Source of the DNA: an uncultured Bacilli bacterium
GTDB taxonomy: Bacteria; Bacillota_I; Bacilli_A; RF39; UBA660
NCBI GenBank assembly: GCA_934097105.1
Contig: CAKONI010000001.1
Coordinates: 7,204-71,203, forward strand
Direction of reading: 5' to 3'
Length of the DNA stretch: 64,000 nucleotides
The position numbers were made by a program, and so were the translations under genes. The notes under the pieces are model-generated. The model made no database searches. It worked only from the letters and a program-made list of their open reading frames with translations, and had not been told where the DNA came from. Numbering within the stretch: the stretch's first letter is position 1; each line of letters opens with the position of its first letter. Below, in pieces: positions 1 through 64,000 of this stretch.

Positions 1-1800
1 TGGTTCTAGAATTACTGGTTTACATTTATTCTTTGCTTCTTTTAATGCTAGTGATGCTGCAATTTTGAATGCCATTTCACTAGAGTCTACATCGTGGTAC
101 GAACCATCGTAAAGTGTTGCTTTTACGTCGATCATTGGGAAGCCTGCTAGAACTCCTGTTTTTAGGGCGTCTTGAAGGCCTTTGTCTACTACTGGAATAT
201 ATTCTCTTGGAACTACTCCGCCGACTATTTGATCTACGAATTCATAACCTTTATCGTGATTTGGTTCGAACTTAATCCATACGTGTCCGTATTGTCCACG
301 TCCACCTGATTGTTTTATGTATTTTCCTTCACATTCTCCAGTTTGAGTAAGTGTTTCACGGTAAGCAACTTGTGGTTTACCAACGTTTGCTTCAACGTGG
401 AATTCTCTTCTCATACGGTCTACTAGTACGTCTAAGTGAAGTTCTCCGATACCGGCGATTATTGTTTGTCCTGTTTCAACTTCAGTATGAACTCTGAATG
501 TTGGATCTTCTTCGGCTAATTTTTGAAGTGCTAGAGCCATTTTATCTTGATCTGCTTTTGATTTTGGTTCAATTGCAAGTTCGATAACTGGTTCTGGAAC
601 TTCGATTGATTCTAGAATTATAGGTTTCTTTTCGTCGCATAGTGTGTCTCCGGTTGTTGTGTTTTTAAGTCCTACTGCTGCGGCGATGTCACCTGTATAA
701 ACTTCTGATATTTCTGTTCTATCATTTGCGTGCATTTGAAGAATACGTCCAATTCTTTCTTTTGCACTTTTTGTACTGTTTAGTACATAAGAACCACTTG
801 TTAGTTTTCCTGAGTATACTCTAAAGAATGTAAGACGTCCAACGAATGGGTCTGTCATTACTTTGAATGCTAAGGCACTAAATGGTTCAGTGTCTGATAC
901 TTTTCTTTCGTCTTCTTCACCTTTTGAGTTTGTACCTTTTACTGCAGGTATGTCCATTGGTGATGGTAGATAATCTATAACAGCGTCAAGTAAAAGTTTT
1001 ACACCTTTGTTTCCTAAAGCAGTACCACACATGAATGGGAAGAATTCTGCTTTTAGAACTCCAGTTCTTATTGCTTTTTTGATCATTTCTTCTGATATTT
1101 CTTCACCTTCAAGGTATTTTTCCATTAATTCATCATCGAATTCTGCGACTGCTTCGATCATTATTGTTCTGTATTCTTCTACTTTGTCTTTAATATCTTC
1201 TGGAATTTCTATTTCTGTTGGATTTTCTTCTGCTCCTCCATCATAATGATATGCTTTTAAAGTTATAAGATCTATTATTCCATCGAATTCACTTTCTGCT
1301 CCGATTGGAAGTTCTATTGCTGCAGTGTTTGCGCCAAGTCTATCTTTAACGCTTTGTAAACTCATATAGAAATCTGCCCCTAGTTTATCCATTTTATTTG
1401 AGAATATTATTCTAGGTACGTGATATTCGTTTGCTTGTCTCCATACTGTTTCGCTTTGTGGTTCTACTCCAGCATTTGAATCTAATAATAGTACAGCACC
1501 ATCTAGTACTCTTAGACTACGTTGTACTTCTACTGTGAAGTCTACGTGTCCTGGTGTATCGATGATGTTATATCTATATCCTTTCCAGAATGCTGTTGTT
1601 GCTGCACTTGTTATTGTAATACCACGTTCTTTTTCTTGTTCCATCCAGTCCATTTGAGAAGCACCGTCGTGGGTTTCACCAATTTTGTGGATTTTTTTTG
1701 TATGGAATAAAATACGTTCTGTTGCTGTTGTTTTTCCGGCATCTATGTGAGCCATAATTCCTATATTTCTTGTTTTTTCTAAACTAGTTTGTCTTGCCAT
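1..1800 (-). CDS. fusA: Elongation factor G (N-terminal ~600 aa; 3' end beyond window start)
   Basis: Minus-strand translation from the ATG at 1798-1800 reads [63 protein letters not shown], showing the EF-G G-domain motifs AHIDAGKTT and DGAS..MDWM. The reading frame stays open to position 1, which is why it is absent from the ORF track. It lies 15 bp downstream of rpsG, as in the str operon. Confidence 0.9.
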
Positions 1801-1815
1801 ATTTTATTTCCTTTC

Positions 1816-2283
1816 TTACCATTTATAATGAGCGAATGCTTTGTTTGCTTCGGCCATTCTATGTGTATCTTCACGTTTTTTTACTGCTGCACCTGTATTG
1901 TTTGATGCATCAATTATTTCGTTTGCTAAATTTTCAGCCATACTATGACCTCCACGTAATCTAGCATAATTTATTAACCATCTAAGTCCTAATGTTTGGG
2001 CTCTTTCTGTAGAAACTTCGATTGGTACTTGATAGTTTGAACCACCAACACGACGAGATTTAACTTCTAGTGCTGGTTTTATGTTTTCAAGTGCCTTATT
2101 AAATACTTCAATTGGATCGTTTCCAGTTTTTTCTTTAATTGTTTCAAAGGCATTATAAAGAATTTTTTGAGCTTTTCCTTTTTTACCATCTACCATCATT
2201 GAGTTTACTAATTTTGTAATTACTTTTGAGTTATATATAGGATCTGGTAAAACGTCTCTTTTTGTTGCTCTTCTTTTACGCAC
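1816..2283 (-). CDS. rpsG: 30S ribosomal protein S7
   Basis: 155 aa beginning [27 protein letters not shown] and ending ...[10 protein letters not shown], the canonical S7 sequence. It sits between rpsL and fusA. Confidence 0.95.
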
Positions 2284-2330
2284 TTTGTTTTCCTCCTTTA
2301 CTAAATTTATTTTTTTATTTTGTTCTTATT

Positions 2331-2741
2331 TTATTTTTCTTTTTTTGTTCCGTATTTTGAACGTGCTTTTTTACGATCTTTTACACCTTGTGTGTCCATT
2401 GTTCCACGTATAATGTGATAACGTACACCGATTAGGTCTTTTACACGACCGCCACGAATTAATACTACGCTGTGTTCTTGAAGATTGTGTCCTTCACCAG
2501 GAATGTAAGCATCTACTTCTTTTCCGTTTGACAATCTAACACGTGCATATTTTCTTAATGCTGAGTTTGGTTTTTTTGGTGTTTTTGTTCCAACACGTAC
2601 GCATACTCCACGTTTTTGTGATGATGGTGCGCTTGTCATTTTCTTTTGTAGTGTGTTCATTCTCATACCTAGTACTGGTGATTTTGATTTTCTTGTTTTG
2701 TCTTTTCTGTTTTTTCTTACTAATTGGTTTATTGTTGGCAT
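2331..2741 (-). CDS. rpsL: 30S ribosomal protein S12
   Basis: 136 aa beginning [25 protein letters not shown] and containing ...[29 protein letters not shown], the canonical S12 sequence. Confidence 0.95.
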
Positions 2742-2834
2742 AACTTCTCCTTCCTATACACATATCCAGGTGTATCATTTTCTTTAATTTTTATTAGGTT
2801 TACCTAGTAAACCCAATGCAAATTCAACGATAGT

Positions 2835-2863
2835 AATATATCATTTTGACTTATTTTTGTCAA
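2835..2863 (-). promoter_or_regulatory. Candidate sigma-A promoter of the rpsL-rpsG-fusA operon
   Basis: The minus strand reads TTGACA, then the 17-nt spacer AAAATAAGTCAAAATGA, then TATATT, about 95 nt upstream of the rpsL ATG. The call is by eye only. Confidence 0.4.
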
Positions 2864-2913
2864 TATTTTTTGTTAAATTTGTTTATATTTTATAATATGC
2901 TTATTTTTTATTT

Positions 2914-3324
2914 TTATCTATGCATATCAGATACTATCTCTTCTTTTGGATTTTTCATGAATTTGTTGTAGCCTTGAAGTGATAGTTCTAGTTCTTCTAG
3001 TTTTTTTTCTAAGCCTTTTTCTTCTTTTCCTTCTTTGAAACAATAGTCTGCAAAGTCTGATAGGAAGTTTATTTTGTGAAATGTTTCTCTATAGTCTTCG
3101 GCGCATTCTGCGTCTCCTGTTATCATGGATAAGAAGTGTCCTGCTTGAAAGCATATTTTCTTTATTTCTTCTTTTTTATGCTCTTTCATTAGCCTTTCTA
3201 TGTCTAGATATTTTTCGTCATTTTTTTCTATGGTGTATTTGTCAAAAATTTCCTCTTTATTTAAATGACTTATAATTTCTGGTATTTTGTATTCATTTCC
3301 TTTTATTATTACTTTGTATTCCAT
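2914..3324 (-). CDS. Hypothetical acidic/basic 136-aa protein
   Basis: Clean ORF on the dominant coding strand immediately upstream of the str promoter. No family recognised. Confidence 0.45.
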   Translation of the reverse strand: MEYKVIIKGNEYKIPEIISHLNKEEIFDKYTIEKNDEKYLDIERLMKEHKKEEIKKICFQAGHFLSMITGDAECAEDYRETFHKINFLSDFADYCFKEGKEEKGLEKKLEELELSLQGYNKFMKNPKEEIVSDMHR

Positions 3325-3412
3325 AATTTTATCCTCCTTTTTTCTATTATAACACTTTTTCTTTACTTTTTGTTTTTTTTGATGTATTATATTCTTAATT
3401 TTGGAGGATATT

Positions 3413-4267
3413 ATGCTAAAAAAGAGAATATTTTATAAGGATTTAGTGGGTTATGATAAGAAGATATTTGATTTAGATAGGTCTTCTTATAATGTTGGGG
3501 TGCCTTCGCGTGCTTTTGAATCTATAGTTGATGGTGATTGTAACTCTTTAAATAATAAAGATTCTAGGACTTATTTTTCTATTTTGAGAAGACTTGTTAA
3601 GGAAACTAAGTGTGATAAAAGTGATCTTGTTCTTTCTTTTTTCGATAGATTTTTATTTGCAACGGATTATTGTGATACTTGTTTTGATAAAAATGGTTTT
3701 GAGGCAAGTCTTGAAAACGATGATTTTTTGTATAATTCTAAGTTTACTATTGAGGATTGTCGCGTTTCTTCTTCGGTTAAATTTGGAGATGAAATTACTT
3801 CGGATATTTGTTTTTATAGAAATTTGGATGGGTTTTTGGTTACTTCTAATGATTCTAGGGTTAATGCTTTGAAGTTAGTTGATTCTTCTGGTGTGAATAG
3901 ATTTACTTTAAGTGAAGAGTTTCATTATCTTGATTATGATAAGAATTTCATGCAAGTTGCTAGAGGGGATATTACTTGCAGGGAACGCTTTTCTACTTGT
4001 AAGGATGGAAGTAAGGATAAAATTTATTCTAGTAGTAAGGATTCTACTTATTTTTGGAGACAGAGTGGTTTTATTCTAAAGAAACGTATTTCGGAGGATT
4101 CTCAAGTTGATTATTTTATTGGTCTAGATGATTTTGATAAAGAAATTGATGTTAATACTTTGTTTTATCATGTTGATCGTGAACATGTTAATTTGTTTTT
4201 TAATAAAGAGATTGATACTCAAGAACTTTGGAATTTGACTAATAAAGGTTTTTCTAGAAAGAAGTAA
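3413..4267 (+). CDS. Hypothetical Cys-rich cytoplasmic protein (~284 aa)
   Basis: Long ORF on the minority strand in a genome where random ORFs are short. GGAGGA lies 4 nt before the ATG at 3413; the ORF-track start at 3401 is a TTG. The product has 10 or more Cys and no signal peptide or TM segment. No family recognised. Confidence 0.5.
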   Translation: MLKKRIFYKDLVGYDKKIFDLDRSSYNVGVPSRAFESIVDGDCNSLNNKDSRTYFSILRRLVKETKCDKSDLVLSFFDRFLFATDYCDTCFDKNGFEASLENDDFLYNSKFTIEDCRVSSSVKFGDEITSDICFYRNLDGFLVTSNDSRVNALKLVDSSGVNRFTLSEEFHYLDYDKNFMQVARGDITCRERFSTCKDGSKDKIYSSSKDSTYFWRQSGFILKKRISEDSQVDYFIGLDDFDKEIDVNTLFYHVDREHVNLFFNKEIDTQELWNLTNKGFSRKK

Positions 4268-4282
4268 TTTTTGGAGGTTATG

Positions 4283-5155
4283 ATGGAAAATAGTAAGTAT
4301 AAATCAAATTATGAAAAGTTTAGCAAGTACTCTGATAATTGTATGGGGATTTTGGATGGTTCTAGTTTTTTTGATAAGAATGATGTTGTTTCCACTACTA
4401 GAAATGGTCATCCTGGTATTTGCTCTTTTGATAAGAGACTAGTATGTTTAAAGAAAAGTGATTCTATTTTGGATAGTGCTTTTTTTGAAAAGTTTTATAG
4501 AGCATTTTCATATGTTTGTAATTATGGAAAGGTGGATTCTATTCGTGGGAATAAGTTTAGTGGTTTTGTTTATGATAGAAATAAAATGAAGTATTATCTT
4601 TGGATTACTATTAATAATGATGGGATTGTTTTTAATTCTCAATGCTTTGATACTAAATCTAATGAGGTTTTAAATTTATGTGGAACCTATGAAAATCTTG
4701 ATGATAAGTGTAGTTATAATGTTGAGTATGATTTAAATTATAATGTTGATAAGGATATTTATTCTCATAATATTATGACTTTGGTTTCTAATGGTTATGA
4801 GGTTTCTAGTTTAGAACACAATTCTTTTAAGAACTTTTTTGATGATTCTTATTCAGGTGCTCCTTGTATTTCTTTGACTGTAGAGGAAAATCAAAGGGTA
4901 AGGGATTGTAATTATGTTATTGAAAATAGGAGTTCTAAGGTTGATGTTTCTAATAAGGATGGATTTTTGATTAAGAGTTCTAATGATTCTGGGACTTTTA
5001 TTGGTATGATTGATAAGGAGAGTCCTACTTCTTTAAAGTCTTCTCAGTGTTATTTGGTTGATAAGGAGATTTTTGATTGTTATTTGAATGGTAATTCTGA
5101 TGCTTTAGATATTTATAATCGTGGTAAGGAAAATAAAAGAATGCTTACTTTATAG
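4283..5155 (+). CDS. Hypothetical Cys-rich cytoplasmic protein (~290 aa)
   Basis: Starts 16 bp after the stop of the previous gene. GGAGG precedes the ATG pair at 4280/4283. Cys-rich and N/D/S-rich, with no TM segment. It ends at a bidirectional terminator shared with valS. Confidence 0.5.
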   Translation: MENSKYKSNYEKFSKYSDNCMGILDGSSFFDKNDVVSTTRNGHPGICSFDKRLVCLKKSDSILDSAFFEKFYRAFSYVCNYGKVDSIRGNKFSGFVYDRNKMKYYLWITINNDGIVFNSQCFDTKSNEVLNLCGTYENLDDKCSYNVEYDLNYNVDKDIYSHNIMTLVSNGYEVSSLEHNSFKNFFDDSYSGAPCISLTVEENQRVRDCNYVIENRSSKVDVSNKDGFLIKSSNDSGTFIGMIDKESPTSLKSSQCYLVDKEIFDCYLNGNSDALDIYNRGKENKRMLTL

Positions 5156-5161
5156 AATTTT

Positions 5162-5210
5162 AAAAAAAGATAAACTCGTGTTTTAGTTCTAACTTGAGTT
5201 TATCTTTTTT
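5162..5210. terminator. Bidirectional rho-independent terminator (valS / plus-strand Cys-rich pair)
   Basis: A 10-bp perfect stem, AGATAAACTC (5168-5177) pairing with GAGTTTATCT (5196-5205), is flanked by an A-run on the left and a T-run on the right. The stop codons of the converging genes are at 5153-5155 and 5209-5211. Confidence 0.55.
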
Positions 5211-7734
5211 ATATTTGAGTTTCTAGGTGTTTTAGTTTTTCTTCTTCTTCTTTTAGTTTTTGTCTATCTAAATCTACTACATTTTTTGGTGCTTTGTTTG
5301 TGTAGTTTTCGTTTGATAATAGTTTTTTTCTTTTTTCTATCGATTGTTTTAGGTTTTCTATTTCTTTTATTAACAATTCTTTGTTAATTTCTTTTCCTTT
5401 TTGATAGAATGTTATGTCTATTATGTTTGATTTGTAGTTGTATGCTTTGATGTTTTCGTCTTTTGGGATTTCTGTTTCTTTTAGTTTTAGGGCAAAGGTG
5501 TAGATTTTTTTATATTTACTTTCTATTTGTACTTGTGCATCTTTTGTTATTTCGTTTACTACTTTTAGATTTCTTATGTTTGTTATGTCTTCGATTATTT
5601 TGTCTATTAGTTCTTCTTCTTTTGTGTAGATTTTGTTTTTATCGTAAACTGGATATTTACTTATCATTATGCTTTCTTCTTGAAGTGGTAATTTTTGATA
5701 TATTTCTTCAGTAACGTATGGCATGAATGGATGTAACATTTTTAATATGTTTGTTAGTACTTCTAGGAGTACTGTTTTTGTTGAATTCTCTTGTAATGAG
5801 TTTTTTGATAGTTCTATGAAGTTGTCGCAGAAGTCTTCCCATATGTGTTTGTATAGGGCTCCGCCGGCATTGTTGAATTCGTATTTTTCCATGTTTTCTG
5901 TTACTTCTTTTATTGTTTTATTTGATTTTGTAAGTATCCATTTGTCTATTTCTGATAGGCTTTCTAAGTTATAATCTTCTTTTTTGAAGTCTTCTAGGTT
6001 CATAAGTACGAATCTTGAGGCGTTCCATAGTTTGTTGATGAAGTTCCATGTTGATTTTACTTTTTCTTCGTCATATCTTAAGTCCATTCCTGGGGCGGTG
6101 TTTGTTGTTAGGAAATATCTTAGGGCGTCTGCGCCATATTTTTCTATTACGTCCATTGGATCTACACCGTTTCCTAGTGATTTTGACATTTTTCTTCCTT
6201 GTTTGTCTCTTATTAGACCGTGGATTAGGCAGTCTTTGAATGGTCTTTGATTTGTGAAGTGTAGGCCTTGAAATGCCATTCTGTTTACCCAAAATGGTAT
6301 TATGTCGTATCCTGTTACTAGGACGTTATTTGGATAATATCTTTCTAGATCTTTTGTTTTTTGTGGCCAGCCTAGGGTTGAGAATGGCCAAAGTGCTGAG
6401 GAGAACCATGTGTCTAGTACGTCTTCGTCTTGTTTCCAGCCTTCTCCTTCTGGTTTTTTTGTTCCAACATAAATTTCATCATCTTTGTACCATGCTGGAA
6501 TTCTGTGTCCCCACCAAAGTTGTCTTGAGATGCACCAGTCGTATGTTATTTCCATCCAGTGGTTCATTGTTTTTTCATATTGTTTTGGTACGAAGTTTAC
6601 TTTTTTGTCTTTGTTTTTTTGGTTTTCTAGGACCTTGTCTGCTAAAGGACGCATTTTTACGAACCATTGTTTTGAAAGGTAAGGTTCTACCATTACTCCG
6701 GTTCTTTCTGAGTGTCCTACGTTGTGAGTTATTTCTTCTATTTTTATTAGGAGATTTTGCTCTTTTAAATCTTTTACTATTTCTTCTCTTGCTTTAAATC
6801 TATCTAATCCTTGGTATTTTCCGGCTTTTTCGTTCATGCTTCCGTCTGGATTTAGAATATTTATTCTTTCTAGGTTGTGTCTGTTTCCTACTTCGAAGTC
6901 GTTAGGATCGTGGGCTGGGGTAATTTTAACTACTCCGGTTCCAAATGCGGGATCGGCGTGTTCGTCGCTTATTATTGGTATTTTTTTGTTTACTAGTGGT
7001 AGTATTACGTTTCTACCTATATATTTTTTGTATCTTTCATCGTCTTTATTTACTGCGATGGCAGTATCTCCGAGTAGGGTTTCTGGTCTTGTTGTTGCGA
7101 CTTCTAGATATTTGTCTTCATCTTCTAGATAGTATTTTATGTGATAGAATGCTCCTTTTGTTTCTTTATATATTACTTCTTCGTTTGATAGAGCGGTTTT
7201 GGCTTCGGGGTCCCAGTTTATTATTTTTTCTCCTCGGTAGATTAGTCCTTCTTCATATAGTTTTATGAATACGTATTCTACTGCTTCGGATAGGCCTTTG
7301 TCTAGTGTGAATCTTTCTTTTTGATAGTCTAGTGATAGTCCTAGTTTTGACCACTGATTTCTTATGTTTTCTGCATATTCTTCTTTCCATTCCCAGGCTT
7401 TTTCTAGGAAGCCTTCTCTACCTAGTTCGTATTTGTTTATTCCTTCTTGTTTTAATTTTGCCACTACTTTTGCTTCGGTTGCTATGGCAGCGTGATCCAT
7501 TCCTGGTAGCCAGAGAGCGTCGAATCCTTGCATTCTTTTGTATCTTATTATTATGTCTTGGATGCTTGTGTCCCAGGCGTGACCTAGATGTAATTTTCCT
7601 GTTACGTTTGGTGGTGGTATTACTATACAGAATGGTTCTTTGGTTAAGTCTCCACTTTTAAAGTAGTCTTTTTCTAACCATGTTTTGTATTTGTTTTCTT
7701 CTACTTGTTTGTGATTATATTTTTTATCTAACAT
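5209..7734 (-). CDS. valS: Valine--tRNA ligase
   Basis: 841 aa with the class I HIGH-type motif ([13 protein letters not shown]) and KMSKS ([13 protein letters not shown]), plus a C-terminal coiled-coil. It is preceded by a T-box leader. Confidence 0.95.
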
Positions 7735-7741
7735 TTTACCT

Positions 7742-8010
7742 CTCCTTTTTAAAATAAAAAGATAGTACCTAAAGGACGAGTTTTTCCCGTGGTACCACCT
7801 TAATTTGTAATTTTTATTACCTTATTTATTTAACGCATAATTACGTATTATTCTACTTTGTTCGAATAATCAACTCAAAAGCTACATTCAATTACTTTGT
7901 ATATTAGTTTTCACCTTACACTAACTCTCTTTGATACTTGGTAATTTACTCCTCTTTTTCTTTGTCTTTAACTTAATTGATTTGATATGCTTTCTATTTG
8001 TCCTGCGACG
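7742..8010 (-). promoter_or_regulatory. T-box riboswitch leader of valS
   Basis: The minus strand at 7787-7806 reads AATTAAGGTGGTACCACGGG, matching the conserved T-box sequence AAUUAGGGUGGUACCGCGG. A T-run and the AGGAGAGG RBS follow before the valS ATG. Upstream on the minus strand there is an AGAGAG box and a candidate specifier AAGUAAU (GUA, Val). Confidence 0.6.
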
Positions 8011-8089
8011 ATTAATATTATCATTAATATGAGAAAAGCAAATATTAAGAATGCCATCATACTCCAGCCTTTGTTATTTAATTTCATTA

Positions 8090-9007
8090 TTATCCTTCTT
8101 TCATATCTTTGATGCAGGATACTGCTGAAAGTGCTCCATCTGAGGTTGCTGTTACGATTTGGAATACTTCTTTTTTGACAACATCTCCGGCAGCATATAT
8201 TCCTTTTATTGATGTCCTTTTTTGTTCATCTACTATAATATAACCTTTTTCGTCTAAAATATCAAGGTTTTTTAGAAATTTTGTTGCTGGTTCGTATCCT
8301 ATAAATATGAAGCAGGCTTTGGTTTGTAGTGTTTTTGTTTCATTATTTTCTCTTATGGTTACTGATGATAAGATGTCTTCTTCTTTGTTGAAGTTTTCTA
8401 CTTCGGCATTATATATTATTTTGATATTTTTTGTTTTTAGTACTTCATCTATTAGTATTTTGTCTCCGCGAAGGGAATTTTGTCTATTTATGATGGTTAC
8501 GCTTTTACATATTTTTGATAGGTATAGGGATTCTTCTAGGGCACTGTTTCCTGCTCCTACTATGGAGACGTCTTCGTTTTTATAGAGGTTGCCATCGCAT
8601 AGTGAGCAGAAACTTATTCCTTTTCCTTCGAGTGATCTTGAGTTTTCTTTTTCTAGTTTTTTTGGACTTCTTCCTATGGCTAGGATTATTTTTTTTGTCT
8701 TTATTTCTTTTCCGTTTGATAGTTTTATTATTTTATGTTCTTCTTTGTTTTCTATTTCTACTACTTCTGAATAGATTTGCTCTATTTGTAGTTTTGTTAG
8801 TTGTTTGTGTAAGTTGTTTGCTAGTTCTGGGCCTGTAATTTGTACTATTCCTGGGTAGTTTTCTACTGTTGATGTTTTGTTTATTTGACCTCCGGGCATT
8901 TCTTTTTCAATTACGCAGCAGTTTAATTCTGCTCTTTTTACGTAAATTGCGGCGGTTACTCCGGCTGGGCCTGCTCCGATTATGGCTACGTCATAGATTT
9001 CTTTCAC
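8090..9007 (-). CDS. trxB: Thioredoxin-disulfide reductase
   Basis: 305 aa with an N-terminal FAD-binding GAGPAG, the redox-active CSLCDG (CxxC) motif, and a second nucleotide-binding GAGNSA. Confidence 0.9.
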   Translation of the reverse strand: MKEIYDVAIIGAGPAGVTAAIYVKRAELNCCVIEKEMPGGQINKTSTVENYPGIVQITGPELANNLHKQLTKLQIEQIYSEVVEIENKEEHKIIKLSNGKEIKTKKIILAIGRSPKKLEKENSRSLEGKGISFCSLCDGNLYKNEDVSIVGAGNSALEESLYLSKICKSVTIINRQNSLRGDKILIDEVLKTKNIKIIYNAEVENFNKEEDILSSVTIRENNETKTLQTKACFIFIGYEPATKFLKNLDILDEKGYIIVDEQKRTSIKGIYAAGDVVKKEVFQIVTATSDGALSAVSCIKDMKEG

Positions 9008-9788
9008 TTTTTTTCATTCCTTTCTTTTCTTTTTTGTGGTTGTACACTAATAAGAGGATTCCTGCTAGGAATAGAAGTGCTGATATTAATTGTGCTATTT
9101 TTATGTTTCCTAGCATTAGAGAGTCTGTTCTTAGTGATTCGATTATGAATCTTGCTAGTGAATACCAGATGAAATATATTGCTGTTAGGGTTCCTGGTTT
9201 TGTTTTATGTTTTTTTCTTAATATTATTAAGAGGATAAATCCTAAAATGTTCCATATGCTTTCGTATAGGAATGTTGGGTGGTAGTAGGTTCCCTCTATT
9301 TCCATTCCATTTATGATTGTTTTTGGTATGTGCATTTGTTCTAGGGTTTCTTTTGCTGCTTTTATTCCATGGGCTTCTTGGTTGAAGAAGTTGCCCCATC
9401 TTCCTATTGCTTGGGCGATTATTAGTCCTGGGACTGCTAAGTCGAATATTTTTAGGAAGTTTTTTTTGTGTTTTTTACAATAGTATATGAACCAAATTGC
9501 TCCGGATATTATTGCTCCGTGGATTGCTAGGCCTCCGTTCCATATTTCTATTATTTGTATGGGATTTTTTGTGTAATAGCCTAGATTGAAAATTACGTAG
9601 TATAATCTTGCTCCGATTATTCCGAATATTATTCCGTAGAAAATTAGGTTTGTTAGAAATTCTTCTTGATATCCGGCTTTTTTTGCTGATTTTAGAAAAA
9701 TGTATGATCCTGTTAGGATGGCTAAAAACATAATTATTGAATACCAATATATTGAAATTGGACCGATTTCTAGGGCTATTTGGTTCAT
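8991..9788 (-). CDS. lgt: Prolipoprotein diacylglyceryl transferase
   Basis: 265-aa polytopic membrane protein carrying the Lgt signature GRWGNFFNQEAHG. It overlaps the trxB start by 17 nt. Confidence 0.9.
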   Translation of the reverse strand: MNQIALEIGPISIYWYSIIMFLAILTGSYIFLKSAKKAGYQEEFLTNLIFYGIIFGIIGARLYYVIFNLGYYTKNPIQIIEIWNGGLAIHGAIISGAIWFIYYCKKHKKNFLKIFDLAVPGLIIAQAIGRWGNFFNQEAHGIKAAKETLEQMHIPKTIINGMEIEGTYYHPTFLYESIWNILGFILLIILRKKHKTKPGTLTAIYFIWYSLARFIIESLRTDSLMLGNIKIAQLISALLFLAGILLLVYNHKKEKKGMKKSERNL

Positions 9789-9797
9789 GGTTCCTCC

Positions 9798-12623
9798 TTA
9801 ATTTGTTTTTTCTTCTTTTAATATTTTATTTAAATACATTCCTGTGTAACTTTCTTTTACTTTTGCTACTTCTTCTGGGGTGCCTGTTGCTATGATGTTT
9901 CCACCTTTTTCTCCGCCTTCTGGGCCTAGGTCTATAATATAGTCTGCTGTTTTTATCATGTCTAGGTTGTGTTCTATTACTATGACACTGTCTTTATTAT
10001 CTACTATTCTATTTATAATTGCAAGTAGTTTTTTTATGTCGTGGGAGTGAAGTCCTGTTGTTGGTTCGTCCATAACGAATAGAGTTTTTCCTGTTGGTTT
10101 TTTTTGTAGTTCTTTTGCTAGTTTTATTCGTGATGCTTCGCCACCTGATAGTGTGGTTGCGGATTGTCCTAGTTTTATGTAGCCTAGTCCTACTTCTTCT
10201 AGGACTGTTAGTTTTCTTTTTATTTTTGGTATGTTTTCGAAGAATTTTAGGGCTTCGGATACTCTTAGTTCTAGTACTTCGTAGATGTTTTTATTTTTGA
10301 ATTTTATTTTTAGGCTTTCTGTATTGTATCTTGCGCCGTGACATATTTCACATGGGACATATACATCTGGTAGGAAGTGCATTTCTATTTTTTTTACTCC
10401 GTCTCCTCGGCAGGCTTCGCATCTTCCTCCTTTTACGTTGAATGAGAATCTACTTTTGTCATATCCTAGCATTTTGGCTTCTTTTGTTGAGGCGAAGACT
10501 TCTCTTATGTCGTCGAATACTCCGGTATAGGTTGCTGGATTTGATCTTGGTGTTCTTCCTATTGGGTTTTGTGATATGTGTACTATTTTGTCTACGTTTT
10601 CTAGTCCTTTTATTTGTTTGTAGGCTCCTGGTTTTTCTTTTGAGCCATATATATTATTGTAAAGTATTCTTGTTAGTATTTGATTTACTAAGGTACTTTT
10701 TCCACTTCCTGATACTCCGGTTACGCAGGTGAATGTTCCTAGCGGGAACTTTACATTTATGTTTTTTAGGTTATTTTCTTTGGCACCTTTGAGTTCTAGG
10801 AATTTTTTTGTTCCTTTTCTTCGTTTTTTTGGTGTTTCAATACGTTCTTTGCCACTTAAATATCTACCTGTAAGACTATTTTCGTCATTTGCAACTTCTT
10901 CTGGGGTTCCACTTGACACTATTTTTCCTCCGTTTTCGCCTGCTAGGGGACCGATGTCTACTAAATAATCACATTTTTTCATTGTGTCGATGTCGTGTTC
11001 TACTACTATTAGGGTGTTTCCTAAATCACGCATTTCCATCATTGTGTTTATTAATCTGTCGTTGTCTCTTTGATGAAGTCCAATGCTTGGTTCGTCTAGT
11101 ACGTATAGGACTCCGGTTAGTCTTGTTCCTACTTGAGTTGCTAGTCTTATTCTTTGGGCTTCGCCTCCTGATAAGGTTCCGGCGTTTCTACTTAGTGTTA
11201 GATAGTCTAGTCCTACGTTTATTAGAAATTTTAATCTATTTTTTATTTCTTCTACTAGGAGTTCTGATATCTTTTTTTGTTCTTCTGATAGTTTTAGTTC
11301 TGACATGAATTTGTATAGTTTTTTTACACTCAAGTTTGTTGCTTCGTAGATGTTTTTATCGTTTATTAAAACTGATAGTACTTCTTTTTTTAATCTTGCT
11401 CCTTTACAACTTGGGCATTTTAGTTCTACCATATAGTTTTCTAGCCAGTCTCTTACCCATGTGCTTGATGTTTCCATGTATCTTCTTTCTAGGTTGGTAA
11501 TTATTCCTTCGAATATACCTATATTATCTGATAAATGGCCGTTTTTACTTCTGTAGTGGAAGTGAATTGGTTCGTTTGTTCCGTATAGAATCATGTCTAG
11601 TTCTTGTTTTGTGAAGTCTTTTATTTTTTTATTTATATCTATGCCGTAGTGGTCGCAGAAGTTTTGTAGTTTTAGAAAGTTTATGTTTTCTATGTCGTCT
11701 CCGAATGGGACAATTCCTCCTTCTGGGATTGTTTTATTTTTATCTGGTATTACTAGGTCTTTGTCCATTACTAGTTTGACTCCTAGTCCTTTACAGTCTG
11801 GGCAGGCCCCATATGGGGCGTTGAAACTGAAGGTACGTGGTTCTAATTCAGGTAAGGAAAAATTGCAATGAGGACAGGCGAAATTTTCGGAAAATACTAG
11901 TTTTTCTTTGCTTGGAATTTTTATGTGTACTTTGCCATGTGATAGTTTGCAGGCTGTTTCTATTGATTCGTATAGTCTTGATCTTATATTTTCTTTTATT
12001 ATTAGTCTATCTATGACTACTTCGATGTTATGTTTTTTGTTTTTTTCTAGTTCTATGTCCTCGCTTAAATCATATTCTTTTTCGTCTATGTTTACTCTTA
12101 TAAATCCATTTTTTCTTAAATCTTCTAGGAGGTCTTTGTGGGTTCCTTTTTTACCTTCGATTACTGGGGATTCTATTATTATTTTGGTTTTTTCTTCTAG
12201 TTCTAGTATTTTGTTTGTCATTTCTTCGATGCTTTGATTTTTTATAGGAATATGGTGTTTTTCACAGTAAGGGATTCCGATTTTTGAGTATAGTAGTCTT
12301 AGGTGATCATATATTTCTGTTACGGTTCCGACAGTTGATCTTGGGTTTTTGTTGGTGGTTTTTTGATCTATTGATATTGCTGGAGATAGTCCTTCGATTG
12401 AGTCTACTTCTGGTTTTTTTTCTCCACCTAGAAATTGTCTTGCGTAGGCTGATAGGCTTTCTAGGTATCTTCTTTCTCCTTCTTTGTATATTGTATCGAA
12501 TGCAAGGGATGATTTACCGCTTCCTGATACTCCGGTCATTACTATGAATTTGTTTTTTGGGAGTGTTAATGAAACGTTTTTTAAATTGTTTTCTTTGGCT
12601 CCTTTTATTACTATATTTTCCAT
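9798..12623 (-). CDS. uvrA: Excinuclease ABC subunit A
   Basis: 941 aa with two ABC ATPase modules (GVSGSGKSSL and GVSGSGKSTL Walker A; LSGGE signatures) and zinc-finger Cys clusters. Confidence 0.95.
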   Translation of the reverse strand: MENIVIKGAKENNLKNVSLTLPKNKFIVMTGVSGSGKSSLAFDTIYKEGERRYLESLSAYARQFLGGEKKPEVDSIEGLSPAISIDQKTTNKNPRSTVGTVTEIYDHLRLLYSKIGIPYCEKHHIPIKNQSIEEMTNKILELEEKTKIIIESPVIEGKKGTHKDLLEDLRKNGFIRVNIDEKEYDLSEDIELEKNKKHNIEVVIDRLIIKENIRSRLYESIETACKLSHGKVHIKIPSKEKLVFSENFACPHCNFSLPELEPRTFSFNAPYGACPDCKGLGVKLVMDKDLVIPDKNKTIPEGGIVPFGDDIENINFLKLQNFCDHYGIDINKKIKDFTKQELDMILYGTNEPIHFHYRSKNGHLSDNIGIFEGIITNLERRYMETSSTWVRDWLENYMVELKCPSCKGARLKKEVLSVLINDKNIYEATNLSVKKLYKFMSELKLSEEQKKISELLVEEIKNRLKFLINVGLDYLTLSRNAGTLSGGEAQRIRLATQVGTRLTGVLYVLDEPSIGLHQRDNDRLINTMMEMRDLGNTLIVVEHDIDTMKKCDYLVDIGPLAGENGGKIVSSGTPEEVANDENSLTGRYLSGKERIETPKKRRKGTKKFLELKGAKENNLKNINVKFPLGTFTCVTGVSGSGKSTLVNQILTRILYNNIYGSKEKPGAYKQIKGLENVDKIVHISQNPIGRTPRSNPATYTGVFDDIREVFASTKEAKMLGYDKSRFSFNVKGGRCEACRGDGVKKIEMHFLPDVYVPCEICHGARYNTESLKIKFKNKNIYEVLELRVSEALKFFENIPKIKRKLTVLEEVGLGYIKLGQSATTLSGGEASRIKLAKELQKKPTGKTLFVMDEPTTGLHSHDIKKLLAIINRIVDNKDSVIVIEHNLDMIKTADYIIDLGPEGGEKGGNIIATGTPEEVAKVKESYTGMYLNKILKEEKTN

Positions 12624-12655
12624 GTTATTACCTCTTTCTTTTGAGACATATTATA

Positions 12656-13516
12656 TCATATTTTTTTAGTTTTTCCTATTACTTCTTTGTATTCTATTTT
12701 TGTTTCTAGTCCTTTTTTTGAGTTTTTTTCTATGTCTTCATCTATTAGTATTGCATTATTTTGAAATAATAATATAATTGTTGATCCACCGAAGGAAAAA
12801 TATCCTTTTTCTTCATACTTTTTTAGTGTTTTTTTGTTTGTATTGTGGATTTTTCCAATGTTTAAGGCTCCGACTTCTATTTGATAAATTTCTTGGAAGT
12901 TTTCTGTTTTTATGAGTGATACTTCTCTTTGATTTTCTGTGAATACTTTGTGTGTTTCGTAGCTTATTGGGTTTACTGTGTGGAGCAGACCTTTTATCTT
13001 TTTGGTTTTTTTTATTTCTTGATTATCAAAGGCGTGGTATCTGTGATAATCGTCGGGGCTTAGTCTAAATACTAGGCATTTTCCGTTTTTGAAGTTTTTG
13101 TTTGGTTTTTCCTTAATTAGTGTTTCTATGTTGTAGGTTGAGTTTTTAACATTTATTGTTAAGTTTTCTTTTATTTCGTATACCATTAGTTTGGCATCGC
13201 AAGGAGATATTAACAGGTTTTTGTTGATATCTTTTTCTGGTTTTGGGTTATTAACATTTCTTGTGAAAAAGTCATTAAAGTTTTTGTAGGTTTCTTTTTT
13301 ATATTTTGTCATGTCTATATTGTTTTTTTGTATGAATTTTTTTATGTAGGCTTTTGAGAGTTTGCTATTTATTAGGTGACCAGTTATTTTTGAGAAGACT
13401 GGTTTTGTTATTATTTTTAATATTATTCTTCCGGGAATTGTTTTATATAAAAATATTAAAGATTTTTGGTCTTTAATATTTACAATTTTTTTTGTTTTTC
13501 TTTCTATATATTTCAT
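12656..13516 (-). CDS. psd: Phosphatidylserine decarboxylase proenzyme
   Basis: 286 aa containing LSPDDYHRYH and the FSFGGSTIILLF self-cleavage region typical of Firmicutes Psd. Its start overlaps the pssA stop by 1 nt. Confidence 0.85.
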   Translation of the reverse strand: MKYIERKTKKIVNIKDQKSLIFLYKTIPGRIILKIITKPVFSKITGHLINSKLSKAYIKKFIQKNNIDMTKYKKETYKNFNDFFTRNVNNPKPEKDINKNLLISPCDAKLMVYEIKENLTINVKNSTYNIETLIKEKPNKNFKNGKCLVFRLSPDDYHRYHAFDNQEIKKTKKIKGLLHTVNPISYETHKVFTENQREVSLIKTENFQEIYQIEVGALNIGKIHNTNKKTLKKYEEKGYFSFGGSTIILLFQNNAILIDEDIEKNSKKGLETKIEYKEVIGKTKKI

Positions 13517-14160
13517 TATGACAATAAGTAAAGGACTGCTGAGAGTAGAGCTCCGCAGATTACGAAGAAATATATTATTCCGGAAGTTGGTTTTTTTAAT
13601 TTAAAGTTTAGTACATATAAAAGTGCGATGAATGCCATGGTTAGTGTGTATATTATTTTAAATTCTGGCATTGATACGAAGTGTTTTATAAAGTATATTA
13701 CGGGAAAGATGATGGCGGATGCTGTTACTGGAAGTCCACTGTAGTATTTTACTGGGCCGTCTTTTCCTTTTTCGTCCGCTATTACGTTGAAGTATCCTAG
13801 TCTTATTACGCCTCCTAGGGTGAACAGTGCAAATATTATGATATTATACCAGGCGGTGAATCCTAGTCCGTAAAATATTGTTATTGGTAAAAATACAAAT
13901 GATACCATGTCTGCTAGTGAATCTATTTGGATGCCGAAAGATTTTTCTTCATTTGATCTTTTGCATTTTCGTGCTACTTTTCCATCGAATGCATCACATA
14001 TTCCTGATATTACTAGGCAGATTAAGGCATATGATATTTTGCTATTTAGTGCAAGGAACATTCCTATTGTGGCACTTATTACTCCTAAATAGGTGATAAA
14101 TACAGATTTTGTGTAATAGCCTATTAACATTTTTTGTGGTTTTTCTTGTTTTTTGAACAT
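13516..14160 (-). CDS. pssA: CDP-diacylglycerol--serine O-phosphatidyltransferase
   Basis: Carries the CDP-alcohol phosphatidyltransferase motif DAFDGKVARKCKRSNEEKSFGIQIDSLADMVSF in a multi-TM protein. The start was moved to the ATG at 14160 (MFKKQ...), which has AAGGAGG 6 nt upstream and removes the overlap with the upstream gene. Confidence 0.8.
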   Translation of the reverse strand: MFKKQEKPQKMLIGYYTKSVFITYLGVISATIGMFLALNSKISYALICLVISGICDAFDGKVARKCKRSNEEKSFGIQIDSLADMVSFVFLPITIFYGLGFTAWYNIIIFALFTLGGVIRLGYFNVIADEKGKDGPVKYYSGLPVTASAIIFPVIYFIKHFVSMPEFKIIYTLTMAFIALLYVLNFKLKKPTSGIIYFFVICGALLSAVLYLLS

Positions 14161-14170
14161 TTTTTCCTCC

Positions 14171-14749
14171 TTAGATGATGTTACTGTTTTCGTCGAATTT
14201 AACATCTAAATATTTTTTGCTTGATAGATAGTCGCACATGTGTACGAAGAATTCATATTTATTTTTTGGTTTTGAAAGTATTACGTCTGAGTACTCACTT
14301 TTGTTCCATTGTCCCATGTGTGATGCAATTGTGGACGCTAATAGTTCTATTTCTTTGTCTGTGAATGTTGTTTTTTCTTTGTTTTCTCTTATGAAATTTG
14401 CTGCGAGTAGTGGATGATCGAATCTTGTATATCTTTCTTTTATTTTTCCTAGTTTGTGGCTATCGTGGAATAATAGTGCTATTAGTATTAAGTCTTTTTC
14501 GTCTTTGGTAAAACCATTATTCATATATTCTACATCTAGTATATCTTTTGCTATTCTTATAGCGACTTTTGTATGTCTTACTAGTCCTTTTTCGCCTTGA
14601 GCAAATGCAGGGTGATATTTTCCAGTTGATGCTGCGGGTACTTCGAAGAAGTAGTTTGGGACTAGTTCTAGTAGTTTTTTTGTATTTTCTTTATATTTTT
14701 CATTTTTTATATAATCTAGTTCTATTTCAAATATTTTTTCTCTGTTCAT
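14171..14749 (-). CDS. HD-domain phosphohydrolase family protein
   Basis: 192 aa with the H..HD motif (LLFHDSHK) and a downstream His. It is co-oriented with and adjacent to pssA. Confidence 0.65.
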   Translation of the reverse strand: MNREKIFEIELDYIKNEKYKENTKKLLELVPNYFFEVPAASTGKYHPAFAQGEKGLVRHTKVAIRIAKDILDVEYMNNGFTKDEKDLILIALLFHDSHKLGKIKERYTRFDHPLLAANFIRENKEKTTFTDKEIELLASTIASHMGQWNKSEYSDVILSKPKNKYEFFVHMCDYLSSKKYLDVKFDENSNII

Positions 14750-14862
14750 ACTACACCTCTTTTTTTATTTTAACATAAAATAAAGTTGTTGGCTACATTT
14801 TATCATTTTCTTATTACTTTAAGAAGTAAATGCAATTTATATTTTAAATATTTGAGTTTGTT

Positions 14863-15618
14863 TTACTTTATTTTGTTTATTAGTTCTTCTAATTTATCAT
14901 TTGTTTTTAATCTATAGTGTCCGGTTACTTTCATTTCTGTTTTTTCTAGTCTGTCTTCTTCTTTTTGTTTTTGGGTTTCATCTCTATTTTGAATTAAGTA
15001 AGGTACACCATTTTTGTTGTATTTATCTGATACCATGGCGATGTGGGCTGAGTTGTCAAATGTTAGGATGTCTCCGGGCATGAAGTTTTTTGTGTCGTAG
15101 ATATCTGTTGTTAGAGATTCTGTATATTTTTTAAAGAATATTTCTTGATTTTCTACTCTTCTAAAGTCTATATTATCGTCTTGAATTTCTATATTATAGT
15201 CTTTGCTGTTGTCTTTTATATCTTGTGATATCATGCTTTTTAAATCATAACCGGCTTCTTTTAGTGCATACCATATTAAATCTGTACATACTCCTTCTTT
15301 TTCTACTGGTGGATATCCATTTGCATAGTAATTACTTTTGTATGTTGGGTTTAATTTTGCATATTTTTTTTCACCGATTAGGATGTCTTGGTAGTCTTCT
15401 ATGCCATTGTTGTTGTAGTCTTTGCTACTTTTTTCTTTTATATATCCAAAGTCTGATAGGTTGTAGTAGTCTTTTTTGGTTTCTACTTGTTTTAGAGTTT
15501 TGTTTGATGTTAAGTAATAGTTTATGGCTACTGATAGTACAAGTAAAAAGATTATTGATACAAATAGTATGGTTACTTTTTTTATTTTTGGCTTTAGTTT
15601 TCTTTTTTTTCTTTTCAT
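14863..15618 (-). CDS. Membrane-anchored protein, possibly DUF1287-like
   Basis: Lys-rich N-terminus plus one TM segment, then a domain with GVCTDLIWYALKEAGYDL. I recognise this by eye as resembling the DUF1287 motif, without certainty. Confidence 0.35.
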   Translation of the reverse strand: MKRKKRKLKPKIKKVTILFVSIIFLLVLSVAINYYLTSNKTLKQVETKKDYYNLSDFGYIKEKSSKDYNNNGIEDYQDILIGEKKYAKLNPTYKSNYYANGYPPVEKEGVCTDLIWYALKEAGYDLKSMISQDIKDNSKDYNIEIQDDNIDFRRVENQEIFFKKYTESLTTDIYDTKNFMPGDILTFDNSAHIAMVSDKYNKNGVPYLIQNRDETQKQKEEDRLEKTEMKVTGHYRLKTNDKLEELINKIK

Positions 15619-15626
15619 AGGCCTCC

Positions 15627-17579
15627 CTACTTTGTTTTTATTTCGAACAGTATATCTCTTAGTTCCATTGCTCTTTCGAAATCTAGTTCTTTGGCTGCTT
15701 TTTTCATTTCTTCTTCTATGTTTTCTATACTTTTCATATCTATTATATCATTTTTCTTTGTTTTTTCTAATTTTTTTAGTTCTTTTTCATCATTATTTGA
15801 AATGACTTCTCTTATTTCTTTTGTTATTGTTTTTGGAGTGATGTTGTGTTTTTTGTTATATTCTTCTTGAATTTTTCTTCTTCTTTGGGTTTCTTCGATA
15901 GCTTTTTGCATGCTTTCTGTTATGCGATCTGCGTACATTATTACGTGTCCGTCTTTGTTTCTTGCACATCTTCCTATTGTTTGGATTAGACTTCTTTCGC
16001 TTCTTAGGAAGCCTTCTTTGTCGGCGTCTAGTATGGCGATTAGGCTAACTTCTGGTATGTCTAGGCCTTCTCTTAAGAGGTTTATTCCTACGATGCAGTC
16101 GTATTTTCCTAGTCTTAGTTCTCTTATTATTTTTAGTCTTTCTAGGGTTGTTATTTCTGAGTGAAGATATGCTACTTTTATATCTAGTTCTTTTAAGTAT
16201 TTTGTTAATTCTTCGCTCATTCTTATTGTGAGTGTTGTTATTAGGACGCGTTCGTTTTTCTTCGAGCGTTTTCTTATTTCTTCGATTAGATTATCTATTT
16301 GTCCTTCGGTTTTTCGTATTTCTATTGTTGGATCTAATAGGCCTGTTGGTCTTATGATTTGTTCTACTTTATTTTGGCAAAGTGATAGTTCATAGTCTCC
16401 AGGGGTTGCTGATACATAGATTATTTTGTCTGTTTTTTCTTCGAATTCTTCGAATTTTAGAGGTCTATTATCTAAGGCACTTGGAAGTCGGAAACCGTAG
16501 TCTACTAGGGTTGTTTTACGGGCTCTGTCTCCATTATACATGGCTCTTACTTGGGGCAGGGTTACGTGGGATTCATCTATTACTAAAAGGTAGTCATCTC
16601 CAAAGAAGTCCATTAGTGTGTTTGGGGTTTCTCCTTCTTTTCTTCCTGATAAGTGTCTTGAGTAGTTTTCTACGCCACTGCAAAAGCCTGTTTCTGTTAG
16701 CATTTCTATGTCATAGTTTGTTCTTTGTTCTAGTCTTTGGGCTTCGAGTAGTTTGTTTTCATTTTTTAATTCTTCTAGACGAATTTCTAGTTCTTCTTTT
16801 ATGGATTTTATGGCTTTTTTCATTTTTTCTTCGCTTGTTACGAAGTGACTTGCTGGGAATATTGTTACGGTTTTTATTATGTTTTTTACTTTTCCTGTTA
16901 AACTATCTATTTCTGAAATTTTATCTATTTCGTCTCCGAAAAATTCTACTCTTATTCCATTTCTTTTTTCTGAGTTTGGTATTATTTCTAATATGTCTCC
17001 GCGGACTCTGAATGTTCCACGTTTGAAGTCGTGATCGTTTCTTTCGTATAACATGTCTATTAGTTTTTTCATTACTTTGTCTCTTTCGAGTTCGAATCCT
17101 GTAGTTAGTGTTAGGGTGTTATTTTTATATTCTTCTACTTCTCCGATTCCATAGATGCAGGAAACTGAGGCAACGACGATTACATCTTCTCTTGATAGAA
17201 GAGCGGAAGTTGCCCCGTGTCTTAACTGGTCTATTTCGTCATTTATTGAGGAGTCTTTTTCTATGTAGGTATCTGTTCCGGGAATGTAGGCTTCTGGTTG
17301 GTAGTAGTCATAGTATGAGACGAAGTATTCTACTCTATTTTCTGGAAATAGTTCTTTTAGTTCGGCATAGAGTTGTCCGGCTAATGTTTTATTGTGGGCT
17401 AAAACTAGGGTTTTTTTATTTGTTTCTTTTATTACATTTGCTATTGTAAATGTTTTACCTGTTCCAGTGGCTCCTAAAAGGACTTGGTGTTTTTTGTTTT
17501 CTTCTACGCCTTTTACTAGTTCTTTTATGGCATTTGGTTGGTCTCCACTTGGTTTATATTTTGATACTATTTTGAACAT
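15627..17579 (-). CDS. uvrB: Excinuclease ABC subunit B
   Basis: 650 aa beginning [36 protein letters not shown], with helicase motifs and the C-terminal UvrC-interaction coiled-coil [21 protein letters not shown]. Confidence 0.95.
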
Positions 17580-17674
17580 AGAAAATCTCCTTTCTTTTTT
17601 TTGCTTTAAATATTTTTCATCATTATTTTAACACTTATTTTAGAAGAAAACAAGTAAGTTTGTTTGCTATTATT

Positions 17675-18292
17675 TTATCTTTTTCGCACTTTATTTTTTT
17701 CTTTGATATATAGGTATTCTTCGATGTGATATTGATGGTTTATATCATGAATGTCTTCAATTTCTTGAAGTTTGTTGTACATTTTCATGAAGACTATGTT
17801 AAATGGTTTGTAGTAACTTCCTGAGTTTCTAAATCTTATTTGTATTTCTTTGTGAGGGTGATTATCTTCTTTGTGATCTTTGATAGGATTTTGGGATAAA
17901 AATTCTAGCTTGAAACTATTTTCTAGTTTTTTTATTTTAAGGATGCTTGCTATTTTGTGCAAATCTTCATCGGAGTACCAGGTGATTGTTTTTTGCTCTT
18001 TATTGAATAGTTCATTATAATTTGAAAGGTTATATTTGTGATATTTTTCTGGGCCTTCGGAAGTGTGTGTTTTACTTATATTAGCATTTTTAATGTCTTT
18101 ATAAAGTTTGTTAAATAGGTTATATAACTCATAGTTTTCTTTGGTTATAAAAAAATAATTAGATTCTGGTGAGGAATTATTTGATTTGTTTTCAAATTCC
18201 CAATATAAATCGTCGTTTCCTCTTAAGAGGATTGTTAATGTTTTTTCTTTGTCTATGAGGATTATTTCATTTTCTTTTTTTATAATTTTCAT
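17675..18292 (-). CDS. Hypothetical 205-aa protein
   Basis: Clean ORF divergent from the amidoligase-like gene. No family recognised. Confidence 0.45.
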   Translation of the reverse strand: MKIIKKENEIILIDKEKTLTILLRGNDDLYWEFENKSNNSSPESNYFFITKENYELYNLFNKLYKDIKNANISKTHTSEGPEKYHKYNLSNYNELFNKEQKTITWYSDEDLHKIASILKIKKLENSFKLEFLSQNPIKDHKEDNHPHKEIQIRFRNSGSYYKPFNIVFMKMYNKLQEIEDIHDINHQYHIEEYLYIKEKNKVRKR

Positions 18293-18427
18293 GTGCTTTT
18301 CTCCTTTATTTGGTTTTATTTATATTATAGCAGATATTTTTATTTTTGGATGATTTACTGTATTTTTTCAAATTGACAAAGTAATATTGCTATGTTATAT
18401 TAAATATCAATTTAATGGTGATATATA

Positions 18428-20134
18428 ATGGATTTTGAAAGAGATGATTCTTTTTATGATATTGATTTAACTAATTGTCATACTAGAGAGGAAAGAATTA
18501 AGAAAATTATTGAAAATAAAATGCTTGATTATTTGTTTTCTTTTTTAAATGATGATGAAAAGGATGAATATTATATTTTTTTGAGTTATAATCGTTTGTA
18601 TAATTATTTATCTAGTAAGACGGAGGACTTTGTTTTTAAGCATTTGACTAATCATTTTGATAGACTTAGTGAATATGATATTGTTAAATTATTAGATTTT
18701 ATTGATAATGATAAACTAAAGTTTAAAATTATAGAAAGGCTTATTGAAAATGATTACATGTTTTTTATAGAGATTGCTTCTAAGAAGATTGATAGTGATC
18801 TTTATAAAATTAAAGTAATTGAGTTGTTAATAAAAAAAGAGGTTTTTAGTTTGACGTATGCTCCCATTGTGGGATCTTTAGGGAGTGATGAGAATAAAAA
18901 ATTGTTTTTTCCTTTTCTTTCTTTATATGAAAGAGTTAATTTAATTAAAGATTTTTCTGATAAGTCTTTAATTAAAGAGTTTGCTTTGAATGAAGAGTAT
19001 TTTGATTTTCAGTCTGATTTAGTTATTGCTACTTTTGATAAGGATTTTATTAGGGAAATGTTTTTAAATGTAAAGGTTCCTGTTTTTAGGAATAATGTTA
19101 TTAATAAGATTGATGATTTGGTGTTTAAACTTGAATTAATAAATTTACTGGATGATAAGAATGTAAAGAATTTCTTTTTATCTAATTTTAGTGATTTTTC
19201 AAAGGATTTTTTAGTTGAGGTTGATGATGAAGATTTTAATGAGGATAGGGTTGATAGGAATATTACTATAGGTGTGGAACTGGAGTGCGCTAATGAGGGG
19301 ATTATGAATTTTGAGGAAATTAATAGTATTTTTGAGGATTTTATGATTACTGGTGATATTAGTGTTAAAAATGGTTTTGAAATTGTTTCTCCGATTCTTC
19401 ATTATACGAGGGAGGATATGGGAAAATTAAAGTCTGTTTGTGAGTTTTTAAAAAAATGTGATTTTTATACAAATAGTTCTTGTGGTGGACATATACATAT
19501 TGGTGCGGATTATATAAAAAATAGGAATGAGTTGTATATGCTTTTGTATTTATATAATAACTGTGAAAATATAATATATTTGATTTGTAATAGAGAGCAT
19601 TCTAGGTCTAGGAGGAATATTAATAAGTATGCTAAAACTACTAAGAAGGCTTATTTGGAGGCTTGTGGGAGTAATTTGTTAAATGGAAATTTAACGAATG
19701 AGGAAACTGTCAGAAAAATAGTTGGTATTAATACTTCGCGTAATATGGGGCTTAATCTTATAAATATAAATAATAATTTTAAGCATACGATTGAGTTTAG
19801 GATGCCTAATGGGGAGATTGATTTTGAGGAGTTATTATGTAATATTAGGTTATTTGCAATGCTTGTTCAAAGATCATATGAACTTGCTAATGATATGCTT
19901 TCAAGTGAAAAAAAGGATTTGGTAGAGAAATTAAGTCATCAAATGCCTGAGAGTAAAAGACTGGAGATATTTTTAAATATTTTGTTTGATAGTGAAGAGG
20001 AGAGGGATATTTATTATAAGAGATATCATTCGAATATTTCGTTTATAAAGTCTATGTCTAATAAGTTGTTTTATGGTAATGGGGAGTTTTTACAAATAAA
20101 TGATGATAGTAAGAGATTGTCTTTAAAGAAGTGA
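18428..20134 (+). CDS. Protein with C-terminal amidoligase-like (glutamine-synthetase/GCS2-fold, Amidoligase_2-type) domain and ~270-aa N-terminal extension
   Basis: Residues ~280-480 carry an ordered motif series: GVELECAN, then GFEIVSPIL, then SCGGHIHIGADY, then TIEFRMPNGEID. This series is characteristic of carboxylate-amine ligases of the GS/GCS2/Amidoligase_2 family. The N-terminal half is acidic and Phe/Leu-rich with a repetitive feel. Confidence 0.55.
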   Translation: MDFERDDSFYDIDLTNCHTREERIKKIIENKMLDYLFSFLNDDEKDEYYIFLSYNRLYNYLSSKTEDFVFKHLTNHFDRLSEYDIVKLLDFIDNDKLKFKIIERLIENDYMFFIEIASKKIDSDLYKIKVIELLIKKEVFSLTYAPIVGSLGSDENKKLFFPFLSLYERVNLIKDFSDKSLIKEFALNEEYFDFQSDLVIATFDKDFIREMFLNVKVPVFRNNVINKIDDLVFKLELINLLDDKNVKNFFLSNFSDFSKDFLVEVDDEDFNEDRVDRNITIGVELECANEGIMNFEEINSIFEDFMITGDISVKNGFEIVSPILHYTREDMGKLKSVCEFLKKCDFYTNSSCGGHIHIGADYIKNRNELYMLLYLYNNCENIIYLICNREHSRSRRNINKYAKTTKKAYLEACGSNLLNGNLTNEETVRKIVGINTSRNMGLNLININNNFKHTIEFRMPNGEIDFEELLCNIRLFAMLVQRSYELANDMLSSEKKDLVEKLSHQMPESKRLEIFLNILFDSEEERDIYYKRYHSNISFIKSMSNKLFYGNGEFLQINDDSKRLSLKK

Positions 20135-20155
20135 TTTTGTTTAATAGAAAAAAAG

Positions 20156-20182
20156 AGTTATTAACAGGTTTTGTTAATAACT
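20156..20182. terminator. Bidirectional hairpin terminator (palindrome copy A)
   Basis: The arm AGTTATTAACA (20156-20166) pairs perfectly with TGTTAATAACT (20172-20182) around a GGTTT loop. An A-run precedes it and a T-rich tract follows. It sits between convergent genes. Confidence 0.5.
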
Positions 20183-21591
20183 TATTTTATTTTTGATTTT
20201 ACTTTATCGCTTGAAATTCTAGTGTTGTTTGCTCCATCCATTCTGGAGTTTGTAAGTCTTGTTTTTTTCTTTATGAACTGGTCATATTTTTGCAGGTTGG
20301 TCATATTTGTTTTTGTTTCTGTTTCATGACCGTGTCTTGCTCCGGTGTTTCTATATTTAGCATAGATTATTCCGTAGTAGATGAAACCACTTGCTAGAAA
20401 TATATATGGCCAATCATTGTCATCGCTTAGAGTTAATAGCATTAATATTAATCCTAGAATTTCTACGAGTAGTGAAATTATTAATAGTTTTGGAATGTGA
20501 ATTGGTACACTTCCCATTGTTTCTTTTGTTCTTGCATTTACTGCAACATAATGGAGCATACTTTTTCCATTTTTCTTTTCTTGTCTATAACTATAAAGCC
20601 ATACTGGTAGATATGCTGATTTCCATGTTTGTCCTTTTATTTGTAAATCTTCACTGTTCCATTTTACTCCGCGATCGTATTGTGTTAGAGTTTTATTTGC
20701 GGTGAATCTTGCTATGTCTTTTGATTGGGCTAAGACTAGTTCTTCTAGGTCACTTACGTTTGTATCTCTTTTTTCTGATGTATAACCTTTTATGTAATTT
20801 GAGTCCCATTTTACGCAATTTTCAGTATCAAATGGCATAATTGAATTTATTATGTTTGTTGTTTTGTCGCTTGAGTTTGTGTTTAATTTGTCTTTGCTGG
20901 ATTCTACTGTTAAGCCTTCGATTGTGAGATCGAATTCTCTTTTTACATCGTATAAGTCAGCATCGTAGTATGTTGTTTCTTGGTCTCCATGTTTTTCAGT
21001 ATAACTTCTTACTTCGTGTTCTCCTTGGCCATTTAAACTGGCATGAGTGTTTTCATCTATAATCATGTAGGGAAAGTAAACTCCCATTACGTTTTCTGCT
21101 TTAAATTCTCTTTTGAATTTTGGATGAGCATAGAATTTTCTTTTTCCTACGAAGTCTTTTATTAGTTCTTTGGCATCGTTTTTTGTTAGTTTAAAGGGAA
21201 GAACTGTATCTGGTACGGCACCGTTTGGAAGTTTGTTGTTTATTGATAGTGTATTTCTGCACCAGTGACATCTTGATTGTGTGCTTGCTGAGGTGTCTAT
21301 TACGACTTCTGCTCCGCAACTGGTACATTTTAGCGTTAGCATATCACTTTCACTTGCTATTATATCTGTTGCACCACTTCCTATTGTTTTTCCTTCTAAT
21401 TTACTTAGGTCTTTTGTTTCTTGTTCTAGTTTTTCTGGGTCAAATTCGTGTCTACAAAAGTTACATCTAAGTTTTCCATTATTTGTATTTAATGATATAT
21501 CTGTTGCGCCACATTTTGGACATTTGGTTTGTCCGTCTATGGCATTTTTATTTGTTTCTTCTATCTTTACTTCTTCTTTATTTTCTTCCAT
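20182..21591 (-). CDS. Double zinc-ribbon membrane protein (YdjG-like)
   Basis: The N-terminus has two Cys4 ribbons: CPKCG..CNFC and CTSCG..CHWC. A large middle domain follows, then two C-terminal TM helices (IPKLLIISLLVEILGLILMLL..IFLASGFIYYGIIYA) and a basic tail. It starts 5 bp after the upstream gene. Confidence 0.65.
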   Translation of the reverse strand: MEENKEEVKIEETNKNAIDGQTKCPKCGATDISLNTNNGKLRCNFCRHEFDPEKLEQETKDLSKLEGKTIGSGATDIIASESDMLTLKCTSCGAEVVIDTSASTQSRCHWCRNTLSINNKLPNGAVPDTVLPFKLTKNDAKELIKDFVGKRKFYAHPKFKREFKAENVMGVYFPYMIIDENTHASLNGQGEHEVRSYTEKHGDQETTYYDADLYDVKREFDLTIEGLTVESSKDKLNTNSSDKTTNIINSIMPFDTENCVKWDSNYIKGYTSEKRDTNVSDLEELVLAQSKDIARFTANKTLTQYDRGVKWNSEDLQIKGQTWKSAYLPVWLYSYRQEKKNGKSMLHYVAVNARTKETMGSVPIHIPKLLIISLLVEILGLILMLLTLSDDNDWPYIFLASGFIYYGIIYAKYRNTGARHGHETETKTNMTNLQKYDQFIKKKTRLTNSRMDGANNTRISSDKVKSKIK

Positions 21592-21595
21592 GTTA

Positions 21596-22747
21596 CTACC
21601 CCAATAATTTCTTTTTTGCTTCGTCGAAATCTTCTTGAGAGATTACACCGTCGTCTAATAGTTTTTTCATTTTTGTTAATTTTTCATATGGATCTTCTTG
21701 AGCGTTTTGTGTATTATTTACTGGTTGATTGAATGCTCCCATGGCTGCTCCGGCGGCGTTTACACCCATTCCCATGAATGCCATGCCAGAACCTCCGTTT
21801 TGACCTGCTGCTTCGAAGCCACGTGCCACTGATTGTTGCATGAATGAGTTTCCTCTGGCTCCAGAAAGGGCATCTGCTTTTTTAACATCACTAAGTAATT
21901 TTTTAGTATCATCATCGTATTCTATTGCTGTTATAGCAACTTTTTCTATTTCTAAACCTCTATCTGATTTCCATTTGTAAGCGTCTTCAACTGCTTGTGA
22001 TAGACTTTGAGCGAATCCTATTTGGTCTCCTTGAATTTTTGTTATGCGGTTTCCTTTGCTTGGATCGTTTGTATAGTTTGAAAATGCTGCGGATAGGCTT
22101 CCTACTACTTCATTAAATAGTTGTTCTCCGGCGATGTTTTCCATGTCTGCGAAATCGAATACTTCGCTATCTGGTCTTAGGTATGATGCTGGTACGAATT
22201 TTTTTACAAATAAAATTGGGTCTACTATTTTTAATGTATATGTTCCGCGTGTTATTGCTCCGGCTTGTGTTCCTAGGAATGCATCATCCCAGAATATTTC
22301 TGATTGAGTTCCGAATCTGTTTCCTGGTATTTCTTTTAAGTTTACATAAAATACTTGTTGTTCTCCGCCAGGTACTCCACCGAATTTAAATCTTTCCCAT
22401 GATGTTTTTAGTGTTGATGATAAAATGCCATCTCCGGCGAAGAATGATTTTGAATTTTGATCATCACTTTTAAATGTGAAACCTCCTGGTTCTGTTATGC
22501 ATCCAGTTATTTCTCCATCTTGCATTGTTATTAGTGCTGTTCCTTCTGGAACGATAATTTTACTTCCATTTGTTATAATATTTTCTGATCCTTTTGTGTT
22601 TGAACCACGACCATTGTCAGTTCCTTTTTTTACTCCTGCATATAATCCTGCAGTTGCTGATATGTCTGTTCTTGGTCCGATAAAGTCTTTCCATTCATCA
22701 GCGAATGTTCCTCCGATTGCTCCGCTAAATGCTTTGATAAATCCCAT
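21596..22747 (-). CDS. YdjI/COG4260-family (SPFH-like, 'virion core protein'-annotated family) protein with C-terminal SHOCT domain
   Basis: The N-terminus FIKAFSGAIGGTFADEWKDFI..KIIVPEGTALITMQDGEITG parallels the Bacillus YdjI N-terminus (..VEWEEFRD..LIIRPGQDAVFLNNGRVEG). A Gly/Ala/Met-rich linker follows, and the C-terminus KLTKMKKLLDDGVISQEDFDEAKKKLLG is a SHOCT-type motif. Confidence 0.6.
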   Translation of the reverse strand: MGFIKAFSGAIGGTFADEWKDFIGPRTDISATAGLYAGVKKGTDNGRGSNTKGSENIITNGSKIIVPEGTALITMQDGEITGCITEPGGFTFKSDDQNSKSFFAGDGILSSTLKTSWERFKFGGVPGGEQQVFYVNLKEIPGNRFGTQSEIFWDDAFLGTQAGAITRGTYTLKIVDPILFVKKFVPASYLRPDSEVFDFADMENIAGEQLFNEVVGSLSAAFSNYTNDPSKGNRITKIQGDQIGFAQSLSQAVEDAYKWKSDRGLEIEKVAITAIEYDDDTKKLLSDVKKADALSGARGNSFMQQSVARGFEAAGQNGGSGMAFMGMGVNAAGAAMGAFNQPVNNTQNAQEDPYEKLTKMKKLLDDGVISQEDFDEAKKKLLG

Positions 22748-22958
22748 AATTTTTCTCTCCTTCTTTTTTTATTTTATTTGTTGAAATTATACATTTTTAG
22801 GAAGAATTACCACTTTTTGTGAGTATTTCCCTTTGTTTAATTTTAACCCTTTTAACGATTTAAGTATATATGTTTTTTGGCATAAAAGTCAATGGTATTT
22901 TATTACTTTGGGCATTATTTATATTAAAAATAGTAATACTGTGGTAAAATACTTATAG

Positions 22959-23600
22959 GTGATTGGAATGAATAAGAGAAAAAAAATAATTATTATTGAG
23001 GATCAAATTATTTTAAAGGATACGCTTAAAAAAGTAATTTCTAATTCATATGATGTTGCTGCGACGGCTTTGTCTGCGAAAGATATGATGGAACTGTGCA
23101 ATAAATATAAGCCTAATATTGTATTAACTGATATATGTACTCAGGAGGGTTTTAGTGGTATTAAAAATGGAAAAAAGGTAAAAGAAAAATATGGTAATTC
23201 TATAAAAGTTGTTGCAATGACTGGGATGCAAGAAATTACATTTTTGGATGAGGCTAAGAATGCTAATCTTGATGGGTTTATTTATAAGAATATTGATTCT
23301 GATACACTTCTTTCTATAATTGAACAAGTGCTTAGTGGATATAAATTGTTTCCTGATAATGTCACTGTTAAGAGAGAAAGTGCTAATTTAAAAAAACTTA
23401 CTAATAGGGAAATTAAGATTTTGACTCTTTTGTGTTCTGGCTTGGAACGTGAGGATGTTGCGGATGAGATTAATATAACGACTGGGACATTAAAGAATCA
23501 TATATCTTCTATTCTTAATAAAATGGAGTTTGATAGTTTGTCTAAGTTGCTAGTTTTTTGTGTTAGTAATGGTTATATTGTTCCAAATTTAAAAGACTAA
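22959..23600 (+). CDS. Response regulator, NarL/LuxR family
   Basis: REC domain (IIIIEDQ, phospho-acceptor in NIVLTDICT, conserved T in VVAMTG and K in FIYKN) plus a C-terminal LuxR HTH (LTNREIKILTLLCSGLEREDVADEINITTGTLKNHISSILNKM). The true start may be the ATG at 22968. Confidence 0.85.
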   Translation: MIGMNKRKKIIIIEDQIILKDTLKKVISNSYDVAATALSAKDMMELCNKYKPNIVLTDICTQEGFSGIKNGKKVKEKYGNSIKVVAMTGMQEITFLDEAKNANLDGFIYKNIDSDTLLSIIEQVLSGYKLFPDNVTVKRESANLKKLTNREIKILTLLCSGLEREDVADEINITTGTLKNHISSILNKMEFDSLSKLLVFCVSNGYIVPNLKD

Positions 23601-23619
23601 GTTTACCCTTTTTTTGTGT

Positions 23620-24741
23620 TTAAATTTCTATTTTTAATGTGAATTTGTTTTTATAATCTATGGTTAGAGTTCCATTTATTTCATTTAGTTTTCTTCTCAT
23701 TCCTTTTATTCCTTCATTTTCTTTTACTTTTTTTGTAGGGAGTGTGCCATCATTTGTAATAATCATTGTATTTTTGCTTATATCTATATTTATATTTCTA
23801 CTACCTCCATGAATAATTGCATTTGTTATGGATTCTCTAATTATTTCATAGAATATTTTTTGTATATTTTTTTCTTTAGAGAGACTCCCTTTTATATTAA
23901 TATTTATTTCTAATACTTTGTATATTTCTACTAATCTGTTTAGTTTTTTAGTATAATTCGTTTCTTTTTGATCTTCGGCAAATAGGTTATCTATCATGAA
24001 TTTTATGTCGTTGATGTTTGTTTTTTTGTTATTTAAGTAACTTTTGAATAGTGATAATCTATGTCCTAATAAATCATGGAATTCATTTTTTATTTTTGTA
24101 AGGTTTTTGCTTTTTTCTATTTGTTCTATGTTATTTAAGTTTTTTTGTATTTTTTTATTGTACTTTTTTATTTTTTTATTTTGGTTTTCATATTCTATAT
24201 TTAACTTATAGATATCTGTTATATCAATTGCCACTATTTCTTTATTGTTAAATGTTTTTATTTGCCATATTTTGTCTATACATTTTAGTAAATATTCTTC
24301 ATTTATTATTTTGAAAGATTTTTTTTGGAAGTTTTTTATGAAGTCTTTTTTTATATTTAATTCTTTTAAAATGTTTTCCATTGTTTTGTTTATTAGGAAA
24401 ATATTTTCTTTTTTATCTAGGAACATTATTCCATTATTTGATTTATCTATTGCATTCTTTATTGATAATATGGATATCATTTTTTTATTGTTTATAAGTT
24501 GTAATAAAAATGAAATTAGTACATATACAATAGTTATTATTGATGTCCAGTAGCAGAATTTGTTTATTTTGTTTGTGCTTGTGTAGTCCATGTTTATATA
24601 GCACGAGTAAATCATAAGTATTAGTATTAGTATTTCTATTAGTACTTTTGCTATATTTTTTTCTTTTTTTAATAAGAGTATGGAAACTCTATAAACTTGG
24701 AATACTAATGTGATTGATAATATGCCTATTATTAATCTCAT
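23620..24741 (-). CDS. Sensor histidine kinase, HisKA_3 (NarX/DesK/LiaS-type)
   Basis: Three N-terminal TM helices; H-box EFHDLLGHRLSLF; HATPase N-box ESITNAIIHGGS and G-region GIKGMRRKL. It is convergent with and 19 bp from the RR gene. Confidence 0.8.
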   Translation of the reverse strand: MRLIIGILSITLVFQVYRVSILLLKKEKNIAKVLIEILILILMIYSCYINMDYTSTNKINKFCYWTSIITIVYVLISFLLQLINNKKMISILSIKNAIDKSNNGIMFLDKKENIFLINKTMENILKELNIKKDFIKNFQKKSFKIINEEYLLKCIDKIWQIKTFNNKEIVAIDITDIYKLNIEYENQNKKIKKYNKKIQKNLNNIEQIEKSKNLTKIKNEFHDLLGHRLSLFKSYLNNKKTNINDIKFMIDNLFAEDQKETNYTKKLNRLVEIYKVLEININIKGSLSKEKNIQKIFYEIIRESITNAIIHGGSRNINIDISKNTMIITNDGTLPTKKVKENEGIKGMRRKLNEINGTLTIDYKNKFTLKIEI

Positions 24742-26255
24742 GATGTCACCTCTTTTTTTATTTTAAATGTTAGTTCTGTGTCAGTGTCATAGTTTTTCTT
24801 TATGAAATGTATGTTTTTGGGAAGTTTTGGTTTTTCTATTTTTGTTGTGCCTCCTATAATGAATTTTACTTTTATATTGTTTTTTTCTTCAGTTATAAAT
24901 ATAATAATACTGGTATTTTTGATGTTTTTTAGTGTTTCAAATGCTATATCATAAAGAAGCGATGTTTCATAACTTTGAATTTTTATTTCATTTGTTAAGA
25001 CTTCTCCGGTTATTTTTTGAAAGGAAAAGTCAGTAATTAATTCTTTTAGGAGAATATTTATACTTATTTTGTTATATGTTTCATTGTTTAACTCTGATAT
25101 AATAAGATAACTTTTTCTTTTACAGTATGAAATAAGCACTTTTATATATTCTAAATCTTGTTTCGTTAATTCCTTTTTATTTAGTATTTCTTTTGCTTCT
25201 GATTTTTTTTCTTTCATGTTATTTTCAAGTTTTGTTATTATTTGTTTTCTTAAGGTTATTTGGTATAATTCTTTTTTTATTTGTTCTTCATTTTTCAATT
25301 TTTCTTGAATTTTTAGTAGTTCTTTTTGTTTTGATTTTATTTCATTTTTTAATTCATTTATTTTTGTTATATCATTTCTTAGTAAAATATAACTATCTTT
25401 ATTGTGTATTAGATTATATGTTGTATTTTTTTCTTTGTATGTTTTTTGTGCTTTGTTATTTTTTAGGTCATTATATATGTTTTTTGGTATTTTGTAGAAT
25501 GATTTTGTTTCATAAATTGTGTCTATATTTTCTGATATTACAATCATGTCTAAATGGGAGTTTGTGAATGTTTTTTTATATTTGCTGTTACTGGATATTA
25601 GTCCTAAATAGAGGATGAGTTCTATTCCTAAGCATATTAGAGTGCTTAGTATTACTGATAGGTTACTTTTTCTAAATATTGGTAGACCTTTTATATAAAA
25701 ATATGTATAAAGGAGTCCTAGTACTAGTAATATTAGAGGTAAAAAGGCTTTCGGGGTGTTTTTTTCTTTTATTTTATTTATTGCTAGTTTTATTAGTCCT
25801 TTTCCGAATAGGTAAAAAATCCATATGCAAGTTATGTAATATCCTATGAAGTGGTTATAGTCGTCGAAGTATTCTTTTCCTTTTGGAAATTTGAAGGCAA
25901 GTTCGTGGATATCATTTGTGAGAATTAGTCCTAGTAAGAGAAATGAAATTGTGTAAATTATTATTTTTCTTTTTTTAGTTATTTTGTTTAGTAAATTTGA
26001 GATACAAATATAAAAAAGTGTTGGAGTAAAAATTAATGGTAAATAGTATAAGTACCAAAATAGTCTTTCGAGCTGGCTTGATGTTACTATTCCCTTTCCT
26101 ATTCTTATTAACATCCAAAAAATAATTAAGATACCGATTGACATGATGTATTTTTTTACTTTTTCATCGTATAGTTTATAGTATAGTCTAATTGTCCAGA
26201 AACTGAAGATAATTAGAAATATTAGTGTTTCTTGTAATTTTAGCATAAAATGCAC
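24738..26255 (-). CDS. Polytopic membrane sensor-like protein with degenerate kinase-like C-terminus
   Basis: About 7 TM helices in the first 230 aa, then a long Lys/Glu coiled-coil, then a C-terminal region laid out like the adjacent kinase. It lacks the H-box His and the N/G-box motifs. Its stop overlaps the kinase start (ATGA). Confidence 0.55.
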   Translation of the reverse strand: MHFMLKLQETLIFLIIFSFWTIRLYYKLYDEKVKKYIMSIGILIIFWMLIRIGKGIVTSSQLERLFWYLYYLPLIFTPTLFYICISNLLNKITKKRKIIIYTISFLLLGLILTNDIHELAFKFPKGKEYFDDYNHFIGYYITCIWIFYLFGKGLIKLAINKIKEKNTPKAFLPLILLVLGLLYTYFYIKGLPIFRKSNLSVILSTLICLGIELILYLGLISSNSKYKKTFTNSHLDMIVISENIDTIYETKSFYKIPKNIYNDLKNNKAQKTYKEKNTTYNLIHNKDSYILLRNDITKINELKNEIKSKQKELLKIQEKLKNEEQIKKELYQITLRKQIITKLENNMKEKKSEAKEILNKKELTKQDLEYIKVLISYCKRKSYLIISELNNETYNKISINILLKELITDFSFQKITGEVLTNEIKIQSYETSLLYDIAFETLKNIKNTSIIIFITEEKNNIKVKFIIGGTTKIEKPKLPKNIHFIKKNYDTDTELTFKIKKEVTS

Positions 26256-26398
26256 CTCATTACTGGATATTATAACAAATATTTTTTGCTTTTCAAATAT
26301 AAAGTGACTTTTGTCATTAAATATTTTTTTAAATTATATCTTTTGGCATATATACTAAAAACAGTAATTATTTTATAATAATTGTGAAAGGAGAGAAT

Positions 26399-27985
26399 AT
26401 GAAAAAAATTAAATTTTTGTTGCTTGTGGTAGCACTTTTTATGTCTTTCGGATGTATTAGTGTTAGTGCTGAGACTGGTAAGAAACCTGGGACGATTACT
26501 ACTAAGGAGGACCTTATATACTATATTTATTATTATGGTGGTATGGCTAGACTTGATGGTAATACTGTTAAACTAACTAGTAGTTTAGAACTTGCTCAAG
26601 AACTTTCATTTAATAACACTGAGAGTGTAACTTTGGATTTGAATGGTAATGGGATTTATTTTAGTGGATCTGATTCAAAGGTTATGATTTATGATAATGC
26701 TAAAGATGTTACTATAACGGATTCTAGTAATAGTGATAAAGATTACATAAGATCTCAAAGTAATTATGCTATTTACAATAGTTCTAGTGTGGGAGTTGTT
26801 ACTGTTTCTAATACTATGTTGGTTACTAATAGTAGTTTGCCTGCTATATATACTTATGGCTTTAGTAAAACTAATGTAGTTAATACTACTGTTAGAGGGG
26901 ATAATATTGGAATTGGTGCTGGAGCAAATTCAACTGTTTTTGTTAAGAACTCTAAAGTTTCTTTAGGAAATCCTACTGGTGAAGTTGGTATTGATCTTGC
27001 TAATTCTAATGTTACTATTACTAATTCTGATGTTAACGTTTATAGTGGTGCCACTAAGGGGATTGCTATTAAGAGTGAAGGTGATCGTTCTAATCTTATA
27101 ATTAATAGTGGCAAGTTTAATGCCTATAAAAGTGCTGTTTATGTTTCTGAGGGAAAAGCAACTATTAATGGTGGTTTATTTGAAAGTAATAATAATCATG
27201 CTTTTAGAACTTCTACAAATGCTGTAATTAATGGTGGCATATTTAAGAGCAATTGTATGGCTGGTGTACAAATTATGGGCGCTAGTACTAATGTTGTTTT
27301 AAATGAAGGTACTTTTATGGCTGGTTCATCTAGCGATATTGGAGGCCTTGCTCTTCCACTTGGTAGTGATATTTCTACTTATGTAGGAAAGACTAGTATT
27401 ATTGATAATGATTTTACTTTATCTAAAAATGGACTTTCTTATACTGAAAGTAAGGAAGTTAATATTTCATCACTTCCTAAGACAAAAAAGTTAAGTACTA
27501 CTACTTACACATATAATGGCTATGTTAGAGAACCTAATGTAACTGTTACTAATAATTTAGGTAAAAAATTAGTTAAAGGTACTGATTATAAATTAATATA
27601 TCAAAGTGGTAGAAAGTATGTTGGTAAGTATTATGTACAAATAATTTATTTAGGCAAGTATAAAACTTTAAAATCTGAGAAGTTATATTTTACTATTAAT
27701 CCTAAAGGGACTTATATTTCTAACCTATCTAGAGGCAAGAAACGTTTAACTGTTAAGGTTTCTAAAAGAACTTCTCAAACTACTGGATATCAAATTATGT
27801 ATTCTTCTAGTAAAAAGTTTTCAGGATATAAAACTGTTAAAATGACTAATAAGAATACTAGTAAAACTATTAAAGGTTTAAAATCTGGTAAGAGATATTA
27901 TGTTAAAGTTAGGACTTATAAAGTTTCTAATGGTAAGACATATTATTCTAGTTGGTCTAAAGTAAAATCTGCTGTTGTGAAATAG
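26399..27985 (+). CDS. Secreted beta-helix repeat protein with C-terminal Fn3-like/Lys-rich modules
   Basis: AAGGAGAG precedes the ATG at 26399. Signal peptide MKKIKFLLLVVALFMSFGCISVSA. Many T/S/N/V-rich ~22-aa repeats (TVSNTMLVTNSSLPAIYT..., NSTVFVKNSKVSLGN..., SNVTITNSDVNVYSG...) suggest a parallel beta-helix, and the C-terminus has Y.V.VR Fn3-like patterns. Confidence 0.6.
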   Translation: MKKIKFLLLVVALFMSFGCISVSAETGKKPGTITTKEDLIYYIYYYGGMARLDGNTVKLTSSLELAQELSFNNTESVTLDLNGNGIYFSGSDSKVMIYDNAKDVTITDSSNSDKDYIRSQSNYAIYNSSSVGVVTVSNTMLVTNSSLPAIYTYGFSKTNVVNTTVRGDNIGIGAGANSTVFVKNSKVSLGNPTGEVGIDLANSNVTITNSDVNVYSGATKGIAIKSEGDRSNLIINSGKFNAYKSAVYVSEGKATINGGLFESNNNHAFRTSTNAVINGGIFKSNCMAGVQIMGASTNVVLNEGTFMAGSSSDIGGLALPLGSDISTYVGKTSIIDNDFTLSKNGLSYTESKEVNISSLPKTKKLSTTTYTYNGYVREPNVTVTNNLGKKLVKGTDYKLIYQSGRKYVGKYYVQIIYLGKYKTLKSEKLYFTINPKGTYISNLSRGKKRLTVKVSKRTSQTTGYQIMYSSSKKFSGYKTVKMTNKNTSKTIKGLKSGKRYYVKVRTYKVSNGKTYYSSWSKVKSAVVK

Positions 27986-28005
27986 AGGTAATCCTCTATT
28001 TTTTT
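27983..28005 (+). terminator. Rho-independent terminator of the beta-helix gene
   Basis: TAGAGG-TAAT-CCTCTA hairpin followed by T7. Confidence 0.5.
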
Positions 28006-28016
28006 ATGTAAAAAAA

Positions 28017-28044
28017 AGTTATTAACAGTTTTTTGTTAATAACT
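28017..28044. terminator. Bidirectional hairpin terminator (palindrome copy B)
   Basis: AGTTATTAACA (28017-28027) pairs with TGTTAATAACT (28034-28044) around a GTTTTT loop. The arms are identical to copy A at 20156-20182. An A8 run precedes it. The ddl stop codon lies in the right arm. Confidence 0.5.
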
Positions 28045-29079
28045 CATTTCATTTTCTATTAGACTATTTACTAGTTCTTTGTTATCTATACCCATGCTTT
28101 CAAATAGTTGTGGATACATACTTATTTGAGTAAAGCCTGGTAATGTATTTATTTCGTTTAAATATATTTCGCCTTTTTCATCTAAAAAGAAGTCTATTCT
28201 TGATATTTCTTTGCAGTCTAAGGCTAGGAAGGCTTTTTTTGCTATTTTTTGAATTTCATTTTCTTGTTCTTTTGTAATGGATGCATGACAAGTTGTTTTT
28301 GAATCGTTGTTTTTATATTTTGAGTTATAATCATAAAATTCATTTGCTGATAGTATTTCTCCGACTGGAGAGGTTATTATTTCGCCCTTTTCTAGTATAG
28401 CGCATTCAAGTTCTTTTCCTGTTATGCCTTTTTCTATTAATATTTTTTTATCATATTTTCCTGCTAGAATAATGGACTTTTTTAATTCTTCTTCATTATT
28501 CGCTTTAGTTATTCCTATTGAGGAACCATAATTTGATGGTTTTATGAATACTGGAAAGCCTAGATCTTTTTTTACATTTTTTGAGATGTCTTCTAGTGAT
28601 GTTTTTGTTTGATTTAAGTTTTCATCTACGTTTGTGTACTCATTTTTTTCTTTTATTATGTATTTGTAAGGTGCTTGTTTTATTTTTGCTTGGTTTAAAA
28701 CTATTTTTGTATAGGCTTTATCCATTGCAAGTGATGAAGATAAAACTTTGCATCCTACGTATGGTATGTTTAATAGTTCAAATAGGCCTTGTATTGTGCC
28801 ATCTTCTCCGTATTTACCATGTAATACTGGAAAGATACAATCGAAGTTTTTTAAGTATTCTAGGACGTTTTCTATTGGTTTTAAATTTTCTAAGTTTTTA
28901 CCAAATTCTATATTATAATTGTTTGTTTCGTATTCATACCAGTTGCCTTTTTTGTCTATATAGATATTTGTTTTTTGATATTTTTCTGTATCTATATTTT
29001 TGCTAACGAATAGTCCTGAGGAAATTGATACTTCATGTTCTGTTGATTTTCCACCAAATATTATTGCTATTTTTTTCAT
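28036..29079 (-). CDS. ddl: D-alanine--D-alanine ligase
   Basis: 347 aa, MKKIAIIFGGKSTEHEVSISSG.., ATP-grasp fold; C-terminal ..YLNEINTLPGFTQISMYP. Confidence 0.9.
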   Translation of the reverse strand: MKKIAIIFGGKSTEHEVSISSGLFVSKNIDTEKYQKTNIYIDKKGNWYEYETNNYNIEFGKNLENLKPIENVLEYLKNFDCIFPVLHGKYGEDGTIQGLFELLNIPYVGCKVLSSSLAMDKAYTKIVLNQAKIKQAPYKYIIKEKNEYTNVDENLNQTKTSLEDISKNVKKDLGFPVFIKPSNYGSSIGITKANNEEELKKSIILAGKYDKKILIEKGITGKELECAILEKGEIITSPVGEILSANEFYDYNSKYKNNDSKTTCHASITKEQENEIQKIAKKAFLALDCKEISRIDFFLDEKGEIYLNEINTLPGFTQISMYPQLFESMGIDNKELVNSLIENEMSY

Positions 29080-29606
29080 TATTCCTCTTCTAGGATACCA
29101 TAATCATCGTGTTTTCTTTTATAGATAACTGCTAATTTGTTAGTTTCAATGTTTTTAAACATGTAGAAGTCATGATTTAATAGTTCCATTTGTAGGATTG
29201 CTTCTTCTTCATCCATTGGTTTTAATTCTACTGTTTTTCTTTTAACTATTTTGTTTTGATTTTCTTCTTCGGTTGTTTCAAAGTTAAGATTAAAATCTAT
29301 TTTACTTTTTGCTCTTTTGGTTTCAAGTCTTCTTTTGTTTTTAATTATTTGTCTTTCTAGTTTGTCAATAGATGTATCTACTGCTGAGTAAAAGTCTTTT
29401 CCTTCTTCTTCTACTCTTAAAGTACAGTTTTTTAGTGGTATAGTGATTTCTATTTTTTGTTTTGGTCCACGTACCTTTAATAGCACTGTGGCACTTACTT
29501 CGTCACTATTTTCAATATATTTATTTAATTTTTCTAATTTTTCTTCGGCGTAATTTTTCATTGCTTCAGTTATATTTGTTTTTTCGCCTCTTATATTTAT
29601 TTTCAT
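29079..29606 (-). CDS. hpf: Ribosome hibernation promoting factor (long form)
   Basis: 175 aa, MKINIRGEKTNITEAMKNYAEEKLEKL..; an N-terminal YfiA-like domain plus the C-terminal dimerisation extension of long HPF. Confidence 0.85.
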   Translation of the reverse strand: MKINIRGEKTNITEAMKNYAEEKLEKLNKYIENSDEVSATVLLKVRGPKQKIEITIPLKNCTLRVEEEGKDFYSAVDTSIDKLERQIIKNKRRLETKRAKSKIDFNLNFETTEEENQNKIVKRKTVELKPMDEEEAILQMELLNHDFYMFKNIETNKLAVIYKRKHDDYGILEEE

Positions 29607-29688
29607 TATATCATCCTCCTGATACTATTTTATCATATTTTTTTGCAAATAAAAACCACTTTATAGTGGATATTGTTTTTTTCTTCGC

Positions 29689-29946
29689 TTATTTTATTAA
29701 TTTTAAAAATGCATCTCTATGAAAATTATTTATACTTCTTACTGAATAGTACCTCTGTGGTTTTCCGTATTTTGAGAAGTCCATATGATAAGAGATGTAA
29801 CTTAGATTTTGTTTCTTCCAGTATATTCTTAAAATTAACTCAATCTCGTATCCGTTCAGGCCTTTGCTTCTACAGAATTCTATGATTCCATCTTTCTCTG
29901 TTGGAAAGGCTACCATTCTAATTAATTTTCTCGTCATTTTTCTCAT
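29689..29946 (-). CDS. Hypothetical small protein (82-85 aa), translationally coupled to upstream membrane protein
   Basis: Overlaps the stop of the AgrB-like gene. AAAGGA lies upstream of the second ATG (MTRKLIRMVAF..). Soluble and Tyr/Lys-rich. Possibly DUF3791-like; low certainty. Confidence 0.35.
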   Translation of the reverse strand: MRKMTRKLIRMVAFPTEKDGIIEFCRSKGLNGYEIELILRIYWKKQNLSYISYHMDFSKYGKPQRYYSVRSINNFHRDAFLKLIK

Positions 29947-30379
29947 CCTTTACTACTATATAATTCATATATGTCGACATTAGCGCACCGAGTATTATGC
30001 ATAAGAATACGCTTATTTCTATACTTGGTATGAATGCTGTTATAAGGAAGAATACTGTCCATGTAAATATTGTACATTTAAATGTAGAATTTAAATGGAA
30101 TGTTTCTCCTAAAAATGTTCTTGTGAAGAAAAATCCTATTAAAAAGAATGACAATTCTGCGAATGCATTATTGAAATAAGCAATTACGAAGACTCCTGCT
30201 GATTGTATCAACTGTAGTGGTATAGTTATTCCGTAGAATATTACGTTTTCTAGGACTCTTTCTAGTTTTTCTGCTTTTTCTTCTGCATAATATTCTATAG
30301 AACTAGTATTATTAAACCAAATTCCATTTTTATGTTTTCTTTTGTTGTTTTTGGTTTTAGTGTTTTCTTGTTTTTTCAT
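29918..30379 (-). CDS. AgrB-like membrane protein (putative cyclic-peptide processing endopeptidase)
   Basis: 153 aa with a Lys-rich N-tail and 4 TM helices. The loop between TM2 and TM3 reads FFTRTFLGETFHLNSTFKC, an R..G..H-x6-C arrangement like the catalytic His/Cys region of AgrB (RRHAHGAHAPSSFWC). Confidence 0.35.
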   Translation of the reverse strand: MKKQENTKTKNNKRKHKNGIWFNNTSSIEYYAEEKAEKLERVLENVIFYGITIPLQLIQSAGVFVIAYFNNAFAELSFFLIGFFFTRTFLGETFHLNSTFKCTIFTWTVFFLITAFIPSIEISVFLCIILGALMSTYMNYIVVKDEKNDEKIN

Positions 30380-30470
30380 TTTTCCTCCATTTATTTATAA
30401 TGGGTGACCCCCTGAAATAGTAAATTATTTTGCTAAATAACTTATTTAACTAAATTAGTCATTTTCTTTG

Positions 30471-31166
30471 CTAATTTTTTTGCGATTTTAGTTTCGTTTT
30501 TGAATTCTCCGAACCAGAACCAACTTTTGCCTTCCCATCCGTCTCTAGGCATCCATTTTCACCTCTCTTTTTTAGGTATATTTCTTTTACTAAAATAATC
30601 ATGGCCATAATTATGAAATAATCAATTGATAATAATGCTTGTGTTGTACTTCCTAATTCATCAAAATTTATACATTTTAATTTAAACACATATGTAATTC
30701 CTTGAACTACAGTGTTTACTACTAAACTTATAATCATATAAAGTATATATTTTCTTTGTCTCTTACTGTAAAAGTATCCAAAACTTAGAAAAAATATAAA
30801 CATAAATATTTGAGTTATACCACCATTAAATACTTTTGTTATTAATACATTTAATAACAAATATAAAATCGAGTAACCTAGTATTTTCTTGATACTTTTT
30901 ATTCTGAATACTAAGAGTATTATCGACCAAAAATTTAAATATAGAATGAGCCATCCTGTTAGTATTTCCCCGAATGCATTAAAATTAATCTGTTTTAAAT
31001 TTTCCATGTTAATTTGATAATTTGGGAAACCTATACTTGCTAGCATCGCGTTTGTTAGGATTAGAAATCCCATTATTATTGCTAACCATACTATTACTTT
31101 TGCTACTTTCTCGTTGATACCCAACCATTTTATAAAATCTTTCATTTTTTTCCTACCTATTGACAT
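30471..31166 (-). CDS. Hypothetical polytopic membrane protein (231 aa)
   Basis: Five to six predicted TM helices. The hydrophilic Gly/Ser/Lys C-tail is encoded by a locally GC-richer stretch. No family recognised. Confidence 0.45.
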   Translation of the reverse strand: MSIGRKKMKDFIKWLGINEKVAKVIVWLAIIMGFLILTNAMLASIGFPNYQINMENLKQINFNAFGEILTGWLILYLNFWSIILLVFRIKSIKKILGYSILYLLLNVLITKVFNGGITQIFMFIFFLSFGYFYSKRQRKYILYMIISLVVNTVVQGITYVFKLKCINFDELGSTTQALLSIDYFIIMAMIILVKEIYLKKRGENGCLETDGKAKVGSGSENSKTKLKSQKN

Positions 31167-31276
31167 TATAATACATATTACGATTTAGAAACCGCAAGAA
31201 AAACGCAAATTTCCAAAATTTACCATTTCGCATATTATTTTAACAGATATTTTGGTATTTTAAAAGGGAAAAGTTA

Positions 31277-32335
31277 CTATTTTTTTTCTTTTCCCTCTTT
31301 TTCTTTTATTATATTAGTTTTTAGTATTATATACAATATTATTATGAATAATACTATGTATATTATTGTTCCTATTAATTTATCATTTAATGTATAAACT
31401 ATACTTGCGAATGCAAATAATATATTCATTCCGTATATTGCTAGCACTGTGTTTCTGTGTGATAAACCTAGTTTTAGTAATTGATGATGTAAGTGTTCCT
31501 TGTCTGGTTTATAGATTGGTTCTTTTTTTAGTGTTCTTCTTATTATGGCAAATGATGTATCTAGTATTGGTATACCTAAAAGAAGTACTGGTATAAAGAA
31601 TGAAGTCATTGTTATTGTTTTAAATCCTAATAGGGAAATTGTTGCGATCATAAATCCTTGAAATAGTGATCCTGAATCTCCTGAGAATATTTTTGCTGGA
31701 TAAAAGTTATGGCATAGAAATCCTAGTGATGCTCCGAGCATTATAAAGGTTAATGATACATCTAGACCTCCAAAACTTGCTTTTATGAATGCTATTATTC
31801 CTATTGTTAGATAAAATATACTACATGTTCCTGTTGATAGTCCATCTAAGCCATCTATTAGATTTATTATATTGGTACATGCTAATATGAATAGTATTGT
31901 TATTGGATAAGATAATATTCCAAAGTCTATGTGCAAGTTAAATAACGTTATTTTGTCTAGGAGTATTCCTCCATAGAAGATTACTACTACGGCTGCGGCT
32001 AGTTCTCCTAGAAGTTTTGTTTTTGCTCCAATTGGACTTATATCGTCTATTACTCCGATTAATACTATTATGAATGCTCCGATTAATATGGCATTCATTT
32101 GAATACTTTGTACTCCGAATAACATATATCCAAATAGAAATGTAAGAAATATTCCTAGGCCTCCGAGTCTTGGCATTGGAACTTTGTGGACTTTTCTTTT
32201 GTTTGGGATGTCCATTGCTCCGATATGTTTTGCTATTTTTTTTATATAGAATGTTATTATAAAACTGAATAGGAAGCATACTAGAACAATTATTAGTATG
32301 TGTACGTGGTTTGTTAAATCTAACATTTTTTGCAC
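31277..32335 (-). CDS. tagO: Undecaprenyl-phosphate N-acetylglucosaminyl-1-phosphate transferase (TagO/WecA, MraY-like GT4)
   Basis: 352-aa polytopic protein with DIPNKRKVHKVPMPRLGG and DGLDGL motifs. Confidence 0.8.
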   Translation of the reverse strand: MQKMLDLTNHVHILIIVLVCFLFSFIITFYIKKIAKHIGAMDIPNKRKVHKVPMPRLGGLGIFLTFLFGYMLFGVQSIQMNAILIGAFIIVLIGVIDDISPIGAKTKLLGELAAAVVVIFYGGILLDKITLFNLHIDFGILSYPITILFILACTNIINLIDGLDGLSTGTCSIFYLTIGIIAFIKASFGGLDVSLTFIMLGASLGFLCHNFYPAKIFSGDSGSLFQGFMIATISLLGFKTITMTSFFIPVLLLGIPILDTSFAIIRRTLKKEPIYKPDKEHLHHQLLKLGLSHRNTVLAIYGMNILFAFASIVYTLNDKLIGTIIYIVLFIIILYIILKTNIIKEKEGKEKK

Positions 32336-32387
32336 CGCCTTTAGTAAATTATACCATTTTTTATAGAAAAAAAATAGATAAATGGTG

Positions 32388-33392
32388 TTATTTATCTATA
32401 TAATACAACTTTTCTAACATTATTCCTGTGCCTTCTGCTACGCATGATAGCGGATCTTCTGCTTTGCATACTGGAACTTTTAGTTCTGATTCTAATAATT
32501 TGGGAAGATTGTTTAGTAGGGCTCCTCCGCCTGTTAGAATTATTCCTTTTTCTATTATGTCTGCGGCCAATTCTGGTGGTGTTTGTTCAAGTACTACTTT
32601 TATCATTGATATTATTTTTTTTATGCTTTCTTTTAGAGCCTCTTCTATTTCTTCGCTTGTTATTGTTATTGTTTTGGGAAGTCCTCCGACTAAATCTCTT
32701 CCTTTTATTTGCATTTTTTCTTTGGAACTTCCTGATTTTACTGTTCCGATGGTTTTTTTGATGTTTTCTGCTGTTTTTTCTCCGATCAAAAGCTTATATT
32801 TTCCTTTTATATAATCTATTATGTTTTGATCGAATGTATTTCCTGCGGTTTTTATTGAAGCGCTTGTTACTATATTTCCTAGTGAAAGTACTGCGATATC
32901 TGTTGTTCCACCGCCTATGTCTACGACCATATTGCCTATAGGTTTCCCTATGTCTAGACCTGCGCCAACTGCGGCGACTTTTGGTTCTTCTTCGACGAAT
33001 ACTTTTTTTGCTCCAGTTTTTTCTGCTACTTCTTTTATGGCATTTTTTTCAACTTCTGTTATATTTGATGGGCAACATATTAGTATTCTTGGTCTTGATA
33101 TTCTGTTTCCTAGTTTTATCTTTTTTAGGAAGTTTTCTAGAAGTAGTGCGACCATATCGAAGTCTGCGATTACTCCGTCTTTCATTGGTTTTATGGCTTT
33201 TAGTTTTCCTGGTGTTTTTCCTAACATACTGTTTGCTTCTTCTCCGACTGCTACGACGTTTTTGTTTTCTTCATCTATTACTATTACACTTGGTTCGTTT
33301 AGTACTATTCCTTCGCCTTTTACATATATTAATACATTTACTGTTCCTAGATCTATACCTATATCTTTTCCAAACATATTAGTTTCCTTCAT
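32388..33392 (-). CDS. mreB: Rod-shape determining actin homolog MreB/Mbl
   Basis: MFGKDIGIDLGTVNVLIYVKG..; actin-fold phosphate 2 motif VVDIGGGTTD; the likely true start is the ATG at 33377 (MFGKD). Confidence 0.9.
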   Translation of the reverse strand: MKETNMFGKDIGIDLGTVNVLIYVKGEGIVLNEPSVIVIDEENKNVVAVGEEANSMLGKTPGKLKAIKPMKDGVIADFDMVALLLENFLKKIKLGNRISRPRILICCPSNITEVEKNAIKEVAEKTGAKKVFVEEEPKVAAVGAGLDIGKPIGNMVVDIGGGTTDIAVLSLGNIVTSASIKTAGNTFDQNIIDYIKGKYKLLIGEKTAENIKKTIGTVKSGSSKEKMQIKGRDLVGGLPKTITITSEEIEEALKESIKKIISMIKVVLEQTPPELAADIIEKGIILTGGGALLNNLPKLLESELKVPVCKAEDPLSCVAEGTGIMLEKLYYIDK

Positions 33393-34020
33393 TGTTTGTG
33401 AAGTATTTTTCTGGATCTACTAGAACATTTTTGTTATATAGTTCAAAATGTAAATGATTACCTAGGCTACTATTTATATTATTGGTCCCACTTACTGCGA
33501 TTTGTTGTCCTTTTGTTACTTTATCTTTTTCTTTTACTGTTACTTTGTCTACGCTTTGATAAACACTTATCATATTGTTATCATGTTCTATTTTTATTGT
33601 GGTTCCGGTTATGTCATCTTTTGTTATTGATGTTACTGTTCCGTCTTTAATGGCTCTTACTTGGAATACTTCTTTGCTTACGTAGTCTACTCCTGTATTT
33701 TGAATGTATGTATTTTCATAGTATATTATTGAGTCTTGTTGGTTTTCTTCTTCTCCTTGATAATCATAGAAACTTTTTCCTATTTCTACTGATTGATCTT
33801 CATATGGCCTTACTAGGTCTGTTTTTTCTACTTTTTCTTCTTTTGATACAGGCATTACGTTATCTGTTAGTATTTCATATGAGACGTATTCTAGGTTGTC
33901 TATTTGTTTATCGTTTGCTACTTTTAGAGATTGTATTGTGGCATAACTTATTAGACATACTAAACCTAGGCATGCAAATATTATTCCTTGTAATAGATAG
34001 TTTCTTGAACTTTTTTTCAT
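33379..34020 (-). CDS. M23 family metallopeptidase, membrane-anchored (possibly SpoIIQ-like)
   Basis: N-terminal TM anchor. The C-terminal LytM domain has the intact GNHLHFELY HxH motif. It lies immediately upstream of mreB/mbl. Confidence 0.7.
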   Translation of the reverse strand: MKKSSRNYLLQGIIFACLGLVCLISYATIQSLKVANDKQIDNLEYVSYEILTDNVMPVSKEEKVEKTDLVRPYEDQSVEIGKSFYDYQGEEENQQDSIIYYENTYIQNTGVDYVSKEVFQVRAIKDGTVTSITKDDITGTTIKIEHDNNMISVYQSVDKVTVKEKDKVTKGQQIAVSGTNNINSSLGNHLHFELYNKNVLVDPEKYFTNNEGN

Positions 34021-34072
34021 TTAAAATCACCTCATTATAAGTTTTAACAAATAATGAGATTTTATACGTTTT

Positions 34073-34270
34073 TTATATAATTTTAGTTATTGATGTGAAG
34101 TCCATGATGAAACTTGTTACTAAATAGATTATAGATATTGCTAAAAGTAAGTAAAATATTTTTGCTTTGATTGGTTTGTTTTTTTTAAATATTTGATTTA
34201 TGTTTAATGAATCTAGTGAGAATACTACGAGTATTGTTACTAGAAAGTAAAGTAATAATTTACCTAGCAT
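34073..34270 (-). CDS. Small two-TM membrane protein (65 aa)
   Basis: Two hydrophobic helices. Overlaps the rpiB start by 11 nt. Confidence 0.3.
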   Translation of the reverse strand: MLGKLLLYFLVTILVVFSLDSLNINQIFKKNKPIKAKIFYLLLAISIIYLVTSFIMDFTSITKII

Positions 34271-34700
34271 TTTCGTAATCCTTTATTTGGTTTATTCTTC
34301 TTTGATATTTTTCCTCTTGTAGTGGTTTTGATGTTATGAATGCATTTATCATTTCCATGGCTGTTTTTTTATTTAGATGGCTACTTAAAGCGATTACGTT
34401 TGCATTATTATGTTCTTTGGCAAGTGTTGCTTCTTCTTTTGTTGCTACTTTAGCGCACATTATTCCATTTATCTTATTTAGTATTATTGACATTCCTATT
34501 CCTGTTCCACATATGGCTATTCCTATAGTGTCTTTATTTTTTAAAACTGTTTCTCCTAGTTTTATTCCGTATTTTGGATAGTCTACTGATTCAGTACTAT
34601 TTGTTCCTAAATCTATTATTTCGTATTTTTCTGATAATTCTTTTTTTAGTTCTTCTTTTAAGGTGTATCCTCTGTGATCGGATGCTATTGCTATTTTCAT
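34260..34700 (-). CDS. rpiB: Ribose-5-phosphate isomerase B (RpiB/LacAB family)
   Basis: 146 aa: MKIAIASDHRGYTLKEELKKEL.. with the ICGTGIG motif. Confidence 0.85.
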   Translation of the reverse strand: MKIAIASDHRGYTLKEELKKELSEKYEIIDLGTNSTESVDYPKYGIKLGETVLKNKDTIGIAICGTGIGMSIILNKINGIMCAKVATKEEATLAKEHNNANVIALSSHLNKKTAMEMINAFITSKPLQEEKYQRRINQIKDYENAR

Positions 34701-34804
34701 ATGTTCCTCCTTTTTTATACTTTTACCGTATTACAAGTAAAATATATCAAATTTTTTGAATGTTGTCAACATTATTTCGTACGTTTGTTTGCACCTTTTT
34801 ATAT

Positions 34805-34830
34805 ATAAAAAAAAAGAACCTTAGTTCTTT
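34805..34830 (-). terminator. rpmE rho-independent terminator
   Basis: Minus strand: AAAGAAC-TAAG-GTTCTTT followed by T9. The rpmE stop codon is in the loop. Confidence 0.5.
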
Positions 34831-35030
34831 AATCCGTATTTTTTTCTAAATTTTTCTACATTACCCGCTGTTTGAGCTGTTCCTTGTTTTCCTGTATAGA
34901 ATGGATGACATTTTGAACATATTTCTACGTGGATTTCATCTTCTTTTGAAGTTGACATTGCTTTAAAACTTTCTCCACATAGGCAAGTAAATGTTACTTC
35001 TTTTTGTTCTATGTTTGTATTTTTCTTCAT
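34821..35030 (-). CDS. rpmE: 50S ribosomal protein L31 (zinc-binding type)
   Basis: 69 aa with the CxxC...CxxC zinc-binding pairs: [40 protein letters not shown]. Confidence 0.9.
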
Positions 35031-35099
35031 TTTTTATTTCTCTCCTTCCGCCATGACTTTTGTCATAGTAATAATAATTCTTGTATAGTATAGCAAATT

Positions 35100-36374
35100 T
35101 TAACTTGTTTGGCAAGTTTTTTCTTCAATTTTTATGTCTGCGCCGACATTTTCTAATTTTTCTATAATTCCTTCATAACCACGCAAGATGTGTTCTACTT
35201 GGTTTATGGTTGTTTTTCCTTCGGCGATTAGGCCTGCGACTATTAGGGATGCTCCCGCGCGTAGGTCTGTTGCTGTTACTTCTTTTCCTTTTAAGTTTGT
35301 TTTACCTGAGATTTCCGCTACTTGATTTTTTATTTTTATTTTTGCTCCCATTTCGTTTAGATATTTTACATGCATGAATCTATTTTCATATATTGTTTCG
35401 TTTATTGTTGATTTTCCTTCTGCTTGGGTTAGTAGTGCTGACATTGGTTGTTGCAGATCTGTTGGAAAACCTGGGTAATAATATGTTTTTATTTCTACTC
35501 CAGTTAATTTATCTGCTTTTTTGCAGGTTATAGTGTCTTCTTCAATTAAAAGGTTTGCTCCGGCTTGTTTTAGTTTTGATATTAATGCATCTATATGATC
35601 TGGTATTACATTTGTAATTTTCAAACTGTTTCCTAGAAGGGCTCCGATTATTGTATAGGTTCCTGCTTCTATTCTATCCGGAATTATTTCTATGAAACCT
35701 TTTTTTAGTTTTTCTACTCCATGTATTTTTATGACACTTGTTCCGGCGCCGGTTATTTGGGCTCCCATGTTGTTTAGGAATGTTGCTACATTTACTATTT
35801 CTGGTTCTCTGGCTGCATTTTCTATGATTGTTGTGCCTTCGGCTTTTGTTGCAGCGAGCATAATGTTAATTGTGGCTCCGACTGATGCTATATCTAAATA
35901 TATTCTTGTTCCTCTTAATTTATCTGCTTTTATTATATATTTTTCTCCTTCTATTTCTACTGTGGCTCCTAGTTTTCTGAAACCATCTAGATGAAGGTTT
36001 ATTGGTCTTGTTCCTATTTTGCATCCTCCTGGGAAGCACATTTCAACGTATTTATATTTTGCTAACAAGGCTCCCATGAAGTAATATGATGCGCGAAGTT
36101 TGTCTGAAATTTCTGCGGGTATGGGTTTATTACTCATTTTTTTTGGATTTATTATCATGCTTTCTGTTGCTCTTTTTACATCTACGTCTAAGAAACTTAG
36201 GATTTCTTCGAGTGAATTTGTATCTGATATTTCTGGAACGTTACATAGTGTTACTTCTTCGTCTGTTATTATTGCAGCGGGTATTATGGCTACTGCGGCG
36301 TTTTTGGCACCGCTTATTCTAATTGTTCCACTCAGTTCTTTTTTTCCATTTATTATTATTTTTTTCATTTTCAT
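35100..36374 (-). CDS. murA: UDP-N-acetylglucosamine 1-carboxyvinyltransferase
   Basis: 424 aa: MKKIIINGKKELSGTIRISGAKNAAVAIIPAAI.. with the active-site region CFPGGCKIGTRPI. Confidence 0.9.
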   Translation of the reverse strand: MKMKKIIINGKKELSGTIRISGAKNAAVAIIPAAIITDEEVTLCNVPEISDTNSLEEILSFLDVDVKRATESMIINPKKMSNKPIPAEISDKLRASYYFMGALLAKYKYVEMCFPGGCKIGTRPINLHLDGFRKLGATVEIEGEKYIIKADKLRGTRIYLDIASVGATINIMLAATKAEGTTIIENAAREPEIVNVATFLNNMGAQITGAGTSVIKIHGVEKLKKGFIEIIPDRIEAGTYTIIGALLGNSLKITNVIPDHIDALISKLKQAGANLLIEEDTITCKKADKLTGVEIKTYYYPGFPTDLQQPMSALLTQAEGKSTINETIYENRFMHVKYLNEMGAKIKIKNQVAEISGKTNLKGKEVTATDLRAGASLIVAGLIAEGKTTINQVEHILRGYEGIIEKLENVGADIKIEEKTCQTS

Positions 36375-36578
36375 ACCTCAAATCTTTTCTATAGTAGTAT
36401 ATGCCTATATGTTTAGTGGGTTCCTATTTAGTAGGTATTTATATATTATCATTTTTTGGGTGTTTTTTCAATATTTAGGGCTTTTTTTCGTTAATAAATG
36501 GGATTTTGTGTAAAGTTTAGTAGTTTAAATTTTTATATTGTTTTTATTTTTGTTGTATGTTTTCATTTTTTTGCACAT

Positions 36579-36599
36579 AAAAAAGGGCTATGCCCTTAA
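36579..36599 (-). terminator. Rho-independent terminator downstream of 36600..38159 gene
   Basis: Minus strand: AAGGGC-ATA-GCCCTT followed by T6, directly after the stop codon. Confidence 0.5.
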
Positions 36600-38159
36600 T
36601 TATTTTATTTCTTCATAAATTCCTGTATACTTATAGCCTTGATTTATTAATGATTGATCGTTTTTACTTCTTGACCATAGAGTATATCTTTCTTTTGTTG
36701 TGTATGCATCTTTTACTGTTCTTGTTCTTTTACAGTAATAGTTGATTATTTTTGTTTCATATGCCTTTTTCTTTTCATATCTTACGAAGTGTTTTTCTGT
36801 TGTATATACAGGGATGTTTTTCTTAACTACTTTTGTACATTTTGCTGTTAATTTTTCTTTTGAATCTGATACATTTGTAGTTACGCTTGTTGTACGTACA
36901 TATTTATAATATTTATATGTTGGTGTTATTGAACATACATCATTATTACAGTTATCATAATCTATACTAGATATTACGTATTTTACATTGTTTGTATCTG
37001 ATAATGCTTGATGAGATGTTACTATTCCAACACTTTGCCATCCACCTGTTGTGTAGTATGTTTTTGTTTCATAATCTAGGAAGAATTCATAGTTTGCACA
37101 TGCCCATTTTGGATATGAATCTATGTATACTTTTACATTTCTATATACTGGTTTGTCTAAGTCTGCGACTAATTTTGGTGTTGTGGCTTTTACTGATGGT
37201 AATTTTTCATATGATACTTTTTCGTGTTTTCCCCATGCGATGTAATCGTTTTCGTCATATTCGTGTTTTTCACAGTCTGACCATTTTCCGTATTCTTTGT
37301 CATGGTTTACAGTTACAATTTTTTCATACTTATATTTATAAACTTTTTCTGGCGTATCTGGTTTATCTGGTTTATCCGGTGTATCTGGTTTATGCGTACA
37401 TGCTTTTTCGTAGGCTTTTTTAGATACAACCTTACCTTTATCATTGTAGTATTTACCATTTACTTTTTCACAATAGTGTTTATTTGGATGAACTATTTTT
37501 GTAACTTCTCTTGTAACTTCTTTTACTTTTGTTGTTACTTTGTTTGTAAATCTTTTAATTATATTTGTTCCTGAAGATGAACCTCCGGTTACTTGTTTTT
37601 CTACTTGTTTTGCTTCTTTCTTTTCACAGATGTCATTTAAACAGTAACTATAACATCCTAGATATACTATTACGTAATCTTCTTCATCACCACATTTTAG
37701 GTTTATCTTCATTTTGTATTCTTTGTCATTTTTTGTTATTTCAACATATGAAGCATTTGTATCACACATATCGCCATTTTTATCTTTTATTTCTAGAAGA
37801 AGTTTCATTTCTAACATTTCTCCAAGTGTTAGTTTTTCTGTGTCTCCTTCTTTTTTAGGTAATCTATCGGTTGTATAATATGCGATTGCAGCGTCTTTCA
37901 TTGTATCTATATTTTCTTGGAACAGTTTATCAAGTAGTGGATTTAAACCATCATTTATAGCATCTCTTATACTTGATTTTGTTGGCAAGACTAGTAATAA
38001 TAAGAATACTAGTGCCATGACTAATAATAGTCCTACTAAGAATCTTTTTATGTGATAACTAAGTGGTTGTTTATTATTATTGTTATTGTTCATATTTGGA
38101 TATTGGTTATTAAAGTTATTATTGTAATATCCATTGTTATTTTCTTCATAATTATTCAT
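36600..38159 (-). CDS. Poly-Asn-tailed single-pass membrane protein with large Cys-rich extracytoplasmic domain
   Basis: The N-terminal 40 aa are almost pure Asn/Tyr/Glu. A TM helix (LVGLLLVMALVFLLLLVL) follows, then a ~440-aa Lys/Tyr/Cys-rich domain that includes a PDKPDKPDTPDK linker. Confidence 0.55.
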   Translation of the reverse strand: MNNYEENNNGYYNNNFNNQYPNMNNNNNNKQPLSYHIKRFLVGLLLVMALVFLLLLVLPTKSSIRDAINDGLNPLLDKLFQENIDTMKDAAIAYYTTDRLPKKEGDTEKLTLGEMLEMKLLLEIKDKNGDMCDTNASYVEITKNDKEYKMKINLKCGDEEDYVIVYLGCYSYCLNDICEKKEAKQVEKQVTGGSSSGTNIIKRFTNKVTTKVKEVTREVTKIVHPNKHYCEKVNGKYYNDKGKVVSKKAYEKACTHKPDTPDKPDKPDTPEKVYKYKYEKIVTVNHDKEYGKWSDCEKHEYDENDYIAWGKHEKVSYEKLPSVKATTPKLVADLDKPVYRNVKVYIDSYPKWACANYEFFLDYETKTYYTTGGWQSVGIVTSHQALSDTNNVKYVISSIDYDNCNNDVCSITPTYKYYKYVRTTSVTTNVSDSKEKLTAKCTKVVKKNIPVYTTEKHFVRYEKKKAYETKIINYYCKRTRTVKDAYTTKERYTLWSRSKNDQSLINQGYKYTGIYEEIK

Positions 38160-38178
38160 AGTTATACCCCCTTATTAA

Positions 38179-39900
38179 CTATCTTGTACGTATTTTTTCT
38201 ATTTCTTCTTCGAATGTTGATTCGTATAATGTTCCATCTTCTGCTCTAAATACTTCTTTTACTACTTTTGGTTTTGATTCTGATGTTTTTTCGTTTTTTG
38301 TTTCATTTGTTGTTCTTTCTTGTATTTCTTCATATTTTGTTTCGTTATCAAGTCTTTCTTCTTTTTGTGCTTCTTCTCTTTGGAATAAGCCATTTTGATA
38401 TCCGACATCGTAACGTGCTCTGTAATAACTATTTGTTGATCTATAATTTTTTGCTGCTCCGGCAAGACCGTCTCTTCTTCCGTCTTCGAAACCATTTCTT
38501 GCTTCTTCGGCGTTATGTTCTACTTCGTTTTTCTTTTCTTCACTTATCTTTTCTGCTTCATCTAAAGTTGAATCTTTTTTTCCATCGCCATCTGTATCTA
38601 CGATTATGTCCCTTGCATCTGCTTCTTTTATGGCTTTTTCAACTGCTTTTCTACCAAGTCTTTTTATGGCTTGTTTTTTTGTTAGTTTTACTCTTCCGTG
38701 TTTTGTTACTACCGTATATGAACCATCTGTATTTGAAACTATTTGCATTTTAGATGATGTAATTTTTTTAATTCTTTTTGTAGTTGCTAAGTCGAAGTCT
38801 TCTCTTTCTCTATAATCTACATTTATATTTTGTCTATCCATTTCTTCAAATGCTTCGGTAGCAAGTGCTAATTTTGGATTTAATTTAGTTTCTAATTTTT
38901 GATATGCTTTTATTTTTTGAATTACTTCATTTAATACTGCATTACCCTTAACTTCATTTTGATAGTTTGTTAGAGTTTTTCCTGTTATTTTACCGTTTAT
39001 TGCTAGTGTTGTCATTGTTCCATCGTATGCGGTTAGACTTGGTGCTTCTGGATAGAATTTGTATAAGTTTGTTAAACTTTTAAGATCTGATACTTTTTCA
39101 CCATCTAGTATGGCTTGTACTTTTTTTGCAACTTTTGTATATTCTTCTCTTACATTTTCGTTATCAATTAAGAATTCTACTCCACTTGTTTTTCCAGATG
39201 CTTCGACTAGTTCTGATGAGAATCCTGCCCATTGTAGGTATAAACATAATACTAAATCACTATCTAGAACTGTTGGTATATTCTTATTTGTTCCATTTGC
39301 TATAGCATCTGCTGCTGCTACTTCTTCTGCTTTAAAGAATAATACATTGCCTTTTCCATCTGGATATTTTTCTGCTTTTTTGTTTAATTTATTTTGATAG
39401 TCATCTATTAATTGTAATCTTTTTACCCATTCTTCACCGTTTTCGTATTTTAGTAATTCGTTATAGATTCTTGCAAGTTCTGGATTTTGTTCATCTATAG
39501 TATAGTTTGACTCTTCTACATTTGGTTGCTCTTTTACTTCTTCTTTTGCTTTGCATCCAGTTAATCCATAAATTGCTCCGCCTATTCCTATTACTCCAGC
39601 GGTTACTCCTGCTACTATTCTATTTCTTTTGATTTTACTTTTTAATTTCTTGTCTGCTTGTTTTATAGATTCTACTTTTTGTCTGTAAACGTCTTCTGTG
39701 AAGGCTCTGTTGTTTCCTTTTGTGTATCTTTCTGTAAAGTTTATTCCTTTTTTGTCTAATTTCTTTTGAAGCCTATAGAAAAAGTCTACTGTACTTTCAT
39801 TTTTTTTGTTTGCATATTTTTTTCCGTCTACTACGAATCCTATTATTTTTGTTCCTTCGTTGTTATAAATTACGTCTATTGTTTGGTCATTTTTTTTCAT
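38179..39900 (-). CDS. Single-pass membrane protein (573 aa), hypothetical
   Basis: A ~95-aa cytoplasmic N-domain, then a TM helix (IVAGVTAGVIGIGGAIYGLTGC), then a large extracytoplasmic region with an acidic/charged C-terminus. Lies 19 bp upstream of the 36600..38159 gene (same strand); co-transcription plausible. Confidence 0.55.
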   Translation of the reverse strand: MKKNDQTIDVIYNNEGTKIIGFVVDGKKYANKKNESTVDFFYRLQKKLDKKGINFTERYTKGNNRAFTEDVYRQKVESIKQADKKLKSKIKRNRIVAGVTAGVIGIGGAIYGLTGCKAKEEVKEQPNVEESNYTIDEQNPELARIYNELLKYENGEEWVKRLQLIDDYQNKLNKKAEKYPDGKGNVLFFKAEEVAAADAIANGTNKNIPTVLDSDLVLCLYLQWAGFSSELVEASGKTSGVEFLIDNENVREEYTKVAKKVQAILDGEKVSDLKSLTNLYKFYPEAPSLTAYDGTMTTLAINGKITGKTLTNYQNEVKGNAVLNEVIQKIKAYQKLETKLNPKLALATEAFEEMDRQNINVDYREREDFDLATTKRIKKITSSKMQIVSNTDGSYTVVTKHGRVKLTKKQAIKRLGRKAVEKAIKEADARDIIVDTDGDGKKDSTLDEAEKISEEKKNEVEHNAEEARNGFEDGRRDGLAGAAKNYRSTNSYYRARYDVGYQNGLFQREEAQKEERLDNETKYEEIQERTTNETKNEKTSESKPKVVKEVFRAEDGTLYESTFEEEIEKIRTR

Positions 39901-40106
39901 AAATTATACCCCCTTAACAATTTGAATGGCATTATTGTATCATACTTGTTGATTTTTGTCAAATATTTTTGCTGTTTTTGATTTTTTTCTATGTTCTTTG
40001 TAATTATATTATTTACTTTTTATGTTATTAGTGTTTTTTTATGACATTTTTTTTGCTTTTTCTTTTTGGATTTTTGGTGTATAATTTTTATAAGGTAGGT
40101 GGCTTT

Positions 40107-41000
40107 ATGAATAATGATTTCAATAATGGAGAGAACAATAATTTTAATAATGACTTTAATAATGTAAATGGCAATATGAATGGAAATAATAATTTTAACA
40201 ATAACTTTAATAATGCCAATGGTAATATGAATGGAAATGGTTTTAATAACAATAATATAAGTGGTAATCCTAATTTTAATAATAATTTTAGTCATTATAA
40301 TAATAGTTTGAATACTAATAATAATGTTAATCAAGGTGAAGATAAGGTCTTTTACTACGGAAATAATGATTATGTTGAGAGAATTAAAAACCGTAACTAC
40401 AGGAAACAAAAAAAATCATTTCATGTTAGTTTGATTTCTTTTGTGGTTTTGGCTATTTCTATATTTGGTTTAGTTAAGGTATTTGATTTTAATTATATTG
40501 CAATTGGTGCTTCTGTTTTTGCTTTCTTGGTTTCTGTTTTTAATCTTAATTCTAGAAATATTATATTTATTTTATCTTCTTTAGTTAGTTTGTCCGCTAT
40601 TGTTATTTGTGCTTTGTTCTATTTTAATGTAGTTGATAATACTTCTGAGGCACTTATTCAACTTAGAAAGGATCAATATGTTTCTAGAGTAAGAAGAGTT
40701 GTTACTTATGTTGAAAAGGATTATCTTATTAATAGTTATCAAAATAAAGAGTGTTATGATTTGAATAGAATAAATGAACTTTTTACTAAAAAGGTTGTTA
40801 AAAGTCCTTTTAATAGTCTTTATTCTAGTAGTTCTTATGTTGTTATTGATGGGCCTTCTGGTAATAGAAGTTATGATATTTGTTTTGTAGATGAGAATGG
40901 AAATGGTTTTAATAATATTATTGATAAAGAACAACTTGCTAGAAAGAGAGTTAGGCTTGGCAATGCTTCTAAATGTGTTATGCCTCCTGAATGCAAATAA
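40107..41000 (+). CDS. Poly-Asn-tailed multi-TM membrane protein
   Basis: AAGGTAGGTGG RBS before the ATG at 40107; the ORF-track start at 40041 is unlikely. About 90 aa of N/F/G low-complexity sequence are followed by 3 TM helices and a ~110-aa C-terminal domain. Confidence 0.55.
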   Translation: MNNDFNNGENNNFNNDFNNVNGNMNGNNNFNNNFNNANGNMNGNGFNNNNISGNPNFNNNFSHYNNSLNTNNNVNQGEDKVFYYGNNDYVERIKNRNYRKQKKSFHVSLISFVVLAISIFGLVKVFDFNYIAIGASVFAFLVSVFNLNSRNIIFILSSLVSLSAIVICALFYFNVVDNTSEALIQLRKDQYVSRVRRVVTYVEKDYLINSYQNKECYDLNRINELFTKKVVKSPFNSLYSSSSYVVIDGPSGNRSYDICFVDENGNGFNNIIDKEQLARKRVRLGNASKCVMPPECK

Positions 41001-41003
41001 AAA

Positions 41004-41026
41004 AAGACATTTTAGATGTCTTTTTT
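41004..41026. terminator. Bidirectional terminator
   Basis: AAGACAT-TTTAG-ATGTCTT hairpin with an A-run before and a T-run after. It sits between convergent stops at 41000 and 41038. Confidence 0.5.
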
Positions 41027-41037
41027 GTTGGTTTTAT

Positions 41038-41667
41038 TTATGCAGTTTTATTTAATTTTTTTGTTTGTGTAGTTTTCGTGGTTTTCTTTGTTTGTTCTTT
41101 TGCTCTTTCTTGTTCTAGTTTTTCTCTTTGTTTTTCCATTTCTTTTTCTTGTTCTTTACTATTTTCGTTGTTTACACTGTTTACTTTTACTTTTAGTGTT
41201 CCGATAAATTTACTTTTGTTTTCTTGGCCATTTTTGTATGTTACTTTTATTTTGTATTTATGAGTTTCTCCACTTTTTATTACTACTGAGTTAAATATTG
41301 TTGAAGCAGCGATTGGTACTTGAGATTTTCCAAGACTTGCTGAGTTTTCACCTTCTCCTTCAATTGTATAAAGTAGATTGCTTTGATCTTTGAATGTGTT
41401 TTCTACTTTTGTCCAGTTTAGGCTATAGGTTGCGAATTCTTTATTATTGTTTGTTATTATTATTTCTTTTTCTTCAGTAAATTCTTTCTTTTGATTTTCT
41501 ATTTTTATTGTGTCTCCGTTTACATATTTTATTGATATTTCTTTTTGTGTTTCTTTGGTGTCTTTTTTACATGTTAGGAAGAATGCTCCGGCTCCTAGTA
41601 ATAATACTGCTATAATAATTATTATTGTTAGTTTCTTGTTTTTTTCTTTATTTTTACTCTTTTCCAT
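41038..41667 (-). CDS. Membrane-anchored hypothetical protein (209 aa)
   Basis: N-terminal KEKNKK tail, TM anchor, beta-rich ectodomain, and a Lys/Glu-rich C-tail. Confidence 0.45.
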   Translation of the reverse strand: MEKSKNKEKNKKLTIIIIIAVLLLGAGAFFLTCKKDTKETQKEISIKYVNGDTIKIENQKKEFTEEKEIIITNNNKEFATYSLNWTKVENTFKDQSNLLYTIEGEGENSASLGKSQVPIAASTIFNSVVIKSGETHKYKIKVTYKNGQENKSKFIGTLKVKVNSVNNENSKEQEKEMEKQREKLEQERAKEQTKKTTKTTQTKKLNKTA

Positions 41668-41733
41668 ACTATCTCTCCTTATTTTCTATGTTAATTATAT
41701 ACTAGTTTTTTTATTTGGTAAAGTAGTTTTTTT

Positions 41734-42267
41734 CTATTTTAGATATTTTTCTATTAATTCTTTAACATAGAAACTGTATTTTACATCATTTTCTCCGGTG
41801 TCTTGGGCTTCTAGAGAGCATATCGGAGGAAATAGTACGCACCACCAGTTGTCACCTTTTCCTTCGCCTAAAGTTACAAGAAGAGATTCGTAGTTTCCTT
41901 CTTTATATTTTACTCCTTTATAGGTTTTTTCTGGAAAATAGTGATATCCAAAGTCTACTTTGTATTTTTGATTTTTGTTTTCATTTTTTAGGACTTGGCT
42001 TACTGTATTTTCATATTTTGACATATTGTTTTTTATTATTGTTCTTGACTCGTCTATTGTTTTTGAATCTTTTAAATCATTTTCTACATCTAATTCTATG
42101 TTTGTTTTTACGTTCTTTTTTAGTAGTTGATCTTTTGGTGTATTACTATTTGGAATTATTCTTATTCTTATTGCTTCATTTGGTATTACGTAATAGTCTT
42201 GTTTGTATGTTCCGATTACGTTATATAATATTATTATTGCTAATATAAAAAGAATAAGTTTTTTCAT
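41734..42267 (-). CDS. spoIIR: Stage II sporulation protein R-like
   Basis: Signal/TM N-terminus, then IRIRIIPNSNTPKDQ (compare the SpoIIR RLHVIANSDS.EDQ motif) and GKGDNWWCVLFPPIC (compare the SpoIIR NWWCV.FPPLC motif). Bacillus-like position next to prmC-prfA. Confidence 0.6.
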   Translation of the reverse strand: MKKLILFILAIIILYNVIGTYKQDYYVIPNEAIRIRIIPNSNTPKDQLLKKNVKTNIELDVENDLKDSKTIDESRTIIKNNMSKYENTVSQVLKNENKNQKYKVDFGYHYFPEKTYKGVKYKEGNYESLLVTLGEGKGDNWWCVLFPPICSLEAQDTGENDVKYSFYVKELIEKYLK

Positions 42268-42308
42268 TTTTTATCACCTATTTAGGTAATGGTTCTTATT
42301 CTTTTTTT

Positions 42309-43109
42309 TTATTCATTTTTTATTGCAAAAACATATCTATCGTAGTTATTGTGATCTTTTTTTATTATTATTTTGTCTTGTGGTAATTCTTTTTTTATTA
42401 TTTCTTTTATTTTATTTCCTTGGCTTTCGCCAATTTCGAAGGCTATTATGTGGTTTTTGTTTATTATTTGTTTTATATTTTTTATTATTTCTTTGTAATA
42501 GAATAGGCCATTTTCTTTGGCGAATAGTGCTAGATGTGGTTCGTTTTGTTTTACTTGTTTTTCAACTGTTTTACTTTCTTTATCTATATATGGTGGGTTT
42601 GATATAATTACGTCGAATTTATCTTTTATTCCTTGATATAGATTTGTTTTTATAAATTTTATGTTTGTATTATGTATTTTTTGATTTTTTTTAGCGACTT
42701 TTAAGGCTTTTTTTGATATATCTGTGGCAGTTATTTTGGCATTTTTTAGCTCTTTTTCTAAGGTAATTGCTATTACTCCGGAGCCTGTTCCTATGTCTAA
42801 TATTTTTATTTGATTTTTTTCTTTGTTGATTAGTTTTATTGTTTGATTTACTAGTTCTTCTGTTTCTGGTCTTGGAATTAATACGTTTTTGTTTATGTAG
42901 AATTCTCTATTATAGAAATAGGCCTTTTTTAATGCTTGTTGAATTGGGGTTTGTTTGTTTAGTTTTTTTTCTATCTTTTTGTAGGCTTTTTCTTCTTGTT
43001 TTGTTAGATCTTTTTCTTTATTTATTATTAGGTTGGGAATAGAAATGTTTAAAACTTGCGCTAGGGCAAGTTTTTTTTGATTATCGTTTAATACTTCTTT
43101 AATTTTCAT
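42309..43109 (-). CDS. prmC: Release factor glutamine N5-methyltransferase
   Basis: 266 aa with the SAM motif [13 protein letters not shown] and the catalytic NPPY ([11 protein letters not shown]). Overlaps the prfA stop. Confidence 0.85.
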
Positions 43110-44160
43110 TTTCTTGTAATTTTCTTTTTTGATCTTCGTTTATTAATGCTTCGATTATTTCTTCTAGTTCACCTTCGATTATTCTATCCAATTTGTTTAG
43201 TGTTAGCCCTATTCTGTGATCTGTTACTCTGTTTTGTGGATAGTTGTATGTTCTTATTTTTTCTGATCTATCTCCAGTTCCTATTTTTGTTTTTCTTTCT
43301 ATTCCTAGTTCTTCTTCTTGTTTTCTTTTTTGTTCTTCATATATTTTTGCTTTTAGTATTTGTAGTGCTTTTTCTTTGTTTTGAAGCTGACTTCTTTCGT
43401 TTTGACAGGTTACTACTATTCCTGTTGGGATGTGGGTCATTCTTACTGCTGAGTCTGTTGTGTTTACTGATTGTCCTCCGGCTCCACCACTTCGGTAAAC
43501 GTCTGTTTTTATGTCTTCTGGTTTTACTTCTATGCTGACGTTTTCTTCTTCGGGCATTATTATTACGGTTGCTGTTGAGGTGTGGATTCTTCCGCCTGAT
43601 TCGGTTGTTGGTATTCTTTGAACTCTGTGAGCACCACTTTCATATTTTAATTTTGAATATACGCCTTCTCCTTTTATTAGGCATTCTATTTGAGAGTATC
43701 CTCCGCTTTGGGAGTCTTCGGCGTTTATTATTTCAACTTTCCAGTTTTGTTTTTCTGCATATCTTTGATACATTCTGAAGAGATCTCCGGCGAAGATATT
43801 TGCTTCGTCTCCTCCGGCTGCTCCACGTATTTCCATTATTATGTTTTTATCATCGTTTTCGTCTTTTGGTAGTAGGAGAATTTCTAATTCTTCTTCTATT
43901 TTTTGTTGTTCTTGTTCTAACGATTTTAATTCTTCTTGGGCTATATCTTTTAATTCTTCATCTTTTAATAGTTCTTTATCGTCTTTTATTTGTTTTTTTA
44001 CTGTTTTGTATCTTTGATATTTGTTTACTACTTCTTCTAGTTTTCTTTGCTCTTTTGATAGTTTTGTTAGTAAATCTATGTTGTTTAATGTTTCTTTTTT
44101 TGTTAGTTCTGTTTTTATTTCTTCGTATCTTTTTTCGATTTTTTCTAATCTTTCTATCAT
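43099..44160 (-). CDS. prfA: Peptide chain release factor 1
   Basis: 353 aa with the GGQ motif ([17 protein letters not shown]) and PxT-type tripeptide region. Confidence 0.95.
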
Positions 44161-44172
44161 GATATCACCTTT

Positions 44173-44601
44173 TTAGTTTTGTTCTAGATCTTCTTCGTCT
44201 ACGATTACTAGATTTTTATATTCTTCTGCGACGTCTGGAGTGTCGTCATCGTCTGAATATAGATCTTCATTTTCTTCGTTTTCTGCCTCTTCTCCTTCGT
44301 AATCTTCTATGTCTTCATCGTAGTCTTCTAAATCTTCTTCGATTGTTAGGTTTTTACTTTTATGATTTTTTCTTAAATCCCATTTCCCATTTTCAGTTAA
44401 GATAAATCTTTTATCGTTTGTTAGTGCTGTATAGAATTCTCCGATTTTGTTATCTATTGTTTGTTTTGGAAGTTCTAGAAGTTCTGTTATTTCTGTGAAG
44501 AGATCTAGTGTGGTTTTACCTGTTTCTTTGTTTAACAAAAGATTTGCTATATCATTATATGACATTAGTTCTAATTCTGCTTTTTTTAATTTTTTTGACA
44601 T
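44173..44601 (-). CDS. rpoE: DNA-directed RNA polymerase delta subunit
   Basis: The N-terminal HARE-HTH-like region reads LELMSYNDIANLLL..FYTALTNDKRFILTENGKWDLR (compare Bacillus RpoE [22 protein letters not shown]). A ~60-aa poly-acidic C-tail follows. Confidence 0.6.
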   Translation of the reverse strand: MSKKLKKAELELMSYNDIANLLLNKETGKTTLDLFTEITELLELPKQTIDNKIGEFYTALTNDKRFILTENGKWDLRKNHKSKNLTIEEDLEDYDEDIEDYEGEEAENEENEDLYSDDDDTPDVAEEYKNLVIVDEEDLEQN

Positions 44602-44638
44602 TTTTTACACCCTTTCTTTTAATCATTATATGTTTAAT

Positions 44639-44971
44639 TTAAATTATTGTTTCTATATTTATTGATAGAAGGAAATTTGTTTGTTCTATCTGATAATTAA
44701 TAATAACTTGTTTATTGTCATTAGTCAACGATAAAATGATGAAATTATTGTGAAATTGTATGTATTCTTCTTTTAATTCATAAAATACTTCTTTGTTTTT
44801 GAAATCTAAAGTTATTTTTAGGTCTTTGTTATCTTTTTTTAGGATTAGATTTTTGTAATCAAATGTTATTAATTCTTCTTTTGTTTTTATTTTTAGGATT
44901 TCGTTATTTAGTATACCTATATTTTTTATTTTATGATTATTTATTTTTATTTCTGCGTTTACTTTTGACAT
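44639..44971 (-). CDS. Hypothetical small beta-rich protein (110 aa)
   Basis: Clean ORF upstream of rpoE. No confident family. Confidence 0.4.
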   Translation of the reverse strand: MSKVNAEIKINNHKIKNIGILNNEILKIKTKEELITFDYKNLILKKDNKDLKITLDFKNKEVFYELKEEYIQFHNNFIILSLTNDNKQVIINYQIEQTNFLLSINIETII

Positions 44972-45069
44972 TTTTTCCTCTTTTCATGGTGATTATAGCA
45001 TATTTTTGTATATATTTACATATTTTTTTTATTTTTTTTCATACTAATTTTGAAAAAGGGTGAATAGTT

Positions 45070-47019
45070 ATGAAAATATGGAAGATTTCTTTAAGAATTA
45101 TACTTGTTTTTATCGGAATTTTTGTTTGTTTTAATTTGTTTGCCTTTTTGTATGCTTTTATTACTCCGAAAATTGATATTAGTAGTGCGAATGCTTTTTC
45201 TATGTATGATAATAAGGGGGAACTTGTTTTTAAGGGAAATGGGAATGATTCTTGGACTTCTCTTTCTGATATGGGGGATAATATTATTAATGCTACGCTT
45301 AGTGTTGAGGATAAGAATTTTTATAGTCATTATGGATTTGATTTTCCTAGGATTTTTTCGGCTTCTTTTTCTAATATTACTTCTGGTAAGATTGTTTCTG
45401 GGGCTTCGACTATTACTCAGCAGTATGCTAAGAATTTGTTTTTGGATTTTGAACAGTCTTGGAAGAGGAAATGGAAAGAGATGTGGCTTACTTATGAACT
45501 TGAGGCTCATTATTCAAAGGATGAAATTCTTGAGGGTTATTTAAATAGTATTAATTATGGGCACGGAATGTATGGTATAAGTAATGCTGCGAAGTATTAT
45601 TTTGGTAAGAAAGTTAAGGATTTATCTTTGGCTGAGGCTTCGATTTTGGCGGGGATTCCTAATAGTCCGGCTGATTATTCTCCGGTTGATAATTATAAAC
45701 TTTCTAAGGAACGACAAAAAGTGGTGCTTGAAAGGATGTATAATAATGGTTATATAAGTAAGAAAGAATATAATAAGGCTTATTCTGATAAACTTGTTTT
45801 AAAGAATAAGGATTTTGGAGATGATCTTACTTCGCTTATATATTATAATAATGCCGTGATGGGGGAACTTAATAAAATTGGTACGATTCCTAATAGTTAT
45901 TTGGATACGGGGAATATTAAGATTTATACTACTCTTGATATTACTGCTCAAAGGGCTCTTGAGAGTAATATTAAAAAGGTTTCTTCGGTTGATGATTCCT
46001 TAGAGACTGCAAAGGTTATGATTAGTCCAAAGGATGGCTCAATTATTGGGCTTATTGGTGGAGTTAATTATGGAAAGAGTCAGTTTAATAGGGTAGTTAG
46101 TTCTTATAGACAACCGGGTTCTACGGTTAAACCTTTCTTGTATTATAGGGCTCTTGAGAATGGATTTACTCCAAGTACTACTTTTTTTAGCAAGAAAACT
46201 AATTTTTATTTTGATGGTAAGCGTACTTATTCTCCATCTAATTATGGGAATATTTATGCTAATAAGGAAATTTCTATGGCGGCAGCGATTGCTTATTCTG
46301 ATAATATTTATGCTGTTAAGACTCATTTATTTTTAGGTGAGGAGGAACTTTATAATACTCTTAAGTCTGTTGGAATTACTTCTAATATTGAGAAGTCTCC
46401 TTCGCTTACTCTTGGTACTTATGAGGTTAATATTGTGGAACTTGCTAAGGCTTATGCTATACTGGCTAATGGCGGTAAGGATGTTACTCCTCATCTTATT
46501 AAAAAAGTTCTTGATAATAATGGAAATGTTTTATATGAATATAGGGAAAAGAAAGAGAATTATGTTCTTAAAAGTGATGTTTCTTTTATAATAAGTGAAC
46601 TTCTTACTGGTACGTACGATACTAATTTGATTGATTATACGTATCCTACATGCATTAATATTGCTTCTAGGGCTACTCATAAGTATGCGGTTAAAAGTGG
46701 TAGTACTGATACAGATTCGTGGGTTATTGGTTATACGCCTGAAGTTGTGCTTGCTTCTTGGAGTGGTTATGATGATAATAAACCAATTTCTGCTTCGGTT
46801 AGTAATATTAATAAGGAGATGTGGGTTGATAGTATGGAGGTGTTTTTTAAGACATATGATGCTACTTGGTATAAGACTCCTAGTGATGTAGTGGGTGCTT
46901 TGGTTAATCCAATTACTGGTAATCCTGTATCTAGTAGTACAGAAAATAGAAAAATTTTATATTATCTTAAGGGCACTGAACCTTATAGAGTGGAGGTTAA
47001 TGATGATAAAAAGAGATAA
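45070..47019 (+). CDS. Class A penicillin-binding protein (transglycosylase + transpeptidase)
   Basis: N-terminal TM anchor; GT51 motifs EDKNFYSHYGFD and GASTITQQ; transpeptidase SxxK (GSTVKPF), SxN (YSDN) and KSG (VKSGST). Confidence 0.85.
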   Translation: MKIWKISLRIILVFIGIFVCFNLFAFLYAFITPKIDISSANAFSMYDNKGELVFKGNGNDSWTSLSDMGDNIINATLSVEDKNFYSHYGFDFPRIFSASFSNITSGKIVSGASTITQQYAKNLFLDFEQSWKRKWKEMWLTYELEAHYSKDEILEGYLNSINYGHGMYGISNAAKYYFGKKVKDLSLAEASILAGIPNSPADYSPVDNYKLSKERQKVVLERMYNNGYISKKEYNKAYSDKLVLKNKDFGDDLTSLIYYNNAVMGELNKIGTIPNSYLDTGNIKIYTTLDITAQRALESNIKKVSSVDDSLETAKVMISPKDGSIIGLIGGVNYGKSQFNRVVSSYRQPGSTVKPFLYYRALENGFTPSTTFFSKKTNFYFDGKRTYSPSNYGNIYANKEISMAAAIAYSDNIYAVKTHLFLGEEELYNTLKSVGITSNIEKSPSLTLGTYEVNIVELAKAYAILANGGKDVTPHLIKKVLDNNGNVLYEYREKKENYVLKSDVSFIISELLTGTYDTNLIDYTYPTCINIASRATHKYAVKSGSTDTDSWVIGYTPEVVLASWSGYDDNKPISASVSNINKEMWVDSMEVFFKTYDATWYKTPSDVVGALVNPITGNPVSSSTENRKILYYLKGTEPYRVEVNDDKKR

Positions 47020-47188
47020 AGGTGATTCATTTAATAGGGAATATTTATATTATTTGATGAATGATTTGGGACTTTTAAATGATTATGCTCTTTATGAGAT
47101 TGGAATTACTTTTGATGAGTATGATGATCCTGATGAGAGAGTTCTTGATTTAATTGAAGATTACAAAGATCAAAAAAGTAGAGATTAG
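47000..47188 (+). CDS. Small acidic protein (~62 aa), possibly YozE/UPF0346-like
   Basis: GGAGG lies 5 nt before the ATG at 47000, which overlaps the 3' end of the PBP. The ORF-track version at 46895 is an in-frame upstream extension inside the PBP gene. Family assignment is a weak by-eye guess. Confidence 0.3.
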   Translation: MMIKRDKGDSFNREYLYYLMNDLGLLNDYALYEIGITFDEYDDPDERVLDLIEDYKDQKSRD

Positions 47189-47751
47189 TTTAATATCTCT
47201 ACTTCGTCGTTTTGTTTTAAGTTGTGACCATTTGCATCGTCTGTATCTAGATGCATTTCATAATAGGATGCTTCGTTTTCTACGATATGTACGTTATATA
47301 TAATTCCGCCTTTTTCTCCTTTTATTTCTACGTTGTAAACATCTTTTGTTAAGTTCATTTCTTCTCTTTGTTTTTTTGTAATATGTATGTGTCTATTTGG
47401 AATTATGCAGGCTTTTCTAGTTATTTCTGCCTTGTCTGTTTTTATTGTTATTTCTGAGGCTCCTTCTAAAGCTCCAGATGCTCTTACTGGGGGATCTATT
47501 TTTAAGTGAATTGCATCTGTTTTTGAGATTTCTACTTGGGTATATTTTCTAAATGGTCCGACTAGGGTTACATTTTTTATTTCTTTGTCTTTGGTTTTTA
47601 TTGTTACTTTTTGATTTGATGCGAATTGTCCTGGCTGATTTATGTCTTTTTTCTTTGATATTGGTTCATCGAAAAGAATATTGTAATCTTCTTCAGTTAG
47701 ATGAATGTGTTTATTTGATATTCCTACTTTTACTTTCATTTTTATCACCAA
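47185..47751 (-). CDS. pduL: PduL-type phosphate acyltransferase (phosphotransacetylase/propanoyltransferase)
   Basis: 188 aa built from two PduL repeats: VGISNKHIHLTEED and IIPNRHIHITKKQ, plus GPFRKYTQVEIS. Confidence 0.75.
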   Translation of the reverse strand: MVIKMKVKVGISNKHIHLTEEDYNILFDEPISKKKDINQPGQFASNQKVTIKTKDKEIKNVTLVGPFRKYTQVEISKTDAIHLKIDPPVRASGALEGASEITIKTDKAEITRKACIIPNRHIHITKKQREEMNLTKDVYNVEIKGEKGGIIYNVHIVENEASYYEMHLDTDDANGHNLKQNDEVEILN

Positions 47752-47830
47752 GATAATTATATATCTTTTTTTTTATTTTTTCTAGTATATTGTTCATTTT
47801 CTTTCATATATTTTTTTGAGGTGATATGTT

Positions 47831-48166
47831 ATGAATAACGGATATTTTAATCCTAACTTGTCTACTAGTGCGGGGATTCCTAATGATATAAATCCTAGTT
47901 ATAGCGCTGGAGATTCTTCTCTTCCTATGGAACAGTCTTATGTTGAAAATATTTTGAGGCTTAATAAGGGAAAAGTGGCTAGTTTTTATATGACTTTTCC
48001 GGATTCTGGTGAGTGGAGAGATAGAATTTTTACTGGTGTAGTTGAACAGGCTGCGAGGGATCATATTGTTGTAAGTGATCCGAAAACTGGTAAATGGTAT
48101 TTACTTTTGACTATTTATTTGGATTTTATTGTTTTTGATGAAGAAATCAATTATAAGGTGATTTAA
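47831..48166 (+). CDS. gerQ: Spore coat protein GerQ-like
   Basis: The C-terminal domain EQSYVENILRLNKGKVASFYMTFPDSGEWRDRIFTGVVEQAARDHIVVSDPKTGKWYLLLTIYLDFIVFDEE closely parallels the Bacillus GerQ conserved C-domain (EQSYIENILRLNRGK..YMTFENN.EW..K.F.G..EAAGRDH...SDP.TG.RYLL..IYLDY..FDE). GAGGTGA RBS. Confidence 0.65.
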   Translation: MNNGYFNPNLSTSAGIPNDINPSYSAGDSSLPMEQSYVENILRLNKGKVASFYMTFPDSGEWRDRIFTGVVEQAARDHIVVSDPKTGKWYLLLTIYLDFIVFDEEINYKVI

Positions 48167-48229
48167 GAATTTTTGTTTTAAAAATTCTTTTTTTATGGTA
48201 TACTTGTTCTTGTAAAGATAGGTGATGTT

Positions 48230-48730
48230 ATGATTTATATTTTTTGTACTATTTTTTTAATTTTGTTTATTGCATTTTTATATATATTTTTTAATATTGT
48301 TAAACTTAAAGATTATAAGTTTTCTTTAGAGTATTCTATTTCTAGTATTGAGGATGCTCTTTCTAAGAAGTTTGATTGTATTAATGATCTTCTTGATGAT
48401 ATTAATAATAAGGGGCTTAAGGATAAGTTTTCTTATAATAGTGAAACTTCTTTGCAGGAACGTGAGAATTCTCTTTTTTCTATTAGTTGGGATATTAATA
48501 AATATGTTAAAGATAAGAAACTTGATAAGTTTTATGATGATGTTGCTGTTCTTAATTCTATGGAGGAGAATTTAGATGGGCTTAAGGATTTTTATAATTC
48601 TAATGTTTTAAATTATAATGAGATATTTTTAAAGCCTTATTTGAATAAGATTTTTAGATTTTTTAAATTTAGTGATTATAAATCTTTTAAGGTTAGAAAA
48701 CTTGAAGATTATGAGATATTTAAAAATTAG
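48230..48730 (+). CDS. Hypothetical membrane-anchored protein (166 aa)
   Basis: N-terminal TM helix, then an acidic coiled domain. Located between gerQ and ung like Bacillus ywdK (positional only). Confidence 0.45.
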   Translation: MIYIFCTIFLILFIAFLYIFFNIVKLKDYKFSLEYSISSIEDALSKKFDCINDLLDDINNKGLKDKFSYNSETSLQERENSLFSISWDINKYVKDKKLDKFYDDVAVLNSMEENLDGLKDFYNSNVLNYNEIFLKPYLNKIFRFFKFSDYKSFKVRKLEDYEIFKN

Positions 48731-49419
48731 TCTAGTTTAAAGTTTACTGGACTAATTTTTTTTGATATTAAAAAGTTGTTTGCTTTTGAAAATGGTCTGC
48801 TTCCGAAGAATCCGTTGTATGCGGAGAATGGTGATGGGTGAGTGGATTCAATTATGTAATGGTTTTTGTTTGTTATGTATTTCTTTTTGCTTCTTGCGAA
48901 TGAACCCCATAGTATGAATACTACTGGTGTTTCTTTTTCGTTTATTTTTTTTATTATTTCGTCTGTGAATCTTTCCCATCCTAGATATTTATGTGATAAT
49001 GGTTTGTCTTTTTCTACTGTTAGGATTGAGTTTAGGAGTAGTACTCCTTCTTGGGCCCATTTTACAAGGGAACCACTTTGTGGTGGTTTTATTCCTAAGT
49101 CTGTTTCTAATTCTTTAAATATATTTTGTAATGATGGTGGTTTTCTTATTCCATCTTTTACTGAGAATGATAAGCCTTCTGCTTCACCTTTTCCATGATA
49201 AGGATCTTGGCCTAGTATTACTATTTTTATGTTGTCATAGTCTGTTAGGCGTAGGGCTCTAAAGACTTCATGTTTTTTTGGATATATTTCTTTAGTTCTA
49301 TATTCTATTTGTAGTGTTTTTAGTATGTTTATTAAATAATCTTTTTTGTATTCTTCTTTTAGTATTTCATCCCATTTTTTTGTTATCATATTATTACCTC
49401 TTTTGTTACATTGTATCAT
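48727..49419 (-). CDS. ung: Uracil-DNA glycosylase
   Basis: 230 aa with the family-1 UDG motifs ILGQDPYHG and HPSPFSA. Confidence 0.9.
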   Translation of the reverse strand: MIQCNKRGNNMITKKWDEILKEEYKKDYLINILKTLQIEYRTKEIYPKKHEVFRALRLTDYDNIKIVILGQDPYHGKGEAEGLSFSVKDGIRKPPSLQNIFKELETDLGIKPPQSGSLVKWAQEGVLLLNSILTVEKDKPLSHKYLGWERFTDEIIKKINEKETPVVFILWGSFARSKKKYITNKNHYIIESTHPSPFSAYNGFFGSRPFSKANNFLISKKISPVNFKLD

Positions 49420-50674
49420 GTTTTTTAATTATTTTATCTTTTAATTTATATATTGCGTACATATTTATTATTGTTAATATGGCTAGTGCTATATCTATTA
49501 GGAGCCATATTATATTTGCTTTTATTATTCCACCGATGAAGATTGATGTGATTGTTATTATTTTTAGTATTTTTATGGGCATCTTTTTTTTGGTTAGAAA
49601 TTTTAGACAGTTTTCTCCATAGTAATATATTGTTATTAGGGTTGAGAAAGAGAAGAGGAAGATAATTGTTAGAAGCATTATTTCTCCGAATGATTCTAGG
49701 TGGTAGGAGAAAGCGTATTTTGTTAGTTCTATTCCATTTATTATATTTATATTTTGATATTCTGTTGTTCCTATTATTAGTGCAGTTGTTGTGAGTACGA
49801 TAAAGTTTATGAAGTATACTTGTATTATTCCCATGTTTCCTTGAAGTTTGTAGTCATTGTTTTCGGTGGTTCCTGAGATTATGGCACTGGTTCCTGTTCC
49901 TGATTCGTTGGCAAATATTGTTTTTTGGATTGCTAGTAGGATTGTGTATATTATTCCTCCGGATATTGCATTTTTGCTTAATGCTTCATTTATTATGGTG
50001 CCAAGTAGGGCGGGTATTTGATTTAAGTTTGTTATTAATACAATTAATCCAATTGCTAGGAATATTATCATCATTAGTGGGAATACTTTGTTGCAAATGT
50101 TTGAGATTGTTTTTATGCCTTTTATGATTGCTATTGATGTTAGGATTGTTACAATTAGGGCGATTACTATTTTATCTAGGCCATACATTTCTGTTGTTAG
50201 GGTTGTTATTGTGTTGTTTTGAATTGATGTAAATAAAATTGTGTATGTTATGATTATTATTAGGGCATATATTGTGCTTAGGGCTTTGTTTTGCAGGCCT
50301 TTTTTAATGTAGTAGGAGGGGCCACTTTTTGTATATTTTCCGTCTTTTTCTTTATATATTATTGCTAGGGTGTTTTCTATGTATGTAATTATTGAGAGGA
50401 AAAATGCTGAGACCCATATCCAAAATATTGTTCCTAAACCGCCGAATGCTATTGCTAGGGCTATTCCAGCTAGGGAGCCTACTCCTATTTTTGATGATAG
50501 GGTCATTATGAGGGTATCTAGGGGTGATATGTTATTTGTTTTTTTTATTTTTAGGCTTTTTAGGAGGCTTACAAATTTAAATTGGGGGCCTTTTAGTTTT
50601 ATTGTGAAGTATATGCTGTTTATTAAGATGAAACTTATTGCAATTGTCCAAAGTATTTTATTTATTATTTCCAT
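49406..50674 (-). CDS. Alanine/glycine:cation symporter (AGCS) family transporter
   Basis: Polytopic N-terminus with ..KIGVGSLAGIALAIAFGGLGTIFWIWVSAFF.., the AGCS signature region. Confidence 0.7.
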   Translation of the reverse strand: MEIINKILWTIAISFILINSIYFTIKLKGPQFKFVSLLKSLKIKKTNNISPLDTLIMTLSSKIGVGSLAGIALAIAFGGLGTIFWIWVSAFFLSIITYIENTLAIIYKEKDGKYTKSGPSYYIKKGLQNKALSTIYALIIIITYTILFTSIQNNTITTLTTEMYGLDKIVIALIVTILTSIAIIKGIKTISNICNKVFPLMMIIFLAIGLIVLITNLNQIPALLGTIINEALSKNAISGGIIYTILLAIQKTIFANESGTGTSAIISGTTENNDYKLQGNMGIIQVYFINFIVLTTTALIIGTTEYQNINIINGIELTKYAFSYHLESFGEIMLLTIIFLFSFSTLITIYYYGENCLKFLTKKKMPIKILKIITITSIFIGGIIKANIIWLLIDIALAILTIINMYAIYKLKDKIIKKHDTM

Positions 50675-50709
50675 GTTTAATTTTATGCAAATTAAACGTT
50701 ATTTAGTTC

Positions 50710-51165
50710 TTACTTGTGATAACTTTCATTGTTTAATATTTTAAAACTTCTATAGATTTGTTCTAGTAGTATTACTCTAAATAAGCCATGAGGAAAGGTA
50801 AGGGGTGAAAATGATATTTTTTTAGTGCTTAGATTTTTTATTTCTTCGTCTAGGCCGTTTGAAGATCCTATTAGGAATGTTATGTTACTATTTTTGATTA
50901 GTTCTTTATTTAGATTTTCTGCGAATTCTTCGCTTGTGAATTGTTTTCCGTTTAGATCTAGTATTATTATATTATCTGTTTCTTTTAGGTGTTTTATTAT
51001 TTGTTCTTTTTCTTTTTTTAGGGCTTGTTTTATGTTGTCATCTTTGTAGTCTTTTAGTTCAATTACTTGTAATTTTGTGTATTTTGATAGTCTTTTTTCG
51101 TATTCAGATTGGGCCTGTTTTAAATAATTTTCTTTTTGTTTTCCTACACATATTATTTTTATCAT
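50710..51165 (-). CDS. rlmH: 23S rRNA (pseudouridine1915-N3)-methyltransferase RlmH
   Basis: 151-aa SPOUT protein: MIKIICVGKQKENYLKQAQSEYEKRL...FLIGSSNGL...ISFSPLTFPHGLFRVILLEQIYR. Confidence 0.85.
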   Translation of the reverse strand: MIKIICVGKQKENYLKQAQSEYEKRLSKYTKLQVIELKDYKDDNIKQALKKEKEQIIKHLKETDNIIILDLNGKQFTSEEFAENLNKELIKNSNITFLIGSSNGLDEEIKNLSTKKISFSPLTFPHGLFRVILLEQIYRSFKILNNESYHK

Positions 51166-51177
51166 TTTTGTTTCTCC

Positions 51178-51915
51178 TTATATTTTTAGTTTTATTTTTT
51201 CTGTTTGTGAACAAATTATAATTTTTTCTTCATTTATGTTTTCAATTTGTTTTAGTAATTGGTTTTTGGCTTTTTCTTTTGTGTTGTTTTCTTCACTTAA
51301 ATGGGCTAGGCAGATGTATTTTGTTTTTGTTCCGATTAGTTTCTCTATGTAGGTAGATGAGGCTTTGTTTGATAGATGGCCTTTATCGCTTCTTATTCTT
51401 TGTTTTAAATAGAAAGGATAGGGGCCTTCGGTTAGCATGTCGTCGTCATAATTGCTTTCAAATATATAGATATCTTTGTTTTGGTATTTTTTTATGTATT
51501 TTTGTTTGATGTAACCTGTATCTGTTATGTAGATTAGTTCTTTGTTTGTTTTTTGTTCTTTTAGGCTTATTCCTATGCAAGGGGTGTCATGTGATAATTC
51601 AAATAGGTTTATTTCGAAGTCTTTATTTATTATTTCTTTTTCATATTTTATGTTTTCATAGTTTGTTTTTTCTTCTAGGTTGCTTTTTACAGTGTAAATT
51701 TCTGGTTTTTGTTTTTTTAATAGGGATTCTAGTCCTTTTATGTGATCACCATGGGTATGGGTTATTATTAAAATATCTATTGGTGGCATTTTTCTATTTA
51801 GTCTTTTTTCTAAATTTGAAAGAGGCAATCCAACGTCTATTAGAATATTTGTGTTTTCTAATTCTATTAATGTTGAATTGCCTTTTGAGCCACTTGCTAG
51901 TATTGTTATTTCCAT
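51178..51915 (-). CDS. MBL-fold metallo-hydrolase (YycJ/WalJ-like)
   Basis: 245 aa with the HxHxDH motif (ITHTHGDHIKG). Its position next to rlmH matches Bacillus yycJ. Confidence 0.75.
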   Translation of the reverse strand: MEITILASGSKGNSTLIELENTNILIDVGLPLSNLEKRLNRKMPPIDILIITHTHGDHIKGLESLLKKQKPEIYTVKSNLEEKTNYENIKYEKEIINKDFEINLFELSHDTPCIGISLKEQKTNKELIYITDTGYIKQKYIKKYQNKDIYIFESNYDDDMLTEGPYPFYLKQRIRSDKGHLSNKASSTYIEKLIGTKTKYICLAHLSEENNTKEKAKNQLLKQIENINEEKIIICSQTEKIKLKI

Positions 51916-51916
51916 T

Positions 51917-53410
51917 TTAGTAAAACGATAGGGGATTTACGTATGAGCCATTTGACGTGATTGTAAAGTGTAAATGGCATCCGTATGAATATCCTGTATT
52001 TCCCATGGTTCCGATTCTTTGGCCTTTTTTGATTTGTTGTCCTGGTGATACGCTTACACTATTCATGTGACCATATAGAGTTGAGATTCCTTTTCCGTGA
52101 TCTATTTTTACTGCAAGTCCGTAGCCATAGTACCAACCTGCTATTTCTACAGTTCCAGTGTTTGCTGCATATATTGGTGTTCCGCATCCTAATCCGGCGA
52201 TGTCTATTCCGTCGTGTAATCTACTTGATGTTTCGCCGATGTCGCTTCTTAGTCCGTAACCGAAGTATTCTGTTATGGAATAGTTACTTACTGTTGGCCA
52301 TGCCCAATCTACACTGCTTCCTGTTTTTATGATTTTGTTTATTGGTTCTGTAATTACTTCGTTTGCTGTGATTAGGGCGTATGTTATTTTTCCATTTTGT
52401 TTTTGAATTTTTCTAGTTACTTTACTTGTTCCTTTTTTACCTTTTTGAATTATTTGATAATGACCTGGCATCATATTTTCGTCTATTTTTTCAATTGTTT
52501 TATATCTTACTTTTTCCCTTTTTACTGAATGGGTTTCTTCTACTACGGTTATTTTGGGATTTATGTAACTGATTATTACTTCTTGTCCTTTATAAAGTAG
52601 GGCATTTTCATCTGTTATATTTTGGTTTGCTATTAGGAATTCTTCGGTTGACATCTCATTGTTATAGGCGATATTTTTTATTGTGTCTCCCTCTTTTACT
52701 TTATATACTTTGTTTTTTTCGTTTGTACCGAATAGAAGATATTTTGCAAGTTCTTGTTTTGTTTGATATATTTTTTTATTTACTGGAATTTTGCCTTTTT
52801 TGATTGTTATTTGTTCTTTTATATAGACGTTTTCTATACTTGTTCCTTCTTTTGTTAGGTCTTGGTTTGTTTCTGATAGGTAGTTATCATATTGTTTTTC
52901 ATCTACGAATGATTTTACGACGTCGTTTATTGCATCATTTAATATATTTTTATTTAATAAGTATAGATATTCTTTTATTTTTTTTGTTTTTTCTTGATCT
53001 TTTTTATCGTTGTTTTTTTCGGTATTTTGTTCTGTTATTGTTACAATATAACCGTTTATTGTGAAGTCTTCTTGATTTGCTATTTTATCATAGATGCTTT
53101 CTACTGTTTCGATTTGTTCATTGTAGGTTGTTTCTTCTTTTATTTTTAGACCATTTGGGGTGTATACGTTTTCTACATTATACTTTTGTTTTATGGCTTC
53201 TTGTTTATCATTTATGTAGTTTTCTAGTTCTTTTTTGCTATTTATAAGACCTAGTGATTCTCCATTTAGATAGACTCTGTAGACTTCTCTAGCGTCGTAG
53301 TATACGTATGAGGCACTTTCTAATATGACGAATATTAAACTTAATGCGAAAGATAATATTATTAAAAATACTGTTATTGTTTTATTCATTAGAATTTCCC
53401 TCTTTCTCAT
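51917..53410 (-). CDS. M23 family metallopeptidase with LysM domain, membrane-anchored
   Basis: N-terminal TM anchor; a LysM-like segment (YKVKEGDTIKNIAYNNEMSTEEFLIANQNI); C-terminal LytM motifs HDGIDIAG and GCHLHFTI. Confidence 0.7.
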   Translation of the reverse strand: MRKREILMNKTITVFLIILSFALSLIFVILESASYVYYDAREVYRVYLNGESLGLINSKKELENYINDKQEAIKQKYNVENVYTPNGLKIKEETTYNEQIETVESIYDKIANQEDFTINGYIVTITEQNTEKNNDKKDQEKTKKIKEYLYLLNKNILNDAINDVVKSFVDEKQYDNYLSETNQDLTKEGTSIENVYIKEQITIKKGKIPVNKKIYQTKQELAKYLLFGTNEKNKVYKVKEGDTIKNIAYNNEMSTEEFLIANQNITDENALLYKGQEVIISYINPKITVVEETHSVKREKVRYKTIEKIDENMMPGHYQIIQKGKKGTSKVTRKIQKQNGKITYALITANEVITEPINKIIKTGSSVDWAWPTVSNYSITEYFGYGLRSDIGETSSRLHDGIDIAGLGCGTPIYAANTGTVEIAGWYYGYGLAVKIDHGKGISTLYGHMNSVSVSPGQQIKKGQRIGTMGNTGYSYGCHLHFTITSNGSYVNPLSFY

Positions 53411-54746
53411 TATTTTTATAGTTCATAAATGATAATGTATTTTTTTTGAATAGTAGTTCTGCGGTTCCGATTCTTCCGTTTCTGTTTTTTCTTAGAATTA
53501 TTTCTGTTTTGCTCATATTATCATCTATTTTTGCCTCTTTATTGTAATAGTCATCTCTATAGATGAATGCTACTACGTCGGCATCTTGTTCTATTGAGCC
53601 TGATTCTCTTAGGTCACTTAGTACAGGACGTTTGTCTTCACGAAGTTCTGGTGTTCTTGATAATTGTGCTAGGGTTACTACGGGTATTTTTAGTTCAAGT
53701 GCTAGAGTTTTTAGGGCTCTTGATATTTCTGATACTTCTTGTTGTCTGTTTCCTTGATATCTTCCGTTTGAACTTATTAGTGTTAAGTAGTCTATTAGAA
53801 TTAGTCCTAGGTTTTCGTCTTGGCTTGCTATTCTTCTTGATTTGGCTTTTATATCTCCGATGGTTACTCCTGGGGAGTCATCTATGTAGATGTTTGATTC
53901 AGAAAGTTGACTCATTGCTTCGTTTATTCTTTGCCAGTCTTTGGTTTCTAGGGATCCATTTTGTAATTTTTTTGCTTCGATTTGTCCTAGTGATGATATC
54001 ATACGTGTTGCTAGTTGTTCAGCGCGCATTTCTAGGGTGTATATTATTACTGATTTTTTTGATTTTAATGCTACGTTTGTTGCGATATTTAAGGCTAGGG
54101 CAGTTTTTCCCATTGCTGGACGGGCAGCGATTATTATTAATTCATTTTCGTGGAAGCCATCTGTTAGATAATCTAAGTCATAGAATCCTGATGAAATACC
54201 ACTTATTTTTCCTTTTCTATTTGCTAGTTTTTCTAGATTTTCTTGGATATTTGATAGGACTTCGGGCATTTGTTTGAATTCTGATGATTTTCTGTTTTTT
54301 ACAACGTTTAGAATTTTTGATTCTGCTTTATCTAGGGTTTCTGTTACGGAGAATTCATTGGTGTAGCCTAGGGTTGCTATTTCTGTTGCTTCGCTTATTA
54401 AGTTTCTTAATATGCTTTTGTCTTCGACTATTTTTATGTAGTAATCTATATTGGCAGCGGTTGGTGTTTGTTCTAGTATTTCTGATAGGTATTCTACGCC
54501 TCCGACTTCATTTAGAATGTTTTGATCTTTTAGTTCACTTGTTAGGGTTGTAATGTCTATTGCTATTTCTTTTGAATTTAGATCTTTTATTGCGTTAAAT
54601 ATTTTACCATGTTTTTCTAGAAAAAAACTATCACTTGTTAGGGTTTCTACTGCTTTTTGAAGGGCATATTTTGATAGAAACATTGCGCCGATTACTGATT
54701 GTTCGGCTTCTATATTATTAGGAATTTCCTTTTTCAAATTTAACAC
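53382..54746 (-). CDS. dnaB: Replicative DNA helicase
   Basis: 454 aa: MLNLKKEIPNNIEAEQSVIGAMFL.., Walker A AARPAMGKTALAL, RecA-like C-domain. Confidence 0.9.
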   Translation of the reverse strand: MLNLKKEIPNNIEAEQSVIGAMFLSKYALQKAVETLTSDSFFLEKHGKIFNAIKDLNSKEIAIDITTLTSELKDQNILNEVGGVEYLSEILEQTPTAANIDYYIKIVEDKSILRNLISEATEIATLGYTNEFSVTETLDKAESKILNVVKNRKSSEFKQMPEVLSNIQENLEKLANRKGKISGISSGFYDLDYLTDGFHENELIIIAARPAMGKTALALNIATNVALKSKKSVIIYTLEMRAEQLATRMISSLGQIEAKKLQNGSLETKDWQRINEAMSQLSESNIYIDDSPGVTIGDIKAKSRRIASQDENLGLILIDYLTLISSNGRYQGNRQQEVSEISRALKTLALELKIPVVTLAQLSRTPELREDKRPVLSDLRESGSIEQDADVVAFIYRDDYYNKEAKIDDNMSKTEIILRKNRNGRIGTAELLFKKNTLSFMNYKNNEKEGNSNE

Positions 54747-55178
54747 CTACTTTGTTACTTCTATTTTTATTGTTGCTTTTACGTCTTTATATAAGTTTAT
54801 TTCAACGTTATGAAAACCTAGCGATTGGATAGGGTAGTCTATGATTATTTGTTTTTTGTCTATTAAATCTCCGATTTCGTCTTTTATTTGTTTTGCAGAA
54901 ATACTACCGAAGACTTTATCATTTTTACCTGTTTTTACTTGAAATTTGTATGTTTTTGATTCTAATTCTTTTTTTAGTTTTTCTGCTTTTTTTATGTTTT
55001 CTTTTATTTCTTCTTCTTGTTTTTGATTATCTCTTTTTAGTTTTGTTAGTGTTTCTTTGGTTTCTTTTACAGCATAACCATTTTTTATTAGAAAGTTTTT
55101 GGCATAACCGTCTTTTACTTCTTTTATTTCTCCTTTTTTTCCTTGATTTCTTAAGTCTTTGATAAAGATAACTTTCAT
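54747..55178 (-). CDS. rplI: 50S ribosomal protein L9
   Basis: 143 aa: MKVIFIKDLRNQGKKGEIKEVKDGYAKNFLIKNGYA.. Confidence 0.9.
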   Translation of the reverse strand: MKVIFIKDLRNQGKKGEIKEVKDGYAKNFLIKNGYAVKETKETLTKLKRDNQKQEEEIKENIKKAEKLKKELESKTYKFQVKTGKNDKVFGSISAKQIKDEIGDLIDKKQIIIDYPIQSLGFHNVEINLYKDVKATIKIEVTK

Positions 55179-56149
55179 TTTTTCACCTTCTTTATTTTTT
55201 CTATTAATTCTTCTTCTATTTTTTTTACGCTTGTATTTTCTATTCTTGCTGCGGCTTCGTTTTTATTTCCTCCGCCTCCGAATGTTTCCATTAGTTTTCC
55301 TGCATTTATTTTGTTTATTGATCTTGCGCTTATTCCAATTAGGTTTTTGTCCATATAGCCAATTGCGAATGAGGCTTTTATTCCTTTGAATGCTAGGAGT
55401 AGGTCTGCGGTTTTTGCTAAATCTTGTGATGTGTATATTTTACCTTTTTGGCCTTTTGCTAGGGCTATTTCTCCGATTATATTTGTGTTTGCTATCATTT
55501 TTGATCTATTTACGTATTCTTCTAGGTTTTGTTTTAAAAAACTTTGGGCTTCGGTTATTTCTGCTCCTTTGCTTGATAGATAGTAGCAGTAATAGAATGT
55601 TTTTCTAGTCATTTTGTACATGAAGTTGTTTGTGTCTAAAACTATTCCTCCGAGCATTATTGTTGCGAATGATTTTGGTATTTTGATGCGAAACATGTCT
55701 AGTAGTTCTGCTACTATTTCGCATGTTGAGGATGCCCTTTCTTCGATGAATACATTTTTATTTTTTATTGTGTCAGTTGTTTTGGTGTGATGATCTATTA
55801 CTATTAATTTTTCATTATTTTCTAGGAGACTTCTGTAACTCATTAGTTTTGGTTTATTTACATCTAAAATTATGAATAAAGATTTTGGTGTTATTAGTTT
55901 TTCTGCTTCTTTGGTTGTTATAACTTTTAAGTTTCTCATTATTTTTTCGCTTGCTTCTTTTGTAGCGGGTTCTATTTTTTTATCATCTATAATTAGATAT
56001 GTTTTTTTTCCGAGTTTTTTTGATATTAGTGAGAAACCTGCCATTGAGGCGAATGCATCTAAGTCTATATTTTCGTGTGTTCCTAGAAATACTTCTTTTG
56101 AATGGAACAATTCTTTACTTATTAGTTTTTTTAATTCTTTAACTGACAT
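55175..56149 (-). CDS. DHH/DHHA1 family phosphoesterase (short NrnA/stand-alone GdpP catalytic-domain type)
   Basis: 324 aa with the DHH motif (IVIDHH), DxD (NIDLDAF) and DHHA1 glycine motif (GGGGNKNEAAA). No TM, PAS or GGDEF parts. Confidence 0.75.
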   Translation of the reverse strand: MSVKELKKLISKELFHSKEVFLGTHENIDLDAFASMAGFSLISKKLGKKTYLIIDDKKIEPATKEASEKIMRNLKVITTKEAEKLITPKSLFIILDVNKPKLMSYRSLLENNEKLIVIDHHTKTTDTIKNKNVFIEERASSTCEIVAELLDMFRIKIPKSFATIMLGGIVLDTNNFMYKMTRKTFYYCYYLSSKGAEITEAQSFLKQNLEEYVNRSKMIANTNIIGEIALAKGQKGKIYTSQDLAKTADLLLAFKGIKASFAIGYMDKNLIGISARSINKINAGKLMETFGGGGNKNEAAARIENTSVKKIEEELIEKIKKVKK

Positions 56150-56238
56150 AATTAACTCCTCTTTTCTTTTAATATTATAACAAAAAAATAGTGATATGTC
56201 ATTTTTTTATTGAAACAAAAAAAGAGAATGGTTTTCTC

Positions 56239-56454
56239 TTATTTTACGAATGGTAATAAACCTATAATACGTGCTTTTTTGATTTCACCAGTTACAACTC
56301 TTTGGTGTTTTGCACATGCTCCAGTTACACGTCTTGGAAGTATTTTTCCTTTTTCGTTTATGAATTTTCTTAAAACGTCTACGTCTTTATAATCTACGTC
56401 TTTTCCTGTACACATGTAGCACACTTTTTTTCTTTTTTTATAAAATTCTGCCAT
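56239..56454 (-). CDS. rpsR: 30S ribosomal protein S18
   Basis: 71 aa: ..[38 protein letters not shown].. Confidence 0.95.
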
Positions 56455-56465
56455 GTTTTCCTCCT

Positions 56466-57002
56466 TTAAAATGGCAAGTCATTTTCAACTTTTATTTCTT
56501 CTCCAAAGTCCTTGAATGGATCTTCTGGTATTTCTGACATATTCATTGTTTTTTCTTGTTTTGCATTTATGTTATATGGTGTTACATCATTAGATGGTTC
56601 TGGTTCAAAGTTATATGAATTCATACTTGATGTATCATTTACATTGTATGGATTTGTATTGCTTTCTTGTTGCCTTTCTCTTTGTGCTTTTGTGTCTAAA
56701 AACTGAACGTTGTCTGCGACTACTTCAGTTACATATCTTTTTTGACCATTTTGATCTTCATAATTTCTTGTTTGAATACGTCCATCTATTGCTACTTGAC
56801 TGCCTTGATTTATATAGTTTTTACAATTTTCTGCTTGTTTTCTCCAAACAACTATGTTTATAAAATCTGTTTCTCTTTCCCCATTTTGCCCAGTAAAGTT
56901 TCTATTTACTGCTAGAGAAAATGTTGCTACGGGAGTGTTATTTGATGTATATCTAAGTTCTGGGTCTCTTACTAATCTCCCTATCAAAAATACTTTATTC
57001 AT
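56466..57002 (-). CDS. ssb: Single-stranded DNA-binding protein
   Basis: 178 aa: [34 protein letters not shown].. (OB-fold) with the acidic C-terminal tail ..DLPF. Confidence 0.9.
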
Positions 57003-57012
57003 ACTTTACCTC

Positions 57013-57300
57013 TTATTTTTCTATTTTTGTTACTAGAGAACGAATTATATCTTGGCTTATTCCAGCAATACGATTGAATTCGTTTATTGCTTCAACTGGC
57101 GCTTCTAGTACTAGTAAATAGTAATAACCTGTTTTATGTTTTTTTATTTCATATGCTAAATCTCTTTGACCCATTTCTTTTTCTTCAAGAATTGTTGCAT
57201 TATTATCTGTTAGCATCTTTTTTGTATCTTCGAATACTTTTTTGATTGATGCTTCTTCTAGTGTTGGTTTTACAATAAACATTATTTCATATTTTTTCAT
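57013..57300 (-). CDS. rpsF: 30S ribosomal protein S6
   Basis: 95 aa: MKKYEIMFIVKPTLEEASIKKVFEDTKKML.. Confidence 0.95.
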   Translation of the reverse strand: MKKYEIMFIVKPTLEEASIKKVFEDTKKMLTDNNATILEEKEMGQRDLAYEIKKHKTGYYYLLVLEAPVEAINEFNRIAGISQDIIRSLVTKIEK

Positions 57301-57403
57301 TTTTTTGCACCTCCTTTTGGACTTAAGACTTCTTTTCGAAGTAAGGAGTAATTTAATTACTCGTTTGTATTATAACAGTTAATTGTATGTTTGTCTAGTT
57401 TTT

Positions 57404-59995
57404 TTAGTCTTTAAATAGTTTTTTTAAGATTGTTTTTGATAGTTCTTCAATTGTAAATATTGTAATCACTATTGTTATACAGAATAATACTTGAACTGTG
57501 GATAGGGCTTGTATTTGGAATATGTGTTTTATTGGTGTTAAGAAAACTATTATTTGGACTAGTATTAACATAATGATTGAGATATTTAATTTTTTGTTTT
57601 GAAATATTTTTTTATTTATTATACTTTCTTTTAGGTTTCTACAAGAGAATGCGTAGATTATTTCTATGAGTATTAGTGATAGAAAGGTCATTGTTACTGC
57701 TGTTTCTTGTGAAAATATCTTTATGCTTACTAGGAAAACTGTTAGCACTGCGAATGTTTTTATAAATGAAGAGATCGCTATTTTTGATATTATAAATGGT
57801 GTGAAAAAGGCTTTATCACTTTTTCTGTTTTTTTCTTTTAGAATGTTATCTTTTTCTTTTTCGAAGGCGAGTGCTATGGCGGGGATGCTATCTGTTATTA
57901 GGTTTATATATAATAGTTGGATTGGCAGGAATATTTCTATTCCATAAATCATGCCTAGTAAGACTACTAAGACTTCAGCAATGTTTCCTGTTAGAAGGTA
58001 TACTAGTACATTTCTTATGTTGTCGAATATTCTTCTTCCTTCTTTTATGGCTTTTACTATTGTTGGAAAACTATCGTCTGCGAGGACTATATCTGATACA
58101 CTTTTTGAGACTTCTGTACCTGTTATTCCCATGCCTATTCCTATGTCTGCGAATTTTATTGCTGGTGCGTCGTTTACTCCATCTCCGGTCATTGCTACTA
58201 TTTTGTTGTTTTGTTTCCATGCATTTACGATTTTTAGTTTTGTCATAGGTGTTGCTCTTGCGTATACTGTTTTTTCTTTTACTAACTCTCTTAGTTCTTC
58301 TTCTGTTTTATCTTCTAGGTAAGAACCTAGGATTATTTCACTATCTTTTTTTAGGATACCTACGTCTTTTGCTATTTTTTTTGATGTTTCGTAACTGTCT
58401 CCGGTTATTAATACTGTTTTTATTCCAGATTCGTTACATTCTTTTATTATTTCTTTTACTTCTTTTCTAGGTGGATCTATTATTCCAACTAGGCCCATAA
58501 ATACTAGATCTTTTTCTTCTTGCTCTTTTGTATCTAGTTTTTTATAGGCGAATGCTAACATTCTGTATCCTTGGCTTGATAGGTTTATTTCTATTTCTTT
58601 TAGCTCATTTAATTTTTTTTCTGTTATTTTTGTTTTCGTTTCTTTTTCGTATACATTTGTACATATTTTTATTATGGAATCGAAACTTCCTTTTGTTAGT
58701 AAATATAAATCATCATTATATTTATTTATAGTTGACATCATTTTTCGATCTGAGTCAAATGGAATTTCGCTTACTCTTTTATGTTTTTGTCTTTCTTCAT
58801 CTATATTTATTTCGCTTTCACAGTATTTAAATAAGGCTATTTCTGTTGGGTCCCCGATGTAAGTTTGTTCTGTTTTTTCTACATCGCTATTTAAAATCAT
58901 CATTTTTAGAAGGGGATTGTTTTTTTCTAGTTTTGTGTCTTTGTATATTTCTTTGTTATAGTAAATTATTTCTGCTTTCATTTTGTTTTGAGTGATGGTT
59001 CCTGTTTTATCTGTACAAATTACTTCGACGGTTCCTAGGGCTTCGATTGATGTCATCTTTCTTACTATTGCTTTTTTATTTGCTAGTTCTTTGGCTCCAA
59101 GAGAGAGTATTATTGTTATTACTGCAGGCAATCCTTCTGGAATTGCTGCGACTGCGAGGGAGATGGCTAGCATTATTGTTTCTGTTTTTGGCATATTTTT
59201 TATGATTCCAATTATAAGTATTATAAATATTATTCCTATTATTATGGTTGATAGGAATTTGCTTATTTCATTTACTTTTTTTTGGAGTGGTGTTATTTCG
59301 TTTTTTTCTTGTTTTAATGTTTCTGCTATTTTACCAAATTCAGTATCTTTTCCTGTTTCGCAAATTACTGCAATTGCTTTTCCGTATGTTATTGCTGTTC
59401 CTTTATATAACATATTATTTCTTTCTGATAGGTCTTTTTCTTTTGTTATTGTTTTACTTGTTTTTTCTATTTGCATGGATTCTCCGGTTAGAGCAGATTC
59501 ATCTACTTTTAATGCATTTTGATTGATGATTCTCGAATCTGCAGGGATTATGTCTCCGGCTTCTAGAATTATTATGTCGCCTTTTACTAAGTCTTCTGAT
59601 TTTACTTGATAAATTTTGTTGTTTCTTTTTACTCTTATTTGATCTGTTTTCATTTTTGATAGAGATTGTATTGCTTTATCTGCTTTTTCTTCTTGCATGT
59701 AACCAATTATTGCATTTAATATTACTATTAGTAAAATTACTATTGTGTCTGTGTATGATTCTTTATTTATTTTTGAGACTACAAAGGAGAAGATGGATGC
59801 TAGAAAAAGTAATAGAATCATTAAATCTTTAAATTGATTTAAGAATTTTTTTAATTTTGATTGTTTTTTTGTGTCTTCTATTTTGTTTTTTCCATTTATT
59901 TTTAGTCTTTGGTTTGCTTCTTTTTGTGATAATCCTTTTTCATTTGTGTTTAAATTGTTTAAAACTTCTTTTATATTTTTTTGATAATATTCCAT
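57404..59995 (-). CDS. P-type cation-transporting ATPase (P2-type, Ca2+-like)
   Basis: DKTGTIT phosphorylation motif (ICTDKTGTIT), TGDGVNDAPAIK hinge, and 10 TM helices. The start was moved to the ATG at 59995 (MEYYQKN..), which has AAGGAGA 6 nt upstream; the ORF-track start at 60034 is 13 codons further. Confidence 0.85.
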   Translation of the reverse strand: MEYYQKNIKEVLNNLNTNEKGLSQKEANQRLKINGKNKIEDTKKQSKLKKFLNQFKDLMILLLFLASIFSFVVSKINKESYTDTIVILLIVILNAIIGYMQEEKADKAIQSLSKMKTDQIRVKRNNKIYQVKSEDLVKGDIIILEAGDIIPADSRIINQNALKVDESALTGESMQIEKTSKTITKEKDLSERNNMLYKGTAITYGKAIAVICETGKDTEFGKIAETLKQEKNEITPLQKKVNEISKFLSTIIIGIIFIILIIGIIKNMPKTETIMLAISLAVAAIPEGLPAVITIILSLGAKELANKKAIVRKMTSIEALGTVEVICTDKTGTITQNKMKAEIIYYNKEIYKDTKLEKNNPLLKMMILNSDVEKTEQTYIGDPTEIALFKYCESEINIDEERQKHKRVSEIPFDSDRKMMSTINKYNDDLYLLTKGSFDSIIKICTNVYEKETKTKITEKKLNELKEIEINLSSQGYRMLAFAYKKLDTKEQEEKDLVFMGLVGIIDPPRKEVKEIIKECNESGIKTVLITGDSYETSKKIAKDVGILKKDSEIILGSYLEDKTEEELRELVKEKTVYARATPMTKLKIVNAWKQNNKIVAMTGDGVNDAPAIKFADIGIGMGITGTEVSKSVSDIVLADDSFPTIVKAIKEGRRIFDNIRNVLVYLLTGNIAEVLVVLLGMIYGIEIFLPIQLLYINLITDSIPAIALAFEKEKDNILKEKNRKSDKAFFTPFIISKIAISSFIKTFAVLTVFLVSIKIFSQETAVTMTFLSLILIEIIYAFSCRNLKESIINKKIFQNKKLNISIIMLILVQIIVFLTPIKHIFQIQALSTVQVLFCITIVITIFTIEELSKTILKKLFKD

Positions 59996-60045
59996 TTTAT
60001 TCTCCTTTTTTAAAAGGTGATAGTCTCCTACCACCTTGTTTGGTT

Positions 60046-61143
60046 TTATAGATTGAATCTAAAGTGACAGATGTCTCCATCTTGCATTATATAATCTTTA
60101 CCTTCTAATCTAAGTTTTCCTTGCTCTTTTATTTTTTGTTCGTTTTTTATTTCTTCCATATCTTTATATGATATTATTTCTGCTTTGATAAAACCTTTTT
60201 CAAAATCTGTATGTATTATTCCGGCACATTCTTTGGCATTCATTCCATTTTTATATGTCCAGGCTTTTACTTCTTGTTCTCCGGCGGTGAAGTATGTTTT
60301 TAGTCCTAGAAGAGAGTAGGTGGTTTCTACTAATTTGTCTAGACCACTTTTTTCTATTCCTAATTCTTTTAACATTTCGTTTTTATCTTCATCTTCTAGT
60401 TCCGCTAATTCGGATTCTATTTTTGCTGATATTTTTATTGTTTTTGAGTTTTCTTTTGATGCATATTCTGTTAGTTTTTGGACGAATTCGTTGTCTTCTT
60501 GTATTTCATCTTCACTTACGTTTGCTAAATATATATGAGGTTTTAGGGTTAGAAGATTGAATGATTTTAATGAGAAGAGTTCGTCATCATCGTATTTTAT
60601 GAGTCTTAGTGGAATGTTTTTTTCTAAGGCTTCTTTTGATTTTTCTAGGGCACTTAGTTCTATTAATGATTCTTTGTCTTTTGTTGTTTGTGCTTTCTTT
60701 TTTATTTTGTCTATTCTATTTGATATTATTTCAAGGTCTGCTAGTATTAGTTCTAGATTTACTATTTCTACGTCTCTTATAGGGTCTACTGATCCTTCGA
60801 CGTGAGTTATTTCTTTGTTTTCAAAGCATCTTACTACTTCACAAATGGCATCGACTTCTCTTATGTGAGATAGAAATTTATTTCCTAGTCCTTCTCCATT
60901 TGAAGCGCCTTTTACTATCCCAGCGATATCTACGAATTCAAATGTTGCTGGTTTTACTTCTTTGGGATTGTATATTTCTTTTAAGACATCTAGTCTTTTG
61001 TCTGGAACATTTACTATTCCTACATTTTTTTCTATGGTTGCGAATGGATAGTTTGCTATTAGGATTTCTTTTTTTGTTATGGCATTAAATAGTGTTGATT
61101 TTCCTACATTTGGTAATCCAACGATTCCGGCTTTTAAACTCAT
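60046..61143 (-). CDS. ychF: Ribosome-binding ATPase YchF
   Basis: 365 aa: MSLKAGIVGLPNVGKSTLFNAIT.. Obg-type G domain plus a C-terminal TGS domain. Confidence 0.9.
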   Translation of the reverse strand: MSLKAGIVGLPNVGKSTLFNAITKKEILIANYPFATIEKNVGIVNVPDKRLDVLKEIYNPKEVKPATFEFVDIAGIVKGASNGEGLGNKFLSHIREVDAICEVVRCFENKEITHVEGSVDPIRDVEIVNLELILADLEIISNRIDKIKKKAQTTKDKESLIELSALEKSKEALEKNIPLRLIKYDDDELFSLKSFNLLTLKPHIYLANVSEDEIQEDNEFVQKLTEYASKENSKTIKISAKIESELAELEDEDKNEMLKELGIEKSGLDKLVETTYSLLGLKTYFTAGEQEVKAWTYKNGMNAKECAGIIHTDFEKGFIKAEIISYKDMEEIKNEQKIKEQGKLRLEGKDYIMQDGDICHFRFNL

Positions 61144-61158
61144 TTTTATTCCTCCCTG

Positions 61159-62751
61159 TTATAATACTGGATAAACTCCTGGTCCTAGTGGTAATCCAAT
61201 TAGGTACCATAATAGAATTATTGCTATCCAGGTTACTGATAATGCTATTAAATATGGCATCATTAGATTTATTCCGTCTCTTATTCCGTATACTTTTTTT
61301 TCGTCTCTATTATATATATTTAAGTAGCCTATGTAAACGACGAAGTAGGCTAGAAGTGGAGTTACTGCGTTTGTCATTGATTCTGCTGCCCTGAATACGA
61401 ATTGTGAATATTGTGGTGACATGTTCATTTGCATCATTGCAGGTACTAAAATTGGTGATATTATCATCCATTTTGTCATTGTACTTGGTACGAATAGGTT
61501 TGATATTGCTATTACTATTATTGCAACAATTATTAATAGTAGTCCTGATAGTGGAAGTGATTTTAGTATGTTTGATAGGAAAACTACTATTATGGTTCCT
61601 ATGTTTGTTTCTTTGAAAATTGCTACGAATTGTGATGCAAAGAATATCATTACTAATAGTATTCCTAGTGTGCTTAATTGTTTTGTTAGTTTTTTGAAGA
61701 GTTCTTTATCATTTTTTATTGATTTTGCTCCGACTGCATATGCTATTCCGGTTATTATTAAGAATAGTGATAGCATATAGGTGAATCCTGATTCAAAGTA
61801 AGATGTGTCTCCGAATAATTGATATGCATATGTTTTTTGTGATTCATCTAGTAGCATTCCAGATAATGGTAGATTTGGAATAATCATATATATAAATATT
61901 ATGGTTACTATTAATCCGGCGATGAATGCATATTTTAATCCTTTTTTTTCTTTTTCTTCTTCTTTTATCTTTTTTTGTTCTTCGTATTGAAGATCTAAAT
62001 ATTCTATTTCTTTTGTTTGATCTAAATCATCTTTTGTTTTTGATATATATCTTCCTATTTTTTTTACTATGTATTTTTCTGTTATTATAGTTCCGATTAT
62101 TGAGATTATAATGCATGAGAATATCATTATATATAGGTTGGAAGTCATTCTGACGTAGAATGTTTCATCGATTAGATTGGCTGCGCTCATTGTATATGGT
62201 ATTAGGCCCATGTCTGTGGTTCCTATAAATATGCTGACACTGTAACCGAATGCTACTCCGGCGAAAGCAGTTGCTATTCCTGCTAGAGGATTTCTACCGT
62301 TAAATAGGAAGAGTAGGGCACCTAGTGGAATTAGTACTGCGTATCCAACTTCGTTTACTATACTTGAGAAAACTGCTAGTAAAAATAGTATAAAGGTAAT
62401 AATTTTTGGGTTTATTTTGGCAAGTTTTCTTTTCATAAATGTTTGAATTAATCCAGTTTCTTCTGCTACGGAAATACCTATTAGGGTTATGATAAGGGTG
62501 CTTACTGTTGTAAAACTTATGAAGTTTGTTGATGCATTACTTATCATTGATTTTACTCCGTCGTAACTTAGCATATTTTTTACTGTTACTATTGTTTGTT
62601 CTAGTTCATTTGTTTTTAAATTTACGCTATCGTAAGATGCTGAAAGATTAAATAGTGAAAGAATAGCACTTAGTAAAATTACTATTACTATTAGTATTAT
62701 GAAACTTGTTATTGGATGAATTTTTAGTTTTGTTTTTTTCTTTTTTGCCAT
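61159..62751 (-). CDS. AbgT family (p-aminobenzoyl-glutamate/MtrF-type) transporter
   Basis: 530-aa polytopic protein with an N-terminal Lys-rich tail and LLSAILS..ISVAEETGLIQTFM, which by eye resembles the AbgT N-terminal region. Confidence 0.6.
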   Translation of the reverse strand: MAKKKKTKLKIHPITSFIILIVIVILLSAILSLFNLSASYDSVNLKTNELEQTIVTVKNMLSYDGVKSMISNASTNFISFTTVSTLIITLIGISVAEETGLIQTFMKRKLAKINPKIITFILFLLAVFSSIVNEVGYAVLIPLGALLFLFNGRNPLAGIATAFAGVAFGYSVSIFIGTTDMGLIPYTMSAANLIDETFYVRMTSNLYIMIFSCIIISIIGTIITEKYIVKKIGRYISKTKDDLDQTKEIEYLDLQYEEQKKIKEEEKEKKGLKYAFIAGLIVTIIFIYMIIPNLPLSGMLLDESQKTYAYQLFGDTSYFESGFTYMLSLFLIITGIAYAVGAKSIKNDKELFKKLTKQLSTLGILLVMIFFASQFVAIFKETNIGTIIVVFLSNILKSLPLSGLLLIIVAIIVIAISNLFVPSTMTKWMIISPILVPAMMQMNMSPQYSQFVFRAAESMTNAVTPLLAYFVVYIGYLNIYNRDEKKVYGIRDGINLMMPYLIALSVTWIAIILLWYLIGLPLGPGVYPVL

Positions 62752-62755
62752 TTTT

Positions 62756-62941
62756 TTACTCCTCTACTATTTTTTTTATTTTTTTGTTAAATTCTATTCT
62801 TGGAATCATTACGCTTCTTCCACAGTTTTCACATTTTATTTTTATGTCTGCTCCTAGTCTTGTGATTTCCCATAAATTGGTTCCACAGGGATGGGCTTTT
62901 TTCATTATTACTTTGGTTCCTATTGTATAGTTTTTATCCAT
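62756..62941 (-). CDS. DUF951 family small protein
   Basis: 61 aa: ..KKAHPCGTNLWEITRLGADIKIKCENCGRSVMIPRIEF.., the conserved HPCG...CxxCG pattern of DUF951 (Bacillus yyzM-like). Found next to ychF, as in Bacillus. Confidence 0.6.
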   Translation of the reverse strand: MDKNYTIGTKVIMKKAHPCGTNLWEITRLGADIKIKCENCGRSVMIPRIEFNKKIKKIVEE

Positions 62942-63722
62942 TTTTTACCTCAATTATATTATATGGAATTGATATATTTTCTTTATCGAATTCTTCTTTT
63001 ATTATTCTGTTGATTTGTCTTTTTGTTTTAAATTGTTTATCTATTTTTACTGGTACTAGAAGTCTATATTCTATGCTTGAATCATTGAATTTATTTAGGC
63101 CCCATAGTTCAATGTTTCCAGTTAGATCTTCTAGTTCTTTTTCCGCTCTTTTTATGATTTTGTCTATTACTTTGTCTGCTAATTTATTTGATATTTCATA
63201 GGATACTGGTACATCAATTATTAAATTTGGATTTGTTTTTGAGTAGTTTATGACTTCTGTAATTGTTCTGTTTGATATTATTTTTACAGTGTTTTGATAG
63301 TCTTTTAATTTTGTACTTTTTATTCCTAAATCTATTACTGTTCCAGCAAACCCATTTATTTCTACGTAGTCTCCGATGTCAAATTGTTCTTCAAATACTA
63401 TTGATATTCCTGATAATATATCTTCCATTACATCTTTTAGTGCTAAACTTAGGATTATTGATACTATTCCTAGGCCCGCTAAGATTGCGCTTATGTTTAT
63501 ACCTAATAGTTTTAATATTTCTGCAAGAACTATGATTACTATTATGTATTTAAGTATATTTAATATTAGTTTTTGTAGTGTTTTTTGACGCTTTTTTCTT
63601 AGTTTTTTTGTTTTGTTTTGGATTATTTTTTTTAGTATCTTATATATTATTAGACCTAGTAGGATATAGACTATTATCATGTGATAATCTTTGTCTACTA
63701 GGTATTTTATATATTCTAACAT
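62934..63722 (-). CDS. Small-conductance mechanosensitive channel (MscS family)
   Basis: 262 aa with 3 TM helices followed by the MscS beta-domain motif ..FDIGDYVEINGFAGTVIDLGIKSTKLK.. Confidence 0.8.
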   Translation of the reverse strand: MLEYIKYLVDKDYHMIIVYILLGLIIYKILKKIIQNKTKKLRKKRQKTLQKLILNILKYIIVIIVLAEILKLLGINISAILAGLGIVSIILSLALKDVMEDILSGISIVFEEQFDIGDYVEINGFAGTVIDLGIKSTKLKDYQNTVKIISNRTITEVINYSKTNPNLIIDVPVSYEISNKLADKVIDKIIKRAEKELEDLTGNIELWGLNKFNDSSIEYRLLVPVKIDKQFKTKRQINRIIKEEFDKENISIPYNIIEVKNG

Positions 63723-63730
63723 TTTTTCAC

Positions 63731-64000
63731 CTACTTAGTAAATTTTATTATTTCTAGTATTCTATTTAGATCGCTTTTATTTTCGTAATTTATTTCTAGT
63801 TTTTTTGGTTTTACTTTTACTTTGGTTCCTAAAAATTCAGATAATTCTTTTTGGAGTCCTAGTAATTCTAGATCTTTTTCTTTTGGCTTTTGTATTTTTT
63901 TTGTTTTTTCTTCGTTTTTTGTTTCTTCTTCTAGTGTTCTTACGTTCATATTTTCTGCGATTACTTTATTTGCTAGTTCTTTTATTTTTTCTTCATCTTC
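63731..64000 (-). CDS. parB: Chromosome partitioning protein ParB/Spo0J (C-terminal ~90 aa; 5' end beyond window)
   Basis: The open frame continues to the window edge (..EDEEKIKELANKVIAENMNVRTLEE..). The C-terminus ..LSEFLGTKVKVKPKKLEINYENKSDLNRILEIIK matches the ParB C-terminal dimerisation region. Located next to ychF/mscS, as at Bacillus origins. Confidence 0.65.
   Translation of the reverse strand, partial: EDEEKIKELANKVIAENMNVRTLEEETKNEEKTKKIQKPKEKDLELLGLQKELSEFLGTKVKVKPKKLEINYENKSDLNRILEIIKFTK

Follow-up and report, generated by a model that had tools for sequence, protein, structure and literature searches.

A probable orphan gene cassette between valS and rpsL in a small clade of uncultured gut Bacilli

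Three genes of no recognised family, which we call orf136, A and B (Table 1), lie between valS and rpsL in a 64-kb stretch of DNA from an uncultured Bacilli bacterium (hereafter the window, meaning the whole stretch that was analysed). We consider it likely that together they are an orphan accessory cassette, inserted at this junction in an ancestor and vertically inherited afterwards, in which A and B form a two-gene operon and the cysteine content is only compositional. According to this explanation, the insertion would date back to the common ancestor of a single small clade of gut Bacilli, with vertical descent since then. The A-B operon would have its own sigma-70-type promoter, would be translated from strong GGAGG sites and would stop at a hairpin shared with valS. 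The products of A and B would be soluble, acidic and cytoplasmic, they would diverge very quickly under weak purifying selection, and each of them would be dispensable on its own, because B carries a frameshift in locus L091, L004 has a deletion of A and the sister species lack the block. Within the species, A and B would persist in two haplogroups, deeply diverged from each other and still recombining.

Table 1. Features of the valS-rpsL interval, in window coordinates
Feature	Position	Strand	Basis	Remarks
orf136	2914..3324	-	ORF	small acidic soluble protein; left member of the clade-specific block
Promoter-like site for the A-B operon	3362..3390	+	consensus scan, 9/12 matches	TTTACT-17-TATTAT
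RBS of A, GGAGG	3403..3407	+	read from sequence	ATG 3413, 5 nt downstream
Gene A	3413..4267	+	ORF	284 aa, soluble, acidic (pI 5.3), 8 Cys
RBS of B, GGAGG	4273..4277	+	read from sequence	ATG 4283, 5 nt downstream
Gene B	4283..5155	+	ORF	290 aa, soluble, acidic (pI 5.3), 11 Cys
Putative bidirectional intrinsic-terminator hairpin, B/valS	5163..5210	both	inverted repeat I2 and RNA folds	

Layout of the locus and expression signals

Around 83% of the coding length of the window is on the minus strand and 17% on the plus strand, in line with the statement of the initial annotation that nearly all the genes run on the minus strand. The two linked plus-strand genes that it described were also recovered, A and B being separated by a gap of 15 nt. 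Nevertheless, its label "lagging-strand" stands only in part: A and B are indeed in the minority orientation, but they may or may not be on the lagging strand, given that the plus strand has a GC3 skew of +0.7 and an AT3 skew of -0.5. This polarity, with third positions rich in G+T, is that of the majority-orientation strand in most of the related MAG loci, and that strand is presumed to be the leading one. Neither ori nor ter lies within the window, so the window does not set the fork direction, and we found no literature on a reversed skew in these lineages. Every plus-strand gene of the window is T3/G3-rich and C3-poor, and the third-position skew of A and B is that of their own strand, so nothing indicates that they were inverted recently. 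The gene trxB is located one gene past valS. In the order RFN20 of gut Bacilli, AGG is known to be reassigned to Met and CGG to Trp (PMC8629427). Here such an alternative genetic code was rejected and table 11 was kept, since CGG is not used, R/K exchange is seen at the AGG sites and ATG codons are plentiful.

The promoter-like site sits in the 88 bp that separate the divergent genes orf136 and A. This spacer has one difference between the window and L001, compared with around 11% inside A and B. In L004, where the genes next to it are missing, the stretch 3356-3407 is still 90% conserved and is found upstream of B. We infer a promoter function for this site, which may also drive B in L004. 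The canonical GGAGG sites ascribed to both genes are present, and the context of the site of A recurs, as repeat D7, where B begins.

Regarding the other end of the operon, the hairpin is located between the stop codons of B and valS, with an A-run on one side and a T-run on the other, the latter overlapped by the stop codon of valS. Its folding on the two strands (dG of -19.2 kcal/mol on the plus strand and -16.4 kcal/mol on the minus strand, z about -5.7 and -6.0) agrees with the proposal of a bidirectional terminator common to valS and the A-B pair, and it was not called by a strict terminator scan requiring at least 3 G-C pairs. An analogous hairpin is found 3' of the B orthologue in L085, where the expression signals were found as well. 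Thus A and B are presumably expressed.

On the other side, orf136 is oriented toward the rpsL promoter and had been placed directly over the promoter region of the str operon. Actually, the promoter scan places its best match (TTGACA-17-TATATT with TG, 2863-2835, minus strand) in the 172-bp spacer between the stop codon of orf136 and rpsL. The spacer stretch 2700-2912 is the part that is conserved in the species without the block.

Families, distribution and possible role

We searched the three proteins against Pfam, NCBIfam, PHROGs and PADLOC and nothing was above the cut-off, the best match below threshold being AGRB_N with 18.7 bits versus a cut-off of 27. With PADLOC there were 0 matches at E up to 1. 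Among all five members of the B family, Pfam gave no weak match in common at E up to 10. The search of PDB sequences, with the profiles of A and B and the sequence of orf136, reached only E 0.15 or worse. The AF2 models of A and B are both of low confidence (pLDDT 47 and 42 respectively), and with them Foldseek found nothing below E 0.1 against PDB. Neither a TM segment nor a signal peptide was predicted in A. In short, the profile and structure searches that had been recommended left the three proteins as the first reading had left them, with no recognised family.

The distribution is very narrow. Among 5.8e9 proteins, gene A was found in 5 clusters with 81-95% identity and in no others, all confined to the species-level lineage of the window, and gene B in 5 clusters with 98, 82, 47, 24 and 24% identity. 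An exhaustive HMMER profile scan of 1.84e9 representatives gave 3 matches, and the JGI metagenomes gave just 2 loci, both of already known types. Relatives of A and B did not appear in the tblastn searches of phages and plasmids nor in the IMG/VR scans, and the HMMs of A, B and orf136 found no further members or paralogues among the ORFs with 80 aa or more in the window and some 95 loci. A and B are coding, they are restricted to a narrow lineage and their syntenic site is empty in the sister lineage; therefore they are taxonomically restricted (orphan) genes.

As to their origin, A is probably an old and very diverged tandem paralogue of B. The two genes have practically equal length and a similar RBS context (D7), and the secondary-structure elements are predicted in the same order in the two low-confidence models. 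In the direct comparisons, BLASTP gave an E of 0.23, hhalign gave P of 0.083 and 0.012 (the latter at the equivalent C-terminal position) and the tests of HMM versus shuffle gave p between 0.01 and 0.5. The shuffles of global alignments gave positive z in 8 of 8 pairs, from 0.7 to 3.7 (this top value being equivalent to 3/1000), while the controls ranged from -2.0 to +1.4. Statistically, these values do not secure the paralogy.

The hotspot location, the presence/absence variation and the allelic dimorphism, all described below, led us to a tentative guess, namely that A and B play a role in strain-level conflict, for example in phage interaction or immunity; we would sooner bet against it than for it. 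A stronger version, in which A and B are an undescribed two-protein conflict module (phage defence, anti-defence or inter-strain immunity) whose two ancient, recombining haplogroups are under balancing or frequency-dependent selection, seems unlikely to us. A and B resemble the genes of SUKH/Imm-type immunity or of defence islands in being in tandem, cytoplasmic, fast-evolving and narrowly distributed, as well as in their allelic dimorphism, gene loss and hotspot location, and this likeness is circumstantial. However, such arrays differ from A and B, which have no toxin, secretion or nuclease neighbour and gave no match to the profiles of known anti-phage defence (PADLOC) or of toxin-antitoxin/immunity families (Pfam).

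Insertion at the valS-rpsL junction

The block 2913-5155 is an insertion found in one small clade of uncultured gut Bacilli. In L005, L009 and L010 the valS-rpsL spacer measures 190-430 bp and aligns to window positions 2700-2912 only, and these empty junctions support the suggestion that the segment is an insertion of unrecognised cargo. Such cargo between two conserved loci had been called atypical, and this opinion has to be softened because the content of the junction varies across the genus. The sister species have an empty spacer, an intact diversity-generating retroelement (DGR, accompanied by a PD-(D/E)XK transposase in L006) or 9.7 kb of other genes (L008), so the junction is a variable hotspot in the genus.

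All the carriers of B (the window/L001, L004 and L085) belong to one ValRS clade, and B is missing from the sister clade L005-L009 and from L010. Of the cassette genes, B is the constant one, since it is present in 3 of the 3 carrier lineages, and its site and orientation are the same in every carrier, with the 47% and 24% identical orthologues also convergent on valS. That the carriers form one ValRS clade and that B has not changed its position is consistent with one ancient event and vertical descent afterwards. The initial annotation had named two observations that would speak against its own reading of the segment. One of them, the disruption of the genes in close relatives, was found in part: B has a frameshifting deletion of 46 bp (5050-5095) in L091, A is deleted in L004, where a degenerate RBS/ATG is left, and the sister clade has no block at all. 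As regards the other, no homologue with a housekeeping role was found at this locus in the relatives.

A recently acquired mobile element, or a remnant of a prophage or plasmid, is a quite unlikely source of the cassette. It would account for an inserted block that the sister species lack, in a junction that takes foreign DNA (the DGR and transposase of L006, the 9.7 kb of L008), and for the lack of homologues, which is frequent in phage genes. Nevertheless, the third positions of A and B are indistinguishable from those of the resident plus-strand genes, there is no integrase or other recombinase, transposase, flanking repeat or tRNA at the locus, the phage, plasmid and IMG/VR searches gave no kin, and the position is constant in three lineages of one ValRS clade. 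A and B thus show none of the features expected of prophage or mobile-element cargo.

Rate of evolution and haplogroups

The identity of B with its orthologues is 47% at a ValRS identity of 87%, and 24% at ValRS and TrxB identities of 82-84% and 65% respectively. Within the species there are two haplogroups, between which A and B differ at around 11% of the nucleotides versus 1-2% in the flanks. The dS between them is 0.21-0.26 in A and B versus 0.03-0.10 in the flanks, and that of trxB is also raised (0.17). The differing sites are scattered throughout 3500-5150, and mosaic alleles such as P0029 occur. The raised dS of A and B could be due to the import of a diverged allele by recombination and not to long-term balancing selection.

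The DGR of L006 is similar to A and B in that it occupies the valS-rpsL interval and involves a hypervariable protein. However, we rejected a DGR as the source of the hypervariability: the window has no RT, Avd or TR/VR (the RT and Avd of L006 gave no tblastn match below E 0.02 in the window, and there is no long direct repeat within 2700-5300), and the variation extends over two whole genes, not over a C-terminal VR of around 130 nt.

Another possible cause of the fast divergence is the conflict between replication and transcription in head-on genes, acting as the main force in place of relaxed or diversifying selection. Head-on genes, for which more non-synonymous change has been reported (Merrikh and Merrikh 2018, PMC6220195), are like A and B in their minority orientation within a co-oriented region and in their raised dN and dN/dS; in A and B both dN and dS are above those of the flanks, and three of the six other plus-strand genes of the window likewise have no Pfam family. 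We find this cause improbable, because the window and L091 differ to the same extent in A (2.3%) and in orf136 (2.4%), with no uniform rise in rate, and the excess divergence is an effect between haplogroups. Moreover, dN/dS stays below 1 and the skew of A and B matches their own strand, whose G+T-rich signature is typical of the majority-orientation, presumably leading, strand in the MAGs.

Cysteine content

The initial annotation counted at least 10 Cys in each protein, which is right for B (11) and wrong for A (8). The base composition predicts 3.4-4.7% of Cys, and the observed values are 2.8% in A and 3.8% in B. Cys is thus at or below the compositional expectation, and it is also poorly conserved, so the significance implied by the description "Cys-rich" is lost. 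The Cys richness would simply follow from coding under weak constraint on a strand with around 64% T, 17% G and 2% C at its silent sites, a composition that would favour the codons TGT, TTT, GAT, TCT and AAT.

Very unlikely, then, is the explanation that A and B are dedicated metal-binding or redox proteins based on Cys (Zn, Fe-S, thiol-disulfide), although several observations could be put forward for it. The Cys fraction of B is the highest in the window, 4 of the 8 Cys of A (C67, C87-x2-C90 and C133) are invariant among the alleles 81-95% identical to it, 7 of the 11 Cys of B are kept in the 47% orthologue, and trxB is close by. However, in the 24% orthologue P0010 only 1 of the 11 (C121) is kept, and changes from Cys to Tyr, Gly, Ser or Asp are common between and within haplogroups, with C189Y in A and C55Y in B segregating inside one haplogroup. 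There is one CxxC pair in A (C87/C90), B has neither CxxC nor CxxH, and no metal-binding family was matched. The spacing, which had been proposed as a test of metal binding, shows no paired CxxC/CxxH ligands retained across homologues. Consequently, as far as composition and conservation can tell, the Cys richness is not the signature of a metal or redox site. A subset of the residues may still have a lineage-specific structural or metal role, given the 7 Cys of B kept in the 47% orthologue and the 4 invariant Cys of A, CxxC included. A catalytic Cys-His pair in B (C121, H162) was also considered and dropped, because the alignment to A is unstable.

Coding status

Judging from their sequences, orf136, A and B are genuine protein-coding genes. 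Between haplogroups, dN/dS is 0.27-0.37 in A (Fisher p 1e-5 to 6e-8) and 0.39-0.49 in B, with p below 0.01 over the whole range of 0.27-0.49. The third codon positions of A (T.64, G.17, A.17, C.02) have a profile like that of the other plus-strand genes with Pfam-recognised domains; in both A and B the third positions are at the silent-site equilibrium of the strand and positions 1 and 2 are not. Gene A is full-length in 14 of the 14 variants of its 90% cluster and in all 5 cluster representatives, and almost all of the around 35 allelic variants across the block have an intact ORF. The reading frame of A and B is kept with no indels between the haplogroups, in spite of their nucleotide difference, and that of B is also retained in the 47% and 24% orthologues.

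orf136, listed before as one more unrecognised gene, is real as well, with a dN/dS of 0.06-0.20 between strains. It has 14 allelic variants, and none of the 12 full-length sequences read was internally disrupted. Its positional orthologue in L085-L093 has 138 aa and shows 43% identity across the N-terminal 44 aa (E 5e-9). Neither L004 nor the sister clade has orf136.

That A and B are chance open frames, favoured by the rarity of stop codons on the A-poor plus strand, where long spurious ORFs do occur antisense to real genes (16382-17011, 209 aa; 53567-54277, 236 aa), is effectively refuted by a probability per ORF of around 1e-11 to 1e-12 even at the local composition, an opposite strand that holds no gene, the codon-position-specific composition, the dN/dS of 0.3-0.5 (p down to 6e-8), the GGAGG sites of both genes, and the frame kept between haplogroups as well as in the 47% and 24% orthologues.

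Discussion

The best reading of A and B is that they are ordinary orphan accessory genes, and nothing points to an unusual mechanism. They share with the orphan genes of variable islets their homologues in a narrow clade, a variable junction between core genes and the lack of recognisable domains, together with weak purifying selection and presence/absence polymorphism. However, they differ from them in a fully native composition and in that B keeps the same site and orientation down to 24% identity. This constancy of B argues for some retained function and not for transient junk.

If the conflict module were true after all, it would add a new family. With respect to annotation, the compositional origin of the Cys content should stop the spread of a metal-binding label among these proteins. 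Finally, the loci make up a natural series (empty site, B alone, orf136+DUF6512+B, orf136+A+B, and frameshifted B) that lends itself to the study of orphan-gene persistence and decay in reduced gut Bacilli.

Gene content and expression signals between rpsL and valS

Three genes, orf136, A and B, lie between the str operon and valS, and the sequence evidence indicates that all of them are genuine. Given the base composition of the region, stop codons should come about once per 11 codons, and the chance of open reading frames as long as A and B is ~1e-11 to 1e-12. At third codon positions A and B (T.64-.67, G.17, A.13-.17, C.02-.03) match the silent sites of the other + strand genes in which Pfam recognises a domain, among them a class A PBP and a response regulator, and positions 1 and 2 differ. 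Furthermore, comparison of strains gives a dN/dS of 0.27-0.49 in A and B, with Fisher p 6e-8 to 6e-3, and of 0.06-0.20 in orf136, and among ~35 distinct allelic protein variants from public assemblies A always has 284 aa and B almost always 290. No hydrophobic segment occurs in orf136, A or B (maximum 19-residue Kyte-Doolittle mean 0.8), and the pI of each protein is ~5.3.

Features of the window, with dS and dN between the window and L001, a locus of the same species
Feature	Position	Strand	Remarks	dS	dN
fusA	runs off left end of window	-	str operon
rpsG	1816-2283	-	str operon
rpsL	2331-2741	-	str operon
Best sigma-70 match	2863-2835	-	orf136-rpsL spacer
orf136	2914-3324	-	ORF between rpsL and valS	0.091	0.006
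Promoter-like motif	3362-3390		orf136/A spacer
GGAGG of A	3403-3407
A	3413-4267	+	ORF, 284 aa	0.26	0.093
GGAGG of B	4273-4277
B	4283-5155	+	ORF, 290 aa	0.21	0.091
Inverted repeat	5163-5210		3' of B
valS	5209-7734	-		0.087	0.005
T-box leader	7769-7971	-	5' of valS, 126.9 bits
Response regulator	22959-23600	+
ORF without Pfam family	26384-27985	+
L31-Firmicutes leader	35042-35068	-	35.4 bits
ORF without Pfam family	36600-38159	-
ORF without Pfam family	40041-41000	+
Class A PBP	45070-47019	+
ORF without Pfam family	48230-48730	+
trxB				0.17	0.023

A and B are separated by 15 nt and both have the GGAGG ribosome-binding site reported in the initial annotation, each 5 nt ahead of the ATG. The 88-bp orf136/A spacer holds a promoter-like TTTACT-17-TATTAT. 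The inverted repeat lies between an A-run and a T-run and forms a stable hairpin on either strand (-19.2 and -16.4 kcal/mol, z ~-5.7 and -6.0, no shuffle as good) and the valS stop overlaps the T-run; therefore, its reading as a bidirectional terminator shared by B and valS stands. On the other hand, orf136 had been placed over the str promoter, but the top sigma-70 match of the region (TTGACA-17-TATATT with an upstream TG) is located in the orf136-rpsL spacer, thus orf136 lies upstream of this promoter. The T-box and the L31 ribosomal-protein leaders are expected housekeeping riboregulators.

The valS-rpsL interval in related genomes

We compared 80 valS loci of species-representative genomes, together with contigs encoding the homologues. 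By its flanking genes the window belongs to an uncultured gut bacterium of low GC within the Bacilli. Its nearest records are MAGs from the guts of humans (Hadza), rabbits, goats and chickens, which carry the labels uncultured Bacilli, Tenericutes or Mycoplasmatota. The following intervals were found, with the ValRS identity to the window in brackets:

i) orf136-A-B, in the window's species (L001-L003, L091 and L092; 99% for L001). A further locus, L094, has a B of 99% identity.

ii) B only, 47% identical, in L004 (87%). The promoter of A is retained there (window 3356-3407, 90% conserved) and a degenerate copy of its RBS and start (GAAGG, ATA) stands directly ahead of the RBS that belongs to B; A has therefore been lost here by deletion.

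iii) A 138-aa orf136 orthologue, a DUF6512 membrane protein and a B orthologue of 24% identity, in L085-L090, L093 and L095 (82-84%; RpsL 93%, TrxB 65%). The 138-aa protein matches the first 44 residues of orf136 at 43% identity (E 5e-9). In L085 the 177-aa DUF6512 integral-membrane protein (9385-9918, -) occupies A's position on the opposite strand.

iv) An empty spacer of 190-430 bp, in L005, L009 and L010 (72-81%).

v) A 7.1 kb insert with a diversity-generating retroelement (DGR), in L006 (80%). This interval (12523-19652) carries a PD-(D/E)XK transposase adjoining valS, a 697-aa target protein, a MutS_I fragment, bAvd and a reverse transcriptase (RT). The variable repeat (VR, 16994-17124) lies in the target gene and the template (TR) at 17382-17512 (131 nt, 79% identical), and the DGR is intact. 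The entire insert is missing from L005, whose ValRS matches that of L006 at 98% identity in a comparison of the C-terminal 515 columns.

vi) 9.7 kb of metabolic and other genes, in L008 (80%). The genes at 12520-22196 encode a GNAT, a histidine phosphatase, two radical-SAM proteins, a class II tRNA-synthetase-like protein, an LD-carboxypeptidase, an SDR, MgsA/RarA and an APH-type kinase.

In the ValRS tree the carriers (window/L001, L004 and L085) form one clade, and orf136, A and B are all missing from the sister clade L005-L009 and from L010. The empty spacers align solely to window 2700-2912 (rpsL leader and promoter), therefore ~2913-5155 plus the terminator is a clade-specific block, approximately as the initial annotation had delimited it. 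B keeps its position and orientation, convergent on valS, in every carrier. The valS-rpsL junction is a variable hotspot in the window's genus.

Strand composition and cysteines

Silent sites are extremely asymmetric between the two strands: the third codon positions of - strand genes are made up of ~.60 A, ~.20 C, ~.15 T and ~.04 G, and every + strand gene has the complement (GC3 skew +0.7, AT3 skew -0.5). The + strand holds 17% of the coding length of the window, so A and B are in the minority orientation. The A+C-rich strand carries the majority core genes, among them the str operon, valS, uvrA and uvrB. In most related MAG loci (L011-L084) the + strand-type polarity belongs to the majority-orientation genes, whereas the majority genes of the window's clade and of the sister clade (window, L001, L005-L008 and L085-L093), and likewise those of L010, have the opposite polarity. 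Either the core genes, over at least 64 kb, run head-on to replication and A and B co-directionally with it, or this genus has a reversed mutational strand bias. We found no description of such a reversed polarity in the literature on these lineages.

Regarding the rest of the window, four sizeable ORFs have no Pfam family, and such orphans represent 3 of the 6 other + strand genes; therefore the minority-orientation genes are enriched for unknowns. CGG is unused (0 of 365 Arg codons in 24 genes surveyed) and AGG is used 37 times, mostly in + strand genes. AGG or CGG is reassigned in the gut Bacilli order RFN20 (PMC8629427); here R and K replace each other at AGG sites, which fits a reading as Arg.

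The initial annotation had singled out A and B for 10 or more cysteines each, which holds for B (11) and not for A (8). On their G+T-rich, C-poor strand 4.6% Cys is expected from random codons and 3.4-3.7% from position-specific composition, against 2.8% observed in A and 3.8% in B. Phe, Asp, Ser and Asn, with the same type of NNT codons, are likewise enriched. Among aligned A alleles (81-95% identical to the window's) 4 of the 8 Cys are invariant and the others change to Tyr, Gly, Ser or Asp by single-base changes; C189Y in A and C55Y in B segregate inside one haplogroup. The 47% B orthologue keeps 7 of the 11 Cys, and a 24% orthologue C121 alone. As for spacing, A has one CxxC (C87/C90) and B none. 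Being at the expected level and weakly conserved, the Cys richness is mainly compositional, and strand composition thus accounts for the most conspicuous feature of the locus, although the few conserved cysteines may have a lineage-specific role. The native composition of both genes argues against recent horizontal acquisition.

Mode of evolution of A and B

Across 14 kb the window shares 96.8% identity with L001, with 1-6 differences per 250 bp in the flanks, 21-44 in 3500-4750 and no indels within A or B. This excess of divergence does not reflect a rate raised throughout. L091 departs from the window by 2.3% in A and 2.4% in orf136, whereas L001 and L092 are ~10-11% away from both of them in A and B and only ~2% in orf136, which means that two deeply diverged haplogroups, I and II, exist in the species on near-identical backgrounds. 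Allele P0029 is a mosaic, of haplogroup I to ~residue 210 and II beyond, thus the alleles recombine. Between strains the orf136/A promoter spacer shows 1-2 differences per 88 bp, and the terminator is conserved.

Given the two readings of the skew polarity, the acceleration described for head-on genes (PMC6220195) is no more than a minor candidate cause of this divergence, and the within-haplogroup rates speak against it too. A DGR is ruled out as the driver, because RT, Avd and TR/VR were sought in the window and none was found.

Besides the haplogroups, B of L091 (6740-7519) has lost 46 bp (window 5050-5095), a deletion which causes a frameshift and leaves 259 aa, although this contig is a 7x-coverage metagenome assembly and the deletion may be an assembly error. 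Since L004 has also lost A and the sister species lack the whole block, these cases show that the genes are dispensable. B has long been retained at one site with dN/dS <1 and is therefore not junk.

Homologues and possible function

No match to orf136, A or B was found in Pfam, NCBIfam, PHROGs, PADLOC (defence-system profiles) or PDB sequences, in agreement with the initial annotation, which assigned A and B to no family. In 5.8 billion clustered proteins A has 5 clusters, all 81-95% identical, and B has 5 (98, 82, 47, 24 and 24%); an exhaustive HMMER search of the B profile against 1.84 billion representatives returned only 3 proteins. Phage, plasmid and IMG/VR collections yielded no relatives, and JGI metagenomes just two loci, both of already known types.

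We slightly favour the view that A and B are old tandem paralogues, on suggestive, not secure, evidence. BLASTP finds nothing between them (E 0.23) and HMM-versus-shuffle tests are weak (p 0.01-0.5). The global alignment gives z = 3.7 (3/1000 shuffles), and z is positive in all 8 A-by-B family pairs (0.7-3.7), compared with -2.0 to +1.4 for three control proteins. In hhalign the C-terminal 27-28 residues pair at equivalent positions (P 0.083 and 0.012), sharing FIG, ~14 residues and then Y-x-V-D-x-E. The lengths are almost equal and the RBS contexts similar. The AlphaFold models (pLDDT 47 for A and 42 for B) are too poor for use, and Foldseek against PDB gave insignificant beta-meander matches only; in both models two long helices, a five-strand meander and an unstructured middle come in the same order, and the C-terminal part is alike (3-5 strands, then a helix).

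We take A and B to be cytoplasmic accessory proteins, expressed from a small operon and under weak constraint. A role in strain-level conflict would be their most plausible functional class, a tentative proposal that we infer from the hotspot site, from two allele types that recombine and have a raised dS, from gene presence and absence varying between lineages and from the DGR which a sister species has at this site. The locus is real but ordinary, a clade-restricted orphan cassette of native composition at a variable junction, under weak constraint and with dispensable members. The cassette represents a new, uncharacterised small family, and the phenomenon itself is of a known kind.

Follow-up and report, generated by a model that had tools for sequence, protein, structure and literature searches.

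Genes and predicted expression signals at the locus

The window, by which we mean the whole 64,000-nucleotide stretch of DNA analysed from an uncultured Bacilli bacterium, contains a complete coding sequence for a 568-aa protein with an ATG start (18428..20134, plus strand), hereafter the solenoid amidoligase, and a divergently transcribed gene for a 205-aa protein (17675..18292, minus strand). Both open reading frames lie where the preliminary description had placed them, and the first is further defined by a Pfam PF12224 match, homologues and an AlphaFold (AF2) model. The intergenic gaps around the two genes measure 95, 135 and 47 nt, and an Rfam scan of these regions returned no family, just one chance sub-threshold snoRNA match. 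A predicted sigma-70-like promoter of the amidoligase gene (18373..18401, plus strand; TTGACA-17-TATATT with a TG extension) has 11 of 12 consensus matches and was the top-scoring site in a 3-kb scan. A Shine-Dalgarno-like GGTGA read from the sequence (18417..18421, plus strand) stands 6 nt before the ATG. On the 3' side of the stop codon is a perfect 9-bp AT-rich hairpin (20157..20181; GTTATTAAC, 7-nt loop, GTTAATAAC), likewise read from the sequence, with T-runs on both strands. It is likely to be a bidirectional terminator separating convergent genes, and went unflagged by the terminator scan because that scan demands at least three G-C pairs. Given its 193 homologues (best E=0), together with the predicted promoter, Shine-Dalgarno site and hairpin, the 568-aa frame is a genuine gene and not a chance ORF. 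Judged by eye, the protein shows no clear sign of an N-terminal signal peptide or of a hydrophobic segment.

The 205-aa gene represents a real, conserved orphan family with more than 125 homologues and several conserved motifs (GGNGDLYW, ITKENY, ITWYSDE, RFRNSGSxYxPFN and HQIHIEEYLY). The protein matches no Pfam family, and no PDB fold resembles its AF2 model (pLDDT 79) at E<0.1. The two genes could form a functional unit of an enzyme and its substrate or regulator, given that the 135-nt divergent promoter region is common to both and that the pair is retained in relatives of 88-98% identity. However, the 205-aa family was found in 0 of 40 GTDB amidoligase loci, and its homologues of 40-50% identity lie downstream of rplM-rpsI and lack an amidoligase within 6 kb. 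Because it is absent from other amidoligase loci and follows rplM-rpsI elsewhere, the 205-aa gene is a bystander and not a conserved amidoligase partner. Nor is its product related to c1/c9, the small proteins that partner the amidoligase in the Clostridia subfamily; a remote relationship was rejected at an hhalign probability of 0.2%. The neighbourhood data largely refute the two-gene unit, which we regard as extremely unlikely.

Domain architecture of the 568-aa protein

The central domain (residues 273-480; 19244..19867, plus strand) was delimited from the PF12224 match, conservation and fold matches. The Pfam Amidoligase_2 profile (PF12224) aligns with residues 314-477 over profile positions 73-242 of 245 (E 2.3e-18; 67.4 bits, where the gathering score is 22). 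E284, E286, E318, H355, H357, R438, E456 and R458 do not vary among 15 homologues with identities of 34-51%, and these residues (E-x-E, E, H-x-H, R and E-x-R) sit on beta-strands of the AF2 model of the 568-aa protein (pLDDT 88, pTM 0.77). Foldseek matches of the model in the PDB are YbdK (prob 1.0), glutamine synthetase (GS) and PafA (prob 0.90), and the model also matches 41 predicted phage amidoligase structures at E<1e-3; a PDB sequence search with the family profile found no relative, YbdK included. The predicted structure combines a GS-like fold with the conserved metal/ATP-type residues of PF12224, and the evidence supports a putative enzyme of the Amidoligase_2 branch with an intact catalytic site.

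The preliminary description had proposed an Amidoligase_2/GCS2-type carboxylate-amine ligase on the basis of four motifs, and had suggested a PF12224 search and a structure model as checks. The motifs do occur in the order given (GVELEC 282-287, GFEIVSP 316-322, SCGGHIHIG 351-359, TIEFRMPNGE 454-463), although they span residues 280-463 and not the C-terminal ~200 aa, where it had located them; 88 further residues (481-568) come after. The Amidoligase_2 and GS-fold part of the proposal is borne out by the above-threshold profile match, the invariant residues and the fold matches, whereas membership of GCS2/YbdK (PF04107, COG2170) fails at the level of sequence, with no other Pfam match and no NCBIfam match at E<=1. 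Neither of the outcomes it had set against its own proposal, a missing profile match and an active site that does not superimpose, was encountered.

The C-terminal extension (residues 481-568, with the stop codon 19868..20134, plus strand) is not covered by the Pfam model, which ends before it. It is modelled as helices followed by a terminal beta-hairpin, and contains its own set of residues invariant in the 15 homologues (L512, L516, L519, F520, Y529, R532, Y533 and N536). In nearly all complete relatives that carry the extension, it accompanies the amidoligase domain; it is specific to the solenoid-amidoligase family.

In the DSSP assignment of the AF2 model, residues 1-272 (18428..19243, plus strand) comprise 19 helices and no strands, and are predicted to form an all-alpha solenoid of about eight helical hairpins with a 24-30 aa period. 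This is the large N-terminal region that could not be placed in the preliminary description. It indeed matches nothing in Pfam at E<=1, including the repeat families HEAT, ARM, TPR, Sel1 and LRV, and its Foldseek matches to known solenoids have probabilities of just 0.06-0.2; it is not peculiar to this gene, being instead a family-wide alpha-solenoid. A profile of the region finds 97 cluster representatives, some with overt 26-aa tandem repeats, and these matches disappear with reversed or locally shuffled sequences, which rules out a compositional artefact. Within the 568-aa protein itself, leave-one-out unit HMMs score no higher than shuffles, and a repeat HMM built from the relative P0139 does not detect repeats. 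Since its internal sequence similarity is not significant, the repeat assignment rests on the model and on the overtly repetitive relatives. Of these relatives with overt repeats, P0129, P0132, P0133, P0139 and P0149 have no Pfam match, and the only one of P0148 is a borderline DUF4476. In giant proteins, the solenoid module also occurs joined to any of three further C-terminal modules, all unrelated (P0129, P0133 and P0149 types), as expected of a targeting or adaptor domain; a PDB sequence search with the C-terminus of one of these (P0129) found nothing. The region is acidic in the 568-aa protein, as previously described (pI 4.6, net charge -20), and this property is not conserved in the family, where the net charge ranges from -20 to +9. 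A functional reading of the acidity, as DNA mimicry or as affinity for basic substrates, was dropped for that reason.

Amidoligase_2 (PF12224), a group of phage and bacterial 'putative amidoligase enzymes', was reportedly defined by Iyer, Abhiman, Burroughs and Aravind in 2009 (Mol Biosyst 5:1636), and is said, there and in the Pfam description, to have a GAT-like thiol peptidase/amidotransferase or an AIG2/gamma-glutamyl cyclotransferase in its gene neighbourhood. The 568-aa protein has the catalytic domain (67 bits against 22), the ordered acidic/His/Arg motifs and the fold of these enzymes. Typical members are 250-500 aa long, whereas this protein has in addition a solenoid of 272 aa and a tail of 88 aa. 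Its gene is chromosomal. None of the typical partners (glutamine amidotransferase, COOH-NH2_lig, ATP-grasp and gamma-glutamyl cyclotransferase) lies beside it; amidoligases next to such genes are exemplified in LUZ24-like phages (PMC3890496), OM43 phages (PMC10580990) and C. clostridioforme prophages (PMC11318856). GATase/AIG2-type partners, which are a contextual and not a sequence-defining feature of PF12224, were absent from the neighbours in the window, from five Pfam-annotated contexts and from the top families of 100 near neighbours. The solenoid amidoligase is most likely a variant of this known, biochemically uncharacterised kind; the type of enzyme is known, and the combination of solenoid, amidoligase and tail is undescribed.

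An acyl-phosphate mechanism is established for GS and PafA. The PafA Pup ligase (4bjr) and glutamine synthetase (8fbp) are of the same fold class as the 568-aa protein, which presumably shares this mechanism, although their matches to the model are weak (Foldseek E 0.03-0.2; PafA E 0.22), and the protein comes without a Pup gene, proteasome context or GS oligomerisation domain. No match to the PafA/Dop profile (PF03136) and no nearby small tag gene were found. The closest solved structure is that of YbdK/GCS2 (PDB 1r8g, 1tt4), which likewise has a GS-like core; YbdK, in contrast, is a single domain of ~370 aa with 10% identity to the 568-aa protein.

Distribution and genomic context of the family

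The homologues are mostly full-length (545-590 aa), come from uncultured gut Bacilli and Clostridia, and, among those listed, all carry PF12224 in precomputed data. The order of solenoid, amidoligase and C-terminal extension is kept in both classes, while solenoid length varies (proteins of 458-970 aa). Some 90%-identity clusters contain hundreds of member sequences, and the family is abundant in uncultured human-gut Bacilli. The position of the gene near uvrA/uvrB is retained across diverged genomes, which suggests vertical inheritance. No full-length homologue was found among 50,697 phage records, and PADLOC and PHROG profiles assigned no family to either the amidoligase or the 205-aa protein. 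A prophage or mobile-element origin was also considered and rejected: there are no tRNA genes and no mobile-element genes nearby, no PHROG match and no close phage homologue.

The zinc-ribbon, SPFH and two-component genes noted in the preliminary description are present beside the amidoligase. They are common to close relatives only, and the zinc-ribbon/SPFH pair are bystanders, not conserved partners. A small peptide or carrier gene, for which a search had been suggested, is not adjacent, and we found neither a metabolic operon around the gene nor a conserved protein partner in the Bacilli subfamily.

What recurs beside family members are genes for peptidoglycan peptidases. Within two genes of the amidoligase, across 29 non-redundant locus groups, we identified Peptidase_S11 twice and VanY twice, and individual scans of neighbours added DUF1287, M23/PcsB, an NlpC/P60-like protein and a sortase. 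For five peptidase families, 18 of 19 copies in the loci fall within three genes of the amidoligase, a count that is partly post hoc, the HMMs having been derived from genes already seen there; these copies are divergent, convergent and co-directional relative to the amidoligase. Among 150 control genes at a distance of at least four, no peptidoglycan-peptidase family had two or more members, a control that is blind to single-member families. Several locus groups are related Bacilli with common uvrA/uvrB synteny, so some associations may reflect inherited gene order, and about half of the full-length Bacilli-form groups (L003, L005, L011, L014 and L052/L053) have no adjacent envelope gene. In the window, the nearest gene of this type is DUF1287, three genes away. 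The neighbouring peptidases all work outside the membrane, whereas the amidoligase looks cytoplasmic from its sequence. Taken together, the recurrent peptidase neighbours are a suggestive but modest cell-wall signal.

Possible functions and their alternatives

We propose that the 568-aa protein is a monocistronic, stand-alone, cytoplasmic three-domain enzyme, an ATP-dependent carboxylate-amine ligase. Its solenoid would dock a substrate that bears a peptide and may come from the cell wall. We give this proposal an even chance of being right. By analogy with GS, GCS2/YbdK and PafA, the catalytic domain would bind ATP along with two divalent metal ions and convert a carboxylate of the substrate by phosphorylation into an acyl-phosphate, whose transfer to an amine would give an amide or isopeptide bond. 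Demonstrated substrates for PF12224 members were not found in the literature searched, so that the amidoligase chemistry is deduced from fold alone. The solenoid would most likely act as a docking or targeting module that keeps the substrate, a polymer or a molecule bearing a peptide, at the active site, and the C-terminal extension may contribute to function. In the least certain step, the leading candidate substrate class would be a carboxylate of a peptidoglycan stem peptide or cell-envelope precursor, a candidate suggested by the genes that recur beside family members.

ATP-grasp and Mur-type ligases, such as D-aspartate ligase and MurT/GatD, decorate peptidoglycan stem peptides. The role proposed here, in which ATP would drive the formation of an amide at a carboxylate or amine of the stem peptide, would be the same, and proximity to DD-carboxypeptidases and endopeptidases would fit it; the ATP-grasp/Mur folds are entirely different from the GS-like fold, and the comparison is one of analogy. 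A broader and improbable version holds that the solenoid of ~26-aa hairpins is a targeting module of gut Firmicutes, not described before, that delivers at least four different enzymatic heads to one cellular polymer common to all, with the amidoligase decorating peptidoglycan carboxylates. Besides the GS-fold amidoligase, the heads would be one of polymerase-beta-like nucleotidyltransferase type and two unknown ones, and the carboxylates those of stem peptides or their precursors.

Alpha-solenoids are typically protein-binding scaffolds, and the enzyme could be a protein-modifying ligase. Its solenoid would bind a specific cellular protein, and its GS-like domain would couple a peptide, an amine or an amino acid to a carboxylate in a side chain or at the C-terminus of that protein, functionally comparable to pupylation by PafA or glutamylation by RimK but with no tag gene of its own. 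The PafA fold match, the variable length of the solenoid and its reuse with other enzymatic heads, and the lack of a surrounding metabolic operon are consistent with this tentative reading. However, no Pup-like or other small tag gene lies beside the amidoligase gene, there is no conserved protein partner in the Bacilli subfamily, and no target can be named; we consider it unlikely. A YbdK/GCS2-type small-molecule ligase, joining gamma-glutamylcysteine or similar free amino acids with the extra domains merely structural, would account for YbdK being the top PDB fold match, but the structural alignment has 10% identity and a TM of 0.35-0.41 on the target, no GCS2 or YbdK profile matches even at E<=1, and the PDB profile search found no relative. 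A family-wide 272-aa solenoid is also hard to reconcile with a free amino-acid substrate, and this explanation appears very unlikely.

A role in conflict, as an anti-phage or inter-bacterial enzyme in a variable defence island that descended from phage-type amidoligases and modifies an invader or host component during infection, would fit the phage amidoligases as nearest structural relatives, the tandem diverged paralogues in several genomes (L006, L007, L009 and L049) and the GC content at the gene, which is the lowest of its neighbourhood (0.255). Proteins of ~555 aa with two Rx4H motifs (c3) adjoin the amidoligase in L001/L002/L006/L007/L009/L049 and have a weak match to HEPN (PF18736) in precomputed data, but this was not reproduced by hmmscan, and the gene next to the amidoligase in the window weakly matches the PADLOC candidate PDC-S64 (E 3e-5). 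Against such a role stand the lack of PADLOC and PHROG matches of the amidoligase itself, the absence of full-length homologues from phage records and of nearby mobile-element or tRNA genes, and the conserved position near uvrA/uvrB, and we judge it decidedly improbable. The c3 proteins were separately searched for the solenoid, and none was found in them.

Amidoligases of the PF12224 type are common among both phages and bacteria, and the solenoid family offers a tractable single-gene version in which the solenoid presumably binds the substrate. The binding target of the solenoid could disclose on which class of substrate the amidoligase family as a whole acts, and could also explain three other giant, wholly unannotated protein families with the same module. 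If the link to the cell wall is true, this would suggest that these small-genome gut bacteria modify their peptidoglycan in a way so far unrecognised. If the amidoligase does decorate peptidoglycan carboxylates, the enzyme would do the work of MurT/GatD or D-aspartate ligase with an independent fold, and its substrate would be the first for any PF12224 enzyme in the literature searched.

Domain architecture of the 568-aa amidoligase

Amidoligase_2 (PF12224) is the single significant Pfam family in the 568-aa protein (residues 314-477, E 2.3e-18, 67.4 bits, with a gathering score of 22 bits), and searches with NCBIfam, PHROGs and PADLOC profiles returned no match. We recovered 193 homologues from a search of 5.8 billion proteins; among the matches listed, most are full-length (545-590 aa) and all have PF12224. 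In an alignment of 15 homologues with 34-51% identity to the window protein, residues E284, E286, E318, H355, H357, R438, E456 and R458 are invariant. A confident AlphaFold2 model derived from this alignment (mean pLDDT 88, pTM 0.77) places the invariant residues on beta-strands 280-288, 316-320, 354-359 and 454-459. Foldseek searches of the PDB with the model identified YbdK/GCS2 structures (1r8g and 1tt4, probability 1.0), beyond which the only meaningful matches were glutamine synthetase (GS; 8fbp) and the Pup ligase PafA (4bjr). The model also matches 41 predicted viral structures at E<1e-3, and those with names are mostly annotated as amidoligases. The motifs quoted in the preliminary description occur in the order claimed (residues 282-287, 316-322, 351-359 and 454-463), and its assignment to Amidoligase_2 agrees with both the above-threshold profile match and the fold matches. 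Its reference to a GCS2-type enzyme holds for the fold but not for the sequence, as the protein is not a member of the GCS2/YbdK, PafA or GS sequence families.

The Pfam model ends before residues 481-568, which are strongly conserved among the 15 aligned homologues and are modeled as a helical extension with a beta-hairpin. In complete relatives, this extension and the amidoligase domain nearly always occur together.

Residues 1-272, which the preliminary description could not place, indeed match none of the Pfam repeat families, but in the model their 19 short helices form a pure alpha-solenoid (about 8 hairpins), in which alternate helices begin 24-30 residues apart. Its conservation throughout the homologue alignment makes this region one of the defining features of the family, rather than an addition peculiar to the window genome. 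The acidic character ascribed to it is real in the window protein (pI 4.6, net charge -20), but charge is not conserved in the family. A profile of this region matched 97 proteins in a search of 1.84 billion representatives, most of which have the order solenoid, amidoligase, C-terminal extension, with a solenoid of variable length (proteins of 458-970 aa). Reversing or locally shuffling the target sequences abolishes these matches, which are therefore not compositional. The units of the window protein are too diverged to be recognized as repeats by sequence, so their description as repeats rests on the model and on repetitive relatives.

The solenoid also precedes three other, mutually unrelated C-terminal modules, none with a Pfam family, in 15 long proteins of 922-1664 aa. 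The fusion groups P0129/P0132/P0165/P0171, P0133/P0161/P0188/P0204/P0139 and P0149/P0170/P0175/P0189 comprise proteins of about 700-1660 aa. Near-perfect 26-aa tandem repeats are found in P0139. The C-terminal end of P0129 has a G-S-x-G-R-G...D-F-D motif that, judged from sequence, is tentatively reminiscent of polymerase-beta-type nucleotidyltransferases.

The gene and its surroundings in the window

The amidoligase ORF (18428-20134, + strand) and the divergent 205-aa ORF (17675-18292, - strand) lie exactly where the preliminary description had put them, and the exact window protein is present, without a name, in NCBI and ENA assemblies. The 2-kb block holding the amidoligase ORF has the minimum GC of its neighbourhood (0.255); the sole 2-kb block of the window with a lower value is 24001-26000 (0.224). 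The gene is one of few on the + strand in mainly - strand surroundings, which is the likely source of a local GC-skew spike. The top site in a 3-kb promoter scan is sigma-70-like (TTGACA-17-TATATT with TG, 18373-18401, + strand). A GGTGA ribosome-binding site lies 6 nt 5' of the ATG, and a perfect 9-bp AT-rich hairpin is found just 3' of the stop codon, between convergent genes. Given these signals, the gene looks independently transcribed and monocistronic.

The 205-aa protein has more than 125 homologues of 200-240 aa with five strongly conserved motifs (GGNGDLYW, ITKENY, ITWYSDE, RFRNSGSxYxPFN and HQIHIEEYLY), no Pfam family, and a model (pLDDT 79) without a fold match in the PDB. Its proximity to the amidoligase is restricted to relatives of 88-98% identity. 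In more distant genomes (loci L044-L048) the 205-aa gene directly follows rplM-rpsI with no amidoligase nearby, and its family is absent from all 40 amidoligase loci in GTDB species genomes. A functional pair of the two genes is thus unlikely, and we ruled out the 205-aa gene as a partner.

Of the neighbours reported earlier, the zinc-ribbon/SPFH pair and the genes of the two-component system are present in the window, but are common only to close relatives. The pair (20182-22747, - strand) encodes proteins of 469 and 383 aa. The first has two zinc ribbons at its N-terminus and hydrophobic segments at its C-terminus, and the second has SPFH (Band_7_1) and SHOCT domains; the 469-aa protein has weak matches to PDC-S64 (E 3e-5), a phage-defence candidate in PADLOC, and to phrog_4875. 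One gene of a three-gene sensor block (22959-26255) encodes a LuxR-type response regulator, which has Response_reg and GerE domains in a 98%-identical relative. A 373-aa protein encoded on the opposite strand gave no family match in the same relative, and the third product, a 505-aa membrane protein, weakly matches HisKA_7TM. Beside uvrB, three genes from the amidoligase, lies a gene for a DUF1287 protein (14863-15618, - strand) that has a weak CHAP-like match.

Distribution and recurrent neighbours

Scanning a single genome for each GTDB species identified 40 loci with family members, mostly in uncultured gut Bacilli (records titled 'uncultured Bacilli', 'Tenericutes' and Clostridium sp. CAG:628, 609 and 571) and Clostridia, with a few on MAG contigs labelled Fusobacterium or Bacteroidales. 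No full-length relative was found in the phage records searched. Two full-length solenoid-amidoligases occur head-to-tail in L006, L007, L009 and L049 (e.g. L049 5001-8522), and some genomes have copies on separate contigs (L026/L029, L030/L035 and L020/L025). One public name of a full-length member of the P0059 cluster (P0345, 577 aa) is 'uncharacterized protein YbcV (DUF1398 family)', probably a mis-annotation, as no domain found here agrees with DUF1398.

Classical partners of PF12224 are glutamine amidotransferase, COOH-NH2 ligase, ATP-grasp and gamma-glutamyl cyclotransferase, for example in LUZ24-like phages (PMC3890496), OM43 phages (PMC10580990) and C. clostridioforme prophages (PMC11318856). 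None occurs among the window neighbours, the Pfam-annotated contexts or the top near-neighbour families; unlike Amidoligase_2 genes with a GATase or AIG2 partner, the 568-aa gene lacks this contextual feature. The recurring neighbours in the Bacilli subfamily are instead peptidoglycan peptidases. VanY adjoins the amidoligase divergently in L001/2/4 and convergently in L024/28, and lies two to three genes off in L010/12. Peptidase_S11 is co-directional in L008/10/12 and convergent in L015/16, and L007/9/13 have an Ig-like protein whose NlpC/P60 match is sub-threshold. In L017 a DUF1287 gene (7006-7749) is directly upstream of the amidoligase and an M23/PcsB-like hydrolase follows it. Next to the amidoligase in one Clostridia group are genes for a sortase and a GT2 glycosyltransferase. 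After loci were collapsed to 29 non-redundant groups, S11 (twice) and VanY (twice) were among the few families recurring in the near set (±2; 100 genes), whereas no peptidoglycan-peptidase family was seen twice in the far set of the same loci (distance >=4; 150 genes), a control blind to singletons. The association is suggestive, not conclusive, given this control, the post hoc choice of families, the several locus groups with no adjoining envelope gene, and the recurrence of uvrA/uvrB, which shows that inherited synteny accounts for some of the pattern.

Two lineages have a second recurrent neighbour, a ~555-aa protein with two Rx4H motifs (RNKIAH and RNSISH), which is sometimes present twice, next to a tandem pair of amidoligase paralogues. 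This protein is found in L001 (7971-9635, and a neighbouring copy), L002, L006/L007/L009 (e.g. L007 1008-4341) and L049 (3273-4946). Precomputed data list one of these proteins as a weak PF18736 (pEK499_p136 HEPN) match, which our hmmscan did not reproduce. In the Clostridia subfamily, a conserved ~145-aa protein family (c1) always flanks the amidoligase (n=11: L021, L022, L025, L027, L030, L031, L033, L034, L036, L037 and L038; e.g. L022 6017-6941), and a ~140-aa family (c9) occurs in five loci (L020, L021, L022, L030 and L031). Both are tightly linked to the amidoligase, lack a Pfam family, are unrelated to the 205-aa protein, and may be dedicated partners or substrates.

Proposed function

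By extrapolation from the mechanisms of GS, GCS2 and PafA, the central domain would bind ATP and two metals via E-x-E, E, H-x-H and E-x-R, phosphorylate a carboxylate, and then couple it to an amine. The best explanation for a solenoid that is conserved, varies in length and is reused with other enzymatic heads is the docking of a large or polymer-linked substrate, not of a free amino acid. A YbdK-like ligase of free amino acids, to which the fold could point, is accordingly unlikely. The peptidase neighbours are compatible with a cell-wall peptide or precursor as substrate, our leading guess; a cellular protein is its main rival, with PafA among the fold matches. Third, and weaker, is a role in a conflict system, to which the weak PDC-S64 and HEPN matches could be related.

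Neither Pfam nor the literature searched describes the domain combination, the solenoid module or the C-terminal extension. The kind of enzyme, Amidoligase_2, is known yet biochemically uncharacterised; its architecture here merits follow-up, as does the solenoid module that it shares with other proteins.

Follow-up and report, generated by a model that had tools for sequence, protein, structure and literature searches.

A very strongly conserved SPFH/zinc-ribbon gene pair and its plausible control by a lineage-specific two-component system

The analysis of the window, the whole 64,000-nucleotide stretch of DNA presented above, identified, in this gut bacterium, an SPFH gene and a zinc-ribbon/transmembrane (TM) partner gene beside the three genes of a two-component system (TCS). 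With a probability of roughly 0.6, we read the region as a two-gene membrane module, here without a local PspA or TPM protein, which stands under a lineage-specific TCS in the window lineage only. The pair is a self-contained, tightly coupled and very strongly conserved membrane module, and the TCS is narrow in distribution and lineage-specific. Regulation of the pair by the TCS is plausible from the DNA sequence and would itself be lineage-specific. The original prediction had described these five genes as one LiaFSR-like envelope-stress system. All five open reading frames are present at the coordinates given below and their domain assignments are real, and the prediction as a whole was partly supported.

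The SPFH gene (21596-22747, minus strand) is the upstream gene of the pair and encodes a soluble SPFH protein and putative scaffold of 383 aa, for which no TM segment was predicted. A conserved N-terminus (MGFIKAF..) is followed by a Band_7_1 SPFH domain (Pfam PF13421, 31.4 bits, cut-off 24), a linker rich in Gly, Met and Gln and, at the C-terminus on residues 355-382, a SHOCT module (PF09851, 31.7 bits, cut-off 27). Comparison of the AF2 model with the PDB yielded only SPFH structures (stomatin, HflK/C, prohibitin, flotillin, erlin, vault). The predicted SPFH and SHOCT assignment was thus confirmed by two Pfam matches above cut-off and by the modelled fold. The original prediction had pointed to the SHOCT end of the YdjI homolog in place of a zinc ribbon. 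This is not unusual: Band_7_1 was reported in 2013 as the commonest partner domain of SHOCT, and Band_7_1 plus SHOCT as the commonest SHOCT architecture (Eberhardt et al. 2013, PMC3581485). The window protein has the identical two-domain architecture. That report covers architecture only; the obligatory partner gene for a zinc-ribbon/TM protein, the extreme degree of conservation among gut lineages with reduced genomes and any regulation lie outside it. The SPFH gene has a strong ribosome binding site, GAAGGAGAG. Its stop codon is separated by 4 nt (TAG-taac-ATG) from the ATG of the partner gene (20182-21591, minus strand), which encodes a YdjG/SamG-like putative membrane adaptor of 469 aa. 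The partner carries two CxxC...CxxC zinc ribbons (approximately residues 24-46 and 89-111), a conserved middle domain of about 250 aa in which no Pfam family was recognised, a TM hairpin at about residues 367-413 and a conserved basic tail with the motif YRNxGARH; apart from the C-terminal hairpin it is predicted to be almost entirely cytoplasmic. An intrinsic-terminator-like hairpin (20148-20181, minus strand), read from the sequence as a 10-bp stem GTTATTAACA-aaacc-TGTTAATAAC and a subsequent T-run TCTTTTTTT, ends the two-gene operon and lies between it and a convergent amidoligase gene. It was overlooked by the terminator scan because of its AT-rich stem.

For the conservation of the pair, 80 species representatives were compared, comprising uncultured gut Bacilli/Clostridia MAGs and Candidatus Saccharibacteria. 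The SPFH gene and its partner were adjacent and co-directional in 77 of them, and the remaining 3 loci stop at a contig edge. Across uncultured Bacilli, Clostridia, Erysipelotrichaceae, Tenericutes MAGs and Saccharibacteria the identity of the pair was 65-85%. In alignment A2 the mean column identity was 86%. A total of 4974 close homologs of the partner with approximately 70% identity were found, named "TFIIB-type zinc ribbon-containing protein" at NCBI. The partner family comprises 3730 50%-cluster representatives, and 42 of 62 diverse members matched Pfam Zn_Ribbon_TF. A third conserved gene beside the pair was not found, the commonest neighbour family being present in 13 loci only, and the genomic contexts were otherwise unrelated between loci. 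Pair loci without the TCS possess strong sigma-70-type promoters of their own. The predicted local absence of pspA and ydjH was observed as well: in a search of 92 pair-bearing loci, neither PspA nor TPM/YdjH was found at a distance of up to 10 kb from the pair, and no corresponding ORF was detected in the 64-kb window (phmmer, E<=10; for PspA this is a soft negative). [quoted passage not shown] Over 249 columns, a profile of the window SPFH family could be aligned with a classical member of Band_7_1 (hhalign, 88% probability). Against this, the window protein scored only 31 bits on Band_7_1 compared to 292 bits for a classical member, and it represents a divergent branch; YdjI is also a Band_7_1 member. 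An operon of Enterococcus gallinarum encodes an SPFH protein with a double zinc ribbon (DZR), a ZnR-TM protein and a TPM protein. The window SPFH protein aligned along its length with the SPFH(DZR) protein (34% identity, E 3e-56), and so did the window partner with the ZnR-TM protein (26% identity, E 3e-37). By these alignments the pair is homologous to the Enterococcus SPFH(zinc ribbon)/ZnR-TM/TPM triad, whose architecture is as published for YdjI/G/H. An SPFH plus ZnR pair was also found in Comamonas. For YdjG, two zinc ribbons, an uncharacterised domain and a TM segment were published (PMC11237479), and the partner, as predicted, fits this architecture. Published architectures and a role in membrane recruitment are available for YdjG/H/I (PMC8581546, PMC11237479, bioRxiv 10.64898/2026.02.06.704340). 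The likeness to the PspA-SamGHI (pspA-ydjGHI) system of B. subtilis is drawn from the published architectures and the Enterococcus operon. Both systems have a soluble Band_7_1-type protein made of an SPFH domain, a low-complexity linker and a small C-terminal module, and an adjacent gene for a membrane protein whose N-terminal part holds two zinc ribbons, whose middle domain is uncharacterised and whose TM segment is C-terminal; by analogy, membrane recruitment of the SPFH protein would be expected as the working mode. In contrast to the B. subtilis system, the pair lacks a nearby pspA or TPM/samH gene in the window and in the 92 pair-bearing loci, its SPFH protein ends in SHOCT where SamI has a zinc finger, and its partner possesses a second TM segment and the basic YRNxGARH tail, which is missing from distant relatives. 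Moreover, the SPFH gene comes first in the window, and the pair is not sigma-W controlled but is served by promoters of its own, to which the window lineage adds a TCS operator. Classical SPFH-NfeD and flotillin operons (FloA/FloT, YuaG-YuaF) likewise combine an SPFH scaffold with a dedicated membrane partner; they differ in that the window SPFH protein has no membrane anchor of its own and its partner is a zinc-ribbon protein instead of NfeD or YuaF.

The response regulator (RR) of the TCS (22959-23600, plus strand) is of the NarL/LuxR type with Response_reg and GerE domains, and its receiver residues seem intact. Its divergent orientation relative to the SPFH operon was predicted correctly, but the proposed gap of 211 bp probably was not: translation most likely begins at the ATG at 22968 (SD AGGTGA) and not at the GTG at 22959, which gives a protein of 210 aa and therefore an intergenic gap of 220 bp. 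The histidine kinase (HK; 23620-24741, minus strand) combines 3 TM segments, joined by short loops, with a PAS-like cytoplasmic region, an H-box of the HisKA_3 type and a catalytic domain. Its assignment as a HisKA_3 kinase held for the motifs found on reading, namely the H-box EFHDLLGHRL and the N-box ESITNAIIHG, to which a G2-like motif is added, but not for Pfam, where HisKA_3 was not detected in the HK and HATPase_c was marginal only (E 0.072); NCBIfam gave a UhpB C-terminal match (4.9e-6). The 7TM protein gene (24738-26255, minus strand; likely start ATG 26246) shares 4 nt (ATGA) of its stop with the HK start, indicating translational coupling. The protein comprises a multi-pass membrane part, a coiled coil and a C-terminal domain and matched HisKA_7TM with 32.2 bits (cut-off 28.6); neither an HATPase_c match nor any similarity to the HK by BLAST was observed. 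It had been termed a pseudo-kinase. The catalytic His is indeed absent, as Y, E or D and never His occupied the phospho-acceptor position of the DHp-like motif KELYxIxLRK in 11 of 11 aligned homologs, but the protein is at most a putative pseudo-kinase.

The TCS was found beside the pair in only 4 of the 80 species representatives, and in the species of the window itself, which argues against the five-gene arrangement as a general system. TCS homologs adjoin the pair in L013, L025, L026/L028 and L095, with differing other flanking genes, and TCS loci without the pair were found in L093, L094 and L096. Next to the 7TM gene of the window lies the gene p533 (26384-27985, plus strand; likely start ATG 26399) for a secreted protein of about 528-533 aa with a signal peptide, no Pfam family and an fn3-like C-terminus. 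In L094, L096 and L097, orthologs of 524 aa (550-570 bits) are encoded in divergent orientation to the 7TM gene. The most conserved TCS neighbour is this secreted protein of 524-533 aa, followed by other surface proteins, and not the SPFH pair; the secreted protein is the clearest predicted TCS target.

The proposed regulatory link between the RR and the SPFH operon gained in silico support from a conserved predicted operator with fixed promoter geometry. It is built from a pair of 14-bp ATGACTTTTGTCAT-like boxes with a start-to-start distance of 32 bp, and exactly 24 bp separate the proximal box from a -10 hexamer. This operator precedes genes for secreted/surface proteins and, in the window, the SPFH operon. 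There, the SPFH-proximal box is located at 22870-22883 (ATGTTTTTTGGCAT on the plus strand), the SPFH-distal, RR-proximal box at 22902-22915 (ATTACTTTGGGCAT) and the candidate -10 TAAAAT of the putative operator-dependent promoter P1 at 22840-22845 (minus strand). A second operator pair (26304-26349; GTGACTTTTGTCAT at 26304, ATATCTTTTGGCAT at 26336) separates the 7TM operon from the secreted-protein gene. Its distance is 24 bp to the TATAAT of the p533 promoter (26374-26379) and 29 bp to that of the 7TM promoter (26269-26274). The 24-bp spacing was found in 7 of 8 operator-to-target cases from five species, with a background of 0.95% per position for -10-like hexamers, including surface-protein genes not adjoining the RR gene (L028:5251, L093:13793). 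Two strong box pairs were found in the window versus 0-2 in shuffles. When 1.5 Mb of related loci were scanned, high-scoring box pairs occurred only in TCS-bearing loci, with none upstream of the pair in approximately 75 TCS-less loci. In L025, however, the TCS adjoins the pair but no boxes were recognisable.

The boxes also lie at a plausible activating distance of 29 bp from the RR's own extended -10 (TGGTAAAAT, 22942-22950), so that autoregulation may account for some of the signal. Taken to its end, this would make the TCS and the SPFH pair mere neighbours, with the boxes at 22870-22915 serving only RR autoregulation, a true regulon of secreted/surface proteins and an SPFH operon expressed constitutively from its own promoter. 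We consider this unlikely. It would agree with the absence of the TCS from the pair in 76 of 80 species, with the operator-free extended -10 TGTATAAT seen by inspection some 39 nt ahead of the SPFH start codon (candidate promoter P2, 22786-22793, minus strand), a place where TCS-less pair loci have strong sigma-70-type promoters as well, with the identical distal box to -10 distance at the RR and 7TM promoters, with the top rank of p533 orthologs among TCS neighbours, and with L028, where three genes and a separate promoter-like site stand between operator and SPFH gene. However, the distance from box to RR -10 varies (29, 39, 45, 39, 50 bp), whereas on the side away from the RR the spacing to the -10 is exactly 24 bp in the window, L095, L013, L028 and L093, and equally at targets not adjoining the RR. 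Moreover, the pair is found on the RR side in 5 of 8 distinct TCS contexts, in which all other flanks are scrambled.

In the preferred reading of a conserved membrane module under TCS control in the window lineage only, the zinc-ribbon protein, inserted into the membrane by its C-terminal TM hairpin, would most likely anchor and nucleate SPFH oligomers at the inner face, because in B. subtilis, by analogy, SamG/H bring the soluble SPFH protein SamI (YdjI) to the membrane (PMC8581546, PMC11237479, bioRxiv 10.64898/2026.02.06.704340). The oligomers may then give order or stability to membrane regions, with no PspA or TPM partner encoded nearby; the originally proposed role in envelope stress is likewise drawn by analogy. 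The TCS would be composed of the 7TM accessory sensor, the HisKA_3-like kinase and the NarL-type regulator, with the latter as predicted binder of the two boxes. Bound to the proximal box, which ends 24 bp upstream of the -10, the regulator would activate its predicted targets, i.e., the 524-533-aa secreted protein, other surface proteins and the SPFH operon of the window, in a class-II-like geometry, and P2 would probably provide basal expression. The box-binding protein, the stimulus and the sign of regulation are inferred. Repression may occur instead, as a separate promoter prediction of consensus type (TTGACT-18-TATACT) overlaps the proximal box.

Decidedly improbable is the originally favoured LiaFSR-like intramembrane-sensing envelope-stress system, in which the five genes act together and the Psp-accessory pair is the dedicated output. 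Certain features are shared with LiaFSR/VraTSR: the kinase, whose three TM segments here lie close together, is of the HisKA_3 type and lacks an extracytoplasmic sensor domain, the regulator is of the NarL type, the gene of an accessory membrane protein is found directly upstream of the kinase gene, in the position of LiaF and here translationally coupled, and operators, predicted in the window, are placed in the systems' own promoter regions. The predicted operator within the SPFH promoter and the location of the B. subtilis homologs in a sigma-W envelope-stress operon (PMC8581546) point in the same direction. However, no LiaF-like, Toastrack or PspC domain was found, and the window accessory protein is a HisKA_7TM-type multi-pass protein with only 231 homologs, related neither to LiaF nor of the VraT type. 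The RR and kinase genes lie on opposite strands and converge. PspA/LiaH was not found in the window or within 10 kb of the pair in the 92 loci, and the predicted regulon, with secreted and surface proteins as its best-conserved members besides the SPFH pair, is not LiaIH/PspA. Finally, 95% of the pair-bearing species are without the TCS, and the TCS occurs without the pair in the three loci named above.

That the pair is a mobile accessory element, for instance one for phage defence or abortive infection, rather than a housekeeping membrane module, is hardly credible: many different genomic contexts, Saccharibacteria copies approximately 71% identical to Firmicutes copies, which suggests lateral transfer, a weak PADLOC match of the zinc-ribbon region to PDC-S64 and matches of the SHOCT tail to PHROG families of unknown function are outweighed by the lack of a real PADLOC match (PDC-S64 covers the zinc ribbons only, 21 bits), by very strong purifying selection and near-universal retention within these lineages, unlike defence genes, by housekeeping flanks without a directly adjacent integrase or mobility gene, by a distance of several kb to the nearest recombinases/transposases (about 5 kb upstream in L004, 9-10 kb downstream in L011), and by a GC content of the Saccharibacteria pair that equals that of its flanks.

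The SPFH protein of the pair (383 amino acids; gene at 21596-22747 on the minus strand, with a strong Shine-Dalgarno sequence) was matched by Pfam to Band_7_1 (PF13421; residues 55-286, 31.4 bits, cutoff 24) and at its C-terminus to SHOCT (PF09851; residues 355-382, 31.7 bits, cutoff 27). A classical Band_7_1 member reached 292 bits on the same profile; due to its low score the window protein was considered a divergent branch of Band_7_1. Aligning its family with a classical member using hhalign yielded a probability of 88% (E 3e-6, 249 columns). The AF2 model showed a mean pLDDT of 56 (core 70-86), and its top PDB matches were SPFH proteins only, 24 of them at E<=1e-3, including stomatin, HflK/C, prohibitin, flotillin, erlin and vault. 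Thus, the COG4260/YdjI-type assignment and the SHOCT terminus of the original prediction were both upheld. The Band_7_1 plus SHOCT architecture is already known and was noted in 2013 as the commonest SHOCT context (PMC3581485). Close homologs were counted in thousands, with 77-88% identity among the matches listed. No hydrophobic or TM segment was found in the SPFH protein, and a linker at about residues 315-350 is rich in Gly, Met, Gln and Pro. YdjI (SamI) of Bacillus subtilis is likewise soluble, and its SPFH domain is followed by a low-complexity linker (PMC8581546). However, the C-terminal zinc finger of SamI is replaced in the window protein by SHOCT, with no Cys pairs.

The start codon of the partner gene (20182-21591, minus strand, 469 amino acids) lies 4 nt after the SPFH stop codon, and a 10-bp hairpin followed by a T-run was found 3' of the gene. 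The encoded protein comprises two CxxC...CxxC zinc ribbons, a region of about 250 amino acids, a TM hairpin, which the sequence places at about 367-413, and a basic tail. Throughout 62 diverse family members the four CxxC motifs were invariant or nearly so. Zn_Ribbon_TF was matched by 42 of these 62 (best E 1.9e-7), with the window protein remaining below the cutoff (19 versus 29 bits), and the family profile matched the TFIIB zinc ribbon 1pft at 3.3e-5. The middle region gave no match in Pfam or in PDB sequence searches, the latter matching zinc ribbons only. Again, thousands of close homologs exist (about 70% identity among the matches listed), and the family comprises 3730 representatives at 50% identity. 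A tail motif, YRNxGARH, was present in 119 of 120 close homologs listed versus none of 93 full-length distant homologs and is therefore clade-specific. As no signal peptide was detected and the zinc ribbons are cysteine-rich, the first 365 residues and the tail are most likely cytoplasmic, and the TM hairpin would serve as membrane anchor.

YdjG (SamG) combines a pair of zinc ribbons with an uncharacterised domain, NTF2-like, and a TM segment, while YdjH (SamH) is a TPM protein (PMC8581546, PMC11237479, bioRxiv 10.64898/2026.02.06.704340); the middle domain of YdjG was assigned an NTF2-like, YpeB-related fold (PMC11237479). SamG and SamH recruit SamI to the membrane, and SamI recruits PspA (PMC8581546, PMC11237479, bioRxiv 10.64898/2026.02.06.704340). 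SamGHI is under active study as to whether these proteins are PspA recruiters only or have signalling of their own (bioRxiv 10.64898/2026.02.06.704340). A tblastn search of a plasmid collection led to an Enterococcus gallinarum operon encoding an SPFH protein (Band_7_1, 50 bits, with a double zinc ribbon where the window protein has SHOCT), a zinc-ribbon/TM protein (Zn_Ribbon_TF) and a TPM protein. Over most of their lengths, the window SPFH protein and its partner aligned with the first two at 34% (E 3e-56) and 26% identity (E 3e-37), respectively. On a Comamonas replicon a classical Band_7_1(+HTH) gene is followed by a gene annotated as TFIIB-type zinc ribbon-containing protein, and this Band_7_1 protein aligned with the window SPFH family at 88% hhalign probability.

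No PspA match was obtained in the window (phmmer, E<=10) or within 10 kb of the pair at the 92 loci searched (E<=1e-3); the query was an E. coli PspA sequence, and the sensitivity of this search is limited. PspA_IM30 was also absent from the Pfam annotation of the called genes in the loci annotated, and the TPM protein of E. gallinarum, used as query, had no counterpart in either the window or those 92 loci (10 kb). The local lack of pspA and ydjH and a YdjG-like partner, the latter backed by four CxxC motifs, the TM hairpin and the near-constant adjacency to the SPFH gene, had both been predicted. Because of the E. gallinarum and Comamonas alignments and the local absence of PspA and TPM, the window pair is, judged by sequence and published architectures, a PspA-less and TPM-less relative of SamI/SamG. 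The E. gallinarum record (pK205-4a-A, 484 kb) is labelled a plasmid and carries dnaX, recR, tmk, holB and rplKAJL beside the operon; it has the appearance of a chromid or chromosome fragment. Monoglobus pectinilyticus (NZ_OY725743.1) has a related SPFH protein (32% identity); the gene before it codes for a TIM44-like domain protein instead of the zinc-ribbon partner, and this protein may be an alternative membrane adaptor.

Scanning one genome per species yielded 80 loci from uncultured gut Bacilli, Clostridia, Erysipelotrichaceae, Tenericutes-labelled MAGs, Clostridium sp. CAG:417 and Candidatus Saccharibacteria, among them Nanosyncoccus nanoralicus. In 77 loci the partner gene was found directly 3' of the SPFH gene, the remaining three stopping at a contig edge, and pair identity was 65-85% across many uncultured gut lineages and Saccharibacteria. 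The surrounding genes differed and were unrelated between loci, and no third gene family was conserved beside the pair (maximum 13 loci). Hence, the unit of conservation is the two-gene module and not the set of five genes. The two-component system (TCS) adjoins the pair in only 4 of the 80 species representatives (L013, L025, L026, L028) and in the window's own species, with no other flanking gene shared between these loci and the window, and the TCS-bearing loci occupy three places in the pair tree. The neighbourhood conservation anticipated across relatives consequently held for the pair but not for the five genes, whose arrangement is lineage-specific and no general system.

All five open reading frames were present as predicted. 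The response regulator (RR; 22959-23600, plus strand; real start probably ATG 22968) carries Response_reg and GerE domains. The kinase (23620-24741, minus strand, 373 amino acids) has three N-terminal TM segments, and its H-box EFHDLLGHRL, of HisKA_3 type, and N/G2-like motifs were read from the sequence. NCBIfam gave a UhpB C-terminal match (4.9e-6), HATPase_c was marginal in Pfam, and HisKA_3 was not detected by Pfam. The LuxR-type regulator was thus confirmed, while the HisKA_3 assignment of the kinase was visible in the H-box but not called by Pfam. The stop codon of the 7TM gene (24738-26255, minus strand, 505 amino acids) overlaps the kinase start via ATGA, and its product matched HisKA_7TM (32.2 bits, Pfam cutoff 28.6). 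The candidate position for a phospho-acceptor His was occupied by Y, E or D in all 11 homologs aligned, Pfam found no HATPase_c, and no similarity to the adjoining kinase was observed. The proposed pseudo-kinase sensor therefore stands with regard to the missing catalytic His, but not with regard to descent from a kinase. This family is narrow (231 homologs, the next species 53-59% identical). In the TCS loci examined the arrangement was constant, with overlapping 7TM and kinase genes and a convergent RR gene.

We regard the TCS as uncharacterised. A LiaFSR-like system, as originally proposed, was not supported: a LiaF-like inhibitor (LiaF-TM, LiaF-like_C, Toastrack) has no counterpart, the upstream membrane protein matching HisKA_7TM only, and the LiaFSR output is a PspA homolog (liaIH), whereas the predicted targets here are the secreted protein p533, surface proteins and the SPFH pair. 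The p533 gene (26384-27985, plus strand), divergent from the 7TM gene, encodes a secreted protein of about 528-533 amino acids with a signal peptide, weak fn3/Ig-like matches at the C-terminus and otherwise no Pfam family. No other TCS neighbour is as conserved: 524-residue orthologs (550-570 bits) lie divergent from the 7TM gene in L094, L096 and L097. The gene divergent from the RR gene varied: the SPFH pair in the window, L095 and L025; a 321-aa ORF and then the pair in L013; three small genes and then the pair in L028; and genes for a Flg_new surface protein (L093), a PBP5-type peptidase (L094) and a BclA_C protein (L096). The pair is accordingly not the principal conserved target of the TCS.

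Comparing RR-proximal intergenic regions revealed a predicted operator, an imperfect 14-bp palindrome with the consensus ATGACTTTTGTCAT, which occurs there twice with starts exactly 32 bp apart. Allowing up to 3 mismatches, ATGACTTTTGTCAT was found 34 times in the window versus 18.3 +/- 4.0 in shuffled sequences. Strong pairs at the 32-bp distance numbered only two (0-2 in shuffles), at 22870/22902 between the RR and SPFH genes and at 26304/26336 between the 7TM gene and p533. In 1.5 Mb of related loci high-scoring box pairs were confined to TCS-bearing loci, and none was located upstream of the pair in about 75 TCS-less loci; box pairs also precede surface-protein genes away from the RR gene (L028:5251, L093:13793). 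Beside the L025 pair no operator was found with a position-weight matrix, though the TCS adjoins it. Reading away from the RR, the proximal box was followed after exactly 24 bp by a -10-like hexamer in seven of eight cases, the eighth being off by one base; such hexamers make up 0.95% of positions. The seven cases are the window toward the SPFH gene (TAAAAT, 22840-22845) and toward p533, L095 toward the SPFH gene, L013 toward the 321-aa ORF, L028 toward a 123-aa ORF, and L093 toward Flg_new and toward a 1234-aa protein.

With the box centre near -43, this geometry fits class-II-like activation of outward promoters by the adjoining NarL-type regulator. That the boxes serve RR autoregulation only is less likely, as the distance to the RR -10 varies (29, 39, 45, 39 and 50 bp) while the outward distance is fixed; autoregulation may occur in addition to outward activation. 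The YdjI/YdjG-type homology and a probable regulatory link between RR and SPFH operon, the latter based on the conserved operator and its spacing, are thus supported at the level of sequence, leaving the original interpretation partly supported overall. About 39 nt before its start codon the SPFH operon of the window has, in addition, an extended -10 (TGTATAAT) with no operator, and TCS-less pair loci carry strong sigma-70-type promoters; consensus scans for promoters and terminators matched at background frequency in this AT-rich window and serve as pointers only. Based on both promoter types, expression of the pair is probably constitutive, and the TCS would add a layer of control specific to the lineage. 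Rfam (E<=1) found nothing in 17000-29000, and thus no known riboswitch or leader in the 5' UTR of about 90 nt. A perfect single copy of ATGACTTTTGTCAT without a partner box at 32 bp was observed at 35053-35066, between the 3' end of an ORF (35100-36374, minus strand) and an rpiB-like gene (34260-34700, minus strand) 353 bp downstream. In L028 (2577-5203) and L026 two ORFs stand in place of the 7TM gene, and likewise of the kinase gene, owing to frameshifts, pseudogenes or assembly errors. The RR gene remains intact there, as do two operator pairs, and kinase and RR genes are separated by a surface-protein gene (Flg_new/Big_2) that has an operator of its own.

In the boldest reading, to which we give a probability of roughly one in four, the pair would be a PspA-independent, self-sufficient membrane-integrity or membrane-signalling module, near-indispensable in reduced-genome host-associated bacteria (RF39-like Bacilli, Saccharibacteria) and exchanged between phyla, which in the window's lineage would be one output of a previously undescribed 7TM-assisted surface-remodelling TCS with a precisely spaced tandem operator. 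By analogy to SamG/H and SamI, the partner would recruit and nucleate the soluble SPFH protein, possibly via SHOCT and the clade-specific tail as candidate contact surfaces, and the SPFH protein would then oligomerise on the inner membrane face and organise or stabilise membrane regions. The TCS would sense a membrane or surface cue via the 7TM protein and kinase and raise expression of p533-type secreted proteins and, in the window's lineage, of the SPFH module. The chief interest is that host-associated bacteria with reduced genomes keep, under very strong conservation, an SPFH/zinc-ribbon core that is minimal and lacks a neighbouring PspA gene. The wide conservation of this PspA- and TPM-less version at 65-85% identity argues for a function of the core itself, for which it offers a minimal two-protein test system. 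The predicted operator with its fixed spacing (32 bp between box starts, 24 bp to the -10) provides a testable regulon for an uncharacterised TCS of uncultured hosts.

PADLOC gave no real match to a known anti-phage defence system: the SPFH protein had none at all, and the partner matched PDC-S64 through its zinc ribbons only, at 21 bits. From PHROGs only SHOCT and zinc-ribbon pieces of function-unknown families were matched.

Several neighbours of the pair were common but not universal, namely a zinc-ribbon protein of about 282 amino acids encoded immediately 3' of it (9 loci), two kinds of small membrane protein (about 189 amino acids in 13 loci, about 153 in 8) and an upstream stomatin-like SPFH protein (6 loci); examples are L044 12681-13460, L036 6121-6573 and L061 8996-9799. 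Two further genes were found to adjoin the pair in the window's own species alone. One (18428-20134, plus strand) encodes a 568-aa protein that carries Amidoligase_2 at its C-terminus and whose N-terminal half has no family match; the other (17675-18292, minus strand) encodes a 205-aa protein without family match. An AgrB-like membrane protein of 153 amino acids (29689-30379, minus strand; Pfam AgrB on the identical gene of L007) is followed by an 85-aa ORF, and both may form a putative agr-type peptide quorum-sensing pair without adjacent AgrCA. The pairs on Saccharibacteria contigs (L058, L060 at 10001-12697, L062-L064, L066) and that of the window are about 71% identical in amino acids. In a neighbour-joining tree the Saccharibacteria copies fall within the Firmicutes sequences, and their GC content (0.43) matches that of the flanks (0.41), pointing to an ancient transfer between phyla. 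In the window the G+C content of the pair (0.35) is markedly above that of the adjoining TCS genes (0.24) and of the whole window (0.30), and the same contrast recurred in L013, L021, L043 and L095.
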